From the IMG/VR virus record IMGVR_UViG_3300044824_000082, positions 4,652 to 68,651 of that record: a stretch of 64,000 nucleotides of DNA; one strand, given 5' to 3'. Of the stretch, positions 1-64,000 are shown piece after piece. The translations under genes were made by a program, and so were the position numbers. Under the pieces are notes generated by a model that did not search any database, was not told the DNA's origin, and saw nothing but the letters and a program-made list of their open reading frames with translations. Numbering within the stretch: the first letter of the stretch is position 1; each line of letters begins with the position of its first letter. This DNA comes from a virus.

Positions 1-316
1 TGTGCGGCGGGATGAGTGGCGGAAGCAAGGGCGACATTTTCTTCCCTGAAGACAGCGACTGGGAAAAGTGGATAGACGATTCGATAGGGTTCCCGTATGA
101 AGGCAGGTCGGTGTTTACGGAGAAGAACGAATGGCTTGAGTCGACGCAGAAATGTCGCCGTTTCGGGCATCCGGGATGTACGGATGTCGTTCATAATCAA
201 GTGCCCGCCCGCTCGGAAACATCTGGCGTAGTTGAGCCGTCAGAACGCTCGGCTAAGCTCAGTCGGGGCAGCTCCCCGAAAGCCGAATTGCGGGTGGACA
301 CCAAGAGGAAGCGAAA

Positions 317-772
317 GTGAAGAAAATCGGTGTGATAGGGTCGGGTTCCGATAAGTTCACCGACTTCGGGCGTTCGACGGCGCTGCATATCATCGACGAA
401 CTGCTGAAGCCCGGGGTAACAGTGGTTTCGGGCCATTCTCCGGTGGGCGGGGTGGACATTTGGGCCGAGACTATGGCCGAGCAAAAGGGATTACCAGTGG
501 AGATTTTCGTTCCCACGGTGAACAAGTGGCACGGCGGGTACAGGGAAAGGAACATGAAGATTGCCCAGCACTCGGATGAGATTCACGTCATTGTGGCAGA
601 CAAGTATCCGTTGGGGTGGCAGGGAAGAAGGTTTTCGGCATGCTATCACTGTCAGGCGCGGAGCATGCAAGACGCGGTTTCGCATGTAAAGAGCGGTGCT
701 TGCTGGACGGCGTTGAAGGCGATGCGGATGGGGAAGCCGGCCACTTGGTATGTGGTTCGCAATGGTGATTAA
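317..772 (+). CDS. SLOG-superfamily (YspA/DprA-like) nucleotide-binding protein
   Basis: KIGVIGS at the N-terminus and VVSGHSPVGGVDIWAE, then YRERNMKIA and SGACWT, fit the SLOG/Rossmann pattern. Confidence 0.65.
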   Translation: MKKIGVIGSGSDKFTDFGRSTALHIIDELLKPGVTVVSGHSPVGGVDIWAETMAEQKGLPVEIFVPTVNKWHGGYRERNMKIAQHSDEIHVIVADKYPLGWQGRRFSACYHCQARSMQDAVSHVKSGACWTALKAMRMGKPATWYVVRNGD

Positions 773-789
773 ATGAGGAACGATACGTC

Positions 790-1194
790 GTGGACGGCGC
801 TCCGCAGCAAGCCCTGTCCGAATGGATGCGGATTTGTTTCACGGGCGCGGCGGGGCATCAACCGAAACTCGATAGTCAAGCGGCACATGAGGTTGCGATG
901 TCCGAAGAAGGCGTGAGCGAGTGTGGTTGTAAAGGCGGGTTAGAATGCGAATGTCATGGGGTTGATTCGAGCGATTGTAAGTTCGAACAAACTGTGAACG
1001 AGTTGAAGGCTCAGTTGGAAGGTCAGATAGCGGAGACGAAGCACTGGTGGGAAGAGACGCTCCGGCTCCAAAAATATGTGGGCACTTTAGAGAACGATTA
1101 CCGGGAGTTACGAGATTACAACGCCCGCTTGGGAAAAGAACTTAAGCAAGCGCGTGCATCAGGTAGCGATGATTCGGCAAGGAAGGGGGTTTAG
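790..1194 (+). CDS. hypothetical protein, Cys cluster plus coiled coil; true start possibly downstream
   Basis: ORF track; CGC..CEC..C followed by a heptad-rich segment. Confidence 0.45.
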   Translation: MDGAPQQALSEWMRICFTGAAGHQPKLDSQAAHEVAMSEEGVSECGCKGGLECECHGVDSSDCKFEQTVNELKAQLEGQIAETKHWWEETLRLQKYVGTLENDYRELRDYNARLGKELKQARASGSDDSARKGV

Positions 1195-1345
1195 CGTGGA
1201 AGAGTTCAGAAGTGAGGAATTGAGTGCGGCAGAACCGGTGTGTTTTTGCGGGCACAAAGGGTGCTCGGGGCAAGGCGGGTGTCCGTTGGCGGAGTGCTAT
1301 CACCACGAACGGAGAAACCCGCGGCCAATGACGTGAGGTAAATCA

Positions 1346-1558
1346 ATGGGCGACACAAAGGAAGTAGAGAAGTTGAGAATCGAAGACAGCGATGGGCGCG
1401 TTTTGATTGAGGGAATGCAGAGTAGAGACTTTGTGGACATACTCAAGATGTTCCGAGCGATTGTGGACGCGGTGGAGCGCGGGGACCTCGTTCCCGATGC
1501 CCCGGGCATCAACCGGGACTCGCTACACGCTCTGGCACACCGTATTGGATGGGTATAG
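1346..1558 (+). CDS. hypothetical protein
   Basis: GAGGT SD-like site before the ATG; virus-like codon usage. Confidence 0.55.
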   Translation: MGDTKEVEKLRIEDSDGRVLIEGMQSRDFVDILKMFRAIVDAVERGDLVPDAPGINRDSLHALAHRIGWV

Positions 1559-1583
1559 GACTCACAGAAACGGACGTAGAACC

Positions 1584-1925
1584 GTGTCCGGCCCTCCAAC
1601 CCCCATCTCGATACCCACGATTAAGACGTGCGGGTACTGCGGCCACGCCAGCGTGTATCATTTGGGTGAGGATATGGTGGTGGGGAAAGGCCCGTGTGTG
1701 ATAGGGAAGACGCCGGGGCTGATGACGTACCATCCGTGCGATTGTAAGGAGTTTGTCGAGCCCCCGCCCGAAAAGGTGCGGCCGGTGGAGCACTGCGCGG
1801 CGTGCGGGGGAGAGTTGAAACTGATATGGAAAGACAGGGCAGCGCAGTGGGCATGTATCCTTTGCGGGAAACTGTGGCCGGTGGTGATGCTCCCGGTGTG
1901 GCCGCACGACTACGCAACGCGGTAA
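1584..1925 (+). CDS. Zn-finger protein (CxxCGH..H..C..CxC plus a second Zn ribbon)
   Basis: GTG start inside ORF 1407..1925; CGYCGH, CDC, CAAC and CILC motifs. Confidence 0.5.
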   Translation: MSGPPTPISIPTIKTCGYCGHASVYHLGEDMVVGKGPCVIGKTPGLMTYHPCDCKEFVEPPPEKVRPVEHCAACGGELKLIWKDRAAQWACILCGKLWPVVMLPVWPHDYATR

Positions 1926-1949
1926 AGGAAAGTTTAAGTAGGCAGTACG

Positions 1950-2378
1950 ATGGAAGATTCTAAGCAGTATTTTCGAGAAGCGCAACGCCGATGGGCAGCC
2001 GTTCCAGCCAATCATGCGAAGATACTTGCGCGGCTTGCGAAGTGGAGAGCAGAGCACCCGGAAAGAGCAGCCGAAATATCAGCGAATACCAGAAGGAAGT
2101 TGAAACGAGAGGTTCTGGCCCATTACGGGCCGAATGGTGAGGCTCGATGTTCGTGGCCCGGTTGTGAATGGACAGATTTAGAAGCGCTGAGTATAGACCA
2201 TGTTAACGGCGGTGGGAATGAAGAACGAAGGAAACTTGGGCGTAAGGCCGGACAGCATTTTTACTATTGGCTGAAGCAGAATGGTTATCCAGAAGGTTAT
2301 CAGACGCTTTGTATGAATCATCAGTTTGTTAAGCGGGTTGTAGAAAGAGAGTGCAAGCGGAAAGGGGAAAGTTTATAA
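1950..2378 (+). CDS. HNH endonuclease
   Basis: CSWPGC...LSIDHVNGGG...LCMNH; basic N-terminal helix; own TATA-like box. Confidence 0.8.
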   Translation: MEDSKQYFREAQRRWAAVPANHAKILARLAKWRAEHPERAAEISANTRRKLKREVLAHYGPNGEARCSWPGCEWTDLEALSIDHVNGGGNEERRKLGRKAGQHFYYWLKQNGYPEGYQTLCMNHQFVKRVVERECKRKGESL

Positions 2379-2401
2379 CCACGGGAGGGGATGTCAATAC
2401 G

Positions 2402-3559
2402 ATGGATTGGAACCTGTTTGACGAGACATTCTCAAAGTTCGGGTTGCTCAAGGTCTTGCGGGACGGCAACGGTTTCGAGTGGCGCGTCTATGGCGTGCAT
2501 AACTTTGAACGCCCGCTGTTCGTAGGAAAGGCGGGGCAGTTCGAGGAAGCCCGTAAACAGGGCGAGGACAAGTTGTACAAGGATTTGAAGCAGATTTTCT
2601 GGATTCTCAGTCAGATGTCTGAGAAGGAACGTAAAGAAGGCGAGCCCGTAGATGCGGAAATCATCGAGCGGGCGATTCGGGAAATCAACGCGGGGCGGAA
2701 GTCACAGGCGATTGTGTATCTGCGGGAAATCATCAATCGGGAGAAGGCCGAGGGCGAGCCCGACGACGTGCGGCAGTTGGAACTGGCGTTGGCATTGTTG
2801 ATGTCGGAGCCACCCGATTTGGGCAAGTCGGAAGTGCCGCAGCCACCGATAGAGCGGCCTGAGATGAAGTCGGGCGAGACGGATTGGCAACGTGAGAACA
2901 ATATCAAAAGGACGCACCCGCCGTCAGGATTGCCCCGGTACGTCTGTACGATTTGTAGTATGCCGGTTGACTTTACCGATGAAGGCGGATTGATTCCGCA
3001 TAATCATGCGACGAAGGCGGTTCGTTTCATGCGAGCGCTTTCGGGAGTCAAGAAGGGCACGACGTACGAGCCCTGTCCAACGTGTTCCAGCGGCCATCTC
3101 GGGTTGAAGGGCGGGAAGCCTCGGGATTTGAAGTGTCCGGATTGTGGCGGGACGGGGCAGAAGGTTACGCAGAAGGCGGGACAGATTTTCACTTGTGATG
3201 AGTGCGGTGCGGAGTTCAATTCGCTTCCGGGATTGAAGGTTCACATGACGGACCATTTCGGGGAGAAGTCGTTGGAAGACGATTTTGGTGCAGATAGTCA
3301 GGGGCACGAATATTACGACGGTGACAAGCATTTGTATCATTGCAAGCTTTGTGGTTGTCACGAAGATTCTCCGAACGCGACAAACCCGTGCAGGAACGCT
3401 AAGAAGGCGGTTGAGAAGGACGCTTGTGCGGTGTGTGGTAAACCGGCCACGCGAGAGGAAGAAGACGGCACTCGGGTGTGCAGTAAGTGTTTCAAGCAAC
3501 GCAACGGCCAGACGAAGGGAGTTCGGGTAGTTCGGGCGTTGGTAGGCAAGAAAAGGTAG
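2402..3559 (+). CDS. multi-Zn-finger protein, putative head-associated polyprotein
   Basis: ATG 2402 follows a TTTATAA box; several CxxC and C2H2 modules separated by K-S/K-A/K-G; two RAL(S/V)G..KK motifs shared with the portal and protease. Confidence 0.65.
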   Translation: MDWNLFDETFSKFGLLKVLRDGNGFEWRVYGVHNFERPLFVGKAGQFEEARKQGEDKLYKDLKQIFWILSQMSEKERKEGEPVDAEIIERAIREINAGRKSQAIVYLREIINREKAEGEPDDVRQLELALALLMSEPPDLGKSEVPQPPIERPEMKSGETDWQRENNIKRTHPPSGLPRYVCTICSMPVDFTDEGGLIPHNHATKAVRFMRALSGVKKGTTYEPCPTCSSGHLGLKGGKPRDLKCPDCGGTGQKVTQKAGQIFTCDECGAEFNSLPGLKVHMTDHFGEKSLEDDFGADSQGHEYYDGDKHLYHCKLCGCHEDSPNATNPCRNAKKAVEKDACAVCGKPATREEEDGTRVCSKCFKQRNGQTKGVRVVRALVGKKR

Positions 3560-3565
3560 GCGGGC

Positions 3566-3688
3566 ATGGCGTTCAAGCGGTTTCAGTGTGAGTTGTGCAA
3601 GCGTCGGTTCAGAACGCCGCGCGGGTTGAAGGTTCACAAGAAGATGATTCACGAAGCCGAAGTGATAGTGGAGTTCGTGCCAGTATGA
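3566..3688 (+). CDS. small C2H2 zinc-finger protein (40 aa; not in ORF track)
   Basis: MAFKRFQCELCKRRFRTPRGLKVHKKMIH, translated by hand. Confidence 0.65.
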   Translation: MAFKRFQCELCKRRFRTPRGLKVHKKMIHEAEVIVEFVPV

Positions 3689-3703
3689 CGAGGGGGGGTT
3701 GAT

Positions 3704-4096
3704 TTGCCGAGTCGTGAAGAGCGTGGGGCCTACGGTTTCGGGCGGAAGGTTCGGAATTGGGAAAAGTACAACCCGTTGGGACATCGGGTGACGCCGTTTC
3801 CCGAAGAGAAGGTATGTGGGATATGCGAGTCACGGTGTGACGTGGTGTTCCCGGTGGCACCGAAGTTGTGCGGACGGTGCGCCATGCACGCGATTGGCCG
3901 TTCGGATGTGATGAACAAGTGGAAGTTCGGCCCGCCCGACTTGACGGGGTATCACTGCGATAACTGCGGGCAGTTGACGTACCGCCCATTGCAGGTGAAC
4001 ACGCGTATTTGTAACAAGTGCACGGTGCGGCTCGGGCAGCAAGTGGTAAGGAACCAGATAGCCTTGAAGTACGGCGCCCGGCGGGTGTTTGGTTGA
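3704..4096 (+). CDS. Cys-rich Zn-finger protein
   Basis: four CxxC pairs; GAGGGGG SD-like site before the TTG. Confidence 0.6.
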   Translation: MPSREERGAYGFGRKVRNWEKYNPLGHRVTPFPEEKVCGICESRCDVVFPVAPKLCGRCAMHAIGRSDVMNKWKFGPPDLTGYHCDNCGQLTYRPLQVNTRICNKCTVRLGQQVVRNQIALKYGARRVFG

Positions 4097-4138
4097 GGTA
4101 GCAAGATTTAAATAGGGCGTGATAGCTTAGAGTCTATC

Positions 4139-4588
4139 ATGCCGACAGGAACGGGAGTGGGACAAGTTGTTCCGCAGAGTGGTTTTGGAACGCCAAACTC
4201 GAACACGGGACAGACGACTGGAATGTTGACGACAGATTTTTACGACAACCGGCGCGTGTCAGCGGTTGATGCTAACCCGATTGTCTTGATGGTGCTTCCC
4301 AGCACCGCTTACACCGTGTGGGACGTTTCGATGTCATGGCACGGGAACTGTGCAGCGGTGAGCACGGTAACGGCGGGAACGTACGTTATGTCATGGACAG
4401 CTTTGGGCGGGGCTCAGAGCGCGACGGTTACGGTAGCGGCAATGGCAGGAGCGACGAACAAGAATGCGTCCTTGCAGTTTTCGATTATGCCGGACCCGTC
4501 GAGCACTGTGACGGTTCAGTTTGCGGGCAGTTCGTTCACGGGAACGGCCACGTACGCGTTTTCGACTACGGTTTCGCGGACGCTCTGA
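4139..4588 (+). CDS. putative virion structural protein, Thr/Ser/Gly-rich beta fold
   Basis: TTTAAATA box upstream; the RRVSAVDANPI segment resembles RATVTAVDATPI in the 12643 fibre C-terminus. Confidence 0.6.
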   Translation: MPTGTGVGQVVPQSGFGTPNSNTGQTTGMLTTDFYDNRRVSAVDANPIVLMVLPSTAYTVWDVSMSWHGNCAAVSTVTAGTYVMSWTALGGAQSATVTVAAMAGATNKNASLQFSIMPDPSSTVTVQFAGSSFTGTATYAFSTTVSRTL

Positions 4589-4589
4589 G

Positions 4590-4603
4590 AAAGGTTTAAG
4601 TAG
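4590..4603 (+). promoter_or_regulatory. archaeal BRE+TATA promoter AAAGGTTTAAGTAG (representative)
   Basis: near-identical copies at ~12606, 24135, 31755, 32381, 45513 and 47712, each followed by ATG at similar spacing. Confidence 0.8.
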
Positions 4604-4625
4604 AGGCGAGGAGTTAATATCAAGC

Positions 4626-4724
4626 ATGGCAAACGAAGGTCAAGGATATGTGGCGGCACCGGGGTTCGGGAATCCCGTTTCGTACTTGGGGCCAGCGGCG
4701 ACAGTGACGTTTGTTCCGGATTAA
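4626..4724 (+). CDS. 32-aa peptide MANEGQGYVAAPGFGNPVSY...
   Basis: strong AAAGGTTTAAGTAG promoter at leaderless spacing; GFG-x-P motif also in the N-terminus of 4139. Confidence 0.45.
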   Translation: MANEGQGYVAAPGFGNPVSYLGPAATVTFVPD

Positions 4725-4734
4725 GGAGGGAAAC

Positions 4735-5319
4735 ATGGAAGAGGAAGGAAAGGTAATCGAAGCGCTGCCACAAGAGGCGTTGAAGGGCGGACTGGGCGGT
4801 GTCAAGGTTTTGGTGATTGGCCGCGACGCCGACGGAACTGAAACGGGGCGGTATCAGAGCGATGCCGACTTGATTACCCAACAGTGGGTGCAGTTCTTGT
4901 ACACGAATTTCTTTTACACAACGGCGGGCTTGAACGTCGTCACGATTACGGGTGCGACAGTCACAGGAACAACGTTCGGTGTGTTCGGGACGTTGTCGGC
5001 ATTGACGATTGCGGCAGGAATCGGAACGAACGCAGCGCAGGTTAACGACAACAAGCTTCAGACAATCTCAGGTACGTTGGCAGGAACGTGCCCGGGAACT
5101 ATCAGTGCGTGGGCGGGACAGTCGGGTGTGACGGGTTCGTTCACCATTACGGGAACGATTACGAACACCTCGGGCAGCACGATTAACTACAGCGAAATCG
5201 GGTTGATGGCTAACGACAAGAGCGCGAACACGTATCTGTTGACGCACGATGTGTTCACTGCGGTTCCGGTGAGTTACACGGGAACGCTGACGATTACTTA
5301 CACAATAACCAACAGTTGA
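4735..5319 (+). CDS. putative tail/baseplate structural protein
   Basis: AGGAGG SD; IAAGIGTNAAQVNDNKL...YSEIGL...LLTHDVF resembles 20015..20443 and phage tail proteins. Confidence 0.55.
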   Translation: MEEEGKVIEALPQEALKGGLGGVKVLVIGRDADGTETGRYQSDADLITQQWVQFLYTNFFYTTAGLNVVTITGATVTGTTFGVFGTLSALTIAAGIGTNAAQVNDNKLQTISGTLAGTCPGTISAWAGQSGVTGSFTITGTITNTSGSTINYSEIGLMANDKSANTYLLTHDVFTAVPVSYTGTLTITYTITNS

Positions 5320-5349
5320 GCAGCCTGAAAATTGGGCCGGATTGCCGCT

Positions 5350-5568
5350 ATGTCAAGTGAGAAGCGAGCGGCGTACATGCGTTCTTACTGGAAAGAACAC
5401 CGGGCGGAAGCTAACGCAGCGTGGCGGCGGTGGCGCGACAAGAACCCCGCTCGGGCGAGGAAAAAGGCACGACAGTATTATTTGGCGCGGAAACAGATAC
5501 ACAAGCGGGTAAAGGTTCGGACGTCGTTTTCTACGAGCTTCAAATTGCGGGTGGGGAAGCGGCGATAG
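5350..5568 (+). pseudogene. basic helical N-terminus of an HNH-type endonuclease with no nuclease domain (probable remnant)
   Basis: YMRSYWKEHR..WRRWRDKNP resembles the N-termini of the 1950 and 60085 HNH proteins; no HNH core. Confidence 0.4.
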
Positions 5569-5649
5569 TTATTTGGTAAGGCGGGCCAACGTTGAAATAG
5601 TCAGCCCGGCGTAAGCTTAAATAGATGACGCTTGCGTGTGAGGTAATCT

Positions 5650-8514
5650 ATGCCGTCTAATGACGGCACGGCGGTAGTTCGCGGTACGGGGGTAGCCACA
5701 CTATCGGCGGCGATTACAACAGCGGCTGGCCCCGACTTCTTGTTTGTTGGCGCGGTAACGACGTTGCTAAGCGGCACCGTCACGTCGATTTCTTCGGTTC
5801 CGTCATTAACGTGGACAAAAGCGGCGGGGGTAGTCACCGGAACCACGGCGGCAACGTACGTTGATACCGAACTCTGGTGGTCGTCGCAGAAGGCAGCGGG
5901 AGCCGCAACCGTTACAGTAGTGTTCTCGGGAGCGGGAAGCTGCACGGCGATGATATGGGCCGTTAACGGGGGCGGGAACAGTTCGAATCCGTTTGACCCC
6001 GGCGCTTCGGCCCTCGTAACAGCGGCAGGAACCGGCACGGCAGTTACGGCCACAGTGACATCAACGAACCCAAGTGCGATGTTTATTGGGGTGGTTGGAG
6101 TCAACGGTGCGGACACGTTAACTGCCAAGACGGGGTTTTCAACCACAGTCGCAGCGTTCAGTACTATCCCAGCAGGGTTCGTTGAGTGGAATAACAGTGC
6201 AACGATTCGCTCGGCCTTTGCGGTAACAGCAACGGTTTCGTCTTCGGCTCAGTGGGGTATCATTGCGGCGGTGCTTCTGGGCACTCGTGGCGGCAGCGGA
6301 AAGTTGGCCGGCGCGGCTTCGGTAGTTAACAGTCATCAGGCAGTGACGGGTGCCGGCACGTTCCATAGTTCAGTTTCGGTAGTAGCGAACGCGAAAGGGA
6401 CGGGGGCGGGAACAGAGCACGGAGCGGGAACCGTTCAGACGCTTGTGCAAAAACTGAACGGCGCGGGAACGCTTGCCGGGACGCACGCGCTACTTACGTC
6501 TCAGCGTGGAACCGGCGCGGGCACGTTCCATACTACGGTATTGGTAGTTGCCAACGCATCTCACGCGGGTGCAGGCACGTTGGCCGGAACGCACTCACTG
6601 ATAACCAGTCAGACTGGAAAGGGTGCGGGCACACTGGCAGGTACGCACAGTTTGACGAATGCCCATCAAGCAAAGAGCGGGACGGGGATACTTGCTGGTA
6701 CGCATAGTCTAACGAATTCGCATCAGGCGGAAAGTGGTGCGGGTACATTGGCGGGTACTCATTCGTTGGTTTCGTCCCAAAAAGAAACGGGAGAAGGGCA
6801 ATTCGCCGGCACACATAGTTTGTTGTCCAGTCAGAAAGAGACTGGTGCGGGTACGGAGGCAGGGACACATTCGTTACTGGTTTCGCAAAAGAAGTCGGGA
6901 GGAGGACAGTTCGCGGGGACGCACTCGGCGCTCACGTCTCAGAAAGGGGTTGGTGCGGGACAACTTGCGGGTACGCACACGTTGTTAACCAATCAAAAAG
7001 AGGCCGGTGAGGGGCAGTTCGCCGGGACTCATACGCTTAAGACAAGCCAAGTTGAGGCTGGCGAAGGACAGTTTGCTGGAACCCACGCGCTCAAGACAAG
7101 TCAGGTGGAGAAAGGAGCGGGTACGTTTGCTGGCACGCATGCGTATCTCGCGTCTCAGAAAGAGACAGGCGAGGGGCAGTTTGCGGGTACTCACAGTTTG
7201 GTTAACAGTAAGCAGGCGGTAACGGGTGCGGGTACGCTGCATTCTTCGGTAGCGGTGGTTGTCAGTGAAAAGGGAACTGGGGAGGGGCAGTTCGCCGGGA
7301 CTCATACGCTTAAGACAAGCCAAGTTGAGGCTGGCGAAGGCCAGCTTGCCGGAACCCACACGTCCAAGACCAGTCAGGTTGAAGCCGGAGAAGGAAGGTT
7401 TGCAGGCACCCATACGATAAGCACCTCGCAAGTCGAGGCGGGTGAGGGACGGTTCGCCGGCACCCACACCACCATCGTATCGGGGAAGGCAACGGGAACG
7501 GGGACGTTGCACGGTGCGGGTGTTGCTTCGGGAGCGAGTGCAGGTGTTGCGACAGGTGCCGGAACCCTGCACGGTGCGGTTACAAGTAAGGTAGCGAGTG
7601 GTAAGGCGTCAGGCGCGGGGACAGAGCACGGTGCGGCAACGACAGCGGCTTCGCATCAGGCTGAAGCGGGAGAAGGTCAGTTTGCCGGGACCCATACCAC
7701 CGTGTTCAGTCAGGCGGCGAAAGGCACAGGCACGTTCCACGGTTCGGTGGCGGTGGTCGCGTCTGGTAAGGGGGTAGGAGCCGGAACCGAACATGGCGCT
7801 GCGACAATCGTAAGCCACCAGTCGAAGGCGGGAACGGGTACAGAAGCCGGCGCGGTTACAGGTGCGATTGCCAGCGGAAAAGGGACTGGGGCCGGAACAG
7901 AGCATGGCAGTGTCACGGCGGTGGCGAACGGGAAAGGTATCGGGACTGGAACCGAGCACAGCACCGTTGGTGTAGTGGCGAATGGCAAGGGGTCCGGTGC
8001 GGGGGCTTTGTACAGTTCGGTAACTGTAAAGGCAAACGGATTGGGCGCTGGAACCGGGGCGGAGCGCGGCTCGGTTGCGGTAGTAAGCCATCAGTCCAAG
8101 AGCGGCGCAGGAAGCGAACAGGGCGCGGGAACGGTTGTAAGTCATCAGTCGAAGCCGGGTTCCGGAACCGAACACGCGGCAGTCACGGCGATAGCAAGTG
8201 GAAAAGCGGCGGGAGAGGGACGTTTCGCCGGGGCGTCACAGTTCAGTGAAGCGGCGGTTGCCAGTGGAGAAGGGAGGTTCTCGACAGCCGTTTACGCGAG
8301 CCAGTATCCGCCTGTGCCAGTCAAGGGAACCTGTGGGTTCGGTTCGGCGGTGCTGGTCACGTCTATGAGTCCGACTGGGCGGGAAGTGCTCGGGGTAGTG
8401 AAGGAATCGGGAGGAGTCAGTTCTGTGGGGCAAGAGGTGTCGCCGGGAGTGTTCCAGTTCTTCATTAACGGGAAACCGTACGCGTATTATCACAACGTAC
8501 AGGGGTTGCCATGA
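5650..8514 (+). CDS. long repeat-containing fibre/adhesin-like virion protein (954 aa)
   Basis: many ~18-aa GxG(Q/T)(F/L)AGTH..SQ repeats; beta-rich N-domain; shared C-terminal domain. Confidence 0.75.
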   Translation: MPSNDGTAVVRGTGVATLSAAITTAAGPDFLFVGAVTTLLSGTVTSISSVPSLTWTKAAGVVTGTTAATYVDTELWWSSQKAAGAATVTVVFSGAGSCTAMIWAVNGGGNSSNPFDPGASALVTAAGTGTAVTATVTSTNPSAMFIGVVGVNGADTLTAKTGFSTTVAAFSTIPAGFVEWNNSATIRSAFAVTATVSSSAQWGIIAAVLLGTRGGSGKLAGAASVVNSHQAVTGAGTFHSSVSVVANAKGTGAGTEHGAGTVQTLVQKLNGAGTLAGTHALLTSQRGTGAGTFHTTVLVVANASHAGAGTLAGTHSLITSQTGKGAGTLAGTHSLTNAHQAKSGTGILAGTHSLTNSHQAESGAGTLAGTHSLVSSQKETGEGQFAGTHSLLSSQKETGAGTEAGTHSLLVSQKKSGGGQFAGTHSALTSQKGVGAGQLAGTHTLLTNQKEAGEGQFAGTHTLKTSQVEAGEGQFAGTHALKTSQVEKGAGTFAGTHAYLASQKETGEGQFAGTHSLVNSKQAVTGAGTLHSSVAVVVSEKGTGEGQFAGTHTLKTSQVEAGEGQLAGTHTSKTSQVEAGEGRFAGTHTISTSQVEAGEGRFAGTHTTIVSGKATGTGTLHGAGVASGASAGVATGAGTLHGAVTSKVASGKASGAGTEHGAATTAASHQAEAGEGQFAGTHTTVFSQAAKGTGTFHGSVAVVASGKGVGAGTEHGAATIVSHQSKAGTGTEAGAVTGAIASGKGTGAGTEHGSVTAVANGKGIGTGTEHSTVGVVANGKGSGAGALYSSVTVKANGLGAGTGAERGSVAVVSHQSKSGAGSEQGAGTVVSHQSKPGSGTEHAAVTAIASGKAAGEGRFAGASQFSEAAVASGEGRFSTAVYASQYPPVPVKGTCGFGSAVLVTSMSPTGREVLGVVKESGGVSSVGQEVSPGVFQFFINGKPYAYYHNVQGLP
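7009..7340 (+). repeat. exact 59-bp direct repeat (7009-7067 and 7282-7340) inside the repeat protein
   Basis: GAGGGGCAGTTCGCCGGGACTCATACGCTTAAGACAAGCCAAGTTGAGGCTGGCGAAGG occurs twice, in frame. Confidence 0.85.
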
Positions 8515-8575
8515 GGAGAGTGCGGAAGGTTGAAATAAGCGGCACCCGTTATTTAAGTGTGTCGGGAGGTAGCGC

Positions 8576-10159
8576 ATGACGGTAGGGTTGGACGGCACGG
8601 TAATCGCACAAGCTAAGGCGGCGACTATCAAAGCCGCGCTGACGACTACGCAGGCGAACGATGTTATCATCTTTGTCGGAGTCTCGGCGGCAACGACAAC
8701 GATTACAGCGGTTGTTGCAACGGGATTGACTTTTACCCAGCGTTCGTCATCTTCGGTTGCAGCCGCGATGACAATGTCGGAGTGGTACGCGGTAGCCACC
8801 GGCGCGTTCAGTAACACGATTACTGCTACGTTTAGCGCGTCTGGAACTGTTTCGATTATCGCGTTTGGTGTTTCGGGCGCGAATACCACGGCGCTGTTCG
8901 ATTCGAATGCGGCCCTGCCGAACTGGGCATCAGTCACGGCGGCTTCGATTACGGGCACAATTTCAACGTCGTTCCCGAATGATTTTGTTTTTCAGGTAGT
9001 TGGAAACCAGGTTACTGAAGCAACAGCCACGGTGCCGGCGGGTTTCTCGACTATTGAAGTCAGCGCGGGGACAATGGGGCCGCAGGGTGCCTATGAGATT
9101 CCTTCGACAACGCTGAGTGTCAGTACTGCCAAGTGGAAGTTCCCGACGTCGCGCGGGCTGATGATTCTGTCGGACGCGTTGCAGCCGCTTACCCAGCCGA
9201 AAGGTGGGGCAGGAACAGAAGCGGGGACGCACACGCTTTTGACTTCGCAGGCAGAAACCGGCGCAGGGCAGTTGGCCGGTACACATTCTTTGGCTTCGAA
9301 TTTGAATAAGGCCGGTGCGGGGCAGCTTGCGGGAACTCATGGATTGGTTTCCAGTCAGGTAGAGAGCGGAGAGGGACAGCTTGCGGGTACTCACACGCTG
9401 AAATCCAGTCAGGTTGAAACGGGCGAGGGTTCGTTAGCGGGGACGCATAGTTTGGTTTCGTCGCAAAAGAAATCCGGCGGAGGAAGTCTTGCTGGGACTC
9501 ATAGTGCCATTGCGGGAAACCCTGTCAGCGGAGAGGGCAGACTCGCAGGTACGCACACTTTGTTAACGTCCCAGAAGGAAACTGGTGCGGGGGCACTTGT
9601 CGGAACGCACGGGTTAGTGTCAAGTCAAAAAGAGGGTGGTGCGGGAAGTCTTGCGGGAACTCACGTTCTCAAAGTGAGTCAAGTCGAGGCAGGCACAGGT
9701 AGTTTGGCGGGGACACACAGTTTGTTGTCCAGCCAAAATGAGACTGGCGAAGGGCGATTTGCTGGTACTCACGGCGCTGTTGCTTCGGGGAAAACGATTG
9801 GTGAAGGCCAGTTGGCGGGAAGCGGTACCGCGGCAAGCATTTCAAAGGTCGCAGGAGCAGGAACGTTCCACGCTACCGCGAAGGAGGTAGCCAGTCAGCG
9901 CGTGGTTGGAAGCGGGGCGCTCACAGGAACGTATCAGATTGTAAAGCCCGTAGTGGGGAGGGGCGGGTTCGGGTGTAAGGTTACGCTGTTCGCGTTTGCG
10001 GGAGCTTCGCAGGTACCGTATGCAGCGCGTCAGGAGTCAGGAGGGGTTACGGAACCAACGCTGGACATTTCGGGAGGAATCTACGCGTTCAACGTGAACG
10101 TGTTGACGAATCCGATTACGGGCGGATTGCCGCCGCCAGATGGAGGGAATGCTAAATGA
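8576..10159 (+). CDS. paralogous repeat-containing virion protein (527 aa)
   Basis: same architecture as 5650 with fewer G(Q/S)LAGTH repeats. Confidence 0.75.
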   Translation: MTVGLDGTVIAQAKAATIKAALTTTQANDVIIFVGVSAATTTITAVVATGLTFTQRSSSSVAAAMTMSEWYAVATGAFSNTITATFSASGTVSIIAFGVSGANTTALFDSNAALPNWASVTAASITGTISTSFPNDFVFQVVGNQVTEATATVPAGFSTIEVSAGTMGPQGAYEIPSTTLSVSTAKWKFPTSRGLMILSDALQPLTQPKGGAGTEAGTHTLLTSQAETGAGQLAGTHSLASNLNKAGAGQLAGTHGLVSSQVESGEGQLAGTHTLKSSQVETGEGSLAGTHSLVSSQKKSGGGSLAGTHSAIAGNPVSGEGRLAGTHTLLTSQKETGAGALVGTHGLVSSQKEGGAGSLAGTHVLKVSQVEAGTGSLAGTHSLLSSQNETGEGRFAGTHGAVASGKTIGEGQLAGSGTAASISKVAGAGTFHATAKEVASQRVVGSGALTGTYQIVKPVVGRGGFGCKVTLFAFAGASQVPYAARQESGGVTEPTLDISGGIYAFNVNVLTNPITGGLPPPDGGNAK

Positions 10160-10341
10160 GCAGTACGAAAGGTTCGGGGAAATTTGGGACAACGGTGACG
10201 GTGTATGTAACTGGGCCTAACAGCGGGGACATTCCTATGTATGCCATCCAAGAGACGGCGGGAAAGACAGTTGTGGGGTTAGAGGTTTCGCCGGGGATTT
10301 ACATATTCAGCGGAGGGTACTACAGCGCGTTCACAGCGTAG
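10156..10341 (+). CDS. stand-alone copy of the C-terminal domain of the two upstream repeat proteins
   Basis: KGSGKFG..QETAG..GLEVSPGIYIF versus KGTCGFG..KESGG..GQEVSPGVFQF; ATGA overlap. Confidence 0.6.
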   Translation: MSSTKGSGKFGTTVTVYVTGPNSGDIPMYAIQETAGKTVVGLEVSPGIYIFSGGYYSAFTA

Positions 10342-10381
10342 AAAGGTTTATGAAGGCGGCGGGAGATTGTTGAGGTGAGAT

Positions 10382-12598
10382 ATGGCGGCGAGTACTCTAA
10401 CGATTAAGGACAGTCTCGGTGGCACGACCACAGCGTTCGAGGCGAGTGTGCCGGTTCAGTTGGAAGTCGTGAACACGATTCCGGATTCTTGGCTTGCCGG
10501 CCCATTGGTTGCGACGATTGTGGCGGGCGCGGGAATCGGTGCGACGTCTCCGAGCAGTGTCGGGGCGGCTACGATTGCGAACGCGGGGGTTATTTCGCTC
10601 AATGGGTTGACGGGGACGCCAAGTGTGGTTGGCGGGACGGGAGCCACTATCACGGTGGCGGGGGCAACGATTACGGTTACTCCGAGCGGGGTGCCCAATT
10701 CGGCATTGCTCGGGCCAGAAGTTACAGCAGTTGTAGCGGGCAGTGGGATTTCGGTGGTTTCGGCGGGAACGGTTGGGGCGGCCACAGTAAGTGTCAGTTC
10801 GGCTCCGTGGAATCAAATCAGTTCGCCGTCTAAGCCGGTGTATACTTTGTCACCGAACGGGGGCCACGGTGGAGATGGAGGGGATTTCGGGCCGAATTCA
10901 TTGGGGCAAGGGCTGTCGACACTGACTCCGGTGGGTAGTGTCAGCACGACGGGTGGATTTCAAGAAGCGATGGATTACCTGAAGTCGCTTGGGGGAGGAA
11001 ATATCGTTCAGACAGGTCCGGTTACGGGCACCGGACAGTTCATGTTCAGGTCGGGTGTCAGTTTTGACTGTCAGGGGTATTTGATGACGTGTACGACGGC
11101 CATGCCGACGCCGTTCATGACGGACGCAAACGCGACGATGCAGAACACGCGTATCAACGCGTATGTGAGTTGCGGGACGAACAGTCCGTTAGATGTGGTG
11201 ATTAACCCATTGGGTGGGACAACGATTGGGACGGTTTCGCCGTGGACATCGCCCACGAACACAAATCCGTACTATCAAGTTTACATGGTGGCAACTGCGA
11301 CATTGTTGGGGACGTGCACAGCGATTACAGCCCCCGATGGACTGGCGAGCCCGATGTACGATGGAGTCTGTCACTACGGTATCTTCCCGGTTGCGCCGGG
11401 GCAGAACATCAAAGTCACGTTTAAGGGCTACCCGCCTCCGATTAGTATTTTGAGCGGAGTGATTGCCAGCGGGCGTGCGGACGCGCAAACGGTAACGACA
11501 GTTCAGGCGTCGGCCTTGCAGAATGAGTATCGTTGGCGGTTCACGTCTTCAAATGCGGGGAACGGGTTTCTCGGATGTTCTTGGTATGTTCCGGGCGGCA
11601 CGGTAACGAATGTCACTGGTGGAGACAATAACTCGTGTAACCAGACGCGGCTCATTGCTTGTGATGGTGCGACAGGGCCGTATGGGGTTCGGTTCTTGGG
11701 CGCGGGGAAGTCGAACTCGAACGCGTTCATTGACCAAGTGGTTGAGAATATCGTGTTGCCCGACATTGGCGGCGGTGTCAATACGTCAGGGACGGTGACG
11801 TGCACGGGGGTTGATTTCGGGTTTCACGTTGACCATGTGAAGGTGTTGTGGGCTGCGTTGACAGGAGACGCCGGCGCGGTGACGGGCTCATCACTGGTGA
11901 TGTTCAACGACGGGGTGTTCGGGGCCCGAAACGTTGACCAGAAAGTTAGTATCTGCGGTATCGAAGACGGGATTTTTGTTTGGAACGGTACGAACACGTA
12001 CTATTACGTGGTGGACCTCGGTAATTGCGGGGAGAACGCGTCGCACTGTTACATGACGAAGTTTCCGGGCGCCGGACAGGCAACGCCAGTCAATGTGGTT
12101 CCCCCAGTCGGGCTGGCTATTCCGTCGTATTTTGACGGATATGACAATATGGATGGGGTGCTTTGGCGGAGGGGGCAGCCGTTCAATGTCATGATGGGAA
12201 GCGGGGGGTTCTTTACTTCGGGGATGGGGGCGCTGAACGTTGCGGGGTGGGATGTCAATGGGGCGAGCAGTGGCGCGCCCCCGGTAAATTATTCGGGTTC
12301 GGGGTACGGGCCGAACTTGATTTACACTTGTCCTCTCACGCAGAACAAGGGACTGTCCATGATATTTGCGGTGATGGAACTTACCGGAGCGGGTTCGGGA
12401 ACCGCGACGTACACGATTACGTATTACAGTCTCGGCGGCGTCAAAACGCAGGTGCTTTCAAGTTCTGTGGCGGGGGAGACGAATGGAAATTGGCTTACGT
12501 GGCAGGCGAACTCGGGGACGGTAACAGTTCAGTTTGCGAACGCGGCAACCCCGTGGACGGCGTATCTGGCATGTTTCGTGGTGCCTGTCGTGGATTAG
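10382..12598 (+). CDS. tail fibre/spike-like protein
   Basis: V(I/T)SLNGLTG and AGxGI repeats, DFGPN..GFQEA module, beta-helix-like body. Confidence 0.7.
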   Translation: MAASTLTIKDSLGGTTTAFEASVPVQLEVVNTIPDSWLAGPLVATIVAGAGIGATSPSSVGAATIANAGVISLNGLTGTPSVVGGTGATITVAGATITVTPSGVPNSALLGPEVTAVVAGSGISVVSAGTVGAATVSVSSAPWNQISSPSKPVYTLSPNGGHGGDGGDFGPNSLGQGLSTLTPVGSVSTTGGFQEAMDYLKSLGGGNIVQTGPVTGTGQFMFRSGVSFDCQGYLMTCTTAMPTPFMTDANATMQNTRINAYVSCGTNSPLDVVINPLGGTTIGTVSPWTSPTNTNPYYQVYMVATATLLGTCTAITAPDGLASPMYDGVCHYGIFPVAPGQNIKVTFKGYPPPISILSGVIASGRADAQTVTTVQASALQNEYRWRFTSSNAGNGFLGCSWYVPGGTVTNVTGGDNNSCNQTRLIACDGATGPYGVRFLGAGKSNSNAFIDQVVENIVLPDIGGGVNTSGTVTCTGVDFGFHVDHVKVLWAALTGDAGAVTGSSLVMFNDGVFGARNVDQKVSICGIEDGIFVWNGTNTYYYVVDLGNCGENASHCYMTKFPGAGQATPVNVVPPVGLAIPSYFDGYDNMDGVLWRRGQPFNVMMGSGGFFTSGMGALNVAGWDVNGASSGAPPVNYSGSGYGPNLIYTCPLTQNKGLSMIFAVMELTGAGSGTATYTITYYSLGGVKTQVLSSSVAGETNGNWLTWQANSGTVTVQFANAATPWTAYLACFVVPVVD

Positions 12599-12642
12599 GG
12601 AAATGAAAGGTTTAAGTATGTGGGAAGGGAATTGGAGGTACA

Positions 12643-14448
12643 ATGACTTACTTGCCAGTTGAAACGACAGCGGGGATAGTGAGCCCCGGTGCGGACTCCC
12701 CGTGGTCGGGGGTTATAGGTAATGCGGAACTGACAGTTTCTGCGGTGGGTACGTCAACGGCGGGGGTTGTTTATCCAAATAACGGGTGCGATTACGGGCC
12801 CGATACTCCGAACACAACGACAAGCGGCTTCAACGAAGCGATGCTGGCGGCGCAGGCCATTGGTGGGTACGGATATACGAGTGGAGGGGCGAGGGTAGTT
12901 CTGGAAGGCAATATCACGGGCACGGGACAGTTCATTTTCAGAAGTGGGGTGGACTTTGATTGTTTGGGGAACATTATGACGTGTACCACAGCAATGCCTA
13001 CACCGTTCATCACGGACCCGGTGTACGGAATGTATGGTGAGAACATTCGGGCGCGAGTCAGCCCGGGCACAGTGAACTCGTGTATAGACACAGTTATCAA
13101 CCCGCTGGGCGGAACGCTTCTCGGCACTGTTTCGCCGTATGTTTATGTGAACTCGTCAGGGTATTACACGATTCTTCTTGTGGGGGGCGCGACAACTAAC
13201 GCGATTCTGTTTCAAGGCACGCTTGTTTCTGGGTTCGCCGATGGGGTGTTCATCGTGCCTAACGGTGGTTCGGTTACGGTTGGGTTCAGCGGCACCGTGC
13301 AGCCAACGATTGCGGTTCTGTCTGGGGTAATGACGACTCTTGCTGGCGGCGAGGTGCAATACAGTGGGGGAACGTATTGGCGGGATGTCACGGTGTACGA
13401 TTTGAGTGTTGTTTACGGGAATGCGGGGAATGCATTTCTCATTACGGGTGGTTATCAGCCGGTATCGAATACTGGTGGTAACGGTTCGTTTAATCAGGAA
13501 TCCATTTACAAGCGATTGGTGTGCGAGTTCGGCGCGGGGTTGAATACCGTGCGTATCATCGGTTCGGGTGCGCCGAACCACATGTCGGCGGTGAACAGCA
13601 AAATTGAATACATTGAAGACACGCATATCGGGAGGGGTGGGTGCGTTGGGTACGGGTTGAACTTTGCAGGGCACACAGACCACTGGGTAGTGGATTACGG
13701 TTGGCTTCAGACGGACAGCACGGCGGCAGCGGGGAGTTCGTTGTACGTTTTCAACGACGGGGTTTACTTTTCGAGCACGGTAAACCTGACGAATGTAACG
13801 CACATTCGGTGCCGTAACGTCATTGCCGTTACCACGAATACGACGGACTACGCCATCACTTTCAACGCATGCGGGCAGAACGAAGGAGAAGGCTGGTGCG
13901 AGGTAGAACAGTTCGATGCGGGCGCTGCGACGGTTCCAGTATCCGTGACGTGGAGTGGGGGTTCGACTTGGGGCAAAGCGTATTGTACTGGTTCGAACAC
14001 GCGCTATTGGACAACGAATGTCGGGCTCATAACTCAGGTGGCGCCAGCGTTTGTGGCGCAGTCGGACATGGCCGCAAATCTGGGCAGCGTATTCGGTGGG
14101 CAAGCATACTTTTTCGCGGACACGCGGGCAACTGTCACAGCCGTTGACGCGACTCCGATTACGATATTTCTGAACCCGAATCAGTACAGAGCGGAACTTG
14201 TGTTTCTCACTGTTGACATGAACCTGTACGGTGCCGGGACGGGCGCAGCAACTTACGTGGTAACGTATGTCACGAATAACAATACGTCAGTGCCCGTGGT
14301 GGTTTCCGGAAGCGCTGTTGGGGATTACAGTATCGGCCCAATGCCGGTTTGGATAGCGAAGAACAGCACGATTACGGGGCAGATAACAGCGGTGGGTTCG
14401 CCAGCGTGGAACATTGCAATAGGGTGTGTGGTGGTGCCAGTGATATGA
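12643..14448 (+). CDS. tail fibre/spike-like protein, paralogue of 10382
   Basis: NNGCDYGPDT..GFNEA; near-identical block TGTGQFxFRSGVxFDCxGxxMTCTTAMPTPF. Confidence 0.7.
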   Translation: MTYLPVETTAGIVSPGADSPWSGVIGNAELTVSAVGTSTAGVVYPNNGCDYGPDTPNTTTSGFNEAMLAAQAIGGYGYTSGGARVVLEGNITGTGQFIFRSGVDFDCLGNIMTCTTAMPTPFITDPVYGMYGENIRARVSPGTVNSCIDTVINPLGGTLLGTVSPYVYVNSSGYYTILLVGGATTNAILFQGTLVSGFADGVFIVPNGGSVTVGFSGTVQPTIAVLSGVMTTLAGGEVQYSGGTYWRDVTVYDLSVVYGNAGNAFLITGGYQPVSNTGGNGSFNQESIYKRLVCEFGAGLNTVRIIGSGAPNHMSAVNSKIEYIEDTHIGRGGCVGYGLNFAGHTDHWVVDYGWLQTDSTAAAGSSLYVFNDGVYFSSTVNLTNVTHIRCRNVIAVTTNTTDYAITFNACGQNEGEGWCEVEQFDAGAATVPVSVTWSGGSTWGKAYCTGSNTRYWTTNVGLITQVAPAFVAQSDMAANLGSVFGGQAYFFADTRATVTAVDATPITIFLNPNQYRAELVFLTVDMNLYGAGTGAATYVVTYVTNNNTSVPVVVSGSAVGDYSIGPMPVWIAKNSTITGQITAVGSPAWNIAIGCVVVPVI

Positions 14449-16106
14449 CGCTAACGGTTGAAGAGGTCCAGTACAGCATTCCGGTAACTTGGACGAAAGG
14501 GACAGTGTCAACGACATTTAGTACGAACCCGTTGATACCGTGGAGTGTCATTTCGGGGAACATGGCTGTTTCGGTTTCTCCGATTGGAACCGCTACGGCG
14601 GGAGTCACGATACTAAATAATGGGTGTGATTACGGGCCGGATACGGCTGTGAGTGGAACGCAAACGGTTACATGCGGGATTCAAGAGGCTGTTAGCTCTG
14701 CGCAGCAGGTTCAGTTATTGCCCGGAACATTCACGGTTTCTACGATGATTGCGCTCCCGGCGACAATTAAGTTGGTGGGGGCCGCGGGCGGCGGAATTTC
14801 GAATGCGGCCGTTTCGATAATCAAAGCCGCTTCGGGCTGGCCCGGCGGGGACATAATTGGCATTCAGGGCGGAACGGCAACGTCTGTTTACGCGCTTCAG
14901 ATTCAAGATTTGTTGATTCACGGAAATTCGCAGACGAGCACGGGTTACGGAATCAATCTGACGCAAGCGGAAACTTCGCGCTATTTCTTGGTTAAGAACG
15001 TCACGTTCACGGCTCTTACCGCGTTTAAGGGCGAGATTTGCGCGGACGGGTGTGAGGATGGGGCAATAGAGAACTGCTTTTCGAATACCAATGAAGGCGG
15101 GGTGTATTGGCACACGAATGGTGGGACTTGGAGAATGTCGAATAGTAAGTTCGCCTCGGCCCACATTTGGGGCCAGTCGATGTACATTTCGGGCACTACA
15201 TTCGGGTTTGGGGGGGTAACGATTGAGCCTTCGTCAGCGAGCGGTTCGTATAGTGCCACGACAAGTGGGCGGGCGGTATTTTCGGGTTGTTACCAGAACG
15301 GGGTGACGGCGGGGACGTTGAATATCTTCATGTACAGCGACCCGCAGAGCACAGGCAAGGCGTGCACGATTGTGGACGTCGGTGGGTGGTGGAACTATCA
15401 GGCGGGGGAGAACACGCCGGGGTACGTTGCGGGAACAGCGTTGTCAGTGATTTCGATAGGGACGCGATTTTCCTTGCCCGGTGCTTACGGTACATTGTTA
15501 CCTATTCCGTTGCATACGGCGGCCGGAGGAGCGGCGTATGTGGTTGGGGCGGATTTCAGCGGAAGCGGAACGAGTCAGACGTTGGCGCAGTTGTTGACGA
15601 ACTCGACGGCTAATATCCCTAATGTTTCGAACGGCCCATCGAATCAGTTGGGAGTTATGCCAAGCATCAGTTCAATACCGTCTCCGACTCCGGCGGGAAT
15701 CACGTCTACTTCGGCATTTGTGATGTTGGGGTTGGGGCAGTTGGCAACCATTGCGGTTCCCGAATTTACGCCGAAGTTGACGGGGAAGGTCAAGGTTATC
15801 GTGACGGGCAAGGCGGGGAACAACGCGGCGAGTGATGGGTACGCTCTCAAGGGAATGTATGGAACAGTTGCAGGAAGCCCATCAGGGTTGACTCCGCCAG
15901 CCAATGGTGATGCCGTGGTGGGGACAAGTTTCACGAACCAGATTGGTTACACGACGGGAAATGCGCTACCACCGTTTTCGTGCTGTGGGGTAGCCACGCT
16001 CACAGTCGGAACGACATACTGGTTCGATTTGGCGGTTGAGGCCACGACAGGTGGAACGGTGACGGTTTCGAATACATGCGTTATCATCGAAGAACTGGCG
16101 GCATAG
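14445..16106 (+). CDS. tail spike-like protein with pectate-lyase-like beta-helix
   Basis: ATGA overlap start; NNGCDYGPDT..GIQEA, then LLPGTFTVS..IKLVGA typical of beta-helix entry. Confidence 0.7.
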   Translation: MTLTVEEVQYSIPVTWTKGTVSTTFSTNPLIPWSVISGNMAVSVSPIGTATAGVTILNNGCDYGPDTAVSGTQTVTCGIQEAVSSAQQVQLLPGTFTVSTMIALPATIKLVGAAGGGISNAAVSIIKAASGWPGGDIIGIQGGTATSVYALQIQDLLIHGNSQTSTGYGINLTQAETSRYFLVKNVTFTALTAFKGEICADGCEDGAIENCFSNTNEGGVYWHTNGGTWRMSNSKFASAHIWGQSMYISGTTFGFGGVTIEPSSASGSYSATTSGRAVFSGCYQNGVTAGTLNIFMYSDPQSTGKACTIVDVGGWWNYQAGENTPGYVAGTALSVISIGTRFSLPGAYGTLLPIPLHTAAGGAAYVVGADFSGSGTSQTLAQLLTNSTANIPNVSNGPSNQLGVMPSISSIPSPTPAGITSTSAFVMLGLGQLATIAVPEFTPKLTGKVKVIVTGKAGNNAASDGYALKGMYGTVAGSPSGLTPPANGDAVVGTSFTNQIGYTTGNALPPFSCCGVATLTVGTTYWFDLAVEATTGGTVTVSNTCVIIEELAA

Positions 16107-16145
16107 GGAACCCTTTTATAGTCCAGAAACGATGGAGGAAGTGGT

Positions 16146-18404
16146 ATGGCGGACGTGCAAGTGAGGCCGTTTACGTTAGCTAAAGTGATGCCGGACCAAG
16201 TTCCAGAGGTAGCGCCGGCGCCGCCCGGACTGTTTGAGCGAGTGATGAAGGCGATTCGGCGAGAACCGATGGACAGGCCCATAGATAGGCCGTACAGCGT
16301 GGACCCTATCCCGCTGGAAACGTACATTGCAATGGCGGGCAATTTGGAAAAGACGCCCGTAACCGAGTTCAGTCTCAAGTTCTTGCGGGACATGACGTAC
16401 AACAGCGACTTGCTCGCGCTGATTGTCCGTACCAAGACGAATGAAACGTTCCGTGGCGGGGTAAGTATCGAGGAGCGGTTCAAGAGCAAGTGTAAGACGT
16501 GCGGGCGGGAGTTCGAGGAAGAGAAGATTATTTGTCCGTTCGACCAAGGCGAGATGGCGCACCCCGATTACAACCAGTGGAAGATTCTGAACGCTTTCCT
16601 GAAGATTATGAACCGATGGGACGAGTCGGTGATGGCGGTGATGCGGGAGGTGGACACCGATGTTCACGTTTGTGATAACGGTTGGGTTTTCTTGGACAGG
16701 GATTACTGGTTTGGGGACGATGGGAAGATTACGAATGAGGAGGTAAAAAGCATCATCCGTTTCGACCCGAACATGATGCGGCTTATCATGAGTCGGTACG
16801 GAATGGGGACGAGCGAGACAGGCGCGTATTCGTATTTCTGTGTCGAACACCGAAACAAGGTTACGGAGTTCGCCGAGAAGAGTGAGGAGCATAAGTGCCA
16901 GTGCGGCAAGGTGATGATACCGGCCTGGTATTGTGCGCTTACCCGCGCAGAGCGGTACTACTATGGGCCCCGTGAGATATACCACGTCAAGATGTACTCG
17001 AACGCGCAGGGCTACGGCGTCCCGCCTCTCATGTCTTGTTACATGAAGGTGAACGCCTTGCTCCGCATGGACAAGTTCATTTTGGATGCGTATTCGCTTC
17101 AGCGGGCTCCGCAGGAACTACTGATTTTGCGGGGTAAGCGGGACAGTATCCACCACGCGTGGGAATGGTTGATGCAGAAGGCTCGCGAGAACCCGAACAT
17201 GGTGTACCCGTTGGTTATTGAGGGCGATGGCGGGGGTGACAGCGGCAGGCGGATAGTCGAGCACGAAACGTTCTCTCTCAAGCCGATAGAGTGGGAATGG
17301 AGCCAGATGCGGGACGAATACCGCCGCGTGGTTAGTGCGGTGTACGGTGTCCAGCCTTTGTTTTCGGGCGGTGCAGGTGACACGGGCGGGGGGCTGGCGA
17401 ATGAGGGACTGCAAATCGCTGTCACGGCGTTGGCTATCAAGCAGGAACAGCACACTTGGAACACGTTTTTGGAGTTCGTCAGCGACCAGTTGGGATGCCC
17501 GGATTACAAGTTCAAGCTGGAACCGAACGAGCAGGAAGACGAGCTTCGGGACTTGGAAGTGGAGCGGAAGCGTATCGACATGGCCGTGATTATGGCCCAG
17601 TTGGGTTACGATGTGGAACTGCACGAAGACGCGAAGGGACGGATGGAGTTCAAGTTCAAGGAGAAGCCACCTGCGCCAGTTGGGGCGCCGGGGCCCGAGG
17701 GACTGATTCCGCAGGAAGACGTTTCCACGGACACGGCGAAGGACTACTTAGAGTCCGATTCGATGAGTCCTGAGCAGAACCGTGACGAACGGTGGGACGA
17801 GGAACGGCGAAGGGCGGCAGGCCCGGCACAGGTAGGCGAGGCGGTAAGTGTCGGCATGGGGTTGGGCGAACTCCAATTTGACGATGATATGGAAGTAGTG
17901 AAGGTGTGCGAGGCGTGCGGTGGAGAGGCAGAGGCGCCGGACTTGTCTAATATGGAAAAGAGCTATTCGCAAGACAGGGAGCGCACCATGCGGATGATAG
18001 CAGGCGGGGACCCGCATTGTGATGTAGAAGGGTGCGGGGCGCCGCAAAATCGGTTGATGATTGCGCACCACAAGCCGGACGAGTTTGCGGGGTACGCTTC
18101 GCGTTCGGGCGGGGCGAACTACGCGCGGTGGATGGTGTACGTGCGGGAGCATCCCAGCAATTATCACCTGCTTTGTCCCGAGCATCACTCGCAGGCAGAC
18201 CAGCGAAAGGTGCCCGGCCCGGAAGTGCACCGAAAGGACGTTCAGTTGTTGAGGGCGTTGGCAGGGGCGGAGAAGGCAAACTATAAGAGCAAGCCGATTA
18301 AGAGCAAGAAGAACCCGCGCGGGGACGAGAACATCCCGATAGAGACGGTTCAGGGTTCCCAGAACATGAACATCCTCGAAGCCCGCCCGGGAAGCCCCGG
18401 TTAA
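16146..18404 (+). CDS. portal protein with Zn-ribbon inserts and a C-terminal HNH-like extension
   Basis: REIYHVKMYS..GYGVPP, RRVVSAVYGVQP..G and FKFK are portal-like; located before a MuF-like gene. Confidence 0.75.
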   Translation: MADVQVRPFTLAKVMPDQVPEVAPAPPGLFERVMKAIRREPMDRPIDRPYSVDPIPLETYIAMAGNLEKTPVTEFSLKFLRDMTYNSDLLALIVRTKTNETFRGGVSIEERFKSKCKTCGREFEEEKIICPFDQGEMAHPDYNQWKILNAFLKIMNRWDESVMAVMREVDTDVHVCDNGWVFLDRDYWFGDDGKITNEEVKSIIRFDPNMMRLIMSRYGMGTSETGAYSYFCVEHRNKVTEFAEKSEEHKCQCGKVMIPAWYCALTRAERYYYGPREIYHVKMYSNAQGYGVPPLMSCYMKVNALLRMDKFILDAYSLQRAPQELLILRGKRDSIHHAWEWLMQKARENPNMVYPLVIEGDGGGDSGRRIVEHETFSLKPIEWEWSQMRDEYRRVVSAVYGVQPLFSGGAGDTGGGLANEGLQIAVTALAIKQEQHTWNTFLEFVSDQLGCPDYKFKLEPNEQEDELRDLEVERKRIDMAVIMAQLGYDVELHEDAKGRMEFKFKEKPPAPVGAPGPEGLIPQEDVSTDTAKDYLESDSMSPEQNRDERWDEERRRAAGPAQVGEAVSVGMGLGELQFDDDMEVVKVCEACGGEAEAPDLSNMEKSYSQDRERTMRMIAGGDPHCDVEGCGAPQNRLMIAHHKPDEFAGYASRSGGANYARWMVYVREHPSNYHLLCPEHHSQADQRKVPGPEVHRKDVQLLRALAGAEKANYKSKPIKSKKNPRGDENIPIETVQGSQNMNILEARPGSPG

Positions 18405-18406
18405 AC

Positions 18407-19339
18407 ATGCCAGAAACCCATCAGAAACCCACGAGGAACGCTCCGGGCTCGGAACCCCCTATCCTGACACCTTTTACGAAGGGGGCACAGGGGATAAAGC
18501 CCGATGTCTCCCCGCAATGGAGGGCCCGACGGGAGGGGTACGCCCGAATGGACAGCCGGTACAAGTTACGGCGGGTTCGAGACAGCACGAACCGCAGCGG
18601 GATGCCTAATGTTACGGGTATCCGAGGCAAGTACACGAAACCGTATTTGGGGAAGGCCACCACGTTCCCGAAGAGCAACGTGGCGCAAAGGTTCGCCGAG
18701 CGGATTCGGGCGGACATGCCCAAGTTCCGGACCACGGAGTTCCCGATGCAGGCTCCGTACATCGCGGAGCGATTTGCGACGGAGTTGGAGCGCAGCACGA
18801 TTGACAGTATTTCGGAGGAGATGGACAAGGCGCTGGCGATAATCCGAAGTCGGGCCGAGAAGCAGTTGGGCGAGGCGATAGAGGTGACTCGGGCGGAGCA
18901 AGACTACTTGCGGGCGTTGAAGGGGTACGTCATCAAGCAGGTTCAGAACAGCGCTTTGAAGTGGCGGGCGGATTTGGTGTCGTCACTGCCCACGTTAAAG
19001 CCGGGGGAGGTGTGGCATCACTTGGTAGATAAGGAGTTCGAAGTGAAGAACGATGCTACGGCGGCGGCGCGTTCATTGATTGGGGGCGTGTATAACAGTT
19101 ACATGGCATGGTTGATTACCCGCAAGACGGCGGGGGTGTTCAAGTGGGTGAACCCGATGGACAAGCGGACGAGTGCTATCTGCCGGAAGATTGTCGCGCG
19201 AACGCACGGTGGGGTAAGTCTCGACCAATTGAAGATGATTGTGCGGGAAGAGGCCGACAAGGGGTGGTACAAGGCCCGAAGCCCGTTGCTGCCGCATCCG
19301 CAATGCCGTTCCACGTTCGTATTGGTGAGGAAGTTGTGA
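18407..19339 (+). CDS. MuF/SPP1 gp7-like minor head morphogenesis protein
   Basis: FKWVNPMDKRTSAICR...PHPQCRS C-terminal motif; directly after the portal. Confidence 0.75.
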   Translation: MPETHQKPTRNAPGSEPPILTPFTKGAQGIKPDVSPQWRARREGYARMDSRYKLRRVRDSTNRSGMPNVTGIRGKYTKPYLGKATTFPKSNVAQRFAERIRADMPKFRTTEFPMQAPYIAERFATELERSTIDSISEEMDKALAIIRSRAEKQLGEAIEVTRAEQDYLRALKGYVIKQVQNSALKWRADLVSSLPTLKPGEVWHHLVDKEFEVKNDATAAARSLIGGVYNSYMAWLITRKTAGVFKWVNPMDKRTSAICRKIVARTHGGVSLDQLKMIVREEADKGWYKARSPLLPHPQCRSTFVLVRKL

Positions 19340-19373
19340 AAGCCTTAAATAGCCCTTTGGGCATGAGTAATTG

Positions 19374-19595
19374 ATGGACGAGGCGGCCATCCCGGTTGCT
19401 ATCGAATATGACGTGAAGGGAGGGCGGGTAGTCTTGTCCGAGATGGAAGAGTCAGTAGTCAAGATTCTGAAAAAAAAGTTGGAGGCCATGAAGAAGGTGA
19501 CATTACAGGTGCACGAAGAGGGGTTCATAGTCAGCCCGAACGGGGTGTATTTCACGGCTGACGACCCGGCGGAACACCGTATCGGTGTGGCGTAG
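19374..19595 (+). CDS. hypothetical protein
   Basis: CTTAAATA box at leaderless spacing. Confidence 0.55.
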   Translation: MDEAAIPVAIEYDVKGGRVVLSEMEESVVKILKKKLEAMKKVTLQVHEEGFIVSPNGVYFTADDPAEHRIGVA

Positions 19596-20018
19596 ATGAC
19601 AGACGAGGTGTTGAGGCTCACTTGGAAAGACGTTCAGAAGGCGGTAAACAGCATAGCGGAGGAAGCAAAGGCGTACAAGTGGGACACCGTGGTGGCTGTC
19701 ATGCGGGGTGGGATGGTTCCCGCGCGTATGCTCGCGGCAAAATTGGGTGTGACGAATATCGTGGTGTGGAACGGAAAGCACGGCACGTTGGGCGTGGCAG
19801 AAGGGCACACGTTGGTAGTAGATGACATTGCCGATTCGGGGCACACGATGGCGCGGGCGAAGTTCGCGTTCGGGGCGCCGATGGCGGTGCTGGTGGACAA
19901 GACCAAGAAGGCCGATTATGCCGGGATGGTAGTGCCCGACAAGCGTTGGGTAATTTTCCCTTGGGAGGGCGTGGCGGACAAGGTGAACGAGCGGCAGATG
20001 ATGGAGGAGCAAGCATGA
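19596..20018 (+). CDS. type I (purine-type) phosphoribosyltransferase
   Basis: LTWKDV, VAVMRGGMVPA, PRPP motif LVVDDIADSGHT, C-terminal WVIFPWE. Confidence 0.9.
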   Translation: MTDEVLRLTWKDVQKAVNSIAEEAKAYKWDTVVAVMRGGMVPARMLAAKLGVTNIVVWNGKHGTLGVAEGHTLVVDDIADSGHTMARAKFAFGAPMAVLVDKTKKADYAGMVVPDKRWVIFPWEGVADKVNERQMMEEQA

Positions 20019-20443
20019 CGAAGGCAACGGTTAAGGTTCTGGTGATTCGGAACGGAAAGGTTGTTCAGACAGAAGAGAAGTTGAACGTGACGACATCGGC
20101 AGGAATGGGGGCGTTGGCGTCATTGTTTATCGGTAATTCGAGTTACTCTTGGAAGTATATTGCCATTGGAACGGGTTCGCAAGCGGCGGTTCCCAGTGTT
20201 TCTACATTGGTGGCCGAATACGGACGTTCTTTGGCGTCGTGTTCGCTCGGCACCACGACGTACACGAACGACACGGCAACGATTACGGCGGGATGGTTGT
20301 TCAGTTCGTCATATACGATTCAGGAAGCGGGGTTGATGAGCGCGAATTCGGGCGGGACGATGTTCGGGTACATCACGTTCGGCCCGTATAATGTTGTCAG
20401 CGGGGATTACGTTTCGGTGGCGTGGACAGAGCAAATGGTATAA
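20015..20443 (+). CDS. putative tail/baseplate structural protein
   Basis: NVTTSAG..YIAIGTG..STLVAEYGR..IQEAGL pattern; ATGA overlap. Confidence 0.6.
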   Translation: MTKATVKVLVIRNGKVVQTEEKLNVTTSAGMGALASLFIGNSSYSWKYIAIGTGSQAAVPSVSTLVAEYGRSLASCSLGTTTYTNDTATITAGWLFSSSYTIQEAGLMSANSGGTMFGYITFGPYNVVSGDYVSVAWTEQMV

Positions 20444-20452
20444 GGGTGAGCA

Positions 20453-22840
20453 ATGGGGGCCGTAACAGTCACAGTAACCGTAGGTGGAATCCTTGACTCG
20501 GGATTCACACAAAGTTGGTTTTGTTCCGGGCCCAGTGGTACGGGCACAGTTACTTGGGCATTTCAGTGTGTTCAGCAAGGTGGCGGTACAATCGGGCCTT
20601 CTACGTACACCGCCGTAAATGCCAATACTCATACGTTTTACACAAATTGTACCCCCGGTATTTGGGGTGCCAACGTTGGCATGTCCGACACGAATGGACA
20701 GTACGGTAACGGTAATGCCAGCGCCACCATCGGTACGGGGTATCAAGTCGTCCAGAATGACACGGTTACAGTAACAAACGTAGGAACCACGGCGTCGTTC
20801 CTTATTATACCGACGGTGAACGAGATTGGGAATGTCAAGACGACTGACGCGATACAGATTTATCACGAAGGTCAGAAGATGCCGGGGTTCGACATTCAGA
20901 CAAGTCGCGGTATTAGTACGGCTGGCAGTCTTCAGTTCAAGACGCCAGCTACTTTTGGGGCTTCGATTAACTTGTATGATAGGATAGAGTTTGGGTATCG
21001 GGGGCACGAATCGTTTTACGGGTGGGCGTATTCGATTGACAAGAGCAGCGAGTACATTTATCAGATTACGGCTTACGATGGTGGGTATGGGATGGCGATG
21101 TTCGCCGGCCTCACGCAAGGTGTTATCTCGCGGGCGGGAGCAACGATGAGCGTGAGCGGGTTGTTGGGTAACTACGCGTTACAGGTGGTTGGTTTAGGGG
21201 CATCGAAATCAGACAAGTTGGGAGTCAACGTCGTACAGAGCGAACTCCCAGTCGTTTTCGGGTGGAACTTTTCTGGCGGACAGGTGTTGCAGAAGATTGA
21301 GGCGGTGGCGTTGGGGTTCGGTTACGTTTCGTACACGGACTATCTCAGCAATATGACGCTCTCGAACTATCAGATAGAAGCGGTGTACCCGTATGGTAGC
21401 GGTACGGTTGTCAGCACTACGCCGGTAGGAACGGTGTTGTTGCGGGAAAACACGGACGGATTCGTAGTTCAGTCCAAGAAGTTTAACCCCAGTGAGAAGT
21501 ATGGGTTCTGGCAAATGAACGGGTTGGAAGCCAGCGGGGCCACGCTTTCTGCGACAGTGGGAGTCACGCAGCCGCAGCGGACGATGGGTACGAACTGGTT
21601 ATTGGTTCAAGCGTCAGACGCGACATTGCTGGGAACCATCGCGAATACGTATTACGACGTCTTCGAGAACGGGGTTTGGACGGTTACGGCGTGGTCGAAG
21701 CGTTGGTTTGACACAAGCGGGGTAGATGTCGGAGGCAGTATCGCTTCGTACATCGGAGACGACAGGTATCTCATTATGTCATCGCCTTCGTTGGGGATAG
21801 CCGTAATGGATATGTCGGAAGGAGGGGTGATGTTTTTGACGGGCGGCGCGGTGAGTGCGACCTACGTTCGCAATTCTGAGAGCCCGCAAATCTGTGCTAT
21901 TCAAGGTAGTCGGATTTCGGAGGTTGGTGGGTTCTTAATCGGCGCCCCGGGAGTCCTTGGTACGATTGGAACGGCAGGGACGTTGGCGGGGCAGAGTATG
22001 GATTATGATGGTTTGGACACTTTGTACACGGCCACCCCAAGCGGGACAGTGTACGCGACGAACTGGTACAATGGGATAAGTTCGGTGGTGGCTACGATTG
22101 GTAGTTCGATTACTACGATACTGGCGCCTGCGCCCGGGGTAGCCTACGTGGGCACCCCGAGTGGGGTGGTTCGAGTGGGTGGCGGAACGATTGATGGAAC
22201 GAGCGGGTATCACGCGTATCGGATGTTCTACGATTCCACGAGCAATTTGGTGTACATTTGCGCGGGCACGAGCGGGGTAGTGTCCTTCTTGCTGGGGGCA
22301 ACCAGTACGTCGGGGACGCTCACGGTTAGTTATGCCGTTCCCGAGGGAGTGTTCATAGGCTGTGCCTTGCAAGATGGAAGTGGTGGAATCGTTTTGGGCG
22401 GGACGGTTAGTATAGCGACTTACACTACGCAGGTGATAAGTACGGTTACAGTTGGTTCTGGTACGGTAATTTGTGACATGGTGTACGACACTGCGTATTC
22501 GCAGTTGGCGGTATTGGCGCCGGTAAGTTCTGCGAATAGCACGTACGTCATGTTTTTGAACCCTACAGCATTGGGCACGCCCATCCGTACTGCGGTGTTT
22601 TCTGGTGTTGCGGACCAAAGAATGCGAGTAATCGACACGGTGATTTCGCGGCAGAACCTTTACACGTTACAGTTTGCGGACGGGACAACGTTGTACAACT
22701 GTATCGTGGCAACGGTTCAGGTTACGCAGATGGGGACGACAGTGACGTTTACGAGTGGGCAAGTGAGTGCGGGAGCGTTTGCGGGGCCGACGGACCCAAC
22801 GCAGCTTTCGCTGTGGAATGTCGTTACGACGATGACGTAG
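20453..22840 (+). CDS. putative tail-tip/baseplate hub protein with beta-propeller-like C-region
   Basis: YDRIEFGY..FYGW..ITAYD hub-like segment; beta-rich composition. Confidence 0.55.
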   Translation: MGAVTVTVTVGGILDSGFTQSWFCSGPSGTGTVTWAFQCVQQGGGTIGPSTYTAVNANTHTFYTNCTPGIWGANVGMSDTNGQYGNGNASATIGTGYQVVQNDTVTVTNVGTTASFLIIPTVNEIGNVKTTDAIQIYHEGQKMPGFDIQTSRGISTAGSLQFKTPATFGASINLYDRIEFGYRGHESFYGWAYSIDKSSEYIYQITAYDGGYGMAMFAGLTQGVISRAGATMSVSGLLGNYALQVVGLGASKSDKLGVNVVQSELPVVFGWNFSGGQVLQKIEAVALGFGYVSYTDYLSNMTLSNYQIEAVYPYGSGTVVSTTPVGTVLLRENTDGFVVQSKKFNPSEKYGFWQMNGLEASGATLSATVGVTQPQRTMGTNWLLVQASDATLLGTIANTYYDVFENGVWTVTAWSKRWFDTSGVDVGGSIASYIGDDRYLIMSSPSLGIAVMDMSEGGVMFLTGGAVSATYVRNSESPQICAIQGSRISEVGGFLIGAPGVLGTIGTAGTLAGQSMDYDGLDTLYTATPSGTVYATNWYNGISSVVATIGSSITTILAPAPGVAYVGTPSGVVRVGGGTIDGTSGYHAYRMFYDSTSNLVYICAGTSGVVSFLLGATSTSGTLTVSYAVPEGVFIGCALQDGSGGIVLGGTVSIATYTTQVISTVTVGSGTVICDMVYDTAYSQLAVLAPVSSANSTYVMFLNPTALGTPIRTAVFSGVADQRMRVIDTVISRQNLYTLQFADGTTLYNCIVATVQVTQMGTTVTFTSGQVSAGAFAGPTDPTQLSLWNVVTTMT

Positions 22841-22898
22841 GAAGGAAAGTATGAACACAAACCAAGATTTTAAATACCATGTTCTTCCTATTAATACC

Positions 22899-23504
22899 AT
22901 GCCATCTGGAATCTATCAGCGTACGCCGGAGCAGTTAGAAAGACTTCGAGAAGCGGGACGAAAGTTGGGTTCGGTTCAGGGCCCGAAGAATGCTAAGTCT
23001 GGCAGATTTCAGTCTGTTGAGTGGAAAGAGCGGGCGGCTCGACAGGGGCGAAAGAACGTTGAATCCGGGCTTTTGGAGCGGATTAGTCTGCCGTCACGGT
23101 TCAAGAAAGGCGAGATAAGAACGACAGCGCAGCGTGAGGCGAGTGCACGGGGCGGTGTGAAGACGATGCTCAAGATTCGCGGGCGTCAGGGGCCCAATGA
23201 AGAAGAGAAGCGGCTTCGTGCAGAATTGGATAAGTTGGGGATTGAGTTTAAACCGGAAGTGTATTTGGGTGATGGTATGGGAATTGCAGATGTGGTAGTT
23301 GGGAAGGTTGTGGGTGAGTTGGACGGCGGCGGGCATTGGGTAAATTTCGCGCGCAAGAAAGGGGTTACTGACGAAGAATATCGTTGCGGAATCGCGGCCA
23401 AAGACGCGAGACATGACAAGCGCAGGAGGCATAATGGTTACGTCGTGATTCGGGATTCGGACCCGATTCGATTGGCGAACAGGATTAAGGAGGTAGTACA
23501 ATGA
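22899..23504 (+). CDS. PD-(D/E)xK (Vsr/DUF559-like) homing-type endonuclease
   Basis: MPSGIYQRTPE N-terminus, basic repeats, ADVV..ELDGGGHW..KDARHD; own TTTTAAATA box; paralogue of 39264. Confidence 0.75.
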   Translation: MPSGIYQRTPEQLERLREAGRKLGSVQGPKNAKSGRFQSVEWKERAARQGRKNVESGLLERISLPSRFKKGEIRTTAQREASARGGVKTMLKIRGRQGPNEEEKRLRAELDKLGIEFKPEVYLGDGMGIADVVVGKVVGELDGGGHWVNFARKKGVTDEEYRCGIAAKDARHDKRRRHNGYVVIRDSDPIRLANRIKEVVQ

Positions 23505-24127
23505 ATACCAAAGTTGGGACCAACTGGCGAGGGTTTACGGTGGGGCACAGGATTTCGGGCCACGAGAAGTGCGGGCGCATGCACGGCCATAACCTTCGGG
23601 TGCGGGTAGAGGTAGAAGGAGACATTGACGCCAAGACGGGAATGGTGGTGGATTTCGGGGTGCTGAGCATGGACTTGGCAGAGATTGTCGAGCCGTGGGA
23701 CCACAAGTTCCTCGCGCCAAAGGATTCTGCGAGGTTGGGATGGTGGTACGGGGCGCAGTGGCTTGAGAAAGAAGCAGCATGCAGTACGGTTCTGCCATCG
23801 CGGGCGTACTTGATTGACTGGGGGTACGTGTTGCCGGCAGAAGACGTGGTGTTGTTGAACCTGTCTGTCATCTCGTCCGAGAATCTGGCGCACTGGATTC
23901 TGTGGCAGTTGATTACGAAGCCGTGGGCGATGGGCAAGCTGGTTCGGGTTCAGGTAAGCGAGAATGGCGAGAACATCGCGGAGGCAAGTCATTTTGTTCA
24001 GAAATACAGCAGCACGTCAAGTTGGACGTACACTGGACAGGGGCAGAATTGGTATGTTGGCCTCAATGCGAACAACGCGGCTGCGCCAGCGGGGAACTGG
24101 GTTCCGACATGGATTTACCCCCCGTGA
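23501..24127 (+). CDS. queD: 6-carboxy-5,6,7,8-tetrahydropterin synthase (PTPS/QueD)
   Basis: GHRI..KCGRMHGHN, GMVVDFG, WDHKFL, SSENLA, VSE motifs. Confidence 0.9.
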   Translation: MNTKVGTNWRGFTVGHRISGHEKCGRMHGHNLRVRVEVEGDIDAKTGMVVDFGVLSMDLAEIVEPWDHKFLAPKDSARLGWWYGAQWLEKEAACSTVLPSRAYLIDWGYVLPAEDVVLLNLSVISSENLAHWILWQLITKPWAMGKLVRVQVSENGENIAEASHFVQKYSSTSSWTYTGQGQNWYVGLNANNAAAPAGNWVPTWIYPP

Positions 24128-24170
24128 GGATGAACAGGTTTAAGTACGCGAACGGGTAATTGTTGTATCA

Positions 24171-27100
24171 ATGGCGGGCACGTTAACGTTCAAGGATAGT
24201 TTGGGAGGTTCAGTCGCAGCCTTCGAGAACGGAAGCGTTCCGGTGTCGATGGCCGTGCAAGGGACGGTTGTCGCTTCGTTGACAAGCCCGAACGACACGT
24301 TGACTTTCGGCGGCGGCGTGGGCGGGAGCATCACGGCGGACTTGAACCTCGCTAACCCGAATACGTGGACGGGCGCACAGACATTCAGTGGAGGAATTGG
24401 TGGCTCGTTCGCGGTGAATCCGGGCGGAACGGTTACGGCGGGAGTCTGGGCGGGAAGCAAGATTCCGAATTCCGAGTTGTCGGGGCCGTCCGTTACGACC
24501 ATTGCAGCGGGAACCGGAATTGGGGTTGCTTCCGGAGGCGGGGTTGGGCCGGCTACGATTTCAAATGCCGGTGTCGTGACGGTAAACGGTTTGACTGGGG
24601 CACCAGTGATTGCTGGCGGTGTTGGAGCAACCATTACTGCGGGCGGCGGAACGATAACGGTGGCGTTCACCGGCACGTCGGGGGTTGCTTCGGTAAATGG
24701 AGTGACAGGAAACCCGGTGATTGCTGGCGGGACGGGGGCTACGGTTACGGTGTCCGGTTCAACGATTACAGTCACTCCGACGGCAGTTCCTAACACAGCG
24801 TTGGCGGGGCCGTTGGTGAATGAGATTGTTGCGGGTTCGGGCATTACTATTGCGCCGTCCGGGGGAACCGGAACGGCAACGATTAGCGTGAGCAACTTTG
24901 TGTGGAAGGGGGCTCTTGGGGTGCCATTTGTTACGGTTTCGGCGGTGGGGACATCGACATCAACGTTGATTACAGTAATGAACAATGGCTGTAATTACGG
25001 GCCCGACACGCCGTTAACGGCAACGTGCGGGTTGCAAGAAGCGGAAAACACCGGGCTATCGTATTATGTGACAGCGGGAACGTACAATCTTGGAACCTCG
25101 CTTGTCGTCATCAATTCGAACAAGCAGATTTTCTGTGACCCCGGGGCGGTAATCAACGTGGCTTCGGGCGTGACGTTCCCAACGAAGGACGGTTGGAACG
25201 GAAGCACGGATTGGACGCAGATGGTAGTGTTTGCGAACTGTTCTAATGTGGATTGGTACGGTGGGATGTTGCAGAACCGGAACACAACGAATAACAGTAT
25301 CAGTGGATTTGTATTTGCGGGAAACACGTCAAATATCACTGTTTACAGCGACACAGTTCAGGGCATGACACGGTGGGCGCACTGGATTACTGGGTATGCG
25401 GCGATTGGCACGATTACGGCGGACGGCAACGTGTCGAACATTTCGATTATCTGCCCGACGGTGGTGAACTGTGGAAATACCACGACTCCCGACGGAGGAT
25501 TTCTCAAGACAGATTTGAACGCGACGACGGGAAGCATCTCCGGAATTTTCGTTCTTAACCCGCAGGGAACCGGGTTGAATTGTATGGGAATTGACTTTGA
25601 AAATGACGAGAGCAGCCCCGGGCTTTTGTCCAACGTTCGAATCATTGGCGGGAATCTGACGGCATCGAGCACGGTTTCAGCAGCGGGAGTAGGGTTGTTT
25701 GTCGAGGCGCAGCATGGTCTTCAGAGCGTTTCTGATATTGTCTTTAGGGACGTGAAGGTGAACGGGTTCACGGCGGGCTCGTATCTGTACACGGACAACC
25801 AGCGGGTAACGTACGACAATGTCACGTTCAACAGCCCGTTGAATGGAACGATTGGAGTGTTCATTTTGCCGGATAATGCCAGCACACTTTCGGTTCAGAA
25901 TCATTTCCAGATTCTCAATACGAAGGTTTTGGGATTCACAACGGCATACGAAGTCGACATGGTTCCGGGCTCGTCTGGAGTTGGTGTCAACGATGTCACG
26001 TTTGTGAACTGTGTCGCAGACGACAACGGCGCAGGAAGGATGACAGCGGGGCTTAAGCTTGTCAATGGCACCTCGAAGTGGATTAACACGCTTCACGCGG
26101 TGAACTGTAATTTCTCGCAGGTTGCGGCGGGCGGAACGGTTCTGGTTGAGAGTGGTTACAATTCGTCATACGCGACAGATGTGATTTTCGACGATTGTAC
26201 GGGAATCCCAAGCACGTTTTCGGGCGGGGTATCTCAGATTGTCGCGGGAACGGGTGTCTCGTTGAGTCCGGTGGGGGGAACCGGGACGGTAACAGTTTCG
26301 GTTACGGGGTTCTTGCCAGTTGGGGGCGCGGTTACATCGCTCAATGGGTTGCAAGGTTCTCTAACTGCAATCGGTGGAACCGGGGCCACGGTTACGACAG
26401 CGGGTTCGACAGTTATAGTTACGCCCACGGCGGTGCCTAACTCGGCGCTTGCGGGGCCGCTTGTGGCGGAAATCGTGGCGGGAACCGGCATCACGCTTTC
26501 TCCGGTAGGTGGAACGGGGACTGTAACAATTAATGCTTCGGGAACGCTTAGCGCAAGTTGGAATGTAGTGGGGGGAAGGCCGTTCTATACGTTCTCGCCA
26601 TCGACTACGGCGGACGGTTCGGACTTCATTGCGGGCTCGGATTTGATGAACAGTTTTGCGTCGTGTGTGGCGACATTGTGTTCGACTGTGACAGTGGGAG
26701 CCACGCTTTACATGAAGCCCGGAACGTACACGTTGAACGGGCCATTGTTTGTTACGGGGACATCCGAGCAACAGCCGTTACTTGTCATCGCAGACCCGGA
26801 AGCGAACTTTGTGATTGCGTCATCGCCTCCGGGGTGGGGTATTCAGTGTGGTTCGGGCACGCGGCGTCCGCATCTTATCTTTGCCAGCGCGTCTTATGTC
26901 GAGTGGCGGGGCGGGAAGTTCACGAGTTCGGTGGCCCGTGCGTCGCAGATTGGATACTTGGGCGGAATTCATATCGCGGGGGCGGTTGACCATCTTACGA
27001 TTCGTGACACGCATATTGGAGAAGCGGTAAACGGACTGTCGAACTTTGCGATTCACGCGACGGGCGGGTATGTGAATGGGTCCGGGTTGCCCACGGGGAT

Positions 27101-29555
27101 TTCAACGATTAACGCGCCGAGCACGGGATACTCGAACATCTTTTTGTACGACAATCGGTATAACTATTGTGGAGGAACGGGAACCGCCCTTACAGGAGAT
27201 GGTGGGGGAGAAGGCTGGCACAATGACAATAATTGGGGGAGCCTGAACGGGACGATTGCGCCACCGTGTGGCCCCGTGTTCTCGAAGAACTCGGTGGGCG
27301 TAAATATGCCGTGGTATGGTTTGGACGTTGCCAGTGGCACAACGATGGTGGGGCTGGTTTCGAGTATCTATGTTGATGGGATGTCTATTACTTTGAACCC
27401 CACCGTGGCGGGCACGTTAGCCATCGCATTGCAGTTGGAAGCGGGTCCGTATTTCTCAGGGGGTTCGCCTCCGATGTGTAACAACGTCAGCATTACGAAC
27501 TCGTATTTCTCGGGCGGGTGGAAGAACAGTATCGGTTATAACTGGGAGACAATCACTATCGAAAACACGACGTTTGCCAATGCGAATAACACCGGGCTCT
27601 TTGTGACTTGCGGGACAGGATTGCTTCAGAATGTTCAGTTGATTGGTGTACGGTGTTTGAACAATAACCAGAAGCTAAGTGGGGCGGGGGCGTTCAACGC
27701 AGGGCTGACGATTGGGGCCGTCAACGCAACCGACACGGGAACGTGTAACGGGGTGACAGTCATCGGCGGAGACTTTTCGGATTATCAGGCAACCCCGACC
27801 CAGAAGTACGGGATTTGTCCGTACAATGGTTCGACAATGAGTGTTCCTGCGGTGGTGGAGAACATCACGATTCTGTCGGGGTACACCGCGATTGGGAATA
27901 CCTCGGCAGCGGTTTATTCGGGCTCGAAGGCACCCGTTTATTCAAGTGGAGCCACCTCGCCAGTGGCGGCGGGTGTGGGAATCGCAGTTTCGACTGTCAC
28001 GGGCACGTTAACAGTTTCGGCGAGCAACGTGCCGTGGGACGTCGGGATTGGTAAGATAGGGTATTCGGTGTCGCCGGCTGGAACATCGACGGCGGGGATT
28101 ACAGTTCCGAATAACGGCGCAGACTTTGGACCCGACACGACATTGGGTTCGACGGTTCCGGGTGTTACAGGTACGCCGTACACGGCAACGAACGGAATCA
28201 ATGAAGCGGGCGCGGCGGCTCAGATTGCGAAGATGCCGAGCAACGTTTACATTTACGGCGGCCCCAATACGACAATTACGGTAACGTCTCAAGTCGTGTT
28301 TAAGAATGGTGTGAGTTACATTGGTGACGGAGTTCAGTTGTGTGCCGGTGGAGGGCTTTTGAACCCGTTCACGACAGACACCACGGCAGTGTACTTTAGA
28401 GGGAGGGTTCAGGGATTGGTGTTGAACGGCAATAACTACACGGGTACGACAGTGTTTACGATTGTGAACGCACAACGTTCGGTGTTCGAGTCGGTAGTAG
28501 TCGAAGGAGCCAACGCGACGCTGACAGCGGTTTCAGTGTCGAGCAGCCCGACAACGTACGCGAATCTGAACGCTTGGCCGCAGGTGGTTAACGTTTACGG
28601 CGGGACGGTTACGGGCATCACTCTTGGAACGGTTGCGTTGGGCGATACGGCGGGAGCATTCTGGGTGCCTTCGTTGGGTAGCATCACGGTGTCGTGGAGC
28701 GGCAAACCGTTGATATGGGCGTCGAACGGAATCGGGTGGTTCCTCACGTCGGGAACGAACGGCGCGACATCGCCGTGGGCAGGGAACTATAACTGTGGCG
28801 GTAACAATTTCATTGAGTGCACGGCGGAGACGTGCTCGGTTGGGTGGATTCAGTATGGGTTAACGTCTTCTACGCACGTCACTGACAACCACATCCACGA
28901 GTTGTACGTTCACGCGGCGAATATCCTCGGGATGGGATTTGTCTATGCCAGCGACACGAACACGTATGATAGGCTGGAAATGTCGTTGAGCAGTTCGGCC
29001 AATGGTACGGTGGGTGTCAATGGAACCGGCGCGGTGATGGTGGCGCTCAATATGTTGAACCCGACAGTCGAGGAGTACATCTACGCGAACCATATCTATC
29101 TCTGTTCGTTGGATACGTCGTACCCCGCGCAGCAAATCGGGTTCCAAGTCGGGTACAACTCGACGGATGCCAACGTCTGTGATAATTTCATGGGTGTGGG
29201 AAGCCTAACGGCGGTGGTGGTGCCGGAATCGAACGGTAGTAGATTCTATTGTTACGATTTCCATGAAGGACAGAAGATGGCTTACTGGGGCACGGGGAAT
29301 TACTATACGTGGTACACGGAGAGTGTCAGCGGGACAACGACAGCGTATTACTATACGAACTTGCCGGCGTTTGCGAAACTGGCGAACGTTACGGGGGGCA
29401 CGGGACTAACGGGAATCACAATGAACATCGGCACTGGGGCAGCGATTCCACTTGGTGGGACGACGGGGACGTACTTGTTACCTCCGGGTGCCACGTTGAA
29501 CTTTACGGGCGCCACGGGCAAGCCCACAGTTCAGACGCTTTTGCTGGGGCCGTAA
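24171..29555 (+). CDS. very long multi-module tail fibre/adhesin (1794 aa)
   Basis: N-terminus shared with 10382 (TLTxKDSLGG..AFE); repeated IVAGxG(I/V) linkers; NNGCNYGPDT and NNGADFGPDT modules; beta-helix segments. Confidence 0.75.
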   Translation: MAGTLTFKDSLGGSVAAFENGSVPVSMAVQGTVVASLTSPNDTLTFGGGVGGSITADLNLANPNTWTGAQTFSGGIGGSFAVNPGGTVTAGVWAGSKIPNSELSGPSVTTIAAGTGIGVASGGGVGPATISNAGVVTVNGLTGAPVIAGGVGATITAGGGTITVAFTGTSGVASVNGVTGNPVIAGGTGATVTVSGSTITVTPTAVPNTALAGPLVNEIVAGSGITIAPSGGTGTATISVSNFVWKGALGVPFVTVSAVGTSTSTLITVMNNGCNYGPDTPLTATCGLQEAENTGLSYYVTAGTYNLGTSLVVINSNKQIFCDPGAVINVASGVTFPTKDGWNGSTDWTQMVVFANCSNVDWYGGMLQNRNTTNNSISGFVFAGNTSNITVYSDTVQGMTRWAHWITGYAAIGTITADGNVSNISIICPTVVNCGNTTTPDGGFLKTDLNATTGSISGIFVLNPQGTGLNCMGIDFENDESSPGLLSNVRIIGGNLTASSTVSAAGVGLFVEAQHGLQSVSDIVFRDVKVNGFTAGSYLYTDNQRVTYDNVTFNSPLNGTIGVFILPDNASTLSVQNHFQILNTKVLGFTTAYEVDMVPGSSGVGVNDVTFVNCVADDNGAGRMTAGLKLVNGTSKWINTLHAVNCNFSQVAAGGTVLVESGYNSSYATDVIFDDCTGIPSTFSGGVSQIVAGTGVSLSPVGGTGTVTVSVTGFLPVGGAVTSLNGLQGSLTAIGGTGATVTTAGSTVIVTPTAVPNSALAGPLVAEIVAGTGITLSPVGGTGTVTINASGTLSASWNVVGGRPFYTFSPSTTADGSDFIAGSDLMNSFASCVATLCSTVTVGATLYMKPGTYTLNGPLFVTGTSEQQPLLVIADPEANFVIASSPPGWGIQCGSGTRRPHLIFASASYVEWRGGKFTSSVARASQIGYLGGIHIAGAVDHLTIRDTHIGEAVNGLSNFAIHATGGYVNGSGLPTGISTINAPSTGYSNIFLYDNRYNYCGGTGTALTGDGGGEGWHNDNNWGSLNGTIAPPCGPVFSKNSVGVNMPWYGLDVASGTTMVGLVSSIYVDGMSITLNPTVAGTLAIALQLEAGPYFSGGSPPMCNNVSITNSYFSGGWKNSIGYNWETITIENTTFANANNTGLFVTCGTGLLQNVQLIGVRCLNNNQKLSGAGAFNAGLTIGAVNATDTGTCNGVTVIGGDFSDYQATPTQKYGICPYNGSTMSVPAVVENITILSGYTAIGNTSAAVYSGSKAPVYSSGATSPVAAGVGIAVSTVTGTLTVSASNVPWDVGIGKIGYSVSPAGTSTAGITVPNNGADFGPDTTLGSTVPGVTGTPYTATNGINEAGAAAQIAKMPSNVYIYGGPNTTITVTSQVVFKNGVSYIGDGVQLCAGGGLLNPFTTDTTAVYFRGRVQGLVLNGNNYTGTTVFTIVNAQRSVFESVVVEGANATLTAVSVSSSPTTYANLNAWPQVVNVYGGTVTGITLGTVALGDTAGAFWVPSLGSITVSWSGKPLIWASNGIGWFLTSGTNGATSPWAGNYNCGGNNFIECTAETCSVGWIQYGLTSSTHVTDNHIHELYVHAANILGMGFVYASDTNTYDRLEMSLSSSANGTVGVNGTGAVMVALNMLNPTVEEYIYANHIYLCSLDTSYPAQQIGFQVGYNSTDANVCDNFMGVGSLTAVVVPESNGSRFYCYDFHEGQKMAYWGTGNYYTWYTESVSGTTTAYYYTNLPAFAKLANVTGGTGLTGITMNIGTGAAIPLGGTTGTYLLPPGATLNFTGATGKPTVQTLLLGP

Positions 29556-29567
29556 TGCGGAGTTGAA

Positions 29568-30635
29568 ATGTCGGGAAGTGCTGGTGACGTAACAGCGGGT
29601 GGGGCCGGCGTCCAAGCGGGCGGCGAACCTCTCACAGCGGCGCAGGAGACGAACTTTCTCGGCCCTGACAAGTTGGTGGGGTTGAGAATCTTATCGGCAA
29701 CCAGTCTGCGGGTGCTCTATTGGGAAAATGTGAAGAGTCTGGACGTTCAGCGAATGGCAAACTCGATTGTGGTGAGCATCGAGGAAGAGAAGCAGGAGGC
29801 CATTGGACTTGGGCGGGAGAGTTTCAAGGACGTGGACGTGCGGGCGGTGTTGTACATGCTGGAACAGGACCCGCTGGGGATTTCGGACGAGAACGCGTTC
29901 GAGGGTTACTTGCAGGTGATTCACGATGCGTTGACTCAGTACAGTCCGTACAGTGGCCTGTCCAGAGACACGGTTGGCGGGAACAACGTTGTCTGGGTGA
30001 AAATCGTGAACGAAAGGCGTGCCGAGGATGTGCGTGGAATCATCCTGTATGAGATTTCTTTTCAAGTGCGGATTTATGTGGGGCCCGGAACGGTGACGCC
30101 ATACGGGCAGAACGTGGTGCCACCTGTCATCACGACAGGCAATACGATTGTGACGGTGCCGGGTCCGGGAATCGTGATGGCGTCGTTGCTGATGATGGGG
30201 AGTCTGATGCAGGTGATGGCGCAGTTCCTCGCGGGATTACCGGCAGGCACGGTGAGCGCGTGGAACATCGTTCCGTTCGTCACTACGAAGTCGGTTGATT
30301 TGCAACGAGCAGGAAACACCGTTGCTATTGGAGCGCCCACGGGTTCGGGGCGTATCATCGGACTGGGATTGGGGCAGATGGGTTCGGGTTCGTACAGTCA
30401 GCAGCAAGTCACGGAATACACGTTCAAGTTGACGTTGTGGACGATTTCCGAGCAAGACATCGTAGCGGCAACGGATTGGATTACGGCGAACTCGCTGTTG
30501 TATTTCTTGAATCTGCCGTATGACGGAGGGCAAGTGGTAATGTCAAAGATGACGAGTTTCGGGCAGAAACAGAAAGAGCGTGGTGTCTGGTGGCGCACGT
30601 TGGATTTGATGCTTGAGGTGGTGATTGGGGTTTGA
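29568..30635 (+). CDS. putative tail completion/terminator-like protein with an internal duplication
   Basis: KSLDVQRMANSIVV..IGLG is repeated as KSVDLQRAGNTVAI..IGLG. Confidence 0.5.
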   Translation: MSGSAGDVTAGGAGVQAGGEPLTAAQETNFLGPDKLVGLRILSATSLRVLYWENVKSLDVQRMANSIVVSIEEEKQEAIGLGRESFKDVDVRAVLYMLEQDPLGISDENAFEGYLQVIHDALTQYSPYSGLSRDTVGGNNVVWVKIVNERRAEDVRGIILYEISFQVRIYVGPGTVTPYGQNVVPPVITTGNTIVTVPGPGIVMASLLMMGSLMQVMAQFLAGLPAGTVSAWNIVPFVTTKSVDLQRAGNTVAIGAPTGSGRIIGLGLGQMGSGSYSQQQVTEYTFKLTLWTISEQDIVAATDWITANSLLYFLNLPYDGGQVVMSKMTSFGQKQKERGVWWRTLDLMLEVVIGV

Positions 30636-30780
30636 GCGGGCGAAGGGGTGGGAGTAAGATTCGGCGCAATCGCGAAGACAAACAGGCACGGCGAGAAGAG
30701 TGGATACTGCGTCAGAGTCGGGAACGGAAACACGGAAAGCGGGGTAAAGGTTATATAGAAAGCGGGCAGTTTGGTAAGCG

Positions 30781-31347
30781 ATGACAAACGGAACACTTTC
30801 GGCCACGGTTCACGCGCAAGGTGCGCTCGTAAAGCCCCTTTTGGTTGATAAGGTAACGGGGGCCATCCCTGCGCTTCGTTGGCAACCGGACGAGGTGCTG
30901 TATCGTGTTTTCGATGTGAGTGCCGGAGCCTTGCGTATGATGTCGGTGCCAGCGGGGACAGGTGTAACGTCTGTGATTTGGCAGACGAACGAGGTTCTCA
31001 GTGCGGCGTATGACAACGTGAACAAGAAGCTACAGGTGAACGTAGTCGCGGCGAGTACTTTCGCGGCAACGTTGCTTCAGCCGAATGAGATTTGGCGGAA
31101 CGTTTTTGACCCTTCGACGGGAGTGCTCCGAGTGGCGAAAGTTAGTACGGGGGGAGGCCCGGTTGCGGGGCGGAAGTGGCAGGTGGACGAAGTGTTGAGT
31201 GGTTCTTATGACCCGGGGGCGAACGCTTTGCGGGTAGTCAGTGTCGGTGCGGGAAGCGGCCCGACAACGCAAATCCGGCAGCCGAACGAGGTTTTGAGTC
31301 TGTGCTACGACCCGAAGGCACACGCTATCCAAGAGACGGGGGTTTGA
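30781..31347 (+). CDS. five-repeat protein, Q(P/T/V)(D/N)E(V/I)...(F/Y)D
   Basis: five ~31-aa repeats visible; promoter GGTTATATA upstream. Confidence 0.7.
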   Translation: MTNGTLSATVHAQGALVKPLLVDKVTGAIPALRWQPDEVLYRVFDVSAGALRMMSVPAGTGVTSVIWQTNEVLSAAYDNVNKKLQVNVVAASTFAATLLQPNEIWRNVFDPSTGVLRVAKVSTGGGPVAGRKWQVDEVLSGSYDPGANALRVVSVGAGSGPTTQIRQPNEVLSLCYDPKAHAIQETGV

Positions 31348-31348
31348 A

Positions 31349-31753
31349 ATGCCGAACAACGACGACACGGTGAGCAAGTGCCGTCTTAAGTTGGCAACGC
31401 AAGAGGCGGTTACGGCGCTCAATGAGAAGGTTGAGATTTACAACCGGAACCTGCGGGAGACGATAGAGAAGAACGAGGAAGTTCGTAAGAACGAGTTTGC
31501 GAAATCCGATGCAACTTTGGATGTCAGGCTCGAAAGCATGAACCAGTTTCGGCACCAGATAGAACAAGAACGTTCGACTTTCATTACCCGCGACCAGCAC
31601 GACATTTTGCGGAGCGAGCTGATGCTCGAAATCAAGCCGCTCCAAATCGCGGCAGCCAACCGAGCCGGGGTAGCACAGGGCAGGGATTGGACATTGTACG
31701 TTTTGTTCGGGATACTTTCGTTTGTGGCAGTCGCTGGCCTGTTTATCCATTGA
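31349..31753 (+). CDS. coiled-coil protein with a C-terminal membrane anchor
   Basis: heptad-rich body; terminal WTLYVLFGILSFVAVAGLFIH. Confidence 0.65.
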   Translation: MPNNDDTVSKCRLKLATQEAVTALNEKVEIYNRNLRETIEKNEEVRKNEFAKSDATLDVRLESMNQFRHQIEQERSTFITRDQHDILRSELMLEIKPLQIAAANRAGVAQGRDWTLYVLFGILSFVAVAGLFIH

Positions 31754-31790
31754 GAAAGGTTTAAGTAGGCAGGAATAGGTAGATGTCTCG

Positions 31791-31859
31791 ATGACTGATA
31801 CGTATCGAGACTTGGTAATTACGGACGACAAGAATCGTCATCAAGTCTATTATACTTAG
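31791..31859 (+). pseudogene. orphaned 5' stub of the prohead protease gene
   Basis: encodes MTDTYRDLVITDDKNR, identical to the first 16 aa at 32416, then stops; keeps an AAAGGTTTAAGTAGGCAGG promoter. Confidence 0.9.
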
Positions 31860-31893
31860 ATACTATATACACCCCGATAACACTTAATTATCC

Positions 31894-32382
31894 ATGCCAC
31901 CCTTCAAAGATTTAACCGGACAGCGATTCGGCAGACTGGTAGTTGTTAGGTTTGTGGGAAGAGAACGATACAAAGGCGCACTTTGGAATTGTAAGTGCGA
32001 TTGTGGGAAAGAAAAAGTCGTTCGTGGTGGAAGTTTGGGGTTGGGAAAAACGAAATCGTGCGGGTGTTTGCAACGAGAGAATGGGGCCACTGTTGGGCAT
32101 TCTCGTTGGAAAGGCGGGAAGACATCGGACGGGTATGTTCAGATACAGCGGGATGGCAAGCATTTGTTGGAACATCGGATTGTTATGGAGCGGTATCTCG
32201 GGCGGAAACTTTTGGAGGGGGAGAACGTCCATCACAAGAACGGGATTCGAAACGACAACCGAATTGAGAATCTGGAACTGTGGTCAACGTGGCAACCGAC
32301 AGGACAACGAGTCGAAGACAAAACCGAATGGGCAATCAGGTGGCTGAAGCAGTACAAACCCGAAGTGATGAGGGGGCCGTAA
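31894..32382 (+). CDS. HNH homing endonuclease
   Basis: DLTGQRFGRL..WNCKCDCG..KSCGC; EHRIVME..VHHKNGIRNDNRIENLELW. Confidence 0.92.
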   Translation: MPPFKDLTGQRFGRLVVVRFVGRERYKGALWNCKCDCGKEKVVRGGSLGLGKTKSCGCLQRENGATVGHSRWKGGKTSDGYVQIQRDGKHLLEHRIVMERYLGRKLLEGENVHHKNGIRNDNRIENLELWSTWQPTGQRVEDKTEWAIRWLKQYKPEVMRGP

Positions 32383-32415
32383 GGTTTAAGTAGGCAGGGA
32401 GAGGTAAAGGGTTTG

Positions 32416-35277
32416 ATGACGGACACTTACCGAGATTTGGTCATAACAGACGATAAAAATCGTTTGGTTGCAGGGTTCGCCAACGTTGCTGTTCTGGACA
32501 GGCAAGGGGACATCGTTCCGACAGACGCAATGGCGAAGGCCATGCTGGAATACATGAAGCGGGGCGGGGTGGTTCTTTTGGGCCACGCCAACAAGCCGGT
32601 GGGCAAGGTAGTCCAGTGGAGCATCCAGAAGCCCGAAGGTAGCGATGCCGATGGAATCCATATCATTGCAGCCATTGACACGGGCACCGAGCCCGGAGAC
32701 GAAGCGTGGAAGAAGCTCGGGAACAAGACGATTACGGGGTTTAGTATTGGTGGTTCGGCCAAGGAAAGCGAGAACGTGCGAGACAAGGCGGCGGTAGGTG
32801 GAGTCGCGCGGGAGCTTAAGGGCGTGGAACTCCATGAGATTAGTCTGGTGGAGATTCCCGCAAATCAGTTGGCAACGGTGTCGGACATCAGCGTGGCGAA
32901 GAGTTGTGATAACGGGACGTGTAAGATGGAGAAGGAAGTTCATCGTGGCCCATTTGCTGCGAAGGAAGAGGCTGACAAAACGGCCCAGAAGTTGAAGCAG
33001 GAAGGCTGGGCAGTTTATCGTATTGTTCAGGACGCGGATGGATGGTACATTGATTTCGGTTCTAAAGAGAACCCCGCGAACGAAACCGGGCGGGAGGAAA
33101 TGCATCCCAAGACAAAACAGCCAGTTTTGATGGCGCAGAAGACTCTTGAAGACGTGAAGGCGATGGGGTTGGATTGGGAGTCTTCGAAGGAAGAGGCGGA
33201 AAAGGCGGCGCAGGAAATGAAGGCGGAAGGGTTCAAGGTTTACGAAATCGTTCCCGATGGGGACGAGTGGCGGATTGACTACGGGCGGGAGGAGAATCCA
33301 GCGCGTAAGACGGTAGATGAAAAGACAAAGTATCCAGACCCATACATTCCCGGGCAAACGATTGATTCGGCGGAGATTCATCGGAGGGCCGAGGAGCTTA
33401 AGCGGCGTGGGGAAGAGAAGGCCGAGGGAGCCCCCGAAGACCCCACGGTGAAGGCCGAAGGTCCGATAGCGTTGGAGCAAGACCCGAACTACGACCAGAC
33501 GAAGTACGGGGTTCAGTCGATGGGGAAGGACGCCGTGGAAAAGGGCGGCAACGAGCAGGTTCGGCGTAAGGTTGGATTCGAGATTGCGGGGGCGAGAGTT
33601 CGTTCGGTGTCCCCAGACGGTTCGCGTGGGACTTGGCACCGCATGACGGACAGCGAGCGGGGCTTGAATCGTTTGTATGGTGCGGGAGAGTTGTCAGCGG
33701 CAACGAACATCCCGAGCGGGTTCCAGCCGGCGCAACCGATTCCGAAGAAGTCAGTGGAGGAGAAGGATGCGGTATCCACGGGCGAAGCGGGGGTAGAGAA
33801 CGCGCGGTTCAGTCCTCCGCAGAAGCCCGAAGACATTGAGAAGCCGTTCAAGTCGCGGGCGCAACAGCGGTGGATGTTCTGGGCGGACCCGAAGATGGCG
33901 CGAGAGTGGGCGCACAAGACGCCGAACATTCGAAGTTTGCCTGAGCGTGCCAGCAAGAAGGATGTCATTGATGGAGACGAGGCACGTCCAGTCGGGGCAG
34001 AGGACGGAAGCAATCTGGTTCCCGAGGCGGATAACAAGAGCCATCCTGTAACGGGCGAAGAGGCGTTCACGGAGAGGGCGGAAGGTCCGCAGGGTGACAA
34101 GTACGGTGAGTTCGGTGAGAAGAGCGTCGAGAAGCTCAACCCCACAGACCAAGAGGCCGGCGATGGGACGTGTACGTGGTGCAAGGTGAAGACGAAGGTT
34201 CACGAAGACCCGCGTTCGGGCAAGCCGATTTGCGAGGCGTGCGCGGCGGAGTTACCGAACAAGGCGATGCAGCCCGAGCAGTTGAAGCCGGGCTATCAGG
34301 AGGGAAAGGAGTCTTCGACAGGCAAGCCCGTGATGCACGAACAGAAGGGCGAGTTCGAGTGCGAGACGTGCGGGAAGAAGCCGATGTCGTTCGAGGAGTG
34401 CGTGGCGCACGAGAAGACGTGCAAGGAGATGCCTCCCGACAGTTGTGACGAGTGCGGCAAGAAGGGAACGACTCGGCGCGGGTTGTGCGAGCAGTGCGAG
34501 GCCGACGCGGTGAACGAGGCGCGAGCCAAGAAGGGGCTCACGTTTAACAAGGCGGGCAAGTGTCGTGGGTGCGGATGTGCCGGGCACGAACTCGTTGACG
34601 GGCGGTATTGTCAGTCGTGCTACGAAGAGTTGCAGTATTTGATGGCCGAAGCCCGTGAAGAGTTCGGGCAGAAGAAGGCATTGCAACAGCGGACAGGGGT
34701 GCCGAGCACGATTCAGGTGGCGGGTGGAACGGCCACGTACGTTGGGACAGAGGTAGAAGACAAGAACGGGCGATGGGACGACAGCTACAAGACGAGCGAT
34801 GGGTACTGGGTGATTCATCACGGCTCGGTGCACGACGTCTATCAGAAGTCGGTAGAGAAGGAGCCGCGTGATGCCACGGACGATGCGAATGTCGGGCCGA
34901 CTGGATTGGCGGCGGAGCCAGCGTTACAGTCGTCTTTGGATGCGAAGAAGGAGGGTTCAGGGACTCCTGCGAAGGGTTCGGGTGGTAGAACTATCCCAGC
35001 TTCGGGCGGGCGAACGGTGAAGCCAAGCGGCGGGCGCACCACGAAGTTGTTGATGGCGTTGGCGGGCGTGCGGAAAGAAGAGAAGTCGGTGAGCAAGGAG
35101 TTGCGGTTGGTTCGGGCGTTGGCGGGAGTGGAGCTTGAGAAGTCCGGTGCGATGTGTAAGCGGTGCGGTTCAAGTCGTCGGCGGCTGTACAAGCGGAAGA
35201 AGGGAATGCTCTGCGGAAAGTGTGTCAAGGCCATCCGAACCCGTGCGTTAAAGCAACTGGCGGGTATCAAGAAGTAG
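32416..35277 (+). CDS. HK97-type prohead protease with a long modular C-terminal extension
   Basis: VAGFANVAVLDRQGDIV, LLGH..PVGK, ITGFSIGG, LHEISLVEIPAN. Confidence 0.88.
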   Translation: MTDTYRDLVITDDKNRLVAGFANVAVLDRQGDIVPTDAMAKAMLEYMKRGGVVLLGHANKPVGKVVQWSIQKPEGSDADGIHIIAAIDTGTEPGDEAWKKLGNKTITGFSIGGSAKESENVRDKAAVGGVARELKGVELHEISLVEIPANQLATVSDISVAKSCDNGTCKMEKEVHRGPFAAKEEADKTAQKLKQEGWAVYRIVQDADGWYIDFGSKENPANETGREEMHPKTKQPVLMAQKTLEDVKAMGLDWESSKEEAEKAAQEMKAEGFKVYEIVPDGDEWRIDYGREENPARKTVDEKTKYPDPYIPGQTIDSAEIHRRAEELKRRGEEKAEGAPEDPTVKAEGPIALEQDPNYDQTKYGVQSMGKDAVEKGGNEQVRRKVGFEIAGARVRSVSPDGSRGTWHRMTDSERGLNRLYGAGELSAATNIPSGFQPAQPIPKKSVEEKDAVSTGEAGVENARFSPPQKPEDIEKPFKSRAQQRWMFWADPKMAREWAHKTPNIRSLPERASKKDVIDGDEARPVGAEDGSNLVPEADNKSHPVTGEEAFTERAEGPQGDKYGEFGEKSVEKLNPTDQEAGDGTCTWCKVKTKVHEDPRSGKPICEACAAELPNKAMQPEQLKPGYQEGKESSTGKPVMHEQKGEFECETCGKKPMSFEECVAHEKTCKEMPPDSCDECGKKGTTRRGLCEQCEADAVNEARAKKGLTFNKAGKCRGCGCAGHELVDGRYCQSCYEELQYLMAEAREEFGQKKALQQRTGVPSTIQVAGGTATYVGTEVEDKNGRWDDSYKTSDGYWVIHHGSVHDVYQKSVEKEPRDATDDANVGPTGLAAEPALQSSLDAKKEGSGTPAKGSGGRTIPASGGRTVKPSGGRTTKLLMALAGVRKEEKSVSKELRLVRALAGVELEKSGAMCKRCGSSRRRLYKRKKGMLCGKCVKAIRTRALKQLAGIKK

Positions 35278-35315
35278 AACGGGCCTTTAAATAGGACGCA
35301 AACCCATATATTTAC

Positions 35316-35696
35316 GTGGAATCGAAATTGGTTCAGCGCGGTAGAAAGGGTTCATCGAAATTCCGAGATTTCCGGTTGACTCAAAGGCGCAGAGGAGTGA
35401 GAAAGAGTCAGCGTGAGTATTTCTTGAAGTCGAAGTACGGTTTGACTATTGCGGCATGGGAAGCTCTTTTCGAAGGGCAGGGAAGGGCCTGTGCAATTTG
35501 TTGTTCAAAATCTGCACGCGGTAAAGCGGGTGTGGGTTGGTGTACGGACCATGACCACGAAACAGGTGAGGTGCGTGGAATCATCTGTCAACCTTGTAAT
35601 TTGTTGGTTGGTTGGATTGAGAAAAGTGCCTGTCCCGAAGAAATTGCGGTAAGGGTGATGAAATATTTAAATCAGGCAAGGTTGCGGAAGGTATAA
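35316..35696 (+). CDS. endonuclease VII-like HNH nuclease
   Basis: KYGLT..QGRACAIC..DHDHETGEVRGIICQPCN. Confidence 0.9.
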   Translation: MESKLVQRGRKGSSKFRDFRLTQRRRGVRKSQREYFLKSKYGLTIAAWEALFEGQGRACAICCSKSARGKAGVGWCTDHDHETGEVRGIICQPCNLLVGWIEKSACPEEIAVRVMKYLNQARLRKV

Positions 35697-35699
35697 ATA
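35689..35699 (+). promoter_or_regulatory. TATA promoter of the scaffold-capsid operon
   Basis: AGGTATAAATA; ATG at 35723. Confidence 0.7.
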
Positions 35700-35722
35700 C
35701 CCCGAGTAGCATAGGATTTGGC

Positions 35723-36310
35723 ATGCCGAAGGCAGTTCGTAAGGACCCGGACCCGGCCGTTGTGCCAAAGCCGGTGGACGAGGAAGAGAAGAGTGAGCCT
35801 ATTAAGCCGCTCGCAGAGGAAGAGAAAGAGAACAAGGAGCCTCCGGGGCCACAGGAGCCAGTCATGGAGAAGGAACCGGACCCGGCGCCGAAGGAAGACG
35901 AGGAGTTCGAGGATGCGTTGAAGATGCTCGGTGAGCGCTTCGACAGGATGGAGAAGGCCATCACCTCGCTCGGTGAGGTTCTGAAAGCGAACTACACAAG
36001 CAAGCCGAAGCCGATGGACGCGGATTACCCGACGCCCCCGTTGGATGGCCCGAAGAGCGATGGGCTACAGGCTCCGAAGATTGACCAGGAAATCAACCCG
36101 GCGGCGAAGCCGTTCGGAAAGGGCAAGCCAGCGAGCGAGGAAGTTCGCAAGGCGGCACTTGCGGGAGCCGCGGACGGAAGCCGTGAGACGAAGCCACCGG
36201 TGGCGACAACGGAGGATTTGAGGGCAATGAGGTTGGCAATTTTGAAGGGCGAAACGAGCATTGCGAAAGAGAACGCCAAACTTGCACAGCGCAAGTATGG
36301 AGGTAACTAA
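35723..36310 (+). CDS. putative capsid scaffolding protein
   Basis: acidic/Pro-rich with coiled coil; lies between protease and capsid gene; TATAAATA promoter. Confidence 0.6.
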   Translation: MPKAVRKDPDPAVVPKPVDEEEKSEPIKPLAEEEKENKEPPGPQEPVMEKEPDPAPKEDEEFEDALKMLGERFDRMEKAITSLGEVLKANYTSKPKPMDADYPTPPLDGPKSDGLQAPKIDQEINPAAKPFGKGKPASEEVRKAALAGAADGSRETKPPVATTEDLRAMRLAILKGETSIAKENAKLAQRKYGGN

Positions 36311-36311
36311 G

Positions 36312-37550
36312 ATGGCGCGGCAGTTGACCTTCCAAGACTTGATGCAGATGTACGACAGCGGCGGACTCGCCCCTATCATGGGAGCCGAGGACTCGTTCTT
36401 CGCTAAGAGCATCTCGGGAGCTATCAGTGCGACGGGCGGTGGAACGGGTGTGTGGAACCCTATCTACGGTGCGCAGTGCTGGTACCAGTTGAACACAGAA
36501 GCGAACCTCTTTGGGTTGCTTCCGAAGTTGACTTGGGACAAGAGCGGATTCCGTACGATTGCCTCGTTTACGCGTGCGGCTACCTTGATGGCGATTACGG
36601 AAACGGGCAGCTTGCCTACCCCGACAACGCCGACGATTAACACCGTCAAGTTGGTTCCGAAGATTGCGGTGAACACGTTTGCAACGAGCCAGATTGTTGA
36701 GCAGTTGGCGAAGTTGTCGCAGGACGACATTTTCGCGAACCTCGACACGATTCGGTTGTACTACGCGACTGAGCACGTCAAGCTGTTGAACCAGATGTTG
36801 AACAGCCTTGTCGTGGGAACCACGATTGCGACGAGCAACCAGTACAGCACCACGATTCCGACGTTCGAGAGCTTGGACCGTATCGTGTGCAGCTACACGG
36901 AGGGTAACACCGTAACGGGACTTGCGACAACGAACGCGACGTTGCAGGCTATCATCAACCCGTACAACGGTGCAGTCAACCGTTGCGCTGGTGGAACGAC
37001 GGGATGGGACTCGCAGGTTATCAGCCCTTCGGGGACGATTAACGTTGCGGCGAGTTTGACGGACAGTGCGATTCGAAGCATTATCCAGAACACTCGTACG
37101 GCGGGCGGGTACAACAACGTGTTCCTGACGGGATACAATACCTATGCCGAAATGCAGGGATTGTACCTAAGCAACTGGCGCACAGTGACTTGGGGCGAGT
37201 TGCGTGTTGACACGGGCTTGAACGGGATTAAGGCGGCAGAGGGGCTGGACGTGGGAATGAAGGTTGCCTCAGCCTACGGTATCCCGGTAATCAGCGCGGT
37301 TGATACGGCACAGTCGCAGGGAACGGGAGTCGGAGTGGCGAATATCTACTTGCTCGACACCACGGACACGGAAGGCTACGGTGACGCGCGGTACGGAGTT
37401 CAGGTGTTGAACCCGACGAACTACCTTGAGACGAGCGCTCGGGACTTCATCCTGTTGGGTGCCCTTGCCTACGAGGCGATGTACATGACGATAGGCGAAC
37501 AGGCGTGTCGGTTCTTCGCTGCGCAGGGTAAGATTCGGGACATTAATTGA
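36312..37550 (+). CDS. major capsid protein (HK97 fold)
   Basis: position and size (412 aa); WNPIYGAQCWYQLNTEANLFGLLPK..WDKSGFR and QGKIRD C-terminus resemble archaeal tailed-virus capsids; strong codon bias. Confidence 0.85.
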   Translation: MARQLTFQDLMQMYDSGGLAPIMGAEDSFFAKSISGAISATGGGTGVWNPIYGAQCWYQLNTEANLFGLLPKLTWDKSGFRTIASFTRAATLMAITETGSLPTPTTPTINTVKLVPKIAVNTFATSQIVEQLAKLSQDDIFANLDTIRLYYATEHVKLLNQMLNSLVVGTTIATSNQYSTTIPTFESLDRIVCSYTEGNTVTGLATTNATLQAIINPYNGAVNRCAGGTTGWDSQVISPSGTINVAASLTDSAIRSIIQNTRTAGGYNNVFLTGYNTYAEMQGLYLSNWRTVTWGELRVDTGLNGIKAAEGLDVGMKVASAYGIPVISAVDTAQSQGTGVGVANIYLLDTTDTEGYGDARYGVQVLNPTNYLETSARDFILLGALAYEAMYMTIGEQACRFFAAQGKIRDIN

Positions 37551-37636
37551 TGGGATAACCTCTCCTCAGTAATGCCAAACCCCTTCCACTAACCTATTCA
37601 CTAAACTTATATACTAAGAGAACCATACCTTTCTAC

Positions 37637-38383
37637 ATGGTATTCGAAGTAATCGACACCCCCGAAAAGGCATGGTTGTTAGGTTGGATTGCAACTGACG
37701 GGAACGTTGACAGGTATCAAGTCAGGATTATCCTGAAAGATGGCGACAGTGAACGTTACGTTTGTGACGAGTTCGTAAAGGTGGCCGGCGGCAAAGTGTT
37801 CTTGCGCGAAAAGACAAATGGGAAAGTAGAGCATTACAAGACGGTTACGTGGGAATTGAACGGGGTTGAAGAGTGTGAGAATCTCGTCAAACTTGGGATT
37901 GGCCCAAAGAAGTCATTGGTATTGGGTAAAGTGGCTGTTCCAGAACAGCTCCTTTGGCACTTCGTTCGTGGAGTGTTTGAGGGCGATGGTAGCGTTTGGC
38001 TGACAACGCAAACGGGGCGCGGCAGGCCGCAAATCTCGATTACAAGCGGCAGTAAAGTGTTCGCAGAATGGGTAGCCGAGATTACGGGCGGGAAGTTGTA
38101 TCCGAAGGAGAAGCCCCGGCGGAACACGTCGTACAGCATCGAGTTCGGCAACCGCGAGGTAATCGAGGCGTTTTACAAGCGGGCCTACGCAGACGCGGGT
38201 GAGTTCGTTCTTTTGCGAAAGAAGCAGAAGATTGAAGAGGGGCTCGGAGCATATTTCAGTTCTGAAGAGCGCGGTGAAATTGGACGGCAGAACGCAGTTC
38301 CGTGGGTAGAACAGTTCACGAAGAAGCACGGCATGAGTCCGATTGAGTGGAATCTGAAGAAAGGGGCGGGCCAATCACCTTAA
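37637..38383 (+). CDS. two-motif LAGLIDADG homing endonuclease
   Basis: AWLLGWIATDG and FVRGVFEGDGS; KKSL; LLRKKQK. Confidence 0.9.
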   Translation: MVFEVIDTPEKAWLLGWIATDGNVDRYQVRIILKDGDSERYVCDEFVKVAGGKVFLREKTNGKVEHYKTVTWELNGVEECENLVKLGIGPKKSLVLGKVAVPEQLLWHFVRGVFEGDGSVWLTTQTGRGRPQISITSGSKVFAEWVAEITGGKLYPKEKPRRNTSYSIEFGNREVIEAFYKRAYADAGEFVLLRKKQKIEEGLGAYFSSEERGEIGRQNAVPWVEQFTKKHGMSPIEWNLKKGAGQSP

Positions 38384-38408
38384 ATACACCCGAATCTTAC
38401 CCCAAATC

Positions 38409-38652
38409 ACGGAGGGATGGGGAGGGTAACAGCTACACAGCGCTGTGGAGTAACACCGCAGAACGGGAAAGGACCCGGTGCGGCCCGTGTGTTCGGGCTT
38501 ACCCCGGGAGAAACTGCTCTGTGCCACGGTGTATGTCCGGGGGTAGTGCCCGGCCTCCTCTACCTTTACGAACAAACTGGGAGTATGATGGCGTGTCGTG
38601 GTTGCTTGATTCACCCTAAGCGCGGCTATATGTAGTCGCCTGCGGGTTGTTT
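38409..38652 (+). ncRNA. putative structured non-coding RNA
   Basis: TATA-like CTTAAATA at ~38379 with no ATG at the usual spacing; several helices foldable by eye; no convincing ORF. Confidence 0.4.
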
Positions 38653-38656
38653 AACT

Positions 38657-38917
38657 ATGACATGGACAGATGTGGCCGAACATGAAGAGCGACTGAAGGC
38701 GATTGAGACGGTTTTGAAGAATGAGTTGGAAGCTTTGAAAGCGGACTTGGCAAAGGAGAAGGCGAAGTTGGAAGCAGAAAAGCTCTTGCCAAACGTGAAG
38801 CCGGCAGTACCAGTACCGGAAGTCAAGGCCGAGGTGACGGAGACAAAGGCAATGGGTAACTCCGTCCAGATTGCCGAGGCGAAGGCAGGCGAGAAGGCAG
38901 AGAACGAGGGGAAGTAG
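38657..38917 (+). CDS. small coiled-coil protein
   Basis: ORF track; E/K heptads. Confidence 0.6.
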   Translation: MTWTDVAEHEERLKAIETVLKNELEALKADLAKEKAKLEAEKLLPNVKPAVPVPEVKAEVTETKAMGNSVQIAEAKAGEKAENEGK

Positions 38918-38929
38918 AGGCAGTAAAAG

Positions 38930-39100
38930 ATGGGGCTGACGTTGGACATCATCCTGATTGTCGTTGGTCTTGTTTTGTGGCTGGTGTCAGGCCAGTTCAA
39001 GCCGGCGGAACTTTCGCTGGGCGTGAAGATTCTCGGCGTGGTGTTGTTTGTCATTGGTGTGATTTTGCTTCTCGTGATGTTAGCCGGCGTAGGTGGATAG
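38930..39100 (+). CDS. 56-aa two-TM membrane protein, holin-like (not in ORF track)
   Basis: MGLTLDIILIVVGLVLWLVSGQFKPAELSLGVKILGVVLFVIGVILLLVMLAGVGG; GAGG SD. Confidence 0.6.
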   Translation: MGLTLDIILIVVGLVLWLVSGQFKPAELSLGVKILGVVLFVIGVILLLVMLAGVGG

Positions 39101-39146
39101 CGGGCTCACACTTTAAATACTCTGTAGTCTTACCCTAATCACGACC

Positions 39147-39224
39147 ATGAACGCGGACGAGCTAAGAGTGGCGCTGGAAAGCCTTCGCGCCGAACGCGGC
39201 GATGGGACAGTTCTTGTCTCGTAG
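39147..39224 (+). pseudogene. orphaned 5' stub of the release factor gene
   Basis: MNADELRVALESLRAERGDGTVLVS* matches 15/25 aa of the aRF1 N-terminus at 39861; has its own TTTAAATA promoter. Confidence 0.85.
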
Positions 39225-39263
39225 CTCCAAGAATTTAAATACGCGGTTAACCCTAAATCTCCC

Positions 39264-39857
39264 ATGCCAAAGGGAGTTTACGTTCGTTCACCAGAATACT
39301 TGGCAGCTTTGAATGAAGCATTTCGCAAGCGCAGCTTGAATCCAGAGTGGCAAGAACAGCATAGGAAACAAGTAGACGCATTGAACGCCTCGCCAGAACA
39401 TCGCGAACATCTTAGAAGGATTCACGCCGACCCGGCCATACGAGAGAAGATGGGTGGGCGTGGGAAGGTGGGAGGGGCTATTGTTGGACGGAGAAACGTT
39501 GAGACGGGATTTTTGGACAAGATTCGGCCTCAAGCTGTAGTAGCGTCCAGAAGGGGATTGAAACCCACAGAGCCAGAAAAGATTGTCAGAGACAAGCTGG
39601 GCGCATCGTGGCGGTACACGGGTGATAACTCGTTCGCTATCGTTACCAAGCGGCATACAAGGTATCCAGATTTTGTCAACGAAAAGGAGCGTAAGTGTAT
39701 TGAAGTCTTTGGTAATTACTGGCACAGTAGAAAGTGGTTTCCAGAACGTGAAGCACCAGAGGACAAGATAGCCGAATACGCGGAAGTTGGTTGGCAGTGC
39801 GAAGTCGTTTGGGAGAAGGACGTTAAGAAATGGCTTCCAGCAAACTGTTCGGAATGA
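39264..39857 (+). CDS. PD-(D/E)xK (Vsr-like) homing-type endonuclease
   Basis: MPKGVYVRSPE; PTEPE..YPDF..IEVFGNYWH..VVWE; paralogue of 22899. Confidence 0.8.
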   Translation: MPKGVYVRSPEYLAALNEAFRKRSLNPEWQEQHRKQVDALNASPEHREHLRRIHADPAIREKMGGRGKVGGAIVGRRNVETGFLDKIRPQAVVASRRGLKPTEPEKIVRDKLGASWRYTGDNSFAIVTKRHTRYPDFVNEKERKCIEVFGNYWHSRKWFPEREAPEDKIAEYAEVGWQCEVVWEKDVKKWLPANCSE

Positions 39858-39860
39858 ACC

Positions 39861-40874
39861 ATGCAAACAGACGAGTTGAGAAAGATAGTAGAGGTGCTGC
39901 GCGGTATGGAAGGAGACGGCACTACGTTAGTGTCGTACCTTGTAATGCCGAAGCGTTCCATAGCCGACGCCCGTGCCCGATTGGCGCGGGAAGTCGTAGA
40001 AGCCGAGAACATCAAGCTTCACAGCACACGACACGCTGTCGTAGCCTCGCTAACCAAGGCCCTGACAGCGGCCCGAGGCATGTCAGAAACCCCCGAGAAC
40101 GGTGTCGCGCTTTACGCCTCACCCACGGATACATGGCTCATCGAGCCACCCGAACCGATTCAGGCGAACGTGTATCGGTGCGGGAGCGAGTTCGTCTTGG
40201 AGCCGTTGGAGGCGATGCTGGCCTCGAAGGAGGTGTTCGCGTTGATAGTGATAGACAGGCAGGAGGCCACGTTGGGTTGGTTGCGGGGCAGTGCCATCGA
40301 AGAGGTGGCCTATTTCGAGTCCCGCGTGATGGGCAAGCACGATGCGGGCGGGCAATCGCAGCACCGCTTCGAGCGGCAAATAGAGCATCAGGCACACGAG
40401 TTCTTTGTGAAGGTGGCGGAGGCGGCAACGCAGGCTTTCGTGGACAAGAAGCTCACAGCCGTGGCAGTGGGAGGCCCGGGAGCCACGAAGGAGTTCTTTG
40501 TGAAGGAAGGGTATCTGGACTACAGACTGCAAGAAAAGGTGCTCCCTGCGTTTAATGTGGGGTACACGAACGAGGCGGGTTTGCGGGAACTGGCGCTAAA
40601 AGTAGAGGCACATCTGCCTGCGTTGGTGAGCGCCAAAGAGCGGGTGCTCCTGCAAGGGTTCTTTGCGGCGATTCGGGACGGCCGTGCAGCGTACGGCAAG
40701 GAACAGATTGCCCGGGCGATTGCGGAAGGGCGGGTAGAGAGTTTGATTCTGTCGCACGGGGTTCCGGTGCCAGCGGGATACAGTGGAGAGGTTCAGCGAG
40801 TCGGAGAGGCCGGGGACGAGGCGGCGGCGTTCAAGAAAGGCTTCGGTGGAATCGGCGCTTTGTTACGGTACTAA
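39861..40874 (+). CDS. prf1: archaeal-type class-1 peptide chain release factor (aRF1/eRF1)
   Basis: GTT (GTS loop), NIKL, PENG, YRCGSEF (YxCxxxF), KHDAGGQSQHRFER (GGQ), GGPG, FGGIGALLRY. Confidence 0.95.
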   Translation: MQTDELRKIVEVLRGMEGDGTTLVSYLVMPKRSIADARARLAREVVEAENIKLHSTRHAVVASLTKALTAARGMSETPENGVALYASPTDTWLIEPPEPIQANVYRCGSEFVLEPLEAMLASKEVFALIVIDRQEATLGWLRGSAIEEVAYFESRVMGKHDAGGQSQHRFERQIEHQAHEFFVKVAEAATQAFVDKKLTAVAVGGPGATKEFFVKEGYLDYRLQEKVLPAFNVGYTNEAGLRELALKVEAHLPALVSAKERVLLQGFFAAIRDGRAAYGKEQIARAIAEGRVESLILSHGVPVPAGYSGEVQRVGEAGDEAAAFKKGFGGIGALLRY

Positions 40875-40912
40875 GCAAAAGCCTTTTAAACTCCGTGGTC
40901 AATCCACCGGCG

Positions 40913-41677
40913 ATGAAGGTGTATCACGCACTTATCGCGTACATGCCGGCGCGGCACGAAACGGCGGAGAACGTAACGAGGGAAGCGGTAGCGGGAGCCG
41001 TAGCGTTGGGCTATCCGTTGGTGATTTGGCACGCGGGAAACAAGCCGACGCCCGGGCCACTGTGTTCTGAAATTCATCCGATTCTGGACCCCGGCGAGGG
41101 GCACGGTGAGATAGTGGACTACGAGAACGGAAATCTGAGCGATAACTGGTTGAAGGCGTGGGACGACTTGTTCTTGGCGGGCGCGGATTGGGTGCTGTGG
41201 ACGAGCAACGACGTCGTGTGGACGAAGGAAGCGCGGGCGGACTTGGACAAGATTGCCGAGGAAGGAAACCACATGACGGTGTACGAGCAGGCGCCGTTCA
41301 TTTGGAGCATGTTCCACAGAGAGTTGTGGGAGAAGGTGCGGGAGCACTGGGACGTGGTATGGGAGCCCAGTATGAACGACGACTCGAATTTCCTGGCAAC
41401 GGTGTTGTGGCAGGGTGGAGCCATCGACTACAATCCGTTGCGGCACCAAGTAAGGCACATCGGGCGGTTGGTGGAAACAACGTACTGTTCCACGGGCAAG
41501 CCCAAGCAGGAAAAGGACGCAGCCATCTATTCGAACAATACGAAGTTCAAGCAACGCTGGGGAATTTCGCCGTATGAGTGGCCTGTTCCCGGCCGCGTAG
41601 AAAGGCGCGAACCGCTGGACGTTCCGCCTCCGCCGCCCCCGGCCAAGCGGGTAAGTCATTTGGTGGGGCAACCATAA
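40913..41677 (+). CDS. putative GT-A fold glycosyltransferase
   Basis: NLSDNW..ADWVLWTSNDVVW, MFHRELWEKV, DDSNF, KFKQRWG resemble GT2 motifs. Confidence 0.5.
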   Translation: MKVYHALIAYMPARHETAENVTREAVAGAVALGYPLVIWHAGNKPTPGPLCSEIHPILDPGEGHGEIVDYENGNLSDNWLKAWDDLFLAGADWVLWTSNDVVWTKEARADLDKIAEEGNHMTVYEQAPFIWSMFHRELWEKVREHWDVVWEPSMNDDSNFLATVLWQGGAIDYNPLRHQVRHIGRLVETTYCSTGKPKQEKDAAIYSNNTKFKQRWGISPYEWPVPGRVERREPLDVPPPPPPAKRVSHLVGQP

Positions 41678-41710
41678 ACTTAAAATAGGCTCGAATACTT
41701 AGGGGAAGCG

Positions 41711-41929
41711 ATGAGTCATTGGGATGCCAAGCGTGACGTGATTGTACTCGATACGAGTTGCTTGGCGGATGGGTGCGAAAAGCCCATTGTGCACACGGCG
41801 GACACGCAGCCGGATTTGTGGTGCCAGGACCACTTGAATCACTTTCGAGAGAAGGCAAAGTGGTTGTCGGGGGCACGGGAGTACTACGAGAAGATGAAGC
41901 CGAAAGAGACGATGAAGGACTTGCGATGA
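41711..41929 (+). CDS. small Zn-binding protein
   Basis: CLADGC..WCQDH; CTTAAAATA box upstream. Confidence 0.55.
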   Translation: MSHWDAKRDVIVLDTSCLADGCEKPIVHTADTQPDLWCQDHLNHFREKAKWLSGAREYYEKMKPKETMKDLR

Positions 41930-42133
41930 TGGCGGCGAGAGGGGGCTCACCATGAAACGATGTAATAGTCGTTTAGGTGAGTCGAATGAGCGGAGCGAAC
42001 AGGCATCGGCGGGTTTGGTGCGAAGAGAAGCGGCGACTGGTTAAGTACCGAGTAGGAAAGCCACACGGAAAGGATGGGAAAATCAATGTCCCGAACTCCT
42101 GTCGGCGGGGGCACAAGACAAAGCAAGTGTAAA

Positions 42134-42216
42134 GGCCCGGTGGGTCAGTCAGGAACGCCGCCGCGCTCAAGACGCGGTGTAGTAGTACAGCGCCGGTTCA
42201 AATCCGGCCCGGGCCA
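42134..42216 (+). tRNA. tRNA-Leu(CAA)
   Basis: cloverleaf; CCGCG-CT CAA GA-CGCGG; long variable arm; GTTCAAATC. Confidence 0.9.
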
Positions 42217-42330
42217 CTGTCGTATGGTATTGAACAGTGGGGTGCCCGAGCCAGTGTGCCAGCAGAGTGCATATCGTGAGTGGTATGACAGGGATAATGC
42301 AAGGATGGAGCGGAGGTATGGGCGATATAC

Positions 42331-42406
42331 GGGCCTGTAGTGGCAAATTTGGAAGAACGCCTGTTTCGCAAACAGGGGGTTCCGGGTTCGAATCCCGGCG
42401 GGTCCA
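42331..42406 (+). tRNA. tRNA-Ala(CGC)
   Basis: CCTGT-TT CGC AA-ACAGG; G3.U70. Confidence 0.93.
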
Positions 42407-42550
42407 TTCATTGGTGAAGGAAATGGGCGAAATCGTGCGGAATTGGAATCCAGAAAACAAGTCGTACGATGAGATGGCTCCGTGGGAGAAGGTGGAGAAC
42501 AACGTTTGGGCGGCTCGGTATGAACGGTTGTGTTTGAGGTTGATAGATGC

Positions 42551-42623
42551 GGGCTCGTAGTGGCAATGGAAGAACACTTCGTTGGCATCGAGGAGGTTGC
42601 GAGTTCGATTCTCGCCGGGTCCA
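42551..42623 (+). tRNA. tRNA-Ala(GGC)
   Basis: CTTCG-TT GGC AT-CGAGG; G3.U70. Confidence 0.92.
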
Positions 42624-42624
42624 T

Positions 42625-42697
42625 GACAGGGAAGCGCTCCGGGATGTGTTCGGGGTTCATACCCCCGAGGTTGGAGGTTCGACTCCTCCCTCTGTCA
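42625..42697 (+). tRNA. tRNA-Met(CAT), initiator-like anticodon stem
   Basis: CGGGG-TT CAT AC-CCCCG with consecutive G-C pairs; A8/U14. Confidence 0.85.
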
Positions 42698-42775
42698 TTT
42701 CATGGTTCACCCGCGATGAAGACGCCCCGATGTACACGGGTGCGGTGCGTGACTTTGTGGAACGGGTGGGCACAT

Positions 42776-42849
42776 GCTCCATTGGGGTAAATTGGGAAGC
42801 CTCGCAGGTTCTCGCCCTGTGGATGTGGGTTCGAATCCCGCATGGAGCA
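42776..42849 (+). tRNA. tRNA-Glu(CTC)
   Basis: GCAGG-TT CTC GC-CCTGT; acceptor GCTCCAT/ATGGAGC. Confidence 0.92.
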
Positions 42850-42853
42850 CCTT

Positions 42854-42926
42854 GCCCGCGCAGTCCGTACGGAACGGATTCTGCCCTGTCACGGCGGAGG
42901 AGTGGGTTCAATTCCCACCGTGGGCG
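42854..42926 (+). tRNA. tRNA-Asp(GTC)
   Basis: CTGCC-CT GTC AC-GGCGG; C8/G14; G73. Confidence 0.9.
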
Positions 42927-42931
42927 TCCGT

Positions 42932-43006
42932 GGGTTCGTGGCGCAAATAGGATAGCGCAAGGGCCTCTTAAGCCCGAGGTTGTGGGTTCAAGTCCCACCG
43001 AGCCCG
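42932..43006 (+). tRNA. tRNA-Lys(CTT)
   Basis: AGGGC-CT CTT AA-GCCCG. Confidence 0.92.
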
Positions 43007-43008
43007 TT

Positions 43009-43083
43009 GGGCTTGTGACTCAGCTTGGACACAGTGCCGCCCCGCGAAGGCGGAAGTCGAGGGTTCAAATCCCTCCAAGCCCG
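43009..43083 (+). tRNA. tRNA-Arg(GCG), C33
   Basis: CCGCC-CC GCG AA-GGCGG. Confidence 0.88.
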
Positions 43084-43084
43084 T

Positions 43085-43158
43085 GCGCTCGTAGCTTAAA
43101 CGGAGAGAGTGCCCGCCTCCTAAGCGGGGCGATACGAGTTCGATTCTCGTCGAGCGCG
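43085..43158 (+). tRNA. tRNA-Arg(CCT)
   Basis: CCCGC-CT CCT AA-GCGGG. Confidence 0.92.
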
Positions 43159-43159
43159 T

Positions 43160-43236
43160 GCACCTGTCGCCTAACTCGGATATGGCGCCACGCTTCGAAC
43201 GTGGAACGATTGCGGGTTCGAATCCCGTCAGGTGCG
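43160..43236 (+). tRNA. tRNA-Arg(TCG)
   Basis: CCACG-CT TCG AA-CGTGG. Confidence 0.92.
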
Positions 43237-43241
43237 TGTAT

Positions 43242-43323
43242 GGCGGAGTGGCTCAGTGTTGACGGCGCGGGCCTTAGAAGTCCGTACGAGGAAACAACGC
43301 AGGTTCAAATCCTGCCTCCGCTA
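43242..43323 (+). tRNA. tRNA-Leu(TAG)
   Basis: CGGGC-CT TAG AA-GTCCG; extended variable region. Confidence 0.85.
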
Positions 43324-43324
43324 C

Positions 43325-43396
43325 AGCCCGATAGTGTAGTGGCGCGCATGGGAACCCTACAAGTTCTCGGTGGGAGTTCAATTCTCTCTCGGGCTA
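43325..43396 (+). tRNA. tRNA-Val(TAC), C33
   Basis: GGAAC-CC TAC AA-GTTCT; acceptor AGCCCGA/TCGGGCT. Confidence 0.82.
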
Positions 43397-43398
43397 TT

Positions 43399-43471
43399 CC
43401 TCACGTAGTTCAATCGGTAGAACACCGGCCCGTAGAGCCGGGTGTTGCTGGTTCAAATCCGGCCGTGGGGA
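43399..43471 (+). tRNA. tRNA-Tyr(GTA), C33
   Basis: CCGGC-CC GTA GA-GCCGG; C1-G72 and short variable loop (archaeal/eukaryal Tyr identity). Confidence 0.9.
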
Positions 43472-43472
43472 C

Positions 43473-43543
43473 GCGTCCATCAGTCAGTGGTAGGCTCCCG
43501 CATCGCCAGTGCGGTGACTCGGGTTCGATTCCCGGTGGGCGCA
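43473..43543 (+). tRNA. tRNA-Gly(GCC), C33
   Basis: CCGCA-TC GCC AG-TGCGG; GCG acceptor start; A73. Confidence 0.9.
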
Positions 43544-43544
43544 T

Positions 43545-43712
43545 ATGAACGAGGAAGAGAGAACGAAATTAGAAGAGGAGTTCCCGATTGTAGACTGTAA
43601 AGGGTGCGGGCATTGTACATGTGCCCATGAACACAGTACAGGAAAATGTCATCTGGTTTGGTGGGACATGAAAGACATGTTAAGGTGTGACTGTCAGGAA
43701 TTCGTTCTATGA
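43545..43712 (+). CDS. small Zn-finger protein inside the tRNA array (not in ORF track)
   Basis: MNEEERTKLEEEFPIVDCKGCGHCTCAHEH..KC..CDCQEFVL; same module as 1584. Confidence 0.55.
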   Translation: MNEEERTKLEEEFPIVDCKGCGHCTCAHEHSTGKCHLVWWDMKDMLRCDCQEFVL

Positions 43713-43715
43713 AGC

Positions 43716-43787
43716 GCGTCCAAGGTGTTGACAGTGACATATCGGGCCTCCAACCCGAAGTACGGGGCGCACGTCCCCGTGGGCGCA
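43716..43787 (+). tRNA. tRNA-Gly(TCC), C33, non-canonical T-loop
   Basis: TCGGG-CC TCC AA-CCCGA; T-arm CGGGG-CGCACGT-CCCCG. Confidence 0.8.
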
Positions 43788-43790
43788 TAT

Positions 43791-43865
43791 GCCACCGTAG
43801 CGAAGTCCAGACATCGCGCCCGCCTCGTAAGCGGGAGTTCGCCGGAGCGAAGCCGGCCGGTGGCT
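43791..43865 (+). tRNA. tRNA-Thr(CGT), non-canonical T-loop
   Basis: CCCGC-CT CGT AA-GCGGG; T-loop AGCGAAG; U73. Confidence 0.85.
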
Positions 43866-43869
43866 TTAT

Positions 43870-43955
43870 GGACGGGTGGCCCAATCAGGAAAGGCGTCCG
43901 CCTCGAAAGCGGATTCTCAGCGATGAGAGTGGGGGTTCAAATCCCCTCCCGTCCG
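43870..43955 (+). tRNA. tRNA-Ser(CGA)
   Basis: TCCGC-CT CGA AA-GCGGA; long variable arm; G73. Confidence 0.92.
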
Positions 43956-43958
43956 TTC

Positions 43959-44030
43959 GCCGGCTTAGCCTAACAGGAGGGCGCCACCCTGAAGAGGTGG
44001 AGATTGGCGGTGCAAGTCCGCCAGCCGGCA
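43959..44030 (+). tRNA. tRNA-Phe(GAA)
   Basis: CCACC-CT GAA GA-GGTGG; T-loop TGCAAGT. Confidence 0.88.
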
Positions 44031-44032
44031 TT

Positions 44033-44105
44033 GGGCGTGGAGCTAATCAGCAGAAGCGCGTGTCTGATACACACGAAGTAGGAGGGGCGGCACCTCCCGC
44101 GCCCA
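44033..44105 (+). tRNA. tRNA-Ile(GAT), non-canonical T-loop
   Basis: CGTGT-CT GAT AC-ACACG; T-loop GGCGGCA; G8. Confidence 0.82.
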
Positions 44106-44108
44106 TGT

Positions 44109-44180
44109 GCCGAGGTAGCTCAGTAGCAGAGCACTCGACTGTTAATCGAGTACGCGAAGGTGCAAGTCCTTCTCTCGGCG
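44109..44180 (+). tRNA. tRNA-Asn(GTT)
   Basis: CTCGA-CT GTT AA-TCGAG; T-loop TGCAAGT; G73. Confidence 0.9.
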
Positions 44181-44181
44181 T

Positions 44182-44267
44182 GGAGGGATGGCCCAGTTGG
44201 CTACGGCGCGGGTTTGCTAAGCCCGTTTCGCGGAAGCGATTCGCCGGTTCGAATCCGGCTCCCTCCG
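44182..44267 (+). tRNA. tRNA-Ser(GCT)
   Basis: CGGGT-TT GCT AA-GCCCG; long variable arm. Confidence 0.92.
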
Positions 44268-44268
44268 T

Positions 44269-44339
44269 GTCGTCCGGGCAGGACAGCCATGCGGGGGCCC
44301 GCAGAGCCTCAGAACCCGGTGCAACTCCGGGGGACGACT
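44269..44339 (+). tRNA. tRNA-Cys(GCA), C33
   Basis: GGGGC-CC GCA GA-GCCTC; U73; T-loop TGCAACT; G8. Confidence 0.82.
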
Positions 44340-44530
44340 TGTGCCCAAAGTGCGGACACGTTCATTCGTTCTTGTCAGGGAAGTGTAACACTGTCTTGGA
44401 TAGATGGTTTGAGTGTGGGTGTCAAGGATGACGACGGACACGATAGTGACGGTAGTGGTGATTGGGATTCTTGCGGCGTGGATTACGTTCGTGATTCGTT
44501 ACTGGTCTAAGTTCATGGAGTGGTTGGAAT

Positions 44531-44905
44531 ATGAAGCTCCCGATTAAGGAACACAAAAGCAAGCACCCTGCGAGTGATGTCAAGACGGCGTCACTGATGG
44601 CCTTCGTGGTGCGGCGGGGGAAGGTAGTGACGGTGGGTTACAATCGAAGGGTGTTTCCGAACGGAGAGGCGTTCTCCCAGCACGCGGAGGAAGCGGCGCT
44701 CAAGAAGGCGGGAAGTCGGGCGAAGGGAGCCACGCTGTACGTGCTTCGGTTCAAGAAGGACGGTAGCCGTGGGATGGCGCGTCCCTGTGGACGGTGCCAC
44801 GACACGTTGAATCGGGCGGGAATCGTGCGGGTGTTCTTTTCGCTGGACAACGTGGACAGGTGGGGAAAGTTGATATGGCAGAACGCACAATGGATAGAGG
44901 TATAG
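44531..44905 (+). CDS. Zn-dependent cytidine/dCMP/tRNA deaminase-superfamily protein inside the tRNA array
   Basis: GYN, HAEEAAL (HxE), ATLYV, ARPCGRC (PCxxC); stop codon overlaps tRNA-Gln. Confidence 0.9.
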   Translation: MKLPIKEHKSKHPASDVKTASLMAFVVRRGKVVTVGYNRRVFPNGEAFSQHAEEAALKKAGSRAKGATLYVLRFKKDGSRGMARPCGRCHDTLNRAGIVRVFFSLDNVDRWGKLIWQNAQWIEV

Positions 44906-44977
44906 CGCCGTGGAGTAGCTGGACAAGCCCACCCGGCTCTGACCCGGGAGACAGAGGTTCGAATCCTCTCGGCGCTA
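44904..44977 (+). tRNA. tRNA-Gln(CTG)
   Basis: CCCGG-CT CTG AC-CCGGG; A1-U72 (archaeal Gln identity). Confidence 0.92.
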
Positions 44978-44984
44978 TCCTTAC

Positions 44985-45059
44985 GGGCGTGTCGTCTAAT
45001 CTGGTTCAGGATAGCTGGCCCCAGACCAGCAGATGTCGGTTCAAATCCGGCCTCGCCCA
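44985..45059 (+). tRNA. tRNA-Trp(CCA), C33
   Basis: GCTGG-CC CCA GA-CCAGC; one acceptor mismatch. Confidence 0.82.
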
Positions 45060-45061
45060 TC

Positions 45062-45136
45062 GGGCGTGTCGCCTATTGGGATGGCACCTGTCTTATAAGC
45101 TGGACAAAGGAGCGAGTTCGATTCTCGTCACGCCCA
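45062..45136 (+). tRNA. tRNA-Ile(TAT)
   Basis: CCTGT-CT TAT AA-GCTGG (one U.U mismatch); acceptor GGGCGTG as in Ile(GAT); 8-nt variable region. Confidence 0.75.
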
Positions 45137-45140
45137 TTGT

Positions 45141-45213
45141 GGGGCTGTGGTGTAACTTGGAAGCATCCGGCGCTCGGAACGCCGAGGTACAGGTTCAAAT
45201 CCTGACAGTCCCA
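45141..45213 (+). tRNA. tRNA-Pro(CGG)
   Basis: CGGCG-CT CGG AA-CGCCG; GGGGC acceptor start. Confidence 0.9.
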
Positions 45214-45547
45214 TTATGAGCGAACTGAAGTGGAGGACGTGTCAGAAGTGCGGCGAGGAACACGTCTTTTCCAGTGAATTGAGATGCGTGAGTTGTCGAG
45301 CGGCGCCCTTGCTCAAGCGGCTCAAGGAACTCGGGTGGGAGAACGGTGTGATTTACGTGGACGGGCTTCCGGTTGGGAAGAAGGCTTAAATAGAAGTGGA
45401 GATGTGATGAGGAGAATGAGTGTGTGTCCGGTTTGCGCGAGGCCAAGTCAAGAGAAAGTTCTGAGCGAGCCTGCAATGGTGCAGCTTTCTTGTGGTCATG
45501 TAGTGCACGAAGGAAAGGTTAAGTAGTCGTGCGGTGATTTGAAAAGC

Positions 45548-46363
45548 ATGGTGGGGAAGTTTAGGCTCGGCAAGAAGGTTCCACGACACGACCCTCGGAC
45601 GTTAAGGTTTGCGAAGTACACGGCGGCACTGGCGGCGCCTCCGGCGCAGGAATATTGGTACAAGGCGGTGCCTTCGTTTGGGATGGACGGTAACGACACG
45701 TACGGCGATTGTACCATTGCGGGCGCGGCGCACCTGATGGAGAATTGGAGTTACAATGAGACGCCACCGAGCCCGGTGGTTCTCTCAACCAACGATTGTG
45801 TGAACGATTACTTGGCATTGACGGGCGGGGCCGACAATGGGTTGGACCTCTTGACAGTGTTGCAAGCGTGGCAAGGCAACGGACTGGCATACGGGACGAG
45901 TGGTAGTCAGTCGTGCTTGCAGAAGTTCTTTCACTGTAAGGTGAGTGGGACGGGGGACGACAAGATTATGGCATACGCGGCGCTCAAGGCGGGCAACGCG
46001 CTTGAGGCACAGCAAGCGGTATGGTTGTTTGGTGGGGCGTACATCGGGTTGGAGTTGCCCGACTTTGCGGTGACGGGAGACATGCTGGCAACCCCGTGGG
46101 TGGTTCCTCCGGGCGGGGCGGTAGGTAACGCGGCGCCGAACCCGAACAATGGGCATTGTGTTTGTATCGTGGGATACGATGCGGCTCAGTTGTATGTAGC
46201 GACTTGGGGAACCGTGAAGACAATGGGATACGATTTCCTGTTGGCGTACAGCGATGAGGGCTACGGGATAATCTCGCCTGACTGGATGGGGACGAGCAAT
46301 ATGGCTCCTTCGGGATTTGATTTGTCGCAGTTGCAAGCGGACCTTGCGGTGGTGACGGGGTAA
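45548..46363 (+). CDS. papain-like (clan CA) cysteine peptidase
   Basis: GNDTYGDCTIAGAAH, NGHCVCIVGYD, VATWG; AAAGGTTAAGTAG promoter. Confidence 0.8.
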   Translation: MVGKFRLGKKVPRHDPRTLRFAKYTAALAAPPAQEYWYKAVPSFGMDGNDTYGDCTIAGAAHLMENWSYNETPPSPVVLSTNDCVNDYLALTGGADNGLDLLTVLQAWQGNGLAYGTSGSQSCLQKFFHCKVSGTGDDKIMAYAALKAGNALEAQQAVWLFGGAYIGLELPDFAVTGDMLATPWVVPPGGAVGNAAPNPNNGHCVCIVGYDAAQLYVATWGTVKTMGYDFLLAYSDEGYGIISPDWMGTSNMAPSGFDLSQLQADLAVVTG

Positions 46364-46626
46364 TGGTGCCTTGTACGGACTGTCCGTGTCACGATGGGAC
46401 AGAGTTTACGGCGTGTTTCTGTCCGTGTTGTTGTGCGGTTGAGCCAGTGGCGGGGGTGACAGGGTAAATGCCGTGGGCAACTCCCGAACAAATTGACAGT
46501 GCCGTTAAGCGGGTGGAGGCACTTGAAGCAAGAGTGGCCGAGGTTGAGAGTGACGTGCGGAGAATGGCAGATGTGTGTCGGAAGATAGTCGAAACCTTTA
46601 AGAAGGCTAAGGGCAATCAGTAAGCA

Positions 46627-47307
46627 ATGACATCGTATTTCCAAGGTGGTATCAGCTACACGCAGTCGGCCGAGGTTCTGGGCTACCTCAAGATTGTGAA
46701 CGCCCAGACGACAGACATCAACCTGCTCGACAATACGCTAATCCCGATGGTGTGTAACGAAATTGACGTGCTGGCGGGGACGTCGTGGGGGAGTGTTAAC
46801 GTTACGGATTCACTGTCGATTGGGCGGTACACGTTGTACGGAATGTACGTAGTTGGAGCGCCGGTGTACATGAAGTATTACCCGATTATCCCGTACATCC
46901 CGGGCCAGCAAACGATGCAGTCCTTCAAGGTGTGGAACGGGAACGTCTATCAGGAGTGGGCGGGGGTGATGATGGAGTCGCGGTTCGGGCAGTACTGGGT
47001 GGACCCGATGGACGCGATTGTGTTTGTCATGGGTTGGTACTGGTATTTGGGACTTGAAATCCAGACGACTTACAGTTACGGTTACAATACGTCCGGGACG
47101 GTTTACTTGGACGGGCAAGTGCACCGGCTGGCGATGCTCAAGTCGGCACAAATGTTTCTGTCGAGCGAGCGTTACACAGCGTTGGTGACGGAAGGGATTG
47201 GCGGAATCGAGATGAAGATGCAGTGGGACTATTTGAATACGGAGATTCGGCGGCTCGAAGACGCCGTCAAGGGATGGAGCCCGATTAACACTGGCCTCAT
47301 CGCGTAA
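46627..47307 (+). CDS. putative head-tail adaptor/connector
   Basis: YTQSAEV..NEIDVLAGTSW..TTYSYGY..VHRLAM pattern; first gene of the tail block. Confidence 0.6.
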   Translation: MTSYFQGGISYTQSAEVLGYLKIVNAQTTDINLLDNTLIPMVCNEIDVLAGTSWGSVNVTDSLSIGRYTLYGMYVVGAPVYMKYYPIIPYIPGQQTMQSFKVWNGNVYQEWAGVMMESRFGQYWVDPMDAIVFVMGWYWYLGLEIQTTYSYGYNTSGTVYLDGQVHRLAMLKSAQMFLSSERYTALVTEGIGGIEMKMQWDYLNTEIRRLEDAVKGWSPINTGLIA

Positions 47308-47308
47308 G

Positions 47309-47704
47309 ATGGCAGACTATCCCGGCTGGCTCAGTGGTGAGAAAGCCAAACTGGAAGCGGAGGTTCGGCGCCGGCAGTTGGGGCGGGTAGCCGAGCACTT
47401 GCGGCGCGAGATTCAGAGAATGGACCTTGACGACACGGGACGGTTGATGCGTTCGATTCGAGTGGACGAGAGAGCGGGTACGGTGACGATGGACGCTCCG
47501 TATTCAAAGTTCGTGAACGATGGAAGACGGCCGGGAAGGGCGCCCCCTTACGAGCAAATCCACAGGTGGGTAGGGCACAAGTTGGGCATTACGCAGCCGA
47601 AAAGGTCACGGAACGTGACGTGGGCCATCATGATGAAGATTAAGAAGAAGGGAATCCCCGGGACGTGGATTCTTGAGAGGGCGTGGAAGCGGGCACTCCG
47701 ATGA
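47309..47704 (+). CDS. HK97 gp10-like neck/tail completion protein
   Basis: DTGRLMRSI..APYSKFVNDGRRPG..PP..WV..K..KKGIPG. Confidence 0.75.
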   Translation: MADYPGWLSGEKAKLEAEVRRRQLGRVAEHLRREIQRMDLDDTGRLMRSIRVDERAGTVTMDAPYSKFVNDGRRPGRAPPYEQIHRWVGHKLGITQPKRSRNVTWAIMMKIKKKGIPGTWILERAWKRALR

Positions 47705-47711
47705 TAGCCAA

Positions 47712-47726
47712 GAAAGGTTTAAGTAG
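47712..47726 (+). promoter_or_regulatory. BRE+TATA promoter of the tail tube gene
   Basis: GAAAGGTTTAAGTAG; ATG at 47748. Confidence 0.75.
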
Positions 47727-47747
47727 TCCGAAGACGATGGAGAGGCA

Positions 47748-48668
47748 ATGACAGTCACGGCAATCTATTCGAGTGCGGGTTTCACTTGGGACTTGGCTAC
47801 GGAGACGAGCTTTGCGTCGGGTACGGTAGGGGCGTGGCCGGGAGATTTGGGAGTGCTGGGACTGGGTGCAAACTTTACCAGCTACGAACTGGACAACGCT
47901 TGGCTGGAAGCTTATTCGCTCGGGTTGCGCCAGCCGCAGGCGTATTACACGCAGGGACTTTCGGCACAGACGAACCTCGAATTCTTGCTTTGCAACGATG
48001 GGTGGAACTTTTGGAACCTCGTCCTGCCGAATCTGGGTAGTACAACCGCTGCGACTTACGCGGTGAGCACGGTGCTGGGGAGCACAGTTAACCCCGTGAC
48101 AGCGCAGATTAGTCTCGGGACGCCGCAGGGGCAAAAGTTTGTTTTGGGCGGCATCATCTTTACGCAAGCCAAAGTCACGGTTCCGAACGCAGATGCGATT
48201 AAGGTAACGTTGTCGGGGCTGGGCACCACGTTTTCCAGCACGACGGGTTCGGTTGCCCCGGGGACGATTCCGACTCAGTTGTTGACTTGGAAAGACGTGA
48301 CAATCCAAGCGGGCACAGGCGTTGGTTCGATTGCGGCATCGTTCGTTCAGAACTTGGACTTTACAGTTACCACGGGCGCGAAGCAGTACTATGTGATTGG
48401 CTCGCCGTACTACCAGGCGTGGTTGCCGTTGGAACAGTACGTCGAAGTTAACGTTACGGCGTTCCATCAGGACGCGAATATGGAGTACTTGTTCGATTAC
48501 TTGGCGGCCACGCAGAACGTAGGCGGGACGGTTGTGGTGAATATCGGGACGCACACTGCAACGTTTGCTGGCTGTTATGTGAAGAAGGGAGTCATGTCCG
48601 GGCTTAACGGCGCAAAGGAAGTCATGGACGCGTTGACCTTCCGGGCGCTCAATCTAACCATCGTTTAA
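47748..48668 (+). CDS. major tail tube protein (putative)
   Basis: ETSFAS, YSLGLRQP, YYVIGS motifs; size; precedes chaperone and tape measure genes. Confidence 0.7.
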   Translation: MTVTAIYSSAGFTWDLATETSFASGTVGAWPGDLGVLGLGANFTSYELDNAWLEAYSLGLRQPQAYYTQGLSAQTNLEFLLCNDGWNFWNLVLPNLGSTTAATYAVSTVLGSTVNPVTAQISLGTPQGQKFVLGGIIFTQAKVTVPNADAIKVTLSGLGTTFSSTTGSVAPGTIPTQLLTWKDVTIQAGTGVGSIAASFVQNLDFTVTTGAKQYYVIGSPYYQAWLPLEQYVEVNVTAFHQDANMEYLFDYLAATQNVGGTVVVNIGTHTATFAGCYVKKGVMSGLNGAKEVMDALTFRALNLTIV

Positions 48669-48806
48669 GCATCAGAACCCATGTATCAGCATGTCGGAAA
48701 CGGCCTTAGAACTGTTCCACGCATTACACTCCATATCCCGACACCCTGTCCCAAACGCAAACGGTAAATAGGGGCGGGGTATCGGGGGTAGAGGAAGGAA
48801 GCAAGT

Positions 48807-49109
48807 ATGGCAGAACAGGAAGTAGAGTATGAGATAGACGGAAAGATGGTGAAGTTTCACCTTCGGCGAGTGAAGTTCGGTGAGTGGCAAAAGGTGATGC
48901 AGAACACGGGCAGTGGAAACGTGGAAATGCTCGGGAACATCACGAAGGGCAAGATTGACACCACGCGCCTCATGGACGACTTGATGAAGCTGTCCGTGAC
49001 GGGGGACAGGGATTTCCATGACTTGTCTATCGGAGACGGAATGGACTTGCAGAACAAGGTTCTCGACTTGAATGGTATGGGTGAGAAGAAGTCCTTTCGA
49101 GTTGAATGA
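48807..49109 (+). CDS. tail assembly chaperone (gpG-like)
   Basis: between tube and tape measure genes; ends in TCC TTT CGA. Confidence 0.7.
   Translation: MAEQEVEYEIDGKMVKFHLRRVKFGEWQKVMQNTGSGNVEMLGNITKGKIDTTRLMDDLMKLSVTGDRDFHDLSIGDGMDLQNKVLDLNGMGEKKSFRVE
49092..49100 (+). other. putative +1 ribosomal frameshift site TCC_TTT_CGA
   Basis: in frame at the end of the chaperone ORF; +1 slip (TTT to TTC) joins the downstream ORF. Confidence 0.7.
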
Positions 49110-49284
49110 AATAGACAAACGCATCTTCGAAGCCGATTTCGTCTTCGCCCGCAACTTTAATATATCACGGGCGGACTTGTTAGATATGTCTTACGTAGAG
49201 GCGATGTACTGGTTGGAGTTGCTGAAGCGTGAGAACCTAGAAACCAATGCGAGGATGGAAGCGGCCAGCAGGACAAGAGTTTAA
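49096..49284 (+). CDS. +1 frame extension of the tail chaperone (gpGT-like)
   Basis: overlapping +1 frame FELNEIDKRIFEADF..LLDMSYVEAMYWLELL, typical of gpT segments. Confidence 0.65.
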   Translation, partial: FELNEIDKRIFEADFVFARNFNISRADLLDMSYVEAMYWLELLKRENLETNARMEAASRTRV

Positions 49285-49318
49285 CGCACGAACCGCATTT
49301 AGCGGGTGGGGAGAGTAA

Positions 49319-50542
49319 ATGCCCGACGATACCGACGAGTTCAAAGTCAAAGTCAGTGTTGAAGGGCTGGATAAGATAGGGGAGCAGATTGCCGCCCAAG
49401 TGCAAAAGGCAATCGCTATGATTCGGACGCCCGGCATGCAAGTCACGGGCTTGGTTGGCGGAGCCGAAGGAAAGGGGAAAGACGAGGCGCTGACGAGGCT
49501 CGGTGCGGTTGTCAGTCATTTAACGACGGTGGTAGGCGGTTTGGCAAACGCAAGCTTGTCCGGGGCCGTCCAAGGGCTTGCCGGTGGCGAGGGCATCATG
49601 CGCGAAGGTGGGCCAATGATGGGTGTCTTGGGATTGATTGCGGGGATACTGGAAGGGCTGGCTCCGATTAAGGCCATCATGTCGGTGATTCAGGCAATTC
49701 TATCGTTGATATTCATGCCGTTGGCGATGGTGCTAATGGCGATTCTCATGCCATTTTTGATGCCGATTCTGATGTTGTTGGGGAAGCTACCGTGGGCCGC
49801 AATCTTCGCAGCGATTATGCTCATTGAGAAAGGCATAACGTGGGGACTGAATGAGATTGCGGCGGGCATCACTTGGTTTGTGGGTTGGCTGCCCGGAGCC
49901 ATTGGCGCGGTTATTTCGTTCTTTCAAGGGGTGGCGGGCGATGTGATGGGAATACTCAGTACCATTTGGGGCGATTTACAAGTGGCGGCGGGTGCCATTG
50001 TCTCGGCATGGAACTGGCTTACGGGCGTAGCGGGGGCCGTGTTCAACGACATTCGTACCGCGATAATGGGAGTCTGGGATTTCATGGGCCAGATTTACAC
50101 TGTTTGGAGTGGCATATTTGCGGACGTGTTCAATGACATTCGTGCGGCATTATTGGGCGCGTGGGGGGTGTTGACAACGCTTTGGAACTGGTTCGATACA
50201 GTGATTGGGGACATTTGGAAAGGGATTGGAGACGGCATCAATATGATTCGAACGATTCTGAACGACATCGCCGGCGCGCTCAAAGCGGTTGGAAATGCGG
50301 TAAATCCCTCGAACTGGGGTAGTGAACTCGCCGGAATGTTCCAGACAGGGGGCATCGTGCCCAAGACGGGGTTGGCGTTGGTGCACGCGGGAGAAATGAT
50401 TATCCCGTCAGGAGGCGGGGCGCCTTCGATTAATGTGACGGTGACGGGGAACACAATAAGTTCTGCGATGGACTTGAACAATATCGCAAATCAGGTGGCG
50501 CAGCAGATTGCGAACAACGCCCGAAGGTTGAGAACATGGTAG
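49319..50542 (+). CDS. tape measure protein (short, 407 aa)
   Basis: aromatic-periodic helical repeats; FQTGGIVPKTGLALVHAGEMIIP; INVTVTGN. Confidence 0.85.
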   Translation: MPDDTDEFKVKVSVEGLDKIGEQIAAQVQKAIAMIRTPGMQVTGLVGGAEGKGKDEALTRLGAVVSHLTTVVGGLANASLSGAVQGLAGGEGIMREGGPMMGVLGLIAGILEGLAPIKAIMSVIQAILSLIFMPLAMVLMAILMPFLMPILMLLGKLPWAAIFAAIMLIEKGITWGLNEIAAGITWFVGWLPGAIGAVISFFQGVAGDVMGILSTIWGDLQVAAGAIVSAWNWLTGVAGAVFNDIRTAIMGVWDFMGQIYTVWSGIFADVFNDIRAALLGAWGVLTTLWNWFDTVIGDIWKGIGDGINMIRTILNDIAGALKAVGNAVNPSNWGSELAGMFQTGGIVPKTGLALVHAGEMIIPSGGGAPSINVTVTGNTISSAMDLNNIANQVAQQIANNARRLRTW

Positions 50543-50554
50543 GAGGAAGGTAGT

Positions 50555-50992
50555 ATGTATCTGGTTGATTTGTCGAACAACAGTACGATTTACGTTTTCC
50601 CGTTGACAGCATCGCTGGCGTACAATATCACGGTTTCAATGACGCCGATGCCGATACCATTGCAGAACTTTCCTTTGCTTTTGAATTTTGGCGGCGCATC
50701 GCCGACGATTACGATTGATTGGGTGATTACAGGTGGACCCGGCGGAGCGCCGAATAACTATCAGAACAATTACACAGGAACGGCGCAAGGCGATTACATT
50801 CAGCTTACGCAGAACATTGGTTGGGGTTCGAGTACGTCGGGGTATGAATTGTGGCTGCCCGAAGTGAGTACGAATCCTATGTCACCGTTAGGGGTTAACT
50901 GTTTCCTCACGCAGCTTTCGGTAACGTACCCGGCGGGGCAAGTCAATGCGTACACTTGCTCGGCAACCTTTGCGCTCGGAACGGTTGTCTGA
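50555..50992 (+). CDS. putative distal tail protein
   Basis: directly after the tape measure gene; PIP..LNFGGASPTITIDW. Confidence 0.55.
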   Translation: MYLVDLSNNSTIYVFPLTASLAYNITVSMTPMPIPLQNFPLLLNFGGASPTITIDWVITGGPGGAPNNYQNNYTGTAQGDYIQLTQNIGWGSSTSGYELWLPEVSTNPMSPLGVNCFLTQLSVTYPAGQVNAYTCSATFALGTVV

Positions 50993-51041
50993 GGGCGAGG
51001 AAAAAGCTATTTAAAGGCGTGAATCCTATGGGGTATCGGAC

Positions 51042-51386
51042 ATGAGCGAAAAAGAGCAACAGTGGTGCTTCGTCTATGCGAACAGGTTGAAAACCGAACG
51101 TGACGCCTTTGAGAAAATCACGCGGGGTTACGGTAGTGTCAGGCGGGAGTACATCGTGAACTCCCCGTCAGTGCGTGTGGAAGACATTACAGACGAGAAC
51201 GTACGACAGCGGTTGGAAGCGATTGAGAAGTCGTTGAAGCCGGAAGAAAGCATCAAGGTGGTGCTGGCGGGTTTCTCTCCGTTAGTGGCGTTGTTGTACG
51301 ACGTGGCAAAGGACATGGGGCATACCGCAGTCTATTTCTTTAAGGACGATAGGACGCAGGACTACGTTGAGATTGTCGCGTTCTGA
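51042..51386 (+). CDS. hypothetical protein
   Basis: TATTTAAA box; ORF track. Confidence 0.6.
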   Translation: MSEKEQQWCFVYANRLKTERDAFEKITRGYGSVRREYIVNSPSVRVEDITDENVRQRLEAIEKSLKPEESIKVVLAGFSPLVALLYDVAKDMGHTAVYFFKDDRTQDYVEIVAF

Positions 51387-51391
51387 AAAAG

Positions 51392-51751
51392 ATGAGGAAA
51401 AGCGAAACGGCCATTTCAAAGCATAGAAAGTATATCTTGAGACGTTACTACGAAGGTTGGGATAGGCTTGCGTTCGCATTTGGTGGAGAATGCCAAAGTG
51501 GAGTTTCTGGATGCGGCAACACCGGCGATTTACGAATGTTGAAATGGTGTCACATCAAACCGACTCCGATTTTGTTACGTCGGTACGGTGACGGCCAACG
51601 TCCAGCAGCAAGCAACACGCTTAAAGACGTAGAAGAGAATCCAGATTGCTATATGCTTCTCTGTGCAAACTGTGATATTTTGGTGTCGGGCGGGCACAAT
51701 GGACGGCCGTGGCTAACCCGACTAAAGACCTTTATACCCCTGAATACTTGA
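51392..51751 (+). CDS. HNH-like endonuclease
   Basis: FGGECQ..GC..CHIKPT..YMLLCANCD. Confidence 0.65.
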   Translation: MRKSETAISKHRKYILRRYYEGWDRLAFAFGGECQSGVSGCGNTGDLRMLKWCHIKPTPILLRRYGDGQRPAASNTLKDVEENPDCYMLLCANCDILVSGGHNGRPWLTRLKTFIPLNT

Positions 51752-51764
51752 TAGGTCAAGAGAC

Positions 51765-52106
51765 ATGACGGCGAAACAAGTGAGCTTCGCGGACATCGCG
51801 GGGCCAAAAGAAGAGGGCGGCGAAGGCGGCAGCATCAAGGAACGAACGATAACGGTGGACGAGGTTTTGAACCAGCCGCTCACCGTTACGAAGGTAGAGG
51901 TGGTGGCGGGGTATCAGAACGAAGACCTGTTGCTCATCTACACAAAAGAGAACCCGAAGCCGATTCGGAGTGGGAGCAAGGTGTTGCTCAAGCAGGCAGG
52001 GGACAAGATTAAGAAGCACACCGATGCGGGCGTAGAAGTCAAGACAGGTATCAAGCGCGAGCGGTCTCAGAAGGACAAGAGTAAGTCGTACTACACGTTC
52101 GTCTAA
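51765..52106 (+). CDS. hypothetical protein, possibly an OB-fold ssDNA-binding protein
   Basis: first gene of the replication block; RSGSKVLLKQ..KSYYTF. Confidence 0.5.
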   Translation: MTAKQVSFADIAGPKEEGGEGGSIKERTITVDEVLNQPLTVTKVEVVAGYQNEDLLLIYTKENPKPIRSGSKVLLKQAGDKIKKHTDAGVEVKTGIKRERSQKDKSKSYYTFV

Positions 52107-52115
52107 GGTGGACGT

Positions 52116-52271
52116 GTGCGTTCGTACCTTGTAGAAGGAAAAACGGGCACTCACGTCGTCTTGGATGATGGGGAGACGATGGTATGTTCGTGCGCGGGGT
52201 TTCAGCATCGGCATCATTGCTCGCACATCGATGGTATTCAAGCGAAGCGCGAGACGCGGAAAAAGCGATGA
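52116..52271 (+). CDS. SWIM zinc-finger protein (51 aa; not in ORF track)
   Basis: MRSYLVEGKTGTHVV..MVCSCAGFQHRHHCSHI (CxC..CxH); AGGTGG SD. Confidence 0.7.
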   Translation: MRSYLVEGKTGTHVVLDDGETMVCSCAGFQHRHHCSHIDGIQAKRETRKKR

Positions 52272-52591
52272 AGTGCCGCAACTGTAAGAAGGAAATGACG
52301 TTTGTGCAGAACATAGAGAAGCTCACCGAGATATTGCTACCCACGCCCGAAGAGCGCGCGGCGGCAATGGAACGTCAGGTAATCTTGTGCGAGCATTGTG
52401 AGCAGCCGTATGGGTACACCAAGAAAAGGAAGAAGCTGGCGTTGGTGGCGCTGACGCCCAAGTGGCTGTCCAAGCAACCCGAGCCGATTCAGAAGAGTAT
52501 GGCGCAGGCGATTTCGGAAGCGAAGAAGGGATTGGAGTTAGTTCGATTGAACGAATACTGGACGAAAAGGATGGAGTCGATTAAAGTATGA
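52268..52591 (+). CDS. Zn-ribbon protein
   Basis: ATGA overlap; CRNC and CEHC. Confidence 0.6.
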   Translation: MKCRNCKKEMTFVQNIEKLTEILLPTPEERAAAMERQVILCEHCEQPYGYTKKRKKLALVALTPKWLSKQPEPIQKSMAQAISEAKKGLELVRLNEYWTKRMESIKV

Positions 52592-53454
52592 AGACGGAAT
52601 TGTTGGCGGGAACGTTCGGAGAGTTCCAGCCGCAGAACGTGTATGCGTTGTACGGGGTGCCGAACGTGGGCAAGACACTGATGGTAATGACAGAGGTGGC
52701 TTCGCTGGCGTCGCAGGGTATCCGAACGCTTTGGATAGACACGGAAGGCGGGTTGAACTTTGACGGCGGGGCGGGTATCTGGGGCGCGTGGAAAGAGAAG
52801 TTGGAGAAACGATTCGGGCTCAAGGACTTGAACGAGTTCGTGGAATACAAGCGCGTTACTGGCTACGAAGAGTTGATGAAGTATCTCGGCCAAGTTGTCG
52901 AGATAGAGTTCGGCGAGGGCAAGATGGGGATTCTCCGTAAGGGAAAGACACGGCGCGGAGAGGAGACAGTGTACGATAGTTTCGGGCGCAAGCGAGGTAA
53001 TTGTGTCATCGTTCTGGATAGCTTGTCCAACGTCTTCCGGGTGGAGTTCGGGAGCACGTTACAGAACTTTCCCAGTCGTGGAGATGCCACCGGGCTTTTG
53101 ACTCACGCGATGAACCTTCTCATGGAGAAAGTAAACGCGCCGCTAATCACGACAAACCACGCCAGCCTCAACCCGAGTAACCCGTGGCAATTCGCGCAGA
53201 TGCGGGGTGGGAGTATGGTGGCCTATTGGAGCAAGAACGTGGCTTACTTGGAGAAGCCCAAGAAGCGGGCGTTGGACACGTACCGGAAGGTATGGGCGTT
53301 TAGGTCGCCGTTGTATAAGGAATTGGGGCACAATGAGTGGATGAGGATTGACAACGACAAAGCGTTCGTTAACAGTTCTGAAGAAGAGGTACAAGCGGCT
53401 ATTGAAGCGGCGGCGACTGCGAAGCGAGACAAAGAAGAAGCGGCAGAAGAATGA
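52588..53454 (+). CDS. RadB/RecA-family ATPase
   Basis: Walker A GVPNVGKT, WIDTEGG, Walker B IVLDSL, TNH, RGG. Confidence 0.85.
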   Translation: MKTELLAGTFGEFQPQNVYALYGVPNVGKTLMVMTEVASLASQGIRTLWIDTEGGLNFDGGAGIWGAWKEKLEKRFGLKDLNEFVEYKRVTGYEELMKYLGQVVEIEFGEGKMGILRKGKTRRGEETVYDSFGRKRGNCVIVLDSLSNVFRVEFGSTLQNFPSRGDATGLLTHAMNLLMEKVNAPLITTNHASLNPSNPWQFAQMRGGSMVAYWSKNVAYLEKPKKRALDTYRKVWAFRSPLYKELGHNEWMRIDNDKAFVNSSEEEVQAAIEAAATAKRDKEEAAEE

Positions 53455-54374
53455 TTAGCGAAGCGGAGTTTGGTATCTGGACACGCGGGCGGGTCCATGA
53501 CGTGCGCGAGTTCGGACTGAAGCGCAAGACGGCTCCGGGGTATGTGGGGTTGTCTCAGTTGTGGACTGGCGTGGACGAGTATGCGGCCATCTTTTCCCGC
53601 GAGCAAATCGAGAAGGGAGAGTTCGATACGATTTTCGTGGAAGTGGATGCCCACAAGCCCGGTGAGGACTGGAATACGAAGTTACAGCAAGTGCTGGCTC
53701 GAACGGAGGAACCTTCGCGGCGGTACGAGTCGGGACGTGGAGCGCACTTGTATTGGGACTTGGACGAACCGATAAAGGGAGTCGGACGTTACAAGCAGGT
53801 AGTCGCAGCGCTGGTGAGGAAGTGGGGTATCGGTGAGTTTATTGACATGCACGTAGTGGGAGACGTGCGGCGGGTGGCCCGGCTTCCCATGAGCAAGAAC
53901 AGTAAGGGCGGGGAGATGATTCGGATAAACTCGTTTATCAGCGGGCCGAGGAAGCTTTATCTGGTAATCGGGGAGGCAAAGGACGGCCCAGAACAGCATT
54001 TCGGGCCTGCTCCCGAGGCCAAACGGTTGTACAGCGAAGGCGAGTATCCGCCGTGCGTGCGGGCGGGTATCAAACAGATTCAGCAGACGGGGGAGCTTGA
54101 CCATGCCCAGCGGTTGCACACGTTCAGTTTCCTCGTGATGAACGATGAGACGCAGAAGGCATACGAGATTCTCAAGCGGTATGCGGGGGACTTTGACCCT
54201 GTCATCAGTGGGTATCAGTTGGGGAGGATGGCGGAGAAGGGGCATTTCCCTTATAAGTGTGCCAACGTGCCGAAAGACTTATGCCCATACACGAACCAGA
54301 AGGAGTGTATGTTCTGGCCGTGGGTTAACGTGCATCGGAACAGGCTTTTGGAGGCATCGAAACATGCTCGGTAA
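53451..54374 (+). CDS. archaeo-eukaryotic primase, catalytic domain fused to a PriL/PriX-like Cys-containing domain
   Basis: FVEVDAH, SGRGAHLY, ID..VVGDVRRVARLP; YPPCV..H..R..YKC..C..C. Confidence 0.85.
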   Translation: MISEAEFGIWTRGRVHDVREFGLKRKTAPGYVGLSQLWTGVDEYAAIFSREQIEKGEFDTIFVEVDAHKPGEDWNTKLQQVLARTEEPSRRYESGRGAHLYWDLDEPIKGVGRYKQVVAALVRKWGIGEFIDMHVVGDVRRVARLPMSKNSKGGEMIRINSFISGPRKLYLVIGEAKDGPEQHFGPAPEAKRLYSEGEYPPCVRAGIKQIQQTGELDHAQRLHTFSFLVMNDETQKAYEILKRYAGDFDPVISGYQLGRMAEKGHFPYKCANVPKDLCPYTNQKECMFWPWVNVHRNRLLEASKHAR

Positions 54375-54448
54375 ATGGGCCAGAAACGGCCGTAGAACCC
54401 TCCCGGGCTTACTAACCGCATCTGGCTCCAACGCCCGAATGGGATAGA

Positions 54449-54571
54449 TTGGGTGGGAAACACTTGTATCGTAAGTTGAAAAAGGAAGGGTATCCGAAAC
54501 TCCCATTGTTGACAGAATGTATGAACTGTAACGTGAAGCGAGATAATTGGGGACGCGGCTTTGACGTTTAA
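54449..54571 (+). pseudogene. C-terminal remnant of an HNH endonuclease
   Basis: LGGKHLYRKLKKEGYPKLPLLTECMNCNVKR resembles GQHFYYWLKQNGYPEGYQTLCMNHQFVKR of 1950; N-part missing. Confidence 0.6.
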
Positions 54572-56507
54572 GTGGGTAACAGCCGGTTATGCCGGCGGTG
54601 GTGAATTGTGGGGGATGAGTCCCGACGGCACCGTGGAGACGGCGCAGATTGGGGACGACGTGGAGTGGCCGTATTTCTACTCCGACATCGAGATGCACGG
54701 TAGTGGGGTAGTCGAGACGGAGTTGGAGTCGATTCGGGTGTTGCGGCTCAATGAGATAGCCGACAAGCGGATGTGGAAGATTTCAATGGATTCGCCTCAG
54801 TTGACTAAGGGACTGCGGGGTAAGGCCAAGTTCACGGCGGAAGACGACATCGTGTATTTGGACAGGAGACTGGGTGCGGACGGTGAGGTGGAATGGGTGC
54901 CGCCCAAGCGAGTCTCGTATATGGACCTTGAAAGTGACAGGAAGACGGGAAAGCCCGTGTTGTTCGGTTCGTTGGTGGGAGATAAATACGAACCGTTCAA
55001 GACGGCACAGGATTACTTTCAAGCAATGGAGGACGACAAGGTAGCCCTTTCGACAGCGTGGAACGGGGACAAGTACGATTTCCGTTTGCTCGACAGGGAA
55101 GGCGGGAGCGAGCATTGGAATCGAATGGCGCATTCCGATTGTATGGAACTTTATGCGAAGTTCGGTGACAAGCACGCGCGGCGCGGGTTGGACATAGTAG
55201 CCCGGCGGGAGAAGGTTGGGAAGAAACTGGACCCAGACGTGGACGGACTCGAAGCGTATAACGAGAACGACTGCCGCATCATGCAGAAGATTGTCGAGAA
55301 GGGAGACTTGATTGGGACGGAATACGCGCTGGGGCACCTGACGGGTATCATGCCCACACCGATGAACCTACGGGCCATTGCCCTGTACGAGAACTACTTG
55401 ATGCGGAATCGGGATAAGTACAACTTGTGGTTGGAGGGTGGCAAGGGATTCCGTGCGAAGGAAGAGAGGATTCAAGGCGCGATGATTTTGTACGGTAATC
55501 CCGGGATTTACGATGGTGCAGACGTGCTGGACTACACGAGCTTGTATCCCAGTGTCGTCATGTATAACGAGTATCACGGCAAGGGAGAGACTGTCTGGGG
55601 AGTCACACAGCAGTTGGTTCGGGAATGGGTGCGGCTCAAGGAAGAGAGTGGTAAGGCCAAGAAGAAAACACAGCGCGAGGCGTACAAGGTGCTGGCGAAT
55701 GGCAGCGGTTACGGTATCTTCATGTCCAGCGGCTTCCGGTATGGGGTGCGGGACATTGCGGCGTTCATTACGGCAACCGCGCGGGCGAAGCTCTTGGAGT
55801 TGCGCGGCATTACGGAGAAGATGGGATTCGTCCCGTTGATGAGCGACACGGATAGTTGTGTGGTTCAGATACCGAAGGCGAAGGCGGCGGCGTTGCTCAA
55901 GACGGTGAACAAGCGGGTGGCTCCGTACAGTGTGAAGGAGGAGTACTACCTGAAGCGGTTCATCCTGTTCGGGGGCATCGAAGGCAAGGCTGTCAAGAAG
56001 CGCTACGCGGGCCTTACCGAAGACGACATGCTGGTGGTAAAGGGCCTTGAAATGGTACGCAACGATTGGAGCCCGTGGGCCCGGGAGATGCAAGAACGGT
56101 TGCTCATGGTGATGTTGAAGGCGCCATACGACCAAGTAGCACAGGTATTGAAGGCGGCGGTAGAGGTGGAGAAGGAAGCCTTCTTCGGTGGCAAGGTGCC
56201 GGTGGATGATGTGGCCATCACAAAGAGTATCGACCTCGAAAGGGAATACAAAGTGAAGACTCAGCACTTGAAAGCCTACGAGCAGTTGGAAGACAAGGGC
56301 GAGGGTGCTATTGGATTCGTTACGTACTGGGTGGACGCGAAGGGCAAGACAATCGTTCGGAAGGGAGAGACGGACGAGGAGCTTCGAGCCAAGCTCGATT
56401 GGAAGGCCATCTGGCGGAAGCAGGCAGAGCCGATAATCACGCGGTTGAAGTCGTGCTTCCAGATGCCAGTACGGACGTTGGAGTTGTACTTGACGGGGGA
56501 GCCGTGA
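54561..56507 (+). CDS. polB: family B DNA polymerase with 3'-5' exonuclease
   Basis: ExoI DLE, ExoII WNGDKYDF, ExoIII YNENDC; DYTSLYPS, KVLANGSGYG, SDTDS, KKRY, KGLE. Confidence 0.95.
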   Translation: MTFKWVTAGYAGGGELWGMSPDGTVETAQIGDDVEWPYFYSDIEMHGSGVVETELESIRVLRLNEIADKRMWKISMDSPQLTKGLRGKAKFTAEDDIVYLDRRLGADGEVEWVPPKRVSYMDLESDRKTGKPVLFGSLVGDKYEPFKTAQDYFQAMEDDKVALSTAWNGDKYDFRLLDREGGSEHWNRMAHSDCMELYAKFGDKHARRGLDIVARREKVGKKLDPDVDGLEAYNENDCRIMQKIVEKGDLIGTEYALGHLTGIMPTPMNLRAIALYENYLMRNRDKYNLWLEGGKGFRAKEERIQGAMILYGNPGIYDGADVLDYTSLYPSVVMYNEYHGKGETVWGVTQQLVREWVRLKEESGKAKKKTQREAYKVLANGSGYGIFMSSGFRYGVRDIAAFITATARAKLLELRGITEKMGFVPLMSDTDSCVVQIPKAKAAALLKTVNKRVAPYSVKEEYYLKRFILFGGIEGKAVKKRYAGLTEDDMLVVKGLEMVRNDWSPWAREMQERLLMVMLKAPYDQVAQVLKAAVEVEKEAFFGGKVPVDDVAITKSIDLEREYKVKTQHLKAYEQLEDKGEGAIGFVTYWVDAKGKTIVRKGETDEELRAKLDWKAIWRKQAEPIITRLKSCFQMPVRTLELYLTGEP

Positions 56508-56785
56508 GCGAAGAGGAAGTAAAGTTACCGAAACGATGCCCGTGTTGCGGCGGCGAGTGGGACGGAGGGTTCGGGCGGTTGCGGATGGAAGTTCGAGGGT
56601 TCTGGCCCCAGTCACAGCGGCCCATCGGTATTTATGGAAGGGAGGATGCCGACACGGTAATGTGCCGCAAGTGTTTCAATTTGTATGATAGGGCAGTTCA
56701 AGCGCTCCGCGATGCCAATTTTCATTGGCTCGGAGCGGGTATGGAAGACGAAAGAAAAAGGAAGGCGGGCGATAAAGTTATTTAA
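56504..56785 (+). CDS. Zn-finger protein
   Basis: GTGA overlap; CPCC and CRKC. Confidence 0.5.
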   Translation: MSEEEVKLPKRCPCCGGEWDGGFGRLRMEVRGFWPQSQRPIGIYGREDADTVMCRKCFNLYDRAVQALRDANFHWLGAGMEDERKRKAGDKVI

Positions 56786-56808
56786 ACTCCTGTGGGGGTA
56801 TAGGGACA

Positions 56809-57015
56809 ATGGAAGAAACAAACGAGGGACAAGTAATCGGGGGCGGTGGGGGCACGACAGTGAAATTGACGCCTGGTATCGAATGGGATGGTATTGTCGA
56901 AGACATCGGGCTTACGGGTGTCACGATTCGTCCGATTGACGAACACAAGATTTGGGCAACGAAGGAGATGTTCCCATTGCGGGCGAGGGTTCACGTCAAG
57001 GTGGAAAAGCTATGA
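56809..57015 (+). CDS. hypothetical small beta protein
   Basis: TATTTAAA box at leaderless spacing. Confidence 0.55.
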   Translation: MEETNEGQVIGGGGGTTVKLTPGIEWDGIVEDIGLTGVTIRPIDEHKIWATKEMFPLRARVHVKVEKL

Positions 57016-57215
57016 GTGAAGAGGAAACAGCACCCGAGCCGGTGCAGGTGTGGCTGGCGGATTGTCCGTCTTGCAAGCACAAGATTGTGGTTATCGCTTA
57101 CGCAACGACGAGTACAGGGTGGCTTAACAGTTCGCAGCGAATCACCAAGTTCGGGCTGGCGGAAGTTCCAGCGGAGAAGAAAAAGGAGTCGTTGGAGCAT
57201 CAGGCATTGCACTGA
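57012..57215 (+). CDS. small CxxC protein
   Basis: ATGA overlap; CPSC. Confidence 0.45.
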   Translation: MSEEETAPEPVQVWLADCPSCKHKIVVIAYATTSTGWLNSSQRITKFGLAEVPAEKKKESLEHQALH

Positions 57216-57340
57216 GGAGAAGGCATGTGCGAAGTGAGTAGGATTGAAGTTACAGTGCCGGAGACGGGAGACACCGTGGTATTTCAAGAAGTCGATGATG
57301 AAGGCGTCGTGCGAATCTGGGTGAATAAGAAGGAGTAGAA

Positions 57341-58006
57341 ATGGAACCAGTAATCGAGCAATGGGGACGGGAGAACTATCCCCGTTTGATGGAAAACGAA
57401 AAGTTAATAGAGGCGCTGTACAAACGCAAGGTCTTAAATAAGCCGACGTTGGTGAGTCAGATAATGGCCTATCCGTTGAAGAAGGTAGTGAATCTCGTCC
57501 CGGACGAGGCAGCGAGTGTGATTGTCACCAAGGTGGAGAGTACCGTGACAGAACGTTCGGTGTGTAAGGTGTGTAACCGCAGCAATAAGAACTGTGCGAA
57601 GGCGCAGCAAGAAGGTAGCAAGCACACGTTCGAGGCCACGCCGTTTTACGTGGTGAACATGCTGGCGGGCGATGAAACCGGGATGCAGAAGTTCCAGCGG
57701 CTCGGTACCGACAGGGATTCGGTGGACGCCATCGAGCATGGCGAGGTGTTCGTGTTGACGGGCTCGCTCAAGAAGTCCACGAACGAGCGGTGGGGAGACG
57801 AGTTCGACATCCGCAGCTTTGCGGTGCTTTCAACTGAGCAGAAGGAAGCGTGGGACTCTTTGGACGATTACAATAGCATCCACGGCGGCGAGGGCGGGCT
57901 TTCCGAGGACGAGTTCAATAAGTTCGTGGACGGTAAGCAAGAGTTAATGGCACCGATTTTCGAGCGGGTGTACGTCTCGCATCTGGACGGACGAGTTCGA
58001 TTCTGA
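57341..58006 (+). CDS. putative OB-fold (RPA-like) protein with Zn ribbon
   Basis: CKVC..C; MLAGDETG..VFVLTG resembles the OB-fold D-x-T-G motif. Confidence 0.55.
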   Translation: MEPVIEQWGRENYPRLMENEKLIEALYKRKVLNKPTLVSQIMAYPLKKVVNLVPDEAASVIVTKVESTVTERSVCKVCNRSNKNCAKAQQEGSKHTFEATPFYVVNMLAGDETGMQKFQRLGTDRDSVDAIEHGEVFVLTGSLKKSTNERWGDEFDIRSFAVLSTEQKEAWDSLDDYNSIHGGEGGLSEDEFNKFVDGKQELMAPIFERVYVSHLDGRVRF

Positions 58007-58014
58007 GGTGGAAA

Positions 58015-58281
58015 ATGATTAGCGAAGTGATGGCATTGGTAATAGCAAATTGGGTGTTCTTTGTCGGTGGCATCGCGTTTACGGTAGCATTGATTCCGTC
58101 ATTGCTCAAGAAGGAAACGTCCATACCAGTGTTCTCTTCGAGCATGACGGCGGGGTTCCTGTGGGCGTACGCGGTAGTGGACGGGCTACTGGGACTGTGG
58201 GAAGCGTTGGCGGCGGGGGCTTCGACAGCGTTGATTTGGACGTTGTTGTTGATGTTCCGCCGTCCTAAGCGGGTGAAGTAA
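58015..58281 (+). CDS. three-TM membrane protein, PQ-loop/SemiSWEET-like
   Basis: three hydrophobic helices; ALIPSLLKKETSI; GFLWAYA. Confidence 0.5.
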   Translation: MISEVMALVIANWVFFVGGIAFTVALIPSLLKKETSIPVFSSSMTAGFLWAYAVVDGLLGLWEALAAGASTALIWTLLLMFRRPKRVK

Positions 58282-59048
58282 TGACGGCGAAAGGAGATGA
58301 ATCGGAAGTGACGTTGGAGATGGAGATAGAGCAACTGTTGGAAGCCGGTATACGGCGGCAGGGGCAGCAGGAAGGAGCCGGGCGCGAGAAGGGGTTCCAT
58401 ATCAGCGGGTTGAGCTATGACTGCCAGCGGAACATCCAGTACTCTCAGGTGGAGGAACAAGAAGAAACCCGCAACCTCGAACCGCCAGACGAGGAATTCG
58501 ATGACGGGACGTATCGGATGTGGATTGGGACGATGCTGCATATCACGCCCCTGACACCCAAGCACGAGTGGGGAGTGTACAAGGTGTACGACGTGAACGG
58601 CAAGAAGGTGCGAGTTCACGGGCACATTGACGAGATTTACGTTCGGGCGGACGGTTCTGAAGTGGTGGTGGACAAGAAGTTTGTGGCATCGGTTCCCCGC
58701 GAGCCGAACGAGCATCACAAGCGACAGGTGAGTTACTACGCGGGGTTGCTCAGCGAAACAGGTGCGAAGGTGAACACGGGAGCGATTCTGTATTTCGCGC
58801 CGGTTGTGAACAAGTTCGAGGGGAAGGAGAGGATTCGGGTGTTTACGTTCCCGATTGATACGAAGGCGGCGCTGGCCGAGATGGAACACAAAGTGCGGAC
58901 GATTCAAGAAGCCATTGACGGCGGGACGGTACTGCCGAGGAATCCGCACTGGTTGTGCCTGTTCTGTAAGTTCCGGAAGCCTTGTATTGAAGTTGACGGC
59001 CCGATTACGGTGCGGGCATACGGGAAAACCCAAACACTGACGGAGTGA
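58281..59048 (+). CDS. Cas4-like PD-(D/E)xK exonuclease with Fe-S cysteines
   Basis: HISGLSYDCQR, GTMLH, GHIDE..VVDKK, QVSYY, CLFCKFRKPC. Confidence 0.85.
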   Translation: MTAKGDESEVTLEMEIEQLLEAGIRRQGQQEGAGREKGFHISGLSYDCQRNIQYSQVEEQEETRNLEPPDEEFDDGTYRMWIGTMLHITPLTPKHEWGVYKVYDVNGKKVRVHGHIDEIYVRADGSEVVVDKKFVASVPREPNEHHKRQVSYYAGLLSETGAKVNTGAILYFAPVVNKFEGKERIRVFTFPIDTKAALAEMEHKVRTIQEAIDGGTVLPRNPHWLCLFCKFRKPCIEVDGPITVRAYGKTQTLTE

Positions 59049-59211
59049 AGATGGGAGAAAGTGTAAAGGACCACATGCATAGTTTGAAGCCGCTTTACTT
59101 GGCGCGACTGTACACGTCGGCGGACGATAGACAGTGGGGGCTTGCGATGTTTTTCTGCGAGGACTACGACTGTGAGTATGAAGAGCTTGCTATCGGGGAG
59201 TTTCAAGAAGC

Positions 59212-59928
59212 ATGACGTTGATTATTGACAGTCGGGAACCGCGTCACTTGATAGACGCGCTGTTGGAGCAGGTTCCGGGCTCGCGGATTCAGACGTTGCC
59301 GTACGGTGATTACATTATCGAGGGTTCGAACCAGCGTTTCATTATCGAGCGCAAGACGGTTCGGGACTTGTTCGCCAGTATGAACGACAACCGAATCTGG
59401 GACCAGTTCAAGGGTATCGAGCGGTTCGAGGGCTACAAGCGGCTCTTACTGGTGGAGGGAAGATTCTGGGATGCTTGGAAGTGGGACAAGTCTTTGACAA
59501 TGGCGCGGTACACCGGGTTGAAAGTCAGCGTGCTGTACGGTTGGGAGAACATGTCGCACGTTTCGACAGAGAATCAGGACGAGACGGTGGACTTTATCAA
59601 GCGACTTGCCAAGAAGGTTGGCAACGCGGAAGAAGAAACGTTTACCCGCAGTCTCGGGTTCACCAAAATCAATCGCACCGAGGACGAGAAGTCGATAGAC
59701 GGTGTTCGCTGGCCGGACGGCGTTGGCGAAGCAAAGGCGGCGGAGTTGTTGGAGCGGTTCAAGACGGTGGAAAAGATAGCGCGAGCTTCCGTGAAGGAAC
59801 TCACGTATGTTTTGGGTGAGAAGGACGCTGTTGAAGTCTTCGAAGCCTTCCGCCATAAGTACGGGAGCAAAAAGAAGAAGGTCAAGAAGGAGGTGGCGGA
59901 TGGGGCTGAAGCAAGCGAAGGGAAATAG
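59212..59928 (+). CDS. ERCC4/XPF-family nuclease with HhH
   Basis: IIDSRE, GDYII, IERKT..DL, LLVEG, GVGEAKA. Confidence 0.92.
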   Translation: MTLIIDSREPRHLIDALLEQVPGSRIQTLPYGDYIIEGSNQRFIIERKTVRDLFASMNDNRIWDQFKGIERFEGYKRLLLVEGRFWDAWKWDKSLTMARYTGLKVSVLYGWENMSHVSTENQDETVDFIKRLAKKVGNAEEETFTRSLGFTKINRTEDEKSIDGVRWPDGVGEAKAAELLERFKTVEKIARASVKELTYVLGEKDAVEVFEAFRHKYGSKKKKVKKEVADGAEASEGK

Positions 59929-60088
59929 CTATATATGGGCGGGCGTTTGGAAGGAGAAGCGCGGTTGGGCGTGGAAGATAGAGGACAGGAACCGATGGAA
60001 GACGTGGGGCGGCAGCGGGTTCCAGTCAAGAGACGCGGCGAAAGAAAACATGGATGAAGTCTTGAGGGGGTTGAAAGTCGAACTATGA
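59900..60088 (+). CDS. hypothetical Trp-rich small protein
   Basis: GGAGGTG SD; ORF track. Confidence 0.5.
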   Translation: MGLKQAKGNSYIWAGVWKEKRGWAWKIEDRNRWKTWGGSGFQSRDAAKENMDEVLRGLKVEL

Positions 60089-60453
60089 CAAGCAATGTGG
60101 AAGCGGTGCACAAGTATCGTAGCAAGCACCGCGATTACGTGCGGCAGAGCCAGCGTGAGTATATCGAAAAGAATCGAGAAGAGCTTTGGCAACGCCGACG
60201 AGAAGTTAAGTACGAAGCATTGATGATGTTAGGCGGAAAGTGCACAGGGTTTGAACGTCCATGCGGAATCACCGACATAGATGTTCTTGAAATAGACCAC
60301 GTCATCCCAGTAAATGGAAAGAGAACCGATGCGAGGGGAACATCGTTTCATCGAAAGATTAGAGCAGGCAAGGTTCCTCTTGACAATTTGCAGATTCTGT
60401 GTGCAAACTGTCACAGTCGAAAGACAATAGCGGAAAGAAGGAAAGAAGCATGA
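60085..60453 (+). CDS. HNH endonuclease
   Basis: LGGKC..C..LEIDHVIP..NLQILCANCHSRKT. Confidence 0.88.
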   Translation: MTSNVEAVHKYRSKHRDYVRQSQREYIEKNREELWQRRREVKYEALMMLGGKCTGFERPCGITDIDVLEIDHVIPVNGKRTDARGTSFHRKIRAGKVPLDNLQILCANCHSRKTIAERRKEA

Positions 60454-60638
60454 GCGAGAAGCAGATAATAGCGGAAGGCGATGTGAGCATGGTGAGCGTG
60501 AAAGGAATGAGCGTGAGCGGGGCAACGCTCGGAGCCGGAGAACTGGTTAAAATCGGGTTCCGGTTCAAGGAGCCGAGTCCCATCAACGACTGGCCGTTGG
60601 GTCAAAAGGTGCGAATCACGGTGGAGACGGTAGAATGA
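60450..60638 (+). CDS. hypothetical small protein
   Basis: ATGA overlaps at both ends. Confidence 0.5.
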   Translation: MSEKQIIAEGDVSMVSVKGMSVSGATLGAGELVKIGFRFKEPSPINDWPLGQKVRITVETVE

Positions 60639-60835
60639 CGTACAAGTTGGTGAAAATCCTTGTGAACGGGGACAGCGGTACGGCGGGGTTGCCCGGAGGC
60701 AATTTTTCTGTGACGGCGATTGGGCGGTTCGGTGACAAGATTAAGTTGTGGACGGGCGATTACCGTCTTAGGCCCGGAGAGAAGCTGGCAATCATCAAGC
60801 CGCTTGTACAGTCGAAGCATGAGGTGGTAGAATGA
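60635..60835 (+). CDS. hypothetical small protein
   Basis: ATGA overlaps; GGAG SD. Confidence 0.5.
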   Translation: MTYKLVKILVNGDSGTAGLPGGNFSVTAIGRFGDKIKLWTGDYRLRPGEKLAIIKPLVQSKHEVVE

Positions 60836-60971
60836 CGCTCGGGGTGGGAAACGTTCTGGCAAAGGTGAACGAGGACGGAACGCCGGTTACGGGCGAGGTT
60901 GCGCGAAAGTTCAAGGTGACTTGGATAAGCGGATACGGCTCTCCTGTATTGGTGATGTTGGAGCAAGTAGA

Positions 60972-61178
60972 ATGAAAGAGCACAACCAACGGTGGAAGCG
61001 GTTGAAACGGGGGCGGTTCGGGCGAATGTCGGTTCTCTTTTGTAAGCGGGAGTTTGGCAATAAGTTTTGGCAGGTGGAGTATTGGTATCTGGATGGCATG
61101 CACCGCAGTATCGGGTTCGGCCCGATGGGAATGGCGTTGAACTCGCAACGCAGTTTCTTGCGGGGAGGTAAGCCGTGA
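60972..61178 (+). CDS. hypothetical basic protein
   Basis: overlap chain with neighbours. Confidence 0.4.
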   Translation: MKEHNQRWKRLKRGRFGRMSVLFCKREFGNKFWQVEYWYLDGMHRSIGFGPMGMALNSQRSFLRGGKP

Positions 61179-62449
61179 AGTTGATGCTCATGTCGGACAG
61201 CCCGTCGATGAACACGGGCTACGGGCAGACGGCGATGTACATGTTGAACGAACTGGACATGCTGGGGTGGGAAGTAGCTGCAATTGGCTTCGGCCACGCG
61301 GGGGCTCCGGTGCGGTTCGAGGGACTGGAAATCTGGCCGGCGGCAAGTCAGTTCATGCTGGCAAAGTCGCTGGCGAAGTTCAAGCCCGACATCTTGCTGC
61401 ACATGCGGGATAACTGGGTGTTCATTCCGAAGTACAATCAGGCGCCGTACTCGTTGATTCCGATGGCCCACGCGAACAAGATACATATGATTAACTTTAC
61501 GCCGGTTCAGTGTACGCCACTGCCGCCCGAGTTCATCGAGTCGATTAACACGCAGGCGGACTACACGTACATTACGAACCAGACGGGTGTGGATTCGATT
61601 ATCAAGCAGGGCACAGAAATGAACATGGACTTGAAGAACAAGGTGGGGTTGATGTACAACGGCATTGACTTCGGCAAGTTCAGAACTTTGAAAGTTCAGC
61701 GGAACTCTTCGAACCTGCCAAAAGACAAGAAGATGGTGACGTTCGTGGGCGCGAACATGGACTACCGTAAGCAGATTCCGGTGGCGATGTTGGCGTTCAG
61801 GAAGTACCTATCGCCGGGATGGACGATTGACAATCCCACAGAGCAGACACGAGACGATGCGTTCATGTATCTGCACACGAATCCGTTCGGCGGGTTCGAC
61901 ATTCCCTTGTTTATCAACCTGCTCAAGTTGGAGAAAAGCGTCTTCTTGAAGAGCAGTGAGGGAGTCAAGCTGGCAACGTGGGACTTGACGCCGCAAGAGA
62001 TGGCAGTGATGTTCAACCTCAGTGACGCGTATCTTACGTGCACGTCGGCGGAGGGGTTCAACCAGCCGCTTTTGGAAGCGATAGCATGTGGGTTGCCGTG
62101 TGCGGTAACGGACACTCCGATTCACCGCGAGTTGTTTACTCAGTTCGGGGGCAGGGTGCGGTTCATCAAGTCGCACCAGACGCTCCCGACAGTGTGGGCC
62201 TTCGAGCATAACTGCGACCCGGACGATGGGGCGGAGAAGTTGAGGGAGGCGTTGGACTACGGAAAGAAGGAAATCAATATGAACGATTTCCCGCAGTTCA
62301 GCTACCGGCGCATCATGAAGAAGTTCGCGGAAGAGGCGGAGAAGCTGGTGGAGATTCCGTTCCCGGACCCGGAAGAAGAGAAGAAGAAGCTCATGGAACT
62401 CCAGAAGAAGCAAGAGGAAGCGTTGCAGGCAGTTCGAAGTCAGCAGTGA
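61175..62449 (+). CDS. GT-B (GT4-like) glycosyltransferase
   Basis: SDSPSMNTGYG, YNGID, FVGANMDYRK, SAEGFNQPLLEAIACGLP. Confidence 0.9.
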   Translation: MKLMLMSDSPSMNTGYGQTAMYMLNELDMLGWEVAAIGFGHAGAPVRFEGLEIWPAASQFMLAKSLAKFKPDILLHMRDNWVFIPKYNQAPYSLIPMAHANKIHMINFTPVQCTPLPPEFIESINTQADYTYITNQTGVDSIIKQGTEMNMDLKNKVGLMYNGIDFGKFRTLKVQRNSSNLPKDKKMVTFVGANMDYRKQIPVAMLAFRKYLSPGWTIDNPTEQTRDDAFMYLHTNPFGGFDIPLFINLLKLEKSVFLKSSEGVKLATWDLTPQEMAVMFNLSDAYLTCTSAEGFNQPLLEAIACGLPCAVTDTPIHRELFTQFGGRVRFIKSHQTLPTVWAFEHNCDPDDGAEKLREALDYGKKEINMNDFPQFSYRRIMKKFAEEAEKLVEIPFPDPEEEKKKLMELQKKQEEALQAVRSQQ

Positions 62450-62463
62450 GAACGGGGTGTAAA

Positions 62464-62769
62464 ATGGAACGAATCGCGTTGGGCGAGCAATTCAGTACGT
62501 TGCCGAGGGCGCCGAAAGAAGAGCCGAAGCAAGAGACAGTTGTTCCGAGTGGCGAGGCGCTGATAGATGCTTCTGGTGTGGGGGTTGTTATTGCCGGCAA
62601 CTTGCAAGTCAATGGCTCGCATAATATGTTCCGTGACATTGTGGTAACTGGGTGCGGCGCATCTTCTACGGTTAAGTTAGACATCCCGACAGATTGGTAC
62701 GTAGAGATTTCGAACGGGCTTTTCAGCAAAGACGGGTTCGGTTTTATGTTGAACGCGCAGAGGGTGTAG
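62464..62769 (+). CDS. hypothetical protein
   Basis: GGGGTG SD; N-terminus shared with the next ORF. Confidence 0.55.
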   Translation: MERIALGEQFSTLPRAPKEEPKQETVVPSGEALIDASGVGVVIAGNLQVNGSHNMFRDIVVTGCGASSTVKLDIPTDWYVEISNGLFSKDGFGFMLNAQRV

Positions 62770-62770
62770 C

Positions 62771-63085
62771 ATGCAGCGAATAGCGTTGGGCGAGACGTTC
62801 AGTGGATTGAAGAAAGACTTCGTGGTGGATGAAGTCTCGGTGCCAGAAATGCCTGTTATCACGAACCATTACGAACAGTACCCTTCGTCGGGAATCGTCA
62901 CCCCGTGGGTTATCCCGCCCGAAAGCGGGGTAGAGTTCGGGCCGAGTGCGGTGGCCGCCATGCCGCCCCCGCCGGTACGCTTGCCGTGGGCGGTAACGGA
63001 CGTTAAATCAGTCGTTGAGGGTATCCTTAAAGGACGGCTCAAGGCCAGCGAGGTGCCCAAAAGCATTCGGGAGGGGCCCGTATGA
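62771..63085 (+). CDS. hypothetical Pro-rich protein
   Basis: GAGGGTG SD; MQRIALGETFS N-terminus. Confidence 0.55.
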   Translation: MQRIALGETFSGLKKDFVVDEVSVPEMPVITNHYEQYPSSGIVTPWVIPPESGVEFGPSAVAAMPPPPVRLPWAVTDVKSVVEGILKGRLKASEVPKSIREGPV

Positions 63086-63678
63086 ATGGGCATAGGATTA
63101 GCGGAAACGGCCCTAGAAACGATTCTGGCGTGGCACCCCCTATCGGGACACCCCCTTCCGAACCGAGCATCCTAACGCGTAGTGGGCAGACGTTCTATTA
63201 CGAGCGCCCCGATGATTTCGAGTATTCGTTGGCGGACATCGGCTACGCGCTCGGAAATCTTTGCCGGTATGCCGGGCACACCGGGTGGTGGTCCGTGGCG
63301 CAGCACAGTTTGTTGGTGGCATGGTTGGCGGAACCGAAAGACAAGCTTCGGGCGTTGTTGCACGATGCTTCGGAGGCGTTCTTGGTGGACGTTCCCGGGC
63401 CGCTTAAGCGAATGGAATGCATGGCGGGGTATCGGGAGCTTGAGAGTAAGGTTATGCGGGCGATTCATCGGCAGTTCGGCATCCCCGAAGACGTAGAAGC
63501 GGAGAAGCGGGTGAAGCAAGCGGACATTCTGGCGTATGAGATGGAGTCCAAGTATCTCGGGCGGGGCAACGGGTACAGTGAGTTGTCGCTCGTCATCCCG
63601 GAAGAGATTAGGCGGATGAACCGGGCGGAGTCTCAGTACGAGTTCGAACGGATGGCAATTTGGTTGATGAGTCAATGA
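63082..63678 (+). CDS. HD-domain hydrolase (YfbR/YfdR-like 5'-deoxynucleotidase family)
   Basis: CRYAGHT..SVAQHS, LLHDASEAFLVDVPGPLK, VKQAD..E. Confidence 0.88.
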   Translation: MNGHRISGNGPRNDSGVAPPIGTPPSEPSILTRSGQTFYYERPDDFEYSLADIGYALGNLCRYAGHTGWWSVAQHSLLVAWLAEPKDKLRALLHDASEAFLVDVPGPLKRMECMAGYRELESKVMRAIHRQFGIPEDVEAEKRVKQADILAYEMESKYLGRGNGYSELSLVIPEEIRRMNRAESQYEFERMAIWLMSQ

Positions 63679-64000
63679 CGTGGAGCAAGGCCAGTAGGGC
63701 ATGGTATTACAGAAACCAAGAAAAAGTGCGGCAGCAGCGGGCGCAATATCGGTTACAAGCAATGGAAATTCTCGGGGGAATTAAGTGCAGTTGGCCTAAC
63801 GGTTGTAATTGCGCAAATATTGATTTGCTTGAGATAGACCATGTTAAAGGTGGTGGAGACAAAGAGAGACGGTATAATGGGTTGCATGGTGGATGGGTTT
63901 TGGCCCGTGAAGTTGCGCAGGGAAGGTATCCAAAGGAGAAGCAAGCAAATTTGCGGGTTCTTTGCACGATGCATAATTGGCTTGCGCATGTAGAACGAAA
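63675..64000 (+). CDS. HNH endonuclease (runs off the window end)
   Basis: LGGIKCSWPNGC..LEIDHVKGGG..NLRVLCTMHN, translated by hand; same family as 1950 and 60085. Confidence 0.8.
   Translation, partial: MTWSKASRAWYYRNQEKVRQQRAQYRLQAMEILGGIKCSWPNGCNCANIDLLEIDHVKGGGDKERRYNGLHGGWVLAREVAQGRYPKEKQANLRVLCTMHNWLAHVER

Follow-up and report, generated by a model that had tools for sequence, protein, structure and literature searches.

The window considered here, that is the whole stretch of 64,000 nucleotides analysed, carries at positions 39861..40874 (+ strand) a single uninterrupted frame, from ATG to TAA, encoding a protein of 337 amino acids that belongs to the aRF1/eRF1 family of class-1 release factors. 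A tRNA array follows (42134..45214, + strand), its first tRNA starting 1,260 bases after the aRF1 stop codon, in agreement with the distance of about 1.3 kb given in the initial annotation. On the upstream side, an ORF of 197 aa (39264..39857, + strand) stops 3 bases ahead of the aRF1 ATG, a spacing which suggests that both genes are probably co-transcribed; its product shows a weak match, below cut-off, to Vsr-like endonucleases (PF03852, 17.7 bits). Between aRF1 and the tRNAs lies an ORF of 260 aa (40895..41677, + strand), for which a weak lead, unrelated to translation, points to a family-2 glycosyltransferase. When this ORF is compared with DNA of the metagenome run X2 (positions 40996-41071), 6 differences are observed, all at the third position of codons in the + frame; the ORF is a genuine + strand gene. 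Directly after the tRNA array, a gene of 274 aa (45539..46363, + strand) corresponds to phrog_19005, with a papain-like protease as a weak lead, again unrelated to translation. A scan for promoters and terminators around aRF1, of bacterial type, returned counts at or below the shuffle level.

The window corresponds to bases 4652-68651 of IMGVR_UViG_3300044824_000082, a linear virus record of IMG/VR that is 68,651 bases long and the completeness of which is estimated at 47% by CheckV. Its G+C content is 55%, and 56 of the 76 non-overlapping ORFs are found on the + strand, where the GC skew is steadily positive. This strand encodes a portal protein (16146..18404; phrog_18178, E 1.2e-41), a protein of 954 aa whose N-terminal part is a prohead serine protease domain (32413..35277; PF04586, phrog_9427), a major head protein (36261..37550; phrog_24667, E 1.7e-24), a tail tube protein (47748-48668; PF18906) and a tape-measure-like protein (49319-50542), the tail tube and tape-measure matches among PHROGs being phrog_58 and phrog_305. 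With a portal, an HK97-type head, a prohead protease and tail genes, the record is a fragment of the genome of a tailed virus of the Caudoviricetes type, and the block formed by aRF1 and the tRNAs is positioned between the head and the tail gene modules. No terminase was found within the window, the record being about half complete. Pfam and PHROGs also identify archaeal-type replication genes in the window, namely a family B polymerase, the large subunit of primase and an ERCC4 nuclease. The relatives of this nuclease amount to 7 proteins, almost all carried by short contigs, and the major head protein is matched in 1 of 401 Thermoplasmata genomes (G366, 31% identity).

Near-identical DNA occurs in four peat metagenome runs, X1-X4, X1 being perhaps the run from which the record comes. 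The fraction of sampled words matched is 0.43 in X2, 0.16 in X3 and 0.15 in X4, all of which come from other studies. Pieces of the aRF1 gene are recovered in these three runs without any difference, over positions 40148-40854 in X2, 40115-40265 and 40305-40537 in X3, and 40121-40487 in X4. One X1 contig contains a joint linking 40376 to 43056; its short side measures just 29 letters, and the joint was therefore set aside as an assembly artefact or a foreign contig. Altogether, the data support the view that a complete aRF1 is carried by a large tailed virus whose hosts are archaea living in peat. The initial proposal that a tailed archaeal virus encodes a class-1 release factor thus holds, on the basis of the family model described below and of the portal, head and tail genes.

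The assignment to the aRF1/eRF1 family relies on motifs, on a family model and on the fold. The viral protein matches the NCBIfam model TIGR03676 (aRF1_eRF1) with 308.2 bits, above the cut-off of 234.7 (E 7.3e-92), the match extending over profile positions 3-313 of 403; in the genome-wide search with the same model it scores 295.2 bits, also above the cut-off. Pfam matches above cut-offs are obtained for eRF1_2 (119 bits, residues 126-252) and eRF1_3 (38 bits, residues 258-299), and PF03463 is found among the precomputed domain annotations. Together with the fold matches, these results delineate the three-domain organization of the family. The N domain (residues ~1-123) bears the three decoding motifs as well as E44: G20-T21-T22 (39918-39926, + strand), N50-I51-K52-L53 (40008-40019, + strand) and Y105-R-C-G-S-E-F111 (40173-40193, + strand). 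The M domain (residues ~124-252) bears the GGQ motif, G163-G164-Q165 (40347-40355, + strand). The C domain (residues 258-337) is short and does not contain the insert of profile positions ~314-355. All these motif positions were derived from the translation, which bears out the complete GTx, NIKL, YxCxxxF and GGQ motifs and the length of 337 aa first read from the sequence. When 54 aRF1 sequences are aligned, the viral protein retains every invariant column (Y105, C107, F111, G163-G164-Q165, S166, R169 and R172 in viral numbering), and also E44, N50, I51 and K52, which fall in nearly invariant columns.

The closest solved relative is the aRF1 of entry 4af1 (E 1.6e-50). Chain 3agk, which likewise has the NIKL motif, aligns with the viral protein up to its last residue, and the C domain can be aligned to 3vmf_B, a chain solved together with EF1-alpha. 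An AlphaFold model built on this alignment has a mean pLDDT of 89.8. With this model, Foldseek returns aRF1 4af1 at the top (E 8.9e-31, TM 0.77); the ribosome-bound, accommodated eRF1 of 5lzv is matched with a TM of 0.76 and the isolated N domain of eRF1, 2llx, with a target TM of 0.75.

Rescue having been one of the roles first suggested, it may be asked whether the viral protein is, instead of a release factor, a rescue factor resembling pelota or a hibernation factor resembling Balon. Balon and pelota chains do appear at lower Foldseek ranks, and the sequence gives weak scores with the pelota model (33.4 bits) and with the Rv2629/Balon-type models (24-36 bits). These scores stay far from the cut-offs, which are 177.65 bits for pelota (TIGR00111) and 320-480 bits for the Rv2629/Balon type; over the whole set of Balon/Rv2629 and baeRF/acVLRF1 NCBIfam models, 24-45 bits are obtained against cut-offs of 125-480. 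The Pfam hits to baeRF_family10 and acVLRF1 overlap the stronger eRF1_2 hit. Rescue factors lack GGQ, NIKL and YxCxxxF, all of which are found here in a protein that passes the aRF1 model. A rescue or hibernation function is thus highly improbable, and the family tests lead us to reject it in favour of a release factor.

Within the decoding motifs, two positions are unusual, the leucine in fourth place of NIKL and G108 in YRCGSEF. They were compared with 160 aRF1 loci retrieved by pattern scans, 80 from metagenomes and 80 from genomes, for all of which frame, motifs and tRNA count were recorded. Residue 108 is D in 147 of these loci. The NIKS-type motif reads NIKS in 133 cases, NIKD in 21, NVKS in 2, NIKA in 1 and NIKY in 1, with 2 loci giving no match; NIKL occurs in none of the 160. 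The motif is found, however, in 2 of the top 146 library representatives matching the clade profile described below, and in chain 3agk, which we take to be the Aeropyrum aRF1. The latter fits the earlier statement that NIKL occurs in crenarchaeal aRF1. NIKL is therefore compatible with the function of a cell's ordinary release factor.

The tRNA array contains 22 tRNAs recognized by both ARAGORN and Rfam, plus a 23rd, tRNA-Ala(CGC) (42331-42406, + strand), which corresponds to a weak Rfam hit at 42331-42409, was read by hand and has the G3:U70 alanine identity pair. This set covers 18 amino acids. Neither ARAGORN nor Rfam finds a CUA, UCA or UUA anticodon among the viral tRNAs, so that no suppressor is present. 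The 35 ORFs of at least 150 aa on the + strand end in TGA (18), TAA (11) and TAG (6), and under table 11 the longest open frames reach 1,794 codons. From the use of the three stops, the absence of a suppressor tRNA among the viral tRNAs and the long open frames, it follows that the virus uses the standard code, as the initial annotation had concluded. The viral tRNAs fit the codon choice of the virus. TTG represents 0.46 of the viral leucine codons, the corresponding values being 0.07 and 0.05 in G001 and G002, the related cells presented below, and ACG, GCG and CCG each represent 0.55-0.58 of the codons of their amino acid; for each of these four codons, the matching C34 tRNA is encoded in the array. 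When viral tRNAs are compared with those of cellular members of the clade, they are 72-92% alike, over short stretches only.

The nearest proteins, in a word-indexed search of 5.8 billion proteins, are P0002 (80% identity, partial) and P0003 (46%), followed by aRF1 of Thermoplasmata and Methanomassiliicoccales (36-45%). Two loci, L082 and L083, belong to the Thermoplasmata genomes G001 and G002 (3.6 and 3.0 Mb). The neighbours of L083 include genes for topoisomerase VI and succinyl-CoA ligase, those of L082 giant surface proteins. In both genomes, the sole aRF1 above cut-off is a short form, with 316-317 bits over profile positions 2-314 and 356-401; the remaining TIGR03676 hits, at 41-43 bits, are pelota-like. 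The same insert gap is observed in the otherwise canonical aRF1 (413-448 bits) of 5 further Thermoplasmata genomes. An aRF1 match is found in 379 of 401 sampled Thermoplasmata genomes, and among the 150 matches listed at least 7 are short forms end to end. The C domain had been described as trimmed. Positions ~314-355 are indeed missing, but the gap is common to cellular relatives, so that it does not result from a reduction in the virus.

Knowledge of these cells bears on a first possible role, in which the host would recode or read through a stop codon, for instance UAG as pyrrolysine in Thermoplasmata of the Methanomassiliicoccales type, and the viral factor would enforce termination. Such an override, already put forward from the sequence, would agree with TAG ending 6 of the 35 viral ORFs without any suppressor tRNA in the array, with the Thermoplasmata and Methanomassiliicoccales origin of the next-nearest cellular aRF1, and with the unusual NIKL and the glycine in fourth place of YxCxxxF. 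Several observations argue in the opposite direction. G001 and G002, the only cellular members of the clade, end their genes in TGA, TAG and TAA (23/24/8 of 55 ORFs in G001; 26/20/4 of 50 in G002), although they may not be the host. Searches of two sets of related genomes, one of 4 and one of 5, give no PylS_Cterm above cut-off, and none of 4 genomes has PylD, so that neither marker reaches its cut-off in nine related genomes, the virus possibly having another host. NIKL, in chain 3agk, belongs to a cell's ordinary and only aRF1. Finally, archaea have one omnipotent release factor, and a viral copy of the same kind would bring no new specificity unless altered. We therefore consider that the idea of a recoding or readthrough host, left without support by these comparisons, is improbable.

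To position the viral protein among archaeal aRF1, 277 sequences of 250-480 aa were thinned at 75% identity to 105 rows, and two further trees were built from 57 and 52 rows selected by hand, all with the quick search of IQ-TREE under LG+C20+F+G4. In the three trees, the window's protein falls inside a clade of short aRF1 carried by a long stem (0.55-0.82 changes per column; SH-aLRT 98, 100 and 95) and separate from the canonical aRF1 group of Thermoplasmata. In this clade, the window is grouped with P0002 (support 100) and the tRNA-rich metagenome contig L002 with P0107 (support 100). The other members are L009, a second tRNA-rich contig, the cellular L082 and L083 with P0015 and P0103, as well as P0003, P0110 and P0031. 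Eight clade members, 39-80% identical to the viral aRF1, share 46 invariant columns. The clade is small: a search of 1.84 billion representatives with its profile yields 745 proteins at E <= 1e-30, but scores decrease progressively from 524 to about 340 bits across some 12 short proteins, after which canonical forms mix in. The viral aRF1 belongs to a fast-evolving short clade in which tRNA-rich virus contigs and these Thermoplasmata cells are mixed.

A constraint tree uniting the five virus-linked rows is not rejected (p-AU 0.461), and the trees are therefore compatible with one or several captures and with transfer in either direction. Three other IMG/VR contigs with an aRF1, L179, L214 and L215, fall outside the window's clade in the free trees. 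L179 is a long branch paired with another long branch, L065. Joining L214/L215 to the window's clade is not rejected either and gives a slightly higher likelihood (p-AU 0.569), these long branches making the placement unsafe either way; for this reason, no claim is made of independent origins of viral aRF1 lineages.

Changes in the decoding pocket are shared within the short clade, with G in place of D in YxCxxxF and with NIKL, NIKN, NIKD or NVKS as the NIKS-type motif. It is tempting to imagine that the short clade is borne by viruses and circulates among large, tRNA-rich archaeal viruses of different G+C, that it replaced the essential release factor of the G001/G002 lineage and that the changes in its decoding pocket may alter stop reading. 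Taken together, these three propositions make a doubtful scenario. The members of such a lineage would be the window, L002, L009 and perhaps L214 and L215.

The viral aRF1 has no match by tblastn in 50,697 phage records, and no PHROG family matches it at E <= 1e-5. Fold comparison with BFVD gives 12 matches at E <= 0.001, 11 of which come from eukaryotic giant viruses, the best being Hyperionvirus (1.2e-24). In IMG/VR, scans with clade-specific patterns returned no relatives, such blanks reflecting the patterns, and broader patterns returned 1, then 3 loci in total beyond this record, in scans that were not exhaustive. The three are L179, L214 and L215, to which the metagenome contigs L002 and L009 are to be added.

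L002 and L009 are the only 2 of the 160 aRF1 loci that have tRNA arrays, the other 158 having 0-4 tRNAs. The L002 contig (10.2 kb) contains 13 tRNAs, with aRF1 at 1.46 kb from a tRNA. Two further proteins are common to L002 and the window. One is an HNH endonuclease; the other is the phrog_19005 protein, which in L002 (1725-2474) is 38% identical to the product of 45539..46363 and placed between aRF1 and the tRNAs. L002 also encodes an RNA ligase of the type involved in tRNA repair. L002 is a related virus. L009 (119.6 kb) contains 27 tRNAs within 21 kb, with aRF1 at 0.46 kb from a tRNA; rich in ORFans and with one PHROG hit, it is virus-like, its viral nature not being proven. In L179, a contig of 82 kb, an aRF1 of 328 aa is followed 0.29 kb further by a tRNA-Met. 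The distance between aRF1 and tRNA is thus at most 1.5 kb in the four viral or virus-like cases with a nearby tRNA (the window, L002, L009 and L179). This linkage is not universal, since L214 and L215 (78 and 77 kb, 40% G+C) have no tRNA within 4 kb of aRF1. In these two contigs, the aRF1 frame lacks its own start; a short frame beginning with ATG meets CTT TGA C in L214 and CTT TAG C in L215, and the protein is continued in the +1 frame, about ten codons in, giving an aRF1 of 339-340 codons.

The genes for aRF1 in archaeal tailed viruses are therefore rare but not unique, several examples being present, unremarked, in public data. The initial annotation had regarded such a gene as possibly new for an archaeal virus. 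This is sustained insofar as no aRF1 of an archaeal virus is described in the full-text literature searched, where supplementary gene tables could still include one; the window is not a singleton, though, as L179, L214, L215, L002 and L009 carry one too. In the passages of Liu et al., 2021 (PMC8651126) dealing with translation genes of archaeal tailed viruses, Trm112, L21e, tRNAs, lysyl-tRNA synthetase, the CCA-adding enzyme, RtcB and RNA ligases are named, and aRF1 is not among them.

Rarity, with 3 IMG/VR contigs beyond this record in the pattern scans, would be expected of a captured host gene kept without selected benefit and perhaps moved by homing-endonuclease-like neighbours. Candidates for such neighbours exist, since HNH, endonuclease VII, LAGLIDADG and weakly Vsr-like genes are found within 8 kb upstream of aRF1. 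Yet the aRF1 proteins of L002 and L009 are only 40-45% identical to that of the window, and the gene has stayed intact with all its motifs across the three. The neighbourhood is the same in the window and in L002, and the sequence is unchanged in contigs of the three other peat runs. A mere passenger would hardly be expected to behave in this way, and there is little chance that the gene is one.

Another possibility is that the viral copy substitutes for host aRF1 lost through viral shut-off or host defence, as was also suggested at the outset. A parallel would be the viral tRNAs that replace those cut by anticodon nucleases. The vicinity of a near-complete tRNA set and the RNA ligase of the tRNA-repair kind in L002 are in line with this idea, as is the strong divergence from cellular aRF1, expected of a protein escaping something that targets its host counterpart. 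This divergence is nevertheless common to cells having the short form as their only aRF1. Furthermore, Pfam and PHROGs reveal no defence system targeting aRF1 near the gene, and we know of no defence with this target. A substitute for a lost host factor is thus an unlikely, though conceivable, function.

The reading that we prefer, to which we attribute a probability of about 0.6, is that the product of the gene is a functional class-1 release factor of archaeal type, derived from or sharing its origin with an aRF1 of a Thermoplasmata lineage, and kept in a viral translation module. This module would consist of aRF1 and the 23 tRNAs, with an RNA ligase added in the relative L002. The N domain, with GTT, E44, NIKL and YRCGSEF, would read UAA, UAG and UGA on host ribosomes, and the GGQ loop of the M domain would free the peptide. 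By analogy with the short aRF1 of 3agk and 3vmf, the short C domain may bind aEF1-alpha-GTP of the host, ensuring delivery, and ABCE1, ensuring recycling. Termination and ribosome recycling would in this manner be kept from limiting late protein synthesis, independently of the host supply; a late role is suggested by the position of the gene between head and tail genes and by tRNAs tuned to the viral codons.

Some features run counter to a working factor. The long stem of the clade could reflect a relaxed or changed function. G108 in place of the usual D, the G+C gap between the virus and the cellular clade members (55% against 68-69% in G001/G002) and the two aRF1-bearing contigs L214 and L215 without nearby tRNAs are also to be counted on this side. 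To our knowledge, the benefit of an extra release factor to a virus has been established for no system.

The known range of virus-encoded release factors, so far eukaryotic giant viruses and large bacteriophages, now includes archaeal tailed viruses. The latter carry the termination step next to near-complete tRNA sets, and thereby offer a concrete case in which to ask why a virus would invest in termination. The diverged decoding pockets of these aRF1 also form a natural panel for studies of how stop codons are recognized. A further question raised is that of the possible passage of an essential translation factor between viruses and a lineage of Thermoplasmata.

Virus-encoded class-1 release factors are a known kind of protein, and the present case may be set beside the systems already described. 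Like the cellular archaeal aRF1 covered by TIGR03676, the viral protein belongs to the same family and has three domains with all decoding and catalytic motifs; it resembles in particular 3agk and the short aRF1 of G001/G002, to which it is 41% identical, by the missing insert of the C domain. It differs from cellular aRF1 in being encoded by a virus, beside a tRNA array, on a long branch, with NIKL where NIKS prevails and with G instead of the usual D in YxCxxxF. The aRF1 of the other archaeal tailed viruses, L214 and L215, are likewise short, with NIKS, YRCG and GGQ; however, their genes need a +1 shift, whereas that of the window is one uninterrupted frame, and their contigs, of lower G+C, have no adjacent tRNA array. 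Large or stop-recoded bacteriophages carry RF1/RF2, frequently in connection with stop-codon recoding and a suppressor tRNA. As in these phages, a prokaryotic virus holds here a class-1 release factor among translation genes, but RF1/RF2 have a bacterial fold, not homologous to aRF1, and the window has neither a recoded stop nor a suppressor tRNA. Finally, giant eukaryotic viruses such as Mimivirus/Megavirus and those of the Klosneuvirus type encode eRF1; the termination factors of giant viruses are the subject of Jeudy et al., 2012 (PMC3521657). In contrast to this eukaryotic-type factor of Nucleocytoviricota, the window encodes an archaeal-type factor, free of any frameshift in its gene, and the virus is a tailed one whose head is of the HK97 type. 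In both cases, a member of the eRF1/aRF1 superfamily is encoded by the virus, along with tRNAs and further genes for translation.

The aRF1 gene of the window virus (39861-40874, + strand) lies in a neighborhood where endonuclease and head genes are interspersed. Immediately 5′ of it, between positions 31894 and 39857, four endonuclease genes of the HNH, endonuclease VII, LAGLIDADG and weakly Vsr-like types (31894-32382, 35316-35696, 37637-38383, and 39264-39857) lie among head genes; this run of endonucleases may correspond to homing elements. On the 3′ side, two open reading frames of equal length overlap on opposite strands, at 40895-41677 (+) and 40886-41671 (−). All six differences from the near-identical DNA of a peat metagenome of another study (40996, 41002, 41014, 41032, 41038, and 41071) fall at third codon positions of the + frame, which shows that the + strand frame is the real gene.

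Further downstream, the tRNAs of the array (42134-45214) were compared with the open reading frames of the window. The NNG codons preferred by the virus (TTG, ACG, GCG, CCG, TCG, AAG, GAG, and CAG) are met by viral anticodons, and this preference contrasts sharply with that for NNC codons in two related Thermoplasmata genomes, G001 and G002. A 23rd tRNA, tRNA-Ala(CGC), was read by hand at 42331-42406 (+). It carries the G3:U70 identity pair, and its D arm is unusual; it was not called by ARAGORN, and Rfam returned only weak tRNA-like matches at this position. In both the window virus (45539-46363) and L002, a related tRNA-rich virus contig (1707-2474), a phrog_19005 gene has been retained beside the tRNA array. 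As a lead only, drawn from the Atlas, its product would be a papain-like protease.

Elsewhere in the window, a gene for a 6-pyruvoyl-tetrahydropterin synthase of the QueD type (23501-24127, +; E 1.4e-22) is present and hints at 7-deazaguanine base modification. Pfam and PHROG searches gave no match for the 1,794-aa open reading frame at 24171-29555 (+), nor, within the first 23 kb, for several others that are 527-954 aa long.

On the cellular side, the sole aRF1 of G001 and G002 (3.0-3.6 Mb, 68-69% G+C; loci L082 and L083) is a short, strongly diverged form. Its motifs are NVKS and YRCGSGF; on the TIGR03676 profile it scores 316-317 bits, versus 413-572 bits for relatives.

Finally, the viral aRF1 genes of two IMG/VR contigs, L214 (5964-6987) and L215 (5971-6996), contain a frame break. 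The main aRF1 frame has no start codon; an ATG frame of ten codons stops at CTT TGA C in L214 and at CTT TAG C in L215, beyond which the protein resumes in the +1 frame. These sites resemble the shift site of bacterial RF2.

Follow-up and report, generated by a model that had tools for sequence, protein, structure and literature searches.

The D-loop and the T-loop of tRNA meet at the elbow of the molecule, the ordinary T-loop having the sequence U-U-C-R-A, and few features of tRNA are as conserved as G18, U55 and the contact between them, which serve as anchors for gene finders, modification enzymes and textbooks. According to published structural work, residue 18 intercalates between residues 57 and 58 and bonds to pseudouridine 55, and the G19–C56 pair provides a stacking surface for the ribosome, RNase P and other factors; a study of a yeast suppressor tRNA adds that single mutations at tertiary pairs were not tolerated. 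For the T-loops of FMN and cobalamin (Cbl) riboswitches, a study of this motif gives U-G-N-R-A in 88.7%; an adenosine almost always slots in between positions 4 and 5, where it hydrogen-bonds twice to the sugar edge of the G at position 2. The same study describes a riboswitch screen in which both T-loop types were functional, although their strength differed, and also names C-G-N-R-A, the rRNA loop G-G-A-A-G, and G...G and C...A variants. One enzyme of host defence acts at the same place: CbCash (a CRISPR-associated Schlafen nuclease) cut 28 Escherichia coli tRNAs, cleavage falling just 5′ of U55 in the UUC motif and being abolished by a single mutation of U54 or U55. Among cultured viruses, Halogranum tailed virus 1 (HGTV-1; NC_021328) resembles the virus described here: both are tailed viruses of archaea whose near-complete tRNA sets are arranged in arrays, which in HGTV-1 are interrupted by small open reading frames (ORFs) and homing endonucleases.

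Here we describe a viral tRNA array with six genes in which the contact between residues 18 and 55 appears to be built in another way. The window analysed (that is, a stretch of 64,000 nucleotides) lies within a 68.6-kb record (IMGVR_UViG_3300044824_000082) of an archaeal tailed virus that originates from peat metagenomes, and the capsid relatives of this virus (aligned as 25 of the 48 proteins found plus the window's own) are labelled Thermoplasmatales and Parvarchaeum.

A block of G55 genes in a viral tRNA array

The array and the genes on which the argument turns are the following.

42134–45213, plus strand: tRNA array; 26 tRNA genes for 19 amino acids, in three runs with short ORFs between them
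42625–42697, plus strand: tRNA-Met(CAT); swapped A8·U14, remainder GG/TTC
42854–42926, plus strand: tRNA-Asp(GTC); C8·G14, remainder GG/TTC; Rfam 40.3 bits
43545–43712, plus strand: Cys-rich ORF of 55 codons immediately upstream of the G55 block, marking its boundary
43716–43787, plus strand: tRNA-Gly(TCC); G55, D-loop AG, C54·C58, A8·U14, C33; 21 of 21 cloverleaf pairs
43791–43865, plus strand: tRNA-Thr(CGT); G55, D-loop AG, A54·A58; 21 of 21 pairs; Rfam 50.9 bits
43870–43955, plus strand: tRNA-Ser(CGA); class II, canonical GG/TTC, within the G55 block
43959–44030, plus strand: tRNA-Phe(GAA); T54 G55 C56 A57 A58, D-loop readable as AG or GG; Rfam 64 bits
44033–44105, plus strand: tRNA-Ile(GAT); G55, D-loop AG, G54·G58, G8·A14; 20 of 21 pairs
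44109–44180, plus strand: tRNA-Asn(GTT); T54 G55 C56 A57 A58, AG in a 7-base D-loop; Rfam 63.3 bits
44182–44267, plus strand: tRNA-Ser(GCT); class II, canonical GG/TTC, within the G55 block
44269–44339, plus strand: tRNA-Cys(GCA); T54 G55 C56 A57 A58, D-loop AG, G8·G14, C33, T73; 20 of 21 pairs
44340–44431, plus strand: Cys-rich ORF of 30 codons immediately downstream of the G55 block, marking its boundary

No tRNA-His was seen among the 26 tRNAs of the array, a release-factor-like gene adjoins it, and CCA is not encoded in the tRNA genes of the G55 block. Pfam assigned no family to the 55-codon ORF, and the two Cys-rich mini-ORFs flanking the block are similar by eye, yet gave no BLASTP alignment.

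Exactly as the original prediction had it, T-loop residues 54–56 read CGC in Gly(TCC), AGC in Thr, GGC in Ile(GAT) and TGC in Phe, Asn and Cys, the remaining 20 tRNAs having TTC; the predicted clustering at 43716–44339 is likewise real, in that all six G55 tRNAs fall inside a run of 8 among the array's 26 (chance, 0.0018). They include the sole window tRNAs for Thr, Phe, Asn and Cys. Scored against a cloverleaf with acceptor, D, anticodon and T stems of 7, 4, 5 and 5 bp and with anticodon and T loops of 7 bases, each of the six forms 20–21 of 21 pairs, which is the range of the array's canonical tRNAs. Positions 43748–44115 and 43881–44225 recur with zero differences in contigs of two other public runs, and the bases of the G55 block are therefore not assembly errors; the sequence of these runs being identical, no population variation was found in the block. 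The runs listed as containing this stretch include none of RNA.

The expectation that standard scanners would score such genes poorly, as pseudogenes, held for three of the six and failed for the other three. With default settings, ARAGORN reported 22 window tRNAs, including Thr, Phe and Asn, which also exceed the gathering threshold of the Rfam tRNA model RF00005 (29 bits) and are among the best scores. The default search missed Gly(TCC), Ile(GAT) and Cys: Ile(GAT) (44033–44105) and Cys (44269–44339) were added at a 90% threshold, and Gly(TCC) (43716–43787) together with Ala(CGC) (42331–42406) at 80%, and RF00005 gave no report over any of the three even at E ≤ 10, although speed filters may have dropped them. 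Their pairing (21, 20 and 20 of 21 for Gly(TCC), Ile(GAT) and Cys) is that of intact cloverleaves, and they occupy the spaces left by the adjacent tRNAs, with 1–4 bases to spare. For annotation, this means that A18/G55 tRNAs can be overlooked or called pseudogenes (three of six here), and the tRNA counts of viruses are probably too low because variant tRNAs escape the finders. A reading of the deviant genes as tRNA pseudogenes or chance cloverleaves would fit the failure of half of them to reach default ARAGORN thresholds or an Rfam report, as well as the C33 in place of the usual U33 in two of the three missed genes (Gly(TCC) and Cys); however, we consider this reading, already disfavoured, to be extremely improbable, given the near-perfect stems, the intact G19, C56 and R57, anticodons that serve otherwise empty amino-acid slots, identical sequence across independent samples, and a coupled change that recurs in tRNAs of other origin, a sole cellular tRNA-Tyr among them (described below).

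Coupled change at residues 18 and 55

The six G55 tRNAs had further been predicted to have AG in place of the D-loop GG, with Phe ambiguous, and this is what we found: AG without GG is clear in five of the six, and Phe can be read either way. By comparison, GG is present in 19 of the 20 U55 tRNAs of the window, the exception being Leu(TAG) and Ala(CGC) being counted as GG following a re-parse by hand (Fisher p = 5e-4, a value that overstates the evidence because tRNAs of one contig or family are not independent). A register-free test of this kind (that is, GG in the D-loop, yes or no) was used because covariance-model alignments split residues 18 and 19 across columns, owing to differences in D-loop length. 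When positions 18 and 19 are assigned from loop length rules rather than from structure, all six tRNAs retain G19, C56 and R57, and G18 is replaced by A in five (Phe again being ambiguous); in all six, an A lies immediately 5′ of the D-loop G that is the candidate for pairing with C56.

With G at position 55, A at position 18, and G19, C56 and the purine at 57 retained, the elbow would be assembled differently. A18 inserted beside G55 would represent the generic RNA T-loop solution, that is, U-G-N-R-A with an adenosine on the sugar edge of the G. All six window G55 tRNAs have the G at position 2 and the purine at position 4 that characterize the general T-loop; the pair between positions 1 and 5 (residues 54 and 58), which in that motif is U·A or C·A in trans Watson–Crick/Hoogsteen geometry, is U·A in Phe, Asn and Cys and A·A, G·G and C·C in Thr, Ile(GAT) and Gly(TCC), respectively. 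From this match to the general T-loop solution, we infer that the fold is preserved by a compensating double change, and it is very probable that A18/G55 forms a compensatory, structurally equivalent elbow, the sequence side of this claim coming from comparison and the three-dimensional contact from the analogy.

The rarer 54·58 combinations (A·A, G·G and C·C) and the A8·U14 swap may likewise reflect paired substitutions within this core. The base identities at 54/58 and at 8/14 (C·G in Asp, A·U in Met and Gly(TCC), G·G in Cys and G·A in Ile(GAT)) all agree with the earlier reading, although the covariation proposed for them stands only in part. At 54/58 it is moderately supported, as both sides change in the non-U·A combinations and these combinations recur elsewhere; at 8/14 the A8·U14 swap recurs, whereas G8·G14 and G8·A14 have no evident compensation. 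Alignment-based pair counting, which was applied to 8–14 and 54–58 only, is uninformative for 54–58 because A·A, G·G and C·C are non-standard pairs.

Recurrence in other viruses and in cells

Other viral contigs, at loci collected with a pattern that demanded one particular G55 T-loop and set no D-loop condition, yielded 311 distinct tRNAs, of which 96 have G55 (a frequency inflated by that demand) and 206 have U55. GG is absent from 81 of the 96 G55 tRNAs as against 6 of the 206 U55 tRNAs (200 with GG; Fisher p = 4.6e-50, overstated for the same lack of independence). AG occurs in 80 of the 81 GG-less viral G55 tRNAs, compared with 55.1 on average and at most 72 when the loops were shuffled in 2000 trials, and 80 of the 81 have an A immediately 5′ of a D-loop G able to pair with C56. 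C56 and a purine at 57 are each present in 96 of 96 viral G55 tRNAs, and U54 in 89. As the variant extends over 18 amino-acid families, 39 anticodons and 26 viral contigs, and is found in HGTV-1 and in an archaeal tRNA-Tyr, the prediction that the 18/55 changes are paired and belong to real tRNA genes under constraint is well borne out.

Some arrays consist almost entirely of G55 tRNAs (34 of 37 in the array L119, 13 of 14 in L063 and 24 of 24 in L215), and others are mixed, with 6 of 26 variant tRNAs in the window, 4 of 36 in HGTV-1 and 12 of 27 in L091. The genome that holds L215 (G004) also has 30 dispersed tRNAs, all with GG and either TTC or TCC (variant, 0 of 30). In a small archaeal genome (G001), the sole tRNA-Tyr found is of the A18/G55 type (1 of 44 distinct tRNAs), the other 43 having the ordinary elbow, and this tRNA-Tyr is also present in two further genomes. 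No G55 tRNA was found among the 23 of phiCbK or the 26 of Vibrio phage D479, both cultured phages. Ordinary and variant forms of one tRNA can be set side by side in two cases: Asn is GG/TTC in HF2 and HCTV-7 as opposed to AG/TGC in the window, and Gly(TCC) is GG/TTC in the array L152 as opposed to AG/CGC in the window, with an unusual D-arm common to both. A search for kinship around L152 (tblastn of the window ORFs against the surrounding 80 kb) gave zero matches.

High G+C content as the source of the variant was considered and rejected, the variant being present also in arrays of 40% G+C (L152).

The loci of capsid relatives (6 viral and 53 metagenome loci in the capsid search) contain only a single tRNA among them, and so offer no homologous array for comparison. 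With the release-factor-like protein as query, zero loci were found among viral contigs, and the array had zero megablast matches among cultured phages, the distant mode returning single-tRNA matches only. Our literature search found neither a paper describing the A18/G55 tRNA variant nor a tRNA structure in which the elbow is arranged in this way. As judged from sequence, the variant seems to be a recurrent, natural and compensated second way of building the tRNA elbow, one that ties tRNA to the general T-loop motif; G18/U55 and A18/G55 form a clean pair for probing the role of pseudouridine 55 and its synthase.

Possible reasons for the change

G cannot be isomerised to pseudouridine, and the six tRNAs, having G at position 55, cannot carry pseudouridine 55. 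With the U54-U55-C56 motif lost, enzymes that read this motif should not act on them. That the variant tRNAs evade nucleases or modification enzymes is plausible because CbCash needs U54 and U55, the latter of which is replaced by G in six virus-encoded tRNAs. The selective reason may be evasion of host-defence T-loop tRNA nucleases such as CbCash, which we put forward tentatively, at somewhat less than an even chance of being the driver; the explanation as a whole (that is, six working tRNAs with an alternative elbow, driven most likely by T-loop nuclease escape) seems to us evenly poised. If nuclease escape is true, the tRNA arms race would reach from the anticodon loop into the structural core, and the full tRNA sets of some viruses would be accounted for. 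In a broader and more doubtful form, A18/G55 might be a widespread counter-defence in viruses of bacteria and archaea that hides tRNAs from T-loop-cutting immune nucleases (of the Schlafen type and others), complete sets (24/24, 34/37) being able to replace a destroyed host pool; the tRNA core, usually regarded as frozen, would then be contested in the same way as the anticodon loop.

Two observations speak against nuclease escape: the cover against a nuclease as broad as CbCash would be partial only, with 6 of 26 tRNAs variant here and 4 of 36 in HGTV-1, and a cellular tRNA-Tyr, which has no obvious need of counter-defence, carries the variant too. Schlafen domains were detected in only two of the G55-array genomes (G004 and G007), and also in 5 of 14 control genomes.

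The change could instead confer independence from modification or folding helpers, if A18/G55 is stable without pseudouridine 55, a modified U54 or the chaperone-like enzymes that install them, which would be a gain for viruses that make tRNA fast or shut the host down. The inability of G55 to be converted, the function of U-G-N-R-A/adenosine T-loops in unmodified riboswitches, the switching of entire arrays and the cellular tRNA-Tyr are all in keeping with this. However, the archaeal genome that encodes the variant tRNA-Tyr keeps the ordinary elbow in its other 43 tRNAs and therefore presumably has the modification enzymes and uses them, and U54 is retained in most viral G55 tRNAs (89/96), needlessly if all T-loop modifications had been dropped; we consider helper independence unlikely, if worth keeping in view.

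Mixed arrays, which are common (6/26 in the window, 4/36 in HGTV-1 and 12/27 in L091), would also arise if the two elbows were roughly equivalent and the less constrained virus tRNAs drifted between them without specific benefit, and the riboswitch screen found either T-loop type functional with differing strength. Yet drift would hardly produce arrays with 24/24 and 34/37 variant tRNAs across unrelated families, single-mutant intermediates were not tolerated in yeast, and few cellular tRNAs have the variant (1/44 in G001 and 0/30 of the dispersed tRNAs in G004), so that such a near-neutral origin appears improbable.

Finally, the virus or a helper element might itself attack the UUC T-loops of host tRNAs during shut-off, its own G55 tRNAs being exempt. 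Near-complete variant sets could then stand in for the host pool, and the release-factor-like gene beside the window array would be in accord with this. On the other hand, the exemption would cover only 6 of 26 window tRNAs; no Schlafen-type domain was found in the window's record, the L119, L063 and L091 records (several of these records being fragments) or HGTV-1; and Pfam searches of 20 ORFs beside the arrays L119, L215, L063, L091, L190 and L229 revealed no tRNA nuclease or tRNA enzyme, the matches beside G55-rich arrays being to HNH endonuclease, PhoH, D12-class DNA adenine methylase, radical SAM, DNA ligase and phosphoesterase. We regard such discrimination between own and host tRNAs as very unlikely, and continue to favour, tentatively, escape from T-loop nucleases.

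Relation to described systems

The T-loop contacts of FMN and cobalamin riboswitches, which occur also in rRNA and RNase P, offer the structural parallel: U-G-N-R-A with its adenosine matches T54-G55-C56-R57-A58 with A18, and C-G-N-R-A and the rRNA loop G-G-A-A-G resemble the loops of window Gly(TCC) and Ile(GAT). The riboswitch T-loops have as their partner a separate loop within a regulatory RNA, whereas the partner in the window is the tRNA D-loop, which is also bound to keep G19–C56.

The functional parallel is to phage tRNAs that evade anticodon nucleases (van den Berg et al. 2023; T5 tRNAs against PARIS and retron Ec78), in which bases required by the nuclease are changed and decoding is kept. 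Those anticodon-loop escapes need no compensating partner, whereas the change described here lies in the structural core, involves second-site compensation and confers a resistance that is putative; the T-loop and D-loop are unmentioned in the eLife text of van den Berg et al. 2023. CbCash is a defence nuclease, mainly a T-loop cutter, of the kind that G55 would defeat, although the work on it was done in bacteria, with E. coli tRNAs as substrates; RorSlfn5, another prokaryotic Schlafen, cuts the anticodon arm instead.

In HGTV-1, Trp, Asn, His and Asp (4 of its 36 tRNAs) combine G55 with D-loop AG, and Asp also has an A54·U58 swap. The words T-loop and D-loop are absent from the available text of the paper on the tRNAs of this virus, in which the variant, although present in the virus, is undescribed. 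No protein or DNA kinship was seen between HGTV-1 and the window virus (only tRNA-Asn-like matches to other haloviruses), and the host of HGTV-1 is a haloarchaeon, whereas the window virus comes from peat metagenomes. Together with Halogranum, HGTV-1 forms a cultured pair with four variant tRNAs and thus a system in which the alternative elbow can be tested at the bench.

The tRNA array and the virus that carries it

We read the window as DNA of an archaeal tailed virus: its capsid protein is of the tailed-virus type, with relatives that include proteins labelled Thermoplasmatales and Parvarchaeum, and protein matches also identify a prohead protease, a family B DNA polymerase, an archaeal-type primase large subunit and an ERCC4 nuclease. 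The source record (IMG/VR) is 68.6 kb long with an estimated completeness of 47%, and the same DNA is present in several peat metagenome runs. Three further genes can be placed upstream of the tRNA array.

23501–24127, + strand: 6-pyruvoyl-tetrahydropterin synthase (QueD-like; E = 1.4e-22)
37637–38383, + strand: LAGLIDADG-type homing endonuclease, immediately following the capsid gene
39861–40874, + strand: release-factor-like protein of 337 residues, with eRF1 domain 2 (E = 1.8e-34), domain 3 and a GGQ motif

The QueD-like gene may point to production of 7-deazaguanine for modifying DNA or tRNA. The eRF1-domain protein, encoded 1.3 kb upstream of the array, appears to be a release-factor-like protein of viral origin; a search of viral contigs found nothing closely related to it.

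ARAGORN called 22 tRNAs by default (42134 to 45214), and 22 Rfam tRNA matches reached the gathering score. Lowering the ARAGORN threshold to 90% added Ile(GAT) and Cys, and to 80% Gly(TCC) and Ala(CGC), the last wrongly parsed by the program; a reading by hand shows a normal cloverleaf that has both GG and TTC. In total, the array holds 26 tRNA genes for 19 amino acids, spaced 1–4 bases apart inside each run; no His tRNA was seen among them. Four features in or beside the runs deserve mention.

43545–43712, + strand: Cys-rich mini-ORF, 55 codons
44340–44431, + strand: Cys-rich mini-ORF, 30 codons
44531–44905, + strand: cytidine/dCMP deaminase-fold protein, 124 residues, within the array between Cys and Gln
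45062–45136, + strand: tRNA-Ile(TAT), with an 8-base variable region

Judged from its anticodon, tRNA-Ile(TAT) is predicted to read AUA directly, without the need for a modified CAU tRNA. The deaminase-fold protein may act either on nucleotides or on tRNA. The two mini-ORFs have similar Cys spacing by eye, and BLASTP gave no alignment between them. Two longer open frames on the + strand, 42547–43548 (333 codons) and 43709–44431 (240 codons), cross tRNA genes and were rejected as G+C-rich artefacts.

Position 33 is U in nearly all tRNAs. In the window it is C in 7 of 26: Arg(GCG) at 43009, Val at 43325, Tyr at 43399, Gly(GCC) at 43473, Gly(TCC) at 43716, Cys at 44269 and Trp at 44985. C33 occurs in 13/311 tRNAs of other viral loci, 19/159 of genome loci (among the matches listed) and 0/44 of a cellular archaeal set (G001), and is independent of G55.

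Six tRNAs with a changed elbow

After each tRNA had been split into standard segments, six were found to carry G55, exactly as first noted, with positions 54–56 reading CGC in Gly(TCC), AGC in Thr, GGC in Ile(GAT) and TGC in Phe, Asn and Cys; the other 20 have TTC. The accompanying reading of AG in place of the D-loop GG was borne out in five of the six (AG present, GG absent), Phe being readable both ways, and GG is present in 19 of the 20 U55 tRNAs (Fisher p = 5e-4). All six retain C56 and a purine at 57, and their stems have 20–21 of 21 pairs, as in adjacent tRNAs. They also cluster as claimed, within a run of eight genes at 43716–44339 (chance 0.0018) whose other two members are canonical class II Ser tRNAs and which the two mini-ORFs flank exactly, one on each side. 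Sequencing error can be excluded because contigs from two other public runs match 43748–44115 and 43881–44225 without difference. The expectation that standard scanners may score such tRNAs as pseudogenes was partly right: Gly(TCC), Ile(GAT) and Cys fall below the ARAGORN default and were not reported by the Rfam search even at E <= 10, whereas Phe, Asn and Thr were called normally (Rfam scores of 64, 63 and 51 bits).

Coupling of positions 18 and 55 outside the window

As protein-based searches found no relative with a homologous tRNA array, we scanned viral contigs for an Asn-, Phe-, Ile-, Thr- or Tyr-type anticodon loop that has, downstream and at the spacing of a tRNA, the T-arm word present in Phe and Asn of the window. 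This pattern fixes G55 and places no condition on the D-loop. The scan gave 77 stretches with 342 tRNAs by ARAGORN default (311 distinct). GG was absent in 81 of 96 distinct G55 tRNAs, 80 of these 81 having AG, against a mean of 55.1 and a maximum of 72 in 2000 trials with shuffled loop interiors. Among U55 tRNAs, 200/206 had GG (Fisher p = 4.6e-50, overstated, as tRNAs within a family or contig are related). A length-aware assignment of positions 18 and 19 in all 342, duplicates included, gave AG in 95/102 G55 and GG in 218/231 U55 tRNAs; most GG-containing G55 loops have GG at positions 15–16, then AG. The same pattern in a reference-genome collection gave at least 120 stretches and 159 distinct tRNAs, and among the matches listed GG was absent in 51/58 with G55 and present in 91/100 with U55. 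The paired change at 18 and 55 thus recurs well outside the window. In the viral scan the A18/G55 variant (AG in the D-loop with G55) was seen on 26 contigs, in tRNAs with 39 anticodons from 18 amino-acid families. Because tRNAs of unlike specificity do not derive from each other by copying, the double change must have had many separate origins.

Some arrays consist almost wholly of variants: a viral-contig array (L119) has 34/37, class II Leu included, with only two Met(CAT) and one Val(AAC) of the ordinary kind, and L063 has 13/14; in L091 the share is 12/27. An array at the end of a 174-kb contig (C12; L215/L343) of a Planctomycetota bin is variant throughout (24/24, all TGC with AG, class II Leu included); the dispersed tRNAs on other contigs of that bin are 30/30 GG with TTC or TCC. 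Individual tRNAs can also be compared across the divide: the window's tRNA-Asn, with AG and TGC, is 82.7% identical to that of haloviruses HF1/HF2 and 79.2% to that of HCTV-7, which have GG and TTC. Another Gly(TCC), encoded in a Thermoplasmata bin (L152; a compact array of at least 13 tRNAs at 4640736–4643566 of its contig), shares the unusual D-arm, A8.U14 and C33 of the window's Gly(TCC), yet has GG and TTC. A covariance model adds to that array about six tRNAs of 97–133 bases, which presumably contain introns; a search of the 80 kb around it gave no protein match to the window.

Positions 54/58 and 8/14

The readings first noted at these positions were all recovered: A.A in Thr, G.G in Ile(GAT) and C.C in Gly(TCC) at 54/58, and C.G in Asp, A.U in Met and Gly(TCC), G.G in Cys and G.A in Ile(GAT) at 8/14. 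Among 302 viral U55/G55 tRNAs, 54.58 is U.A in 286, A.U in 8, A.A in 3, C.A in 3, and C.C and G.G in 1 each, so that position 54 is also non-U in 10/10 tRNAs without A58. The window's Thr T-loop recurs exactly in an Ala tRNA (L072), a C54...C58 loop in a Cys tRNA (L078), and L152 has one T-loop with G54, C55 and G58. The two positions therefore do change together, albeit in small numbers, A.A, G.G and C.C being putative pairings. At 8–14, 49 tRNAs (window, L152 and two haloviruses) gave U.A in 36, A.U in 4, C.G in 1, G.U in 1 and other combinations in 7; six have both bases replaced, where shuffling leads one to expect 1.1, and 0/500 shuffles reach six. A8.U14 recurs in Gly(TCC), Val and Met of L152, although some of the A.U cases are homologous to one another, and G8.G14 and G8.A14 lack compensation, which leaves the claimed pairing only partly upheld.

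A general T-loop solution

In tRNA, residue 18 intercalates between T-loop positions 4 and 5 (57 and 58) with one hydrogen bond to pseudouridine 55, and G19 pairs with C56. Published work also reports that a yeast suppressor tRNA does not tolerate single mutations at these tertiary pairs, and that in FMN and cobalamin riboswitches the T-loop is UGNRA (88.7%) or CGNRA (10.9%), nearly always with an adenosine inserted between positions 4 and 5 and bonded to the G at position 2, UUCRA forming a separate, tRNA-type class (an rRNA loop, GGAAG, is also named). The viral G55 tRNAs thus have, with high confidence, the general T-loop solution instead of the tRNA-specific one, which accounts for the joint change at 18 and 55; the three-dimensional contact is inferred.

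Variant tRNAs in cells and possible functions

The variant is also cellular. An archaeal genome of ~1 Mb (G001) yielded 44 distinct tRNAs from 45 Rfam matches, and its only tRNA-Tyr found has AG and TGC; the other 43 are canonical at 18/55 (42 with TTC, one with TCC). As such bins may be incomplete, a second Tyr gene is possible. The same tRNA-Tyr occurs, among the matches listed, in two further species-level genomes; all are uncultured archaea of about 1–1.3 Mb.

L188, 3691–3764: conserved variant tRNA-Tyr
L240, 7162–7235: conserved variant tRNA-Tyr
L254, 3244–3317: conserved variant tRNA-Tyr

G55 takes away the substrate of pseudouridine-55 synthase and abolishes the UUC word. The variant might give independence from modification or folding helpers; alternatively, it may reflect near-neutral drift between two equivalent elbow solutions. 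The most specific hypothesis, which we hold tentatively, as possible rather than probable, is that G55 would let viral tRNAs escape T-loop nucleases. It is suggested by two precedents: CbCash, a CRISPR-associated Schlafen nuclease, is reported to cleave tRNAs chiefly in the T-loop, immediately 5' of U55, and a single mutation of U54 or U55 abolishes this cleavage; and phage tRNAs evade anticodon nucleases by altering the anticodon loop (the eLife article describing such escape does not mention T-loop or D-loop). Against escape count the restriction of the variant to 6 of the window's 26 tRNAs and its presence in the cellular tRNA-Tyr. Schlafen domains occur in two bins with G55 arrays (G004, the Planctomycetota bin, and G007), and also in 5/14 control genomes, which makes that link weak. 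A virus nuclease could instead attack tRNAs yet spare the virus's own, but neither a Schlafen-domain search of the viral records nor Pfam scans of ORFs beside arrays found a candidate.

Comparison with a cultured haloarchaeal virus

In Halogranum tailed virus 1 (HGTV-1), 4 of 36 tRNAs (ARAGORN, 90% threshold) are variants, all with AG and none with GG: Trp, Asn and His with TGC, and Asp with AGC and A54.U58. Together with the only tRNA-Tyr found in G001, they are evidence that A18/G55 tRNAs probably work.

L311, 1325–1398 (record 50624–50697): variant tRNA-His of HGTV-1, annotated in GenBank

A 2026 paper on HGTV-1 tRNAs (tRNAscan-SE) reports 34 tRNA genes along with three putative pseudogenes, every amino acid but His being covered, and its passages on these tRNAs do not contain the words T-loop or D-loop; our guess is that the program may have rejected tRNA-His because of its variant elbow. 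No description of a natural A18/G55 class was found in the largely open-access literature covered, and an earlier mention in tRNA compilations is possible. The genes themselves are already public, those of HGTV-1 annotated as tRNAs; the apparent novelty is in recognising an alternative elbow that is coupled, recurrent and enriched in virus arrays. Like the window, HGTV-1 has LAGLIDADG genes; there they lie between tRNAs, as do HNH genes.

What the first reader, a model, noticed from the sequence alone, without database searches (positions are those of the whole stretch)
43009..45059. Seven viral tRNAs carry C33 instead of U33, with a deaminase inside the same array: candidate C-to-U tRNA editing or nuclease-evasion system
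Seen: Arg(GCG), Val(TAC), Tyr(GTA), Gly(GCC), Gly(TCC), Cys(GCA) and Trp(CCA) all have C immediately 5' of the anticodon. The other 19 tRNAs have T, and stems and identity elements are intact, so random decay is unlikely. A 124-aa HxE/PCxxC deaminase (44531-44905) lies inside the array and its stop codon overlaps tRNA-Gln. Known: U33 forms the anticodon U-turn and is almost invariant in elongator tRNAs; C-to-U tRNA editing by a cytidine deaminase exists in archaea (CDAT8, position 8, Methanopyrus kandleri). Inference: either the viral deaminase converts C33 to U33 (and/or edits C32) to activate these tRNAs, or C33 is retained to escape host anticodon nucleases. Caveat: similar small deaminases occur in other large viruses with unknown substrates.
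Basis: partly seen in the sequence, partly recalled or inferred. Interest (0 to 1): 0.9.

Follow-up and report, generated by a model that had tools for sequence, protein, structure and literature searches.

The report
Archaeal virus tRNAs with C33
A peat virus that probably infects archaea carries 26 transfer RNA genes, seven of which have a C where nearly all tRNAs have a U, and the small deaminase gene among them shows no sign of being their editor.

Summary
The array (42134-45214) has 26 intact tRNA genes for 19 amino acids. Seven carry C33: Arg-GCG, Val-TAC, Tyr-GTA, Gly-GCC, Gly-TCC, Cys-GCA and Trp-CCA. That is 7 of 26, against 3 of 105 in three cultured tRNA-rich viruses. A 124-aa HAE/PCxxC deaminase (44531-44905) lies inside the array.

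New context: the virus is most likely archaeal. It encodes an aRF1 release factor 1.3 kb upstream, its portal matches only haloarchaeal viruses, and its tRNA identity elements look archaeal.

The editing idea gained no support. The deaminase belongs to a large, virus-rich family of minimal, basic deaminases nearest to dCMP deaminases. It is not CDAT8-like or TadA-like. Its homologues occur in viruses whose tRNAs have U33, and C33 tRNAs occur in a phage with no such deaminase. No RNA data exist and close relatives could not be reached, so editing is weakened but not refuted.

Most likely the tRNAs are used with C33 unedited. None of the eight tRNAs that need t6A37 has C33, and C33 is a published t6A anti-determinant in E. 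coli and yeast.

This scan has already reported C33-rich tRNA arrays several times in bacterial phages, twice beside small deaminases.

The parts
42134..45214 (+). Array of 26 tRNA genes for 19 amino acids (His missing). Spacing is mostly 1-7 nt, none encodes CCA and no anticodon begins with A.
43009..43083 (+). tRNA-Arg(GCG), C33 at 43043, otherwise canonical
   Evidence: (56.1 bits)
43325..43396 (+). tRNA-Val(TAC), C33 at 43357
   Evidence: (50.8 bits)
43399..43471 (+). tRNA-Tyr(GTA), class I, C1:G72, C33 at 43431
   Evidence: (62.2 bits)
43473..43543 (+). tRNA-Gly(GCC), C33 at 43504
   Evidence: (46.3 bits)
43716..43787 (+). tRNA-Gly(TCC), C33 at 43748. T loop is CGCACGT and the D loop has no GG. 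Found only at a relaxed threshold.
44269..44339 (+). tRNA-Cys(GCA), C33 at 44300. T loop is TGCAACT, discriminator is U73. Found only at a relaxed threshold.
44985..45059 (+). tRNA-Trp(CCA), C33 at 45020, discriminator A73
   Evidence: (50.7 bits)
44531..44905 (+). 124-aa minimal zinc deaminase of the CDA fold (HAE 51-53, PCGRC 85-89), pI 10.5. Its stop codon overlaps tRNA-Gln.
44413..44547 (+). 44-aa hydrophobic ORF that overlaps the deaminase start. It is a prediction only.
   Evidence: no family hit
43545..43712 (+). 55-aa Cys/His-rich mini-ORF inside the array. It has a shorter look-alike at about 44339-44431.
   Evidence: no family hit
39861..40874 (+). Virus-encoded aRF1 (class I release factor of archaea), 1.3 kb upstream of the array. 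It is part of the same translation-related neighbourhood.

Best explanation
The seven C33 tRNAs are intact, working tRNA genes of an archaeal tailed virus, and they are used with C33 unedited. They belong to a virus-borne translation module: an aRF1 release factor plus 26 tRNAs of archaeal type.

A pyrimidine at position 33 is enough for these tRNAs to function over one infection cycle. C33 is found only in tRNAs that do not need the t6A37 modification (anticodons not ending in U), for which C33 is a known anti-determinant in E. coli and yeast, and mostly in tRNAs with C at position 35. I read this as a lineage-specific tolerated variant whose spread is limited by purifying selection where U33 is needed.

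The 124-aa deaminase is one of several small accessory ORFs lodged between the tRNA genes. It belongs to a large, virus-enriched family of minimal basic deaminases closest to dCMP deaminases. Its substrate is unknown, and it is not a dedicated C33 editor.

Shown here: the C33 letters, the intactness of the tRNAs, the archaeal signature, the family placement of the deaminase and the dissociation in distant viruses. Inferred: that C33 stays C in the mature RNA, that these tRNAs decode, and the t6A constraint.
For: - C33 is real and reproduced in independent runs.
- All seven have 6-7 of 7 acceptor pairs. Five of seven are otherwise canonical.
- Rfam scores of the five detected C33 tRNAs (median 50.8 bits) do not differ from 18 T33 tRNAs (median 53.2; Mann-Whitney p=0.94). 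This comparison leaves out Gly-TCC, Cys-GCA and Ile-GAT, which Rfam did not detect.
- The C33 tRNAs are the array's only Tyr, Cys, Trp and Gly tRNAs. Under my wobble assumptions they would read 3544 of 15131 codons (23%) in 35 long plus-strand ORFs.
- 0 of 8 tRNAs with U36 have C33, against 7 of 18 others (two-sided p=0.062). C33 blocks t6A37 formation by E. coli TsaBCDE and yeast KEOPS (PMC8887486, passages read).
- All seven deviations at position 33 are to the other pyrimidine.
- Deaminase: it passes no curated family cut-off. A family profile ranks dCMP deaminases first (4p9c 3.6e-15, 1vq2 4.2e-14), TadA next (about 1e-10 to 1e-7) and CDAT8 (3g8q) last at 0.0036.
- Dissociation: Jay2Jay has a 37% homologue and 1 C33 in 42 tRNAs. 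The tRNAs beside the 40-41% homologues in L002, L003 and L004 have T33. Bxz1 has 2 C33 in 28 tRNAs and no PF00383 gene in its 156 kb.
- Archaeal host: aRF1 scores 308 bits against a cut-off of 234.7. A PriL-like protein and a family B polymerase are present. Portal hits are 8 of 8 haloarchaeal tailed viruses. Two major capsid protein (MCP) homologues are named by their sources as a Thermoplasmatales archaeon and a Parvarchaeum. Tyr is class I with C1:G72, Gly and Trp have A73, Gln has A1:U72, the Arg anticodon is GCG, and no tRNA has A34. The identity rules are recalled, not tested.
Against: - No RNA data: no listed run holding this stretch is RNA, so the letter at position 33 in the mature tRNA is unknown.
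- The deaminase lies inside the array and its stop codon overlaps tRNA-Gln.
- The family is strikingly basic: 63 of 64 members have pI above 9, median 9.9. Only 3 of 64 have the Asn after HAE that I recall as the dCMP-deaminase hallmark. A polynucleotide substrate is therefore quite possible.
- Its nearest homologues all lie near tRNA genes: 230 nt away in L002/L003, about 1 kb in L004, and inside the tRNA-rich region of Streptomyces BE-cluster phages.
- Archaeal tailed viruses are reported to use dCTP deaminase (Dcd), not dCMP deaminase, for dTMP synthesis (PMC8651126, passages read).
- No thymidylate synthase was found in the 68.6 kb held, but the record is only 47% complete.
- The U36 and C35 patterns are post hoc and marginal. 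An earlier scan note reports C33 in T5 tRNA-Lys and tRNA-Ile, which would break the U36 rule elsewhere. I did not check that note.
- The dissociation tests use viruses only 37-41% identical in the deaminase, and none is a relative of this virus.
Confidence: 0.55

Rival explanations
1. Adaptive evasion. C33 is kept in the mature tRNA because it lets the viral tRNAs escape a host enzyme that reads or cuts the anticodon loop at U33, such as an anticodon nuclease of a defence or toxin system, or a modification enzyme. The virus can then keep translating while host tRNAs are disabled.
For: - Viral tRNAs with altered anticodon stem-loops resist defence nucleases in experiments (T5 tRNA-Lys against PARIS AriB, PMC11464382, passages read). 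The general hypothesis is in print (PMC10264068, Results and discussion section read).
- The C33 frequency here is about ten times that of three cultured tRNA-rich viruses.
- GC content alone does not explain it. Bxz1, which I recall as about 65% GC, has only 2 C33 in 28 tRNAs.
- The virus carries its own aRF1 next to the array, which fits a fight over the translation machinery.
- Six tRNAs also have a remodelled T loop with G55.
Against: - No archaeal anticodon nuclease that depends on U33 is known to me.
- The host is unknown, so viral and host loops cannot be compared.
- The K. lactis gamma-toxin cleaves a U33C substrate as well as the wild type (PMC2275089).
- In the PARIS case the protective change was a base-pair swap in the stem, not position 33.
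- The main text of PMC10264068 never mentions position 33. Its supplements could not be opened.
- No RtcB tRNA-repair gene was found in the part of the genome held (the record is 47% complete).
Confidence: 0.25
2. Editing. The 124-aa deaminase is a viral tRNA cytidine deaminase that converts C33 (perhaps also C32, or C8 of tRNA-Asp) to U after transcription. This would restore the U-turn in the seven tRNAs.
For: - The gene lies inside the array and its stop codon overlaps tRNA-Gln.
- All seven deviations at position 33 are to C.
- The family is basic (63 of 64 with pI above 9) and mostly lacks the dCMP-deaminase Asn.
- The closest homologues lie near tRNA genes.
- tRNA C-to-U editing exists elsewhere: CDAT8 (recalled), TrcP at C32 of V. 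cholerae tRNA-Tyr (PMC9553926, abstract seen) and T. brucei mitochondrial tRNA-Trp (PMC8677022, abstract seen).
- Earlier notes of this scan report other small deaminases beside phage tRNA arrays (not checked by me).
Against: - There is no RNA-binding domain. The protein is 124 aa of bare deaminase core with a C-terminal beta hairpin.
- CDAT8 is only a marginal match and TadA ranks below dCMP deaminases.
- Homologues occur where tRNAs have U33: Jay2Jay 1 of 42, and L002 to L004.
- C33 tRNAs persist in Bxz1 without any PF00383 gene.
- At other invariant U positions the array deviates mostly to non-C letters: position 8 is A, C, A, G, G and position 55 is G six times. There is no general encode-C-then-edit pattern.
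- The enzyme would have to pick C33 and spare C32, C34 and C35 in loops such as CCCCAGA.
- If C33 were edited before modification, the absence of C33 from the t6A-dependent tRNAs would need another explanation.
Confidence: 0.1
3. Decay. The C33 genes are degenerating pseudo-tRNAs of a redundant array and are not used.
For: Two of the seven (Gly-TCC and Cys-GCA) also have non-canonical D and T loops and fall below the detection thresholds of Rfam and default ARAGORN.
Against: - Five of seven are otherwise canonical, with Rfam scores of 46-62 bits.
- All have 6-7 of 7 acceptor pairs and identity elements that match their anticodons.
- They are the array's only Tyr, Cys, Trp and Gly tRNAs.
- All seven changes are to C, never to a purine.
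- The odd T loops covary with the D loops (5 of 6 G55 tRNAs lack GG, against 1 of 20 others, p=5e-4). That points to compensated structure, not decay.
Confidence: 0.05

Closest known systems
tRNA gene set of Halogranum tailed virus HGTV-1 (NC_021328), reported as the archaeal virus with the most tRNA genes (36; PMC8651126 and PMC13532342, passages read)
   Same: Both are archaeal tailed viruses of about 145 kb (this one by CheckV estimate) with a long prohead protease and a dense tRNA array. Both have Arg-GCG, a short class I Tyr and some TGC-type T loops.
   Different: HGTV-1 has 0 C33 in the 35 tRNAs ARAGORN found (three have A33) and no PF00383 deaminase. It carries RtcB, RNA ligases and a CCA-adding enzyme, none of which was found here. 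The portal of this virus matches HCTV-1, HCTV-5 and HVTV-1, not HGTV-1. This virus comes from peat, not brine.
Phage tRNAs with altered anticodon loops, proposed or shown to resist host tRNA nucleases: cluster C1 mycobacteriophages (PMC10264068) and T5 tRNA-Lys against PARIS (PMC11464382)
   Same: These are virus-encoded tRNA arrays whose anticodon stem-loops depart from the cellular consensus. Bxz1 tRNA-Val(CAC) and tRNA-Val(GAC) also have C33.
   Different: Those are bacterial phages. C33 is rare in them (2 of 28 in Bxz1) and is not discussed in the main texts I read. Resistance has been shown only for changes at other positions.
CDAT8, the tRNA C8-to-U8 deaminase of Methanopyrus kandleri (PDB 3g8q)
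   Same: It is a zinc deaminase of the CDA fold that repairs a genomically encoded C at an invariant U of archaeal tRNAs.
   Different: CDAT8 carries a THUMP RNA-binding domain (molecule name). The viral protein is 124 aa with PF00383 only. The sequence match is marginal (E 0.0036, no stretch passing). Only one tRNA here (Asp) has C8.
TrcP of Vibrio cholerae (C32 to U to pseudouridine editing of tRNA-Tyr; PMC9553926, abstract only)
   Same: It is a prokaryotic cytidine deaminase domain that acts on the anticodon loop of a tRNA, next to position 33.
   Different: TrcP is a large multidomain enzyme that pairs the deaminase with a pseudouridine synthase. I made no sequence comparison because no TrcP sequence was at hand.
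Small viral dCMP deaminases (cyanophage S-TIM5, PDB 4p9c; T4 Cd, PDB 1vq2)
   Same: They are the best profile matches in the PDB (3.6e-15 and 4.2e-14). PHROG 174, 'dCMP deaminase', matches at 2.2e-9. Size and HAE/PCxxC core are similar.
   Different: ComEB scores 13.3 bits against a cut-off of 219. The Asn after HAE is absent here and in 61 of 64 family members. There is an extra basic loop between strand 3 and the PCxxC motif, and no helix after strand 4. pI is about 10.
C33 in the initiator tRNA-Met of multicellular eukaryotes (PMC8887486)
   Same: It is a natural, functional tRNA with C33, which shows that a ribosome of the archaeo-eukaryotic type can use C33.
   Different: That is a single initiator tRNA. 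Here seven elongator tRNAs carry C33 and the Met tRNA has U33.

Membership tests
Canonical tRNA (Rfam RF00005) | Score above the gathering threshold of 29 bits | tested here: met
   Five of the seven C33 tRNAs score 46.3-62.2 bits. Gly-TCC and Cys-GCA were not reported, so the feature is not met for those two.
Canonical tRNA (Rfam RF00005) | Seven-base-pair acceptor stem and cloverleaf | tested here: met
   7/7 pairs in 25 tRNAs and 6/7 in Trp.
Canonical tRNA (Rfam RF00005) | U at position 33 | tested here: not met
   C in 7 of 26.
CDA-fold zinc deaminase superfamily (Pfam PF00383) | H(C)xE and PCxxC zinc and catalytic motifs, and a score above the Pfam cut-off | tested here: met
   41.9 bits against a cut-off of 25. 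H51, A52, E53, C86 and C89 are invariant in 64 family members.
dCMP deaminase (ComEB / T4 Cd type) | NCBIfam TIGR02571 curated cut-off | tested here: not met
   13.3 bits against 219.45.
dCMP deaminase (ComEB / T4 Cd type) | HAExN motif, in which the Asn contacts the deoxyribose (motif recalled, not taken from a call) | tested here: not met
   The sequence is HAEEA here. Asn is present in only 3 of 64 family members.
TadA (tRNA adenosine-34 deaminase) | NCBIfam NF008113 curated cut-off | tested here: not met
   13.7 bits against 150.
TadA (tRNA adenosine-34 deaminase) | A substrate tRNA with A34, such as Arg-ACG | tested here: not met
   None of the 26 anticodons begins with A, and the Arg tRNAs are GCG, CCT and TCG.
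CDAT8 (archaeal tRNA C8 deaminase) | Deaminase domain joined to a THUMP RNA-binding domain | tested here: not met
   The protein is 124 aa with PF00383 and MafB19-deam hits only. The model shows a bare core plus a beta hairpin.
CDAT8 (archaeal tRNA C8 deaminase) | Sequence kinship with 3g8q | tested here: inconclusive
   E 0.0036 with the 64-sequence profile and no stretch passing on its own. It was absent from the 7-sequence search.
Tetrameric cytidine deaminase (Cdd) | NCBIfam TIGR01354 curated cut-off | tested here: not met
   17.9 bits against 113.65.
TrcP-type tRNA C-to-U editor | Sequence kinship and multidomain architecture | not tested
   No TrcP sequence was available from a tool. The length of 124 aa does not fit a multidomain enzyme.
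Nuclease-resistant viral tRNA (T5 tRNA-Lys / PARIS type) | Resistance to a host nuclease that cuts the host isoacceptor | not testable with these tools
   Host and nuclease are unknown and no RNA data exist.
aRF1 (archaeal class I release factor), for the neighbouring gene 39861-40874 | NCBIfam TIGR03676 equivalog cut-off and a GGQ motif | tested here: met
   308.2 bits against 234.7. GGQ and YxCxxxF are present, and NIKL stands in place of NIKS (the motif names are recalled).

The most novel reading that the evidence does not exclude
The small, very basic deaminases that recur beside tRNA genes in large viruses are tRNA cytidine deaminases. In this archaeal virus the enzyme would convert C33 to U33 in seven tRNAs after transcription. 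That would be the first viral tRNA editing system and the first editing of the U-turn nucleotide. These tRNAs would then work only once the viral enzyme is made.
Probability: 0.09. Interest if true: 0.9.

Novelty: new variant of a known kind. Interest (0 to 1): 0.45.

Why it matters
U33 makes the U-turn of the anticodon loop and is among the most conserved nucleotides in biology. A virus in which a quarter of an otherwise intact tRNA set has C33 shows that the rule can be relaxed on a large scale. It also provides natural material for asking what U33 is needed for: decoding, t6A37 formation, or recognition by nucleases.

The context adds value. This appears to be an archaeal virus from peat with 26 tRNA genes. 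Among the archaeal viruses described in the papers I read, only HGTV-1 has more (36). It also has its own aRF1 release factor. My searches found no paper describing an aRF1 in an archaeal virus.

If the minority editing reading were true, it would be a new class of RNA editing. If the evasion reading were true, it would extend the fight between viral tRNAs and host tRNases to archaea.

The phenomenon is not unique to this window. This scan has already reported several C33-rich phage arrays.

Tried and rejected
- RNA evidence: the look-up of sequencing runs listed 13 runs holding the stretch and none is on record as RNA, so there is no RNA holder. Read laying on X2, X3, X4 and X8 showed only the same virus (0-1 differences) and unrelated tRNAs of other organisms. 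It gave no diverged relatives and no information on conservation.
- Deaminase in IMG/VR: the single sequence found nothing. The alignment found 5 distant loci of 28-42% identity, with no tRNA within 10 kb in the two I scanned, L023 and L025.
- Deaminase in metagenome contigs: 21 loci. One is this same virus (L001) and three have 40-41% identity (L002 to L004). The rest, at 23-42% over the best segment, showed no tRNA in the 13 that I scanned.
- Deaminase and MCP in GTDB genomes: nothing found.
- MCP in IMG/VR: the single sequence found nothing. The alignment found 31 loci, and only L031 has a tRNA, a single Pro-TGG. Of five records I asked for, four were searched and L034 is not held. One of the four has a tRNA and none has the deaminase. 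The protein downstream of the array led only to the same contig again.
- DNA pattern of the Tyr anticodon arm with Y at position 33: 6 hits, none a tRNA. The L064 hit is a hairpin followed by a T run.
- Fold search: only generic CDA-fold hits with TM about 0.5. It could not place the protein in a subfamily.
- Thymidylate synthases and RtcB in the own record: none found. This is uninformative at 47% completeness.
- Alternative genetic code: rejected. All three stop codons end ORFs (TGA 19, TAA 14, TAG 8 of 41).
- A rule linking C33 to C32: 6 of 7 against 13 of 19, not distinctive.
- Literature: no paper on C33 in phage or archaeal-virus tRNAs was found. Supplementary files, including those of PMC10264068, were not opened.
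- Not used: complex prediction, build_rna_model and the second structure job.

Full report
**What is there**

The window is part of a 68,651-bp IMG/VR virus record that CheckV rates 47% complete. The runs holding more than half of its sampled words are labelled peat metagenomes.

Default ARAGORN and Rfam each find 22 tRNAs between 42134 and 45214, all on the plus strand. Relaxed ARAGORN and inspection of the sequence add Ala-CGC, Gly-TCC, Ile-GAT and Cys-GCA in the gaps. That gives 26 genes for 19 amino acids, with His missing.

Seven have C immediately 5' of the anticodon, at the coordinates listed in the observation check. The other 19 have T. For Ala-CGC this relies on my own register (loop TTCGCAA), supported by its G3:T70 pair and its paralogy with Ala-GGC. 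The alternative register (TCGCAAA) would make it an eighth C33.

All 26 have 7/7 acceptor pairs except Trp, which has 6/7. Five of the seven C33 tRNAs are canonical at the other invariant positions. Their Rfam scores do not differ from those of the T33 tRNAs (the three tRNAs Rfam missed are left out).

Contigs from other runs and studies reproduce the C33 letters with 0-1 differences. At 7/26 against 3/105 in three cultured tRNA-rich viruses (p=4.6e-4), it is far more than chance.

**What kind of virus**

Portal, prohead protease, major head protein, tail tube and tape-measure genes show a tailed virus. Several lines point to an archaeal host.

- The portal matches only haloarchaeal tailed viruses among 50,697 phage records (8 of 8 hits, 23-25% identity, E 2e-26).
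- Two capsid homologues are named by their sources as a Thermoplasmatales archaeon and a Parvarchaeum.
- The window encodes a PriL-like protein and a family B polymerase.
- ORF 39861-40874 is a bona fide aRF1. It scores 308 bits against a cut-off of 234.7 and has a GGQ motif.
- The tRNAs agree. Tyr is class I with C1:G72, Gly and Trp have A73, Gln has A1:U72, an Arg tRNA has anticodon GCG, and no anticodon begins with A. These identity rules are recalled, not tested.

The array therefore belongs to a viral translation module of archaeal type. The closest IMG/VR relative (L031, 67% MCP identity) has a single tRNA-Pro at the same syntenic spot, just upstream of a 76% identical homologue of ORF 45539-46363. 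It has no deaminase. The array plus deaminase is thus a lineage-specific expansion of that site.

**The deaminase**

The 124-aa protein has HAE and PCGRC motifs and passes Pfam PF00383. It passes no curated NCBIfam family: RibD, Cdd, TadA and ComEB all score far below their cut-offs.

Only six close homologues were found among 5.8 billion proteins. A profile search finds 279 representatives at E up to 1e-10, nearly all 95-160 aa long. The ESM Atlas places the protein next to a 1575-member cluster that is 92% viral.

With a 64-member profile the best solved matches are dCMP deaminases, then TadA, and CDAT8 only marginally.

The AlphaFold model (pLDDT 80) is a bare CDA core ending in a beta hairpin, with no helix after strand 4. 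Foldseek could not refine the placement.

Two features do not fit an ordinary dCMP deaminase. First, 63 of 64 members have pI above 9. Second, only 3 of 64 have the Asn after HAE that I recall as the dCMP-deaminase hallmark. The substrate is therefore open.

**Does the deaminase go with C33?**

- Its nearest cultured homologues (37% identity) are in Streptomyces BE-cluster phages (62 of 68 tblastn hits). In Jay2Jay the gene lies in the tRNA-rich region, but only 1 of 42 detected tRNAs has C33.
- The 40-41% homologues in metagenome loci L002, L003 and L004 lie 0.2-1.4 kb from tRNAs, and those tRNAs have T33.
- Conversely, Bxz1 has two C33 tRNAs (Val-CAC and Val-GAC) and no PF00383 gene in its whole genome.
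- HGTV-1 has neither.

So the two features dissociate, but only in distant viruses. The nearness of homologues to tRNA genes is itself a mild argument for a tRNA-related role. Close relatives could not be examined.

**How it most likely works**

I favour unedited, functional C33 tRNAs.

- All seven deviations are to the other pyrimidine, and the rest of each molecule is conserved.
- These tRNAs are the array's only Tyr, Cys, Trp and Gly species. They would read about 23% of the codons in the viral ORFs.
- C33 is absent from all eight tRNAs with U36, which need t6A37, and present in 7 of the 18 others (p=0.062).
- C33 has been shown to block t6A formation by E. coli TsaBCDE and yeast KEOPS (PMC8887486). 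That pattern is expected if C33 is still C when the tRNA is modified.
- C33 also goes with C35 (5/7 against 3/19, p=0.014), but this is a post hoc observation.

Whether the high frequency reflects tolerance or selection for escape from host enzymes cannot be decided. Published cases show viral tRNAs escaping nucleases through other stem-loop changes. One anticodon nuclease ignores U33C altogether.

**Comparison and novelty**

The closest known object is the HGTV-1 tRNA set. The closest concept is the "nuclease-insensitive phage tRNA" hypothesis (PMC10264068), whose main text does not mention position 33. I found no paper on C33-rich viral tRNA sets.

This scan, however, has already reported several such arrays in GC-rich bacterial phages. 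Some lay beside small deaminases, and those follow-ups reached the same negative verdict on editing. Those are unchecked notes, and I tested only parts of them.

New here are the archaeal setting and the t6A-linked distribution.

**Verdict**

The editing reading is not supported but not refuted, at about 0.1. The finding is of moderate interest.

Noticed in passing
window 39861-40874 (+): A virus-encoded archaeal release factor aRF1 (TIGR03676, 308 bits against a cut-off of 234.7). It has GGQ and YxCxxxF motifs, NIKL in place of NIKS, and a shortened C-terminus (337 aa against a 403-position model). My searches found no paper describing an aRF1 in an archaeal virus. All three stop codons are used by the viral ORFs.
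   Followed up: partly
window 43716-44339 (+): Six tRNAs (Gly-TCC, Thr-CGT, Phe-GAA, Ile-GAT, Asn-GTT, Cys-GCA) have G instead of U at T-loop position 55. Five of the six also lack the D-loop GG, against 1 of 20 other tRNAs (p=5e-4). This looks like a compensated change in the contact between the D and T loops. HGTV-1 tRNA-Asn, Trp and His also have TGC-type T loops. The only blastn hits of the array in the phage collection were tRNA-Asn genes of haloarchaeal viruses plus three single hits in bacterial phages.
   Followed up: partly
window 43545-43712, about 44339-44431, and 45216-45389 (+): Mini-ORFs rich in Cys and His sit between the tRNA genes. Two share a CxxCGH...GKC...CxC pattern and look like paralogues. 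None has a family hit.
   Followed up: no
window 44903-44905: The TAG stop of the deaminase overlaps nucleotides 1-2 of tRNA-Gln. RNase P processing of a joint transcript would therefore cut off the stop codon of the mRNA.
   Followed up: no
window 42134-45214 compared with L031:4535-4609: The closest IMG/VR relative (67% MCP identity) has one tRNA-Pro(TGG) exactly where this virus has 26 tRNAs ending in tRNA-Pro(CGG), just upstream of a 76% identical gene. The site seems to be a growth point for tRNA genes.
   Followed up: partly
window 53451-56507 (+): A protein like the large primase subunit of archaea and eukaryotes (PF04104, right at its cut-off) is followed by a family B DNA polymerase.
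   Followed up: no
L002:5630-6252 and L003 (31.5% GC metagenome contigs): A 107-aa member of the same deaminase family lies in a low-GC element that looks archaeal, with a KaiC/RecA-like ATPase, a DNA methyltransferase and a dUTPase nearby. A GC-rich tRNA with a poorly paired anticodon stem follows 230 nt downstream and could be an integration site. The neighbour functions are my own reading of the translations; I ran no family search on them.
   Followed up: partly
HGTV-1 (NC_021328) 47537-47609, 48250-48320, 52081-52168: ARAGORN reads A33 in three HGTV-1 tRNAs (Cys-GCA, one Ile-GAT, Ala-AGC), so non-U33 tRNAs also occur in this archaeal virus. These may be the pseudogenes mentioned in PMC13532342.
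   Followed up: no
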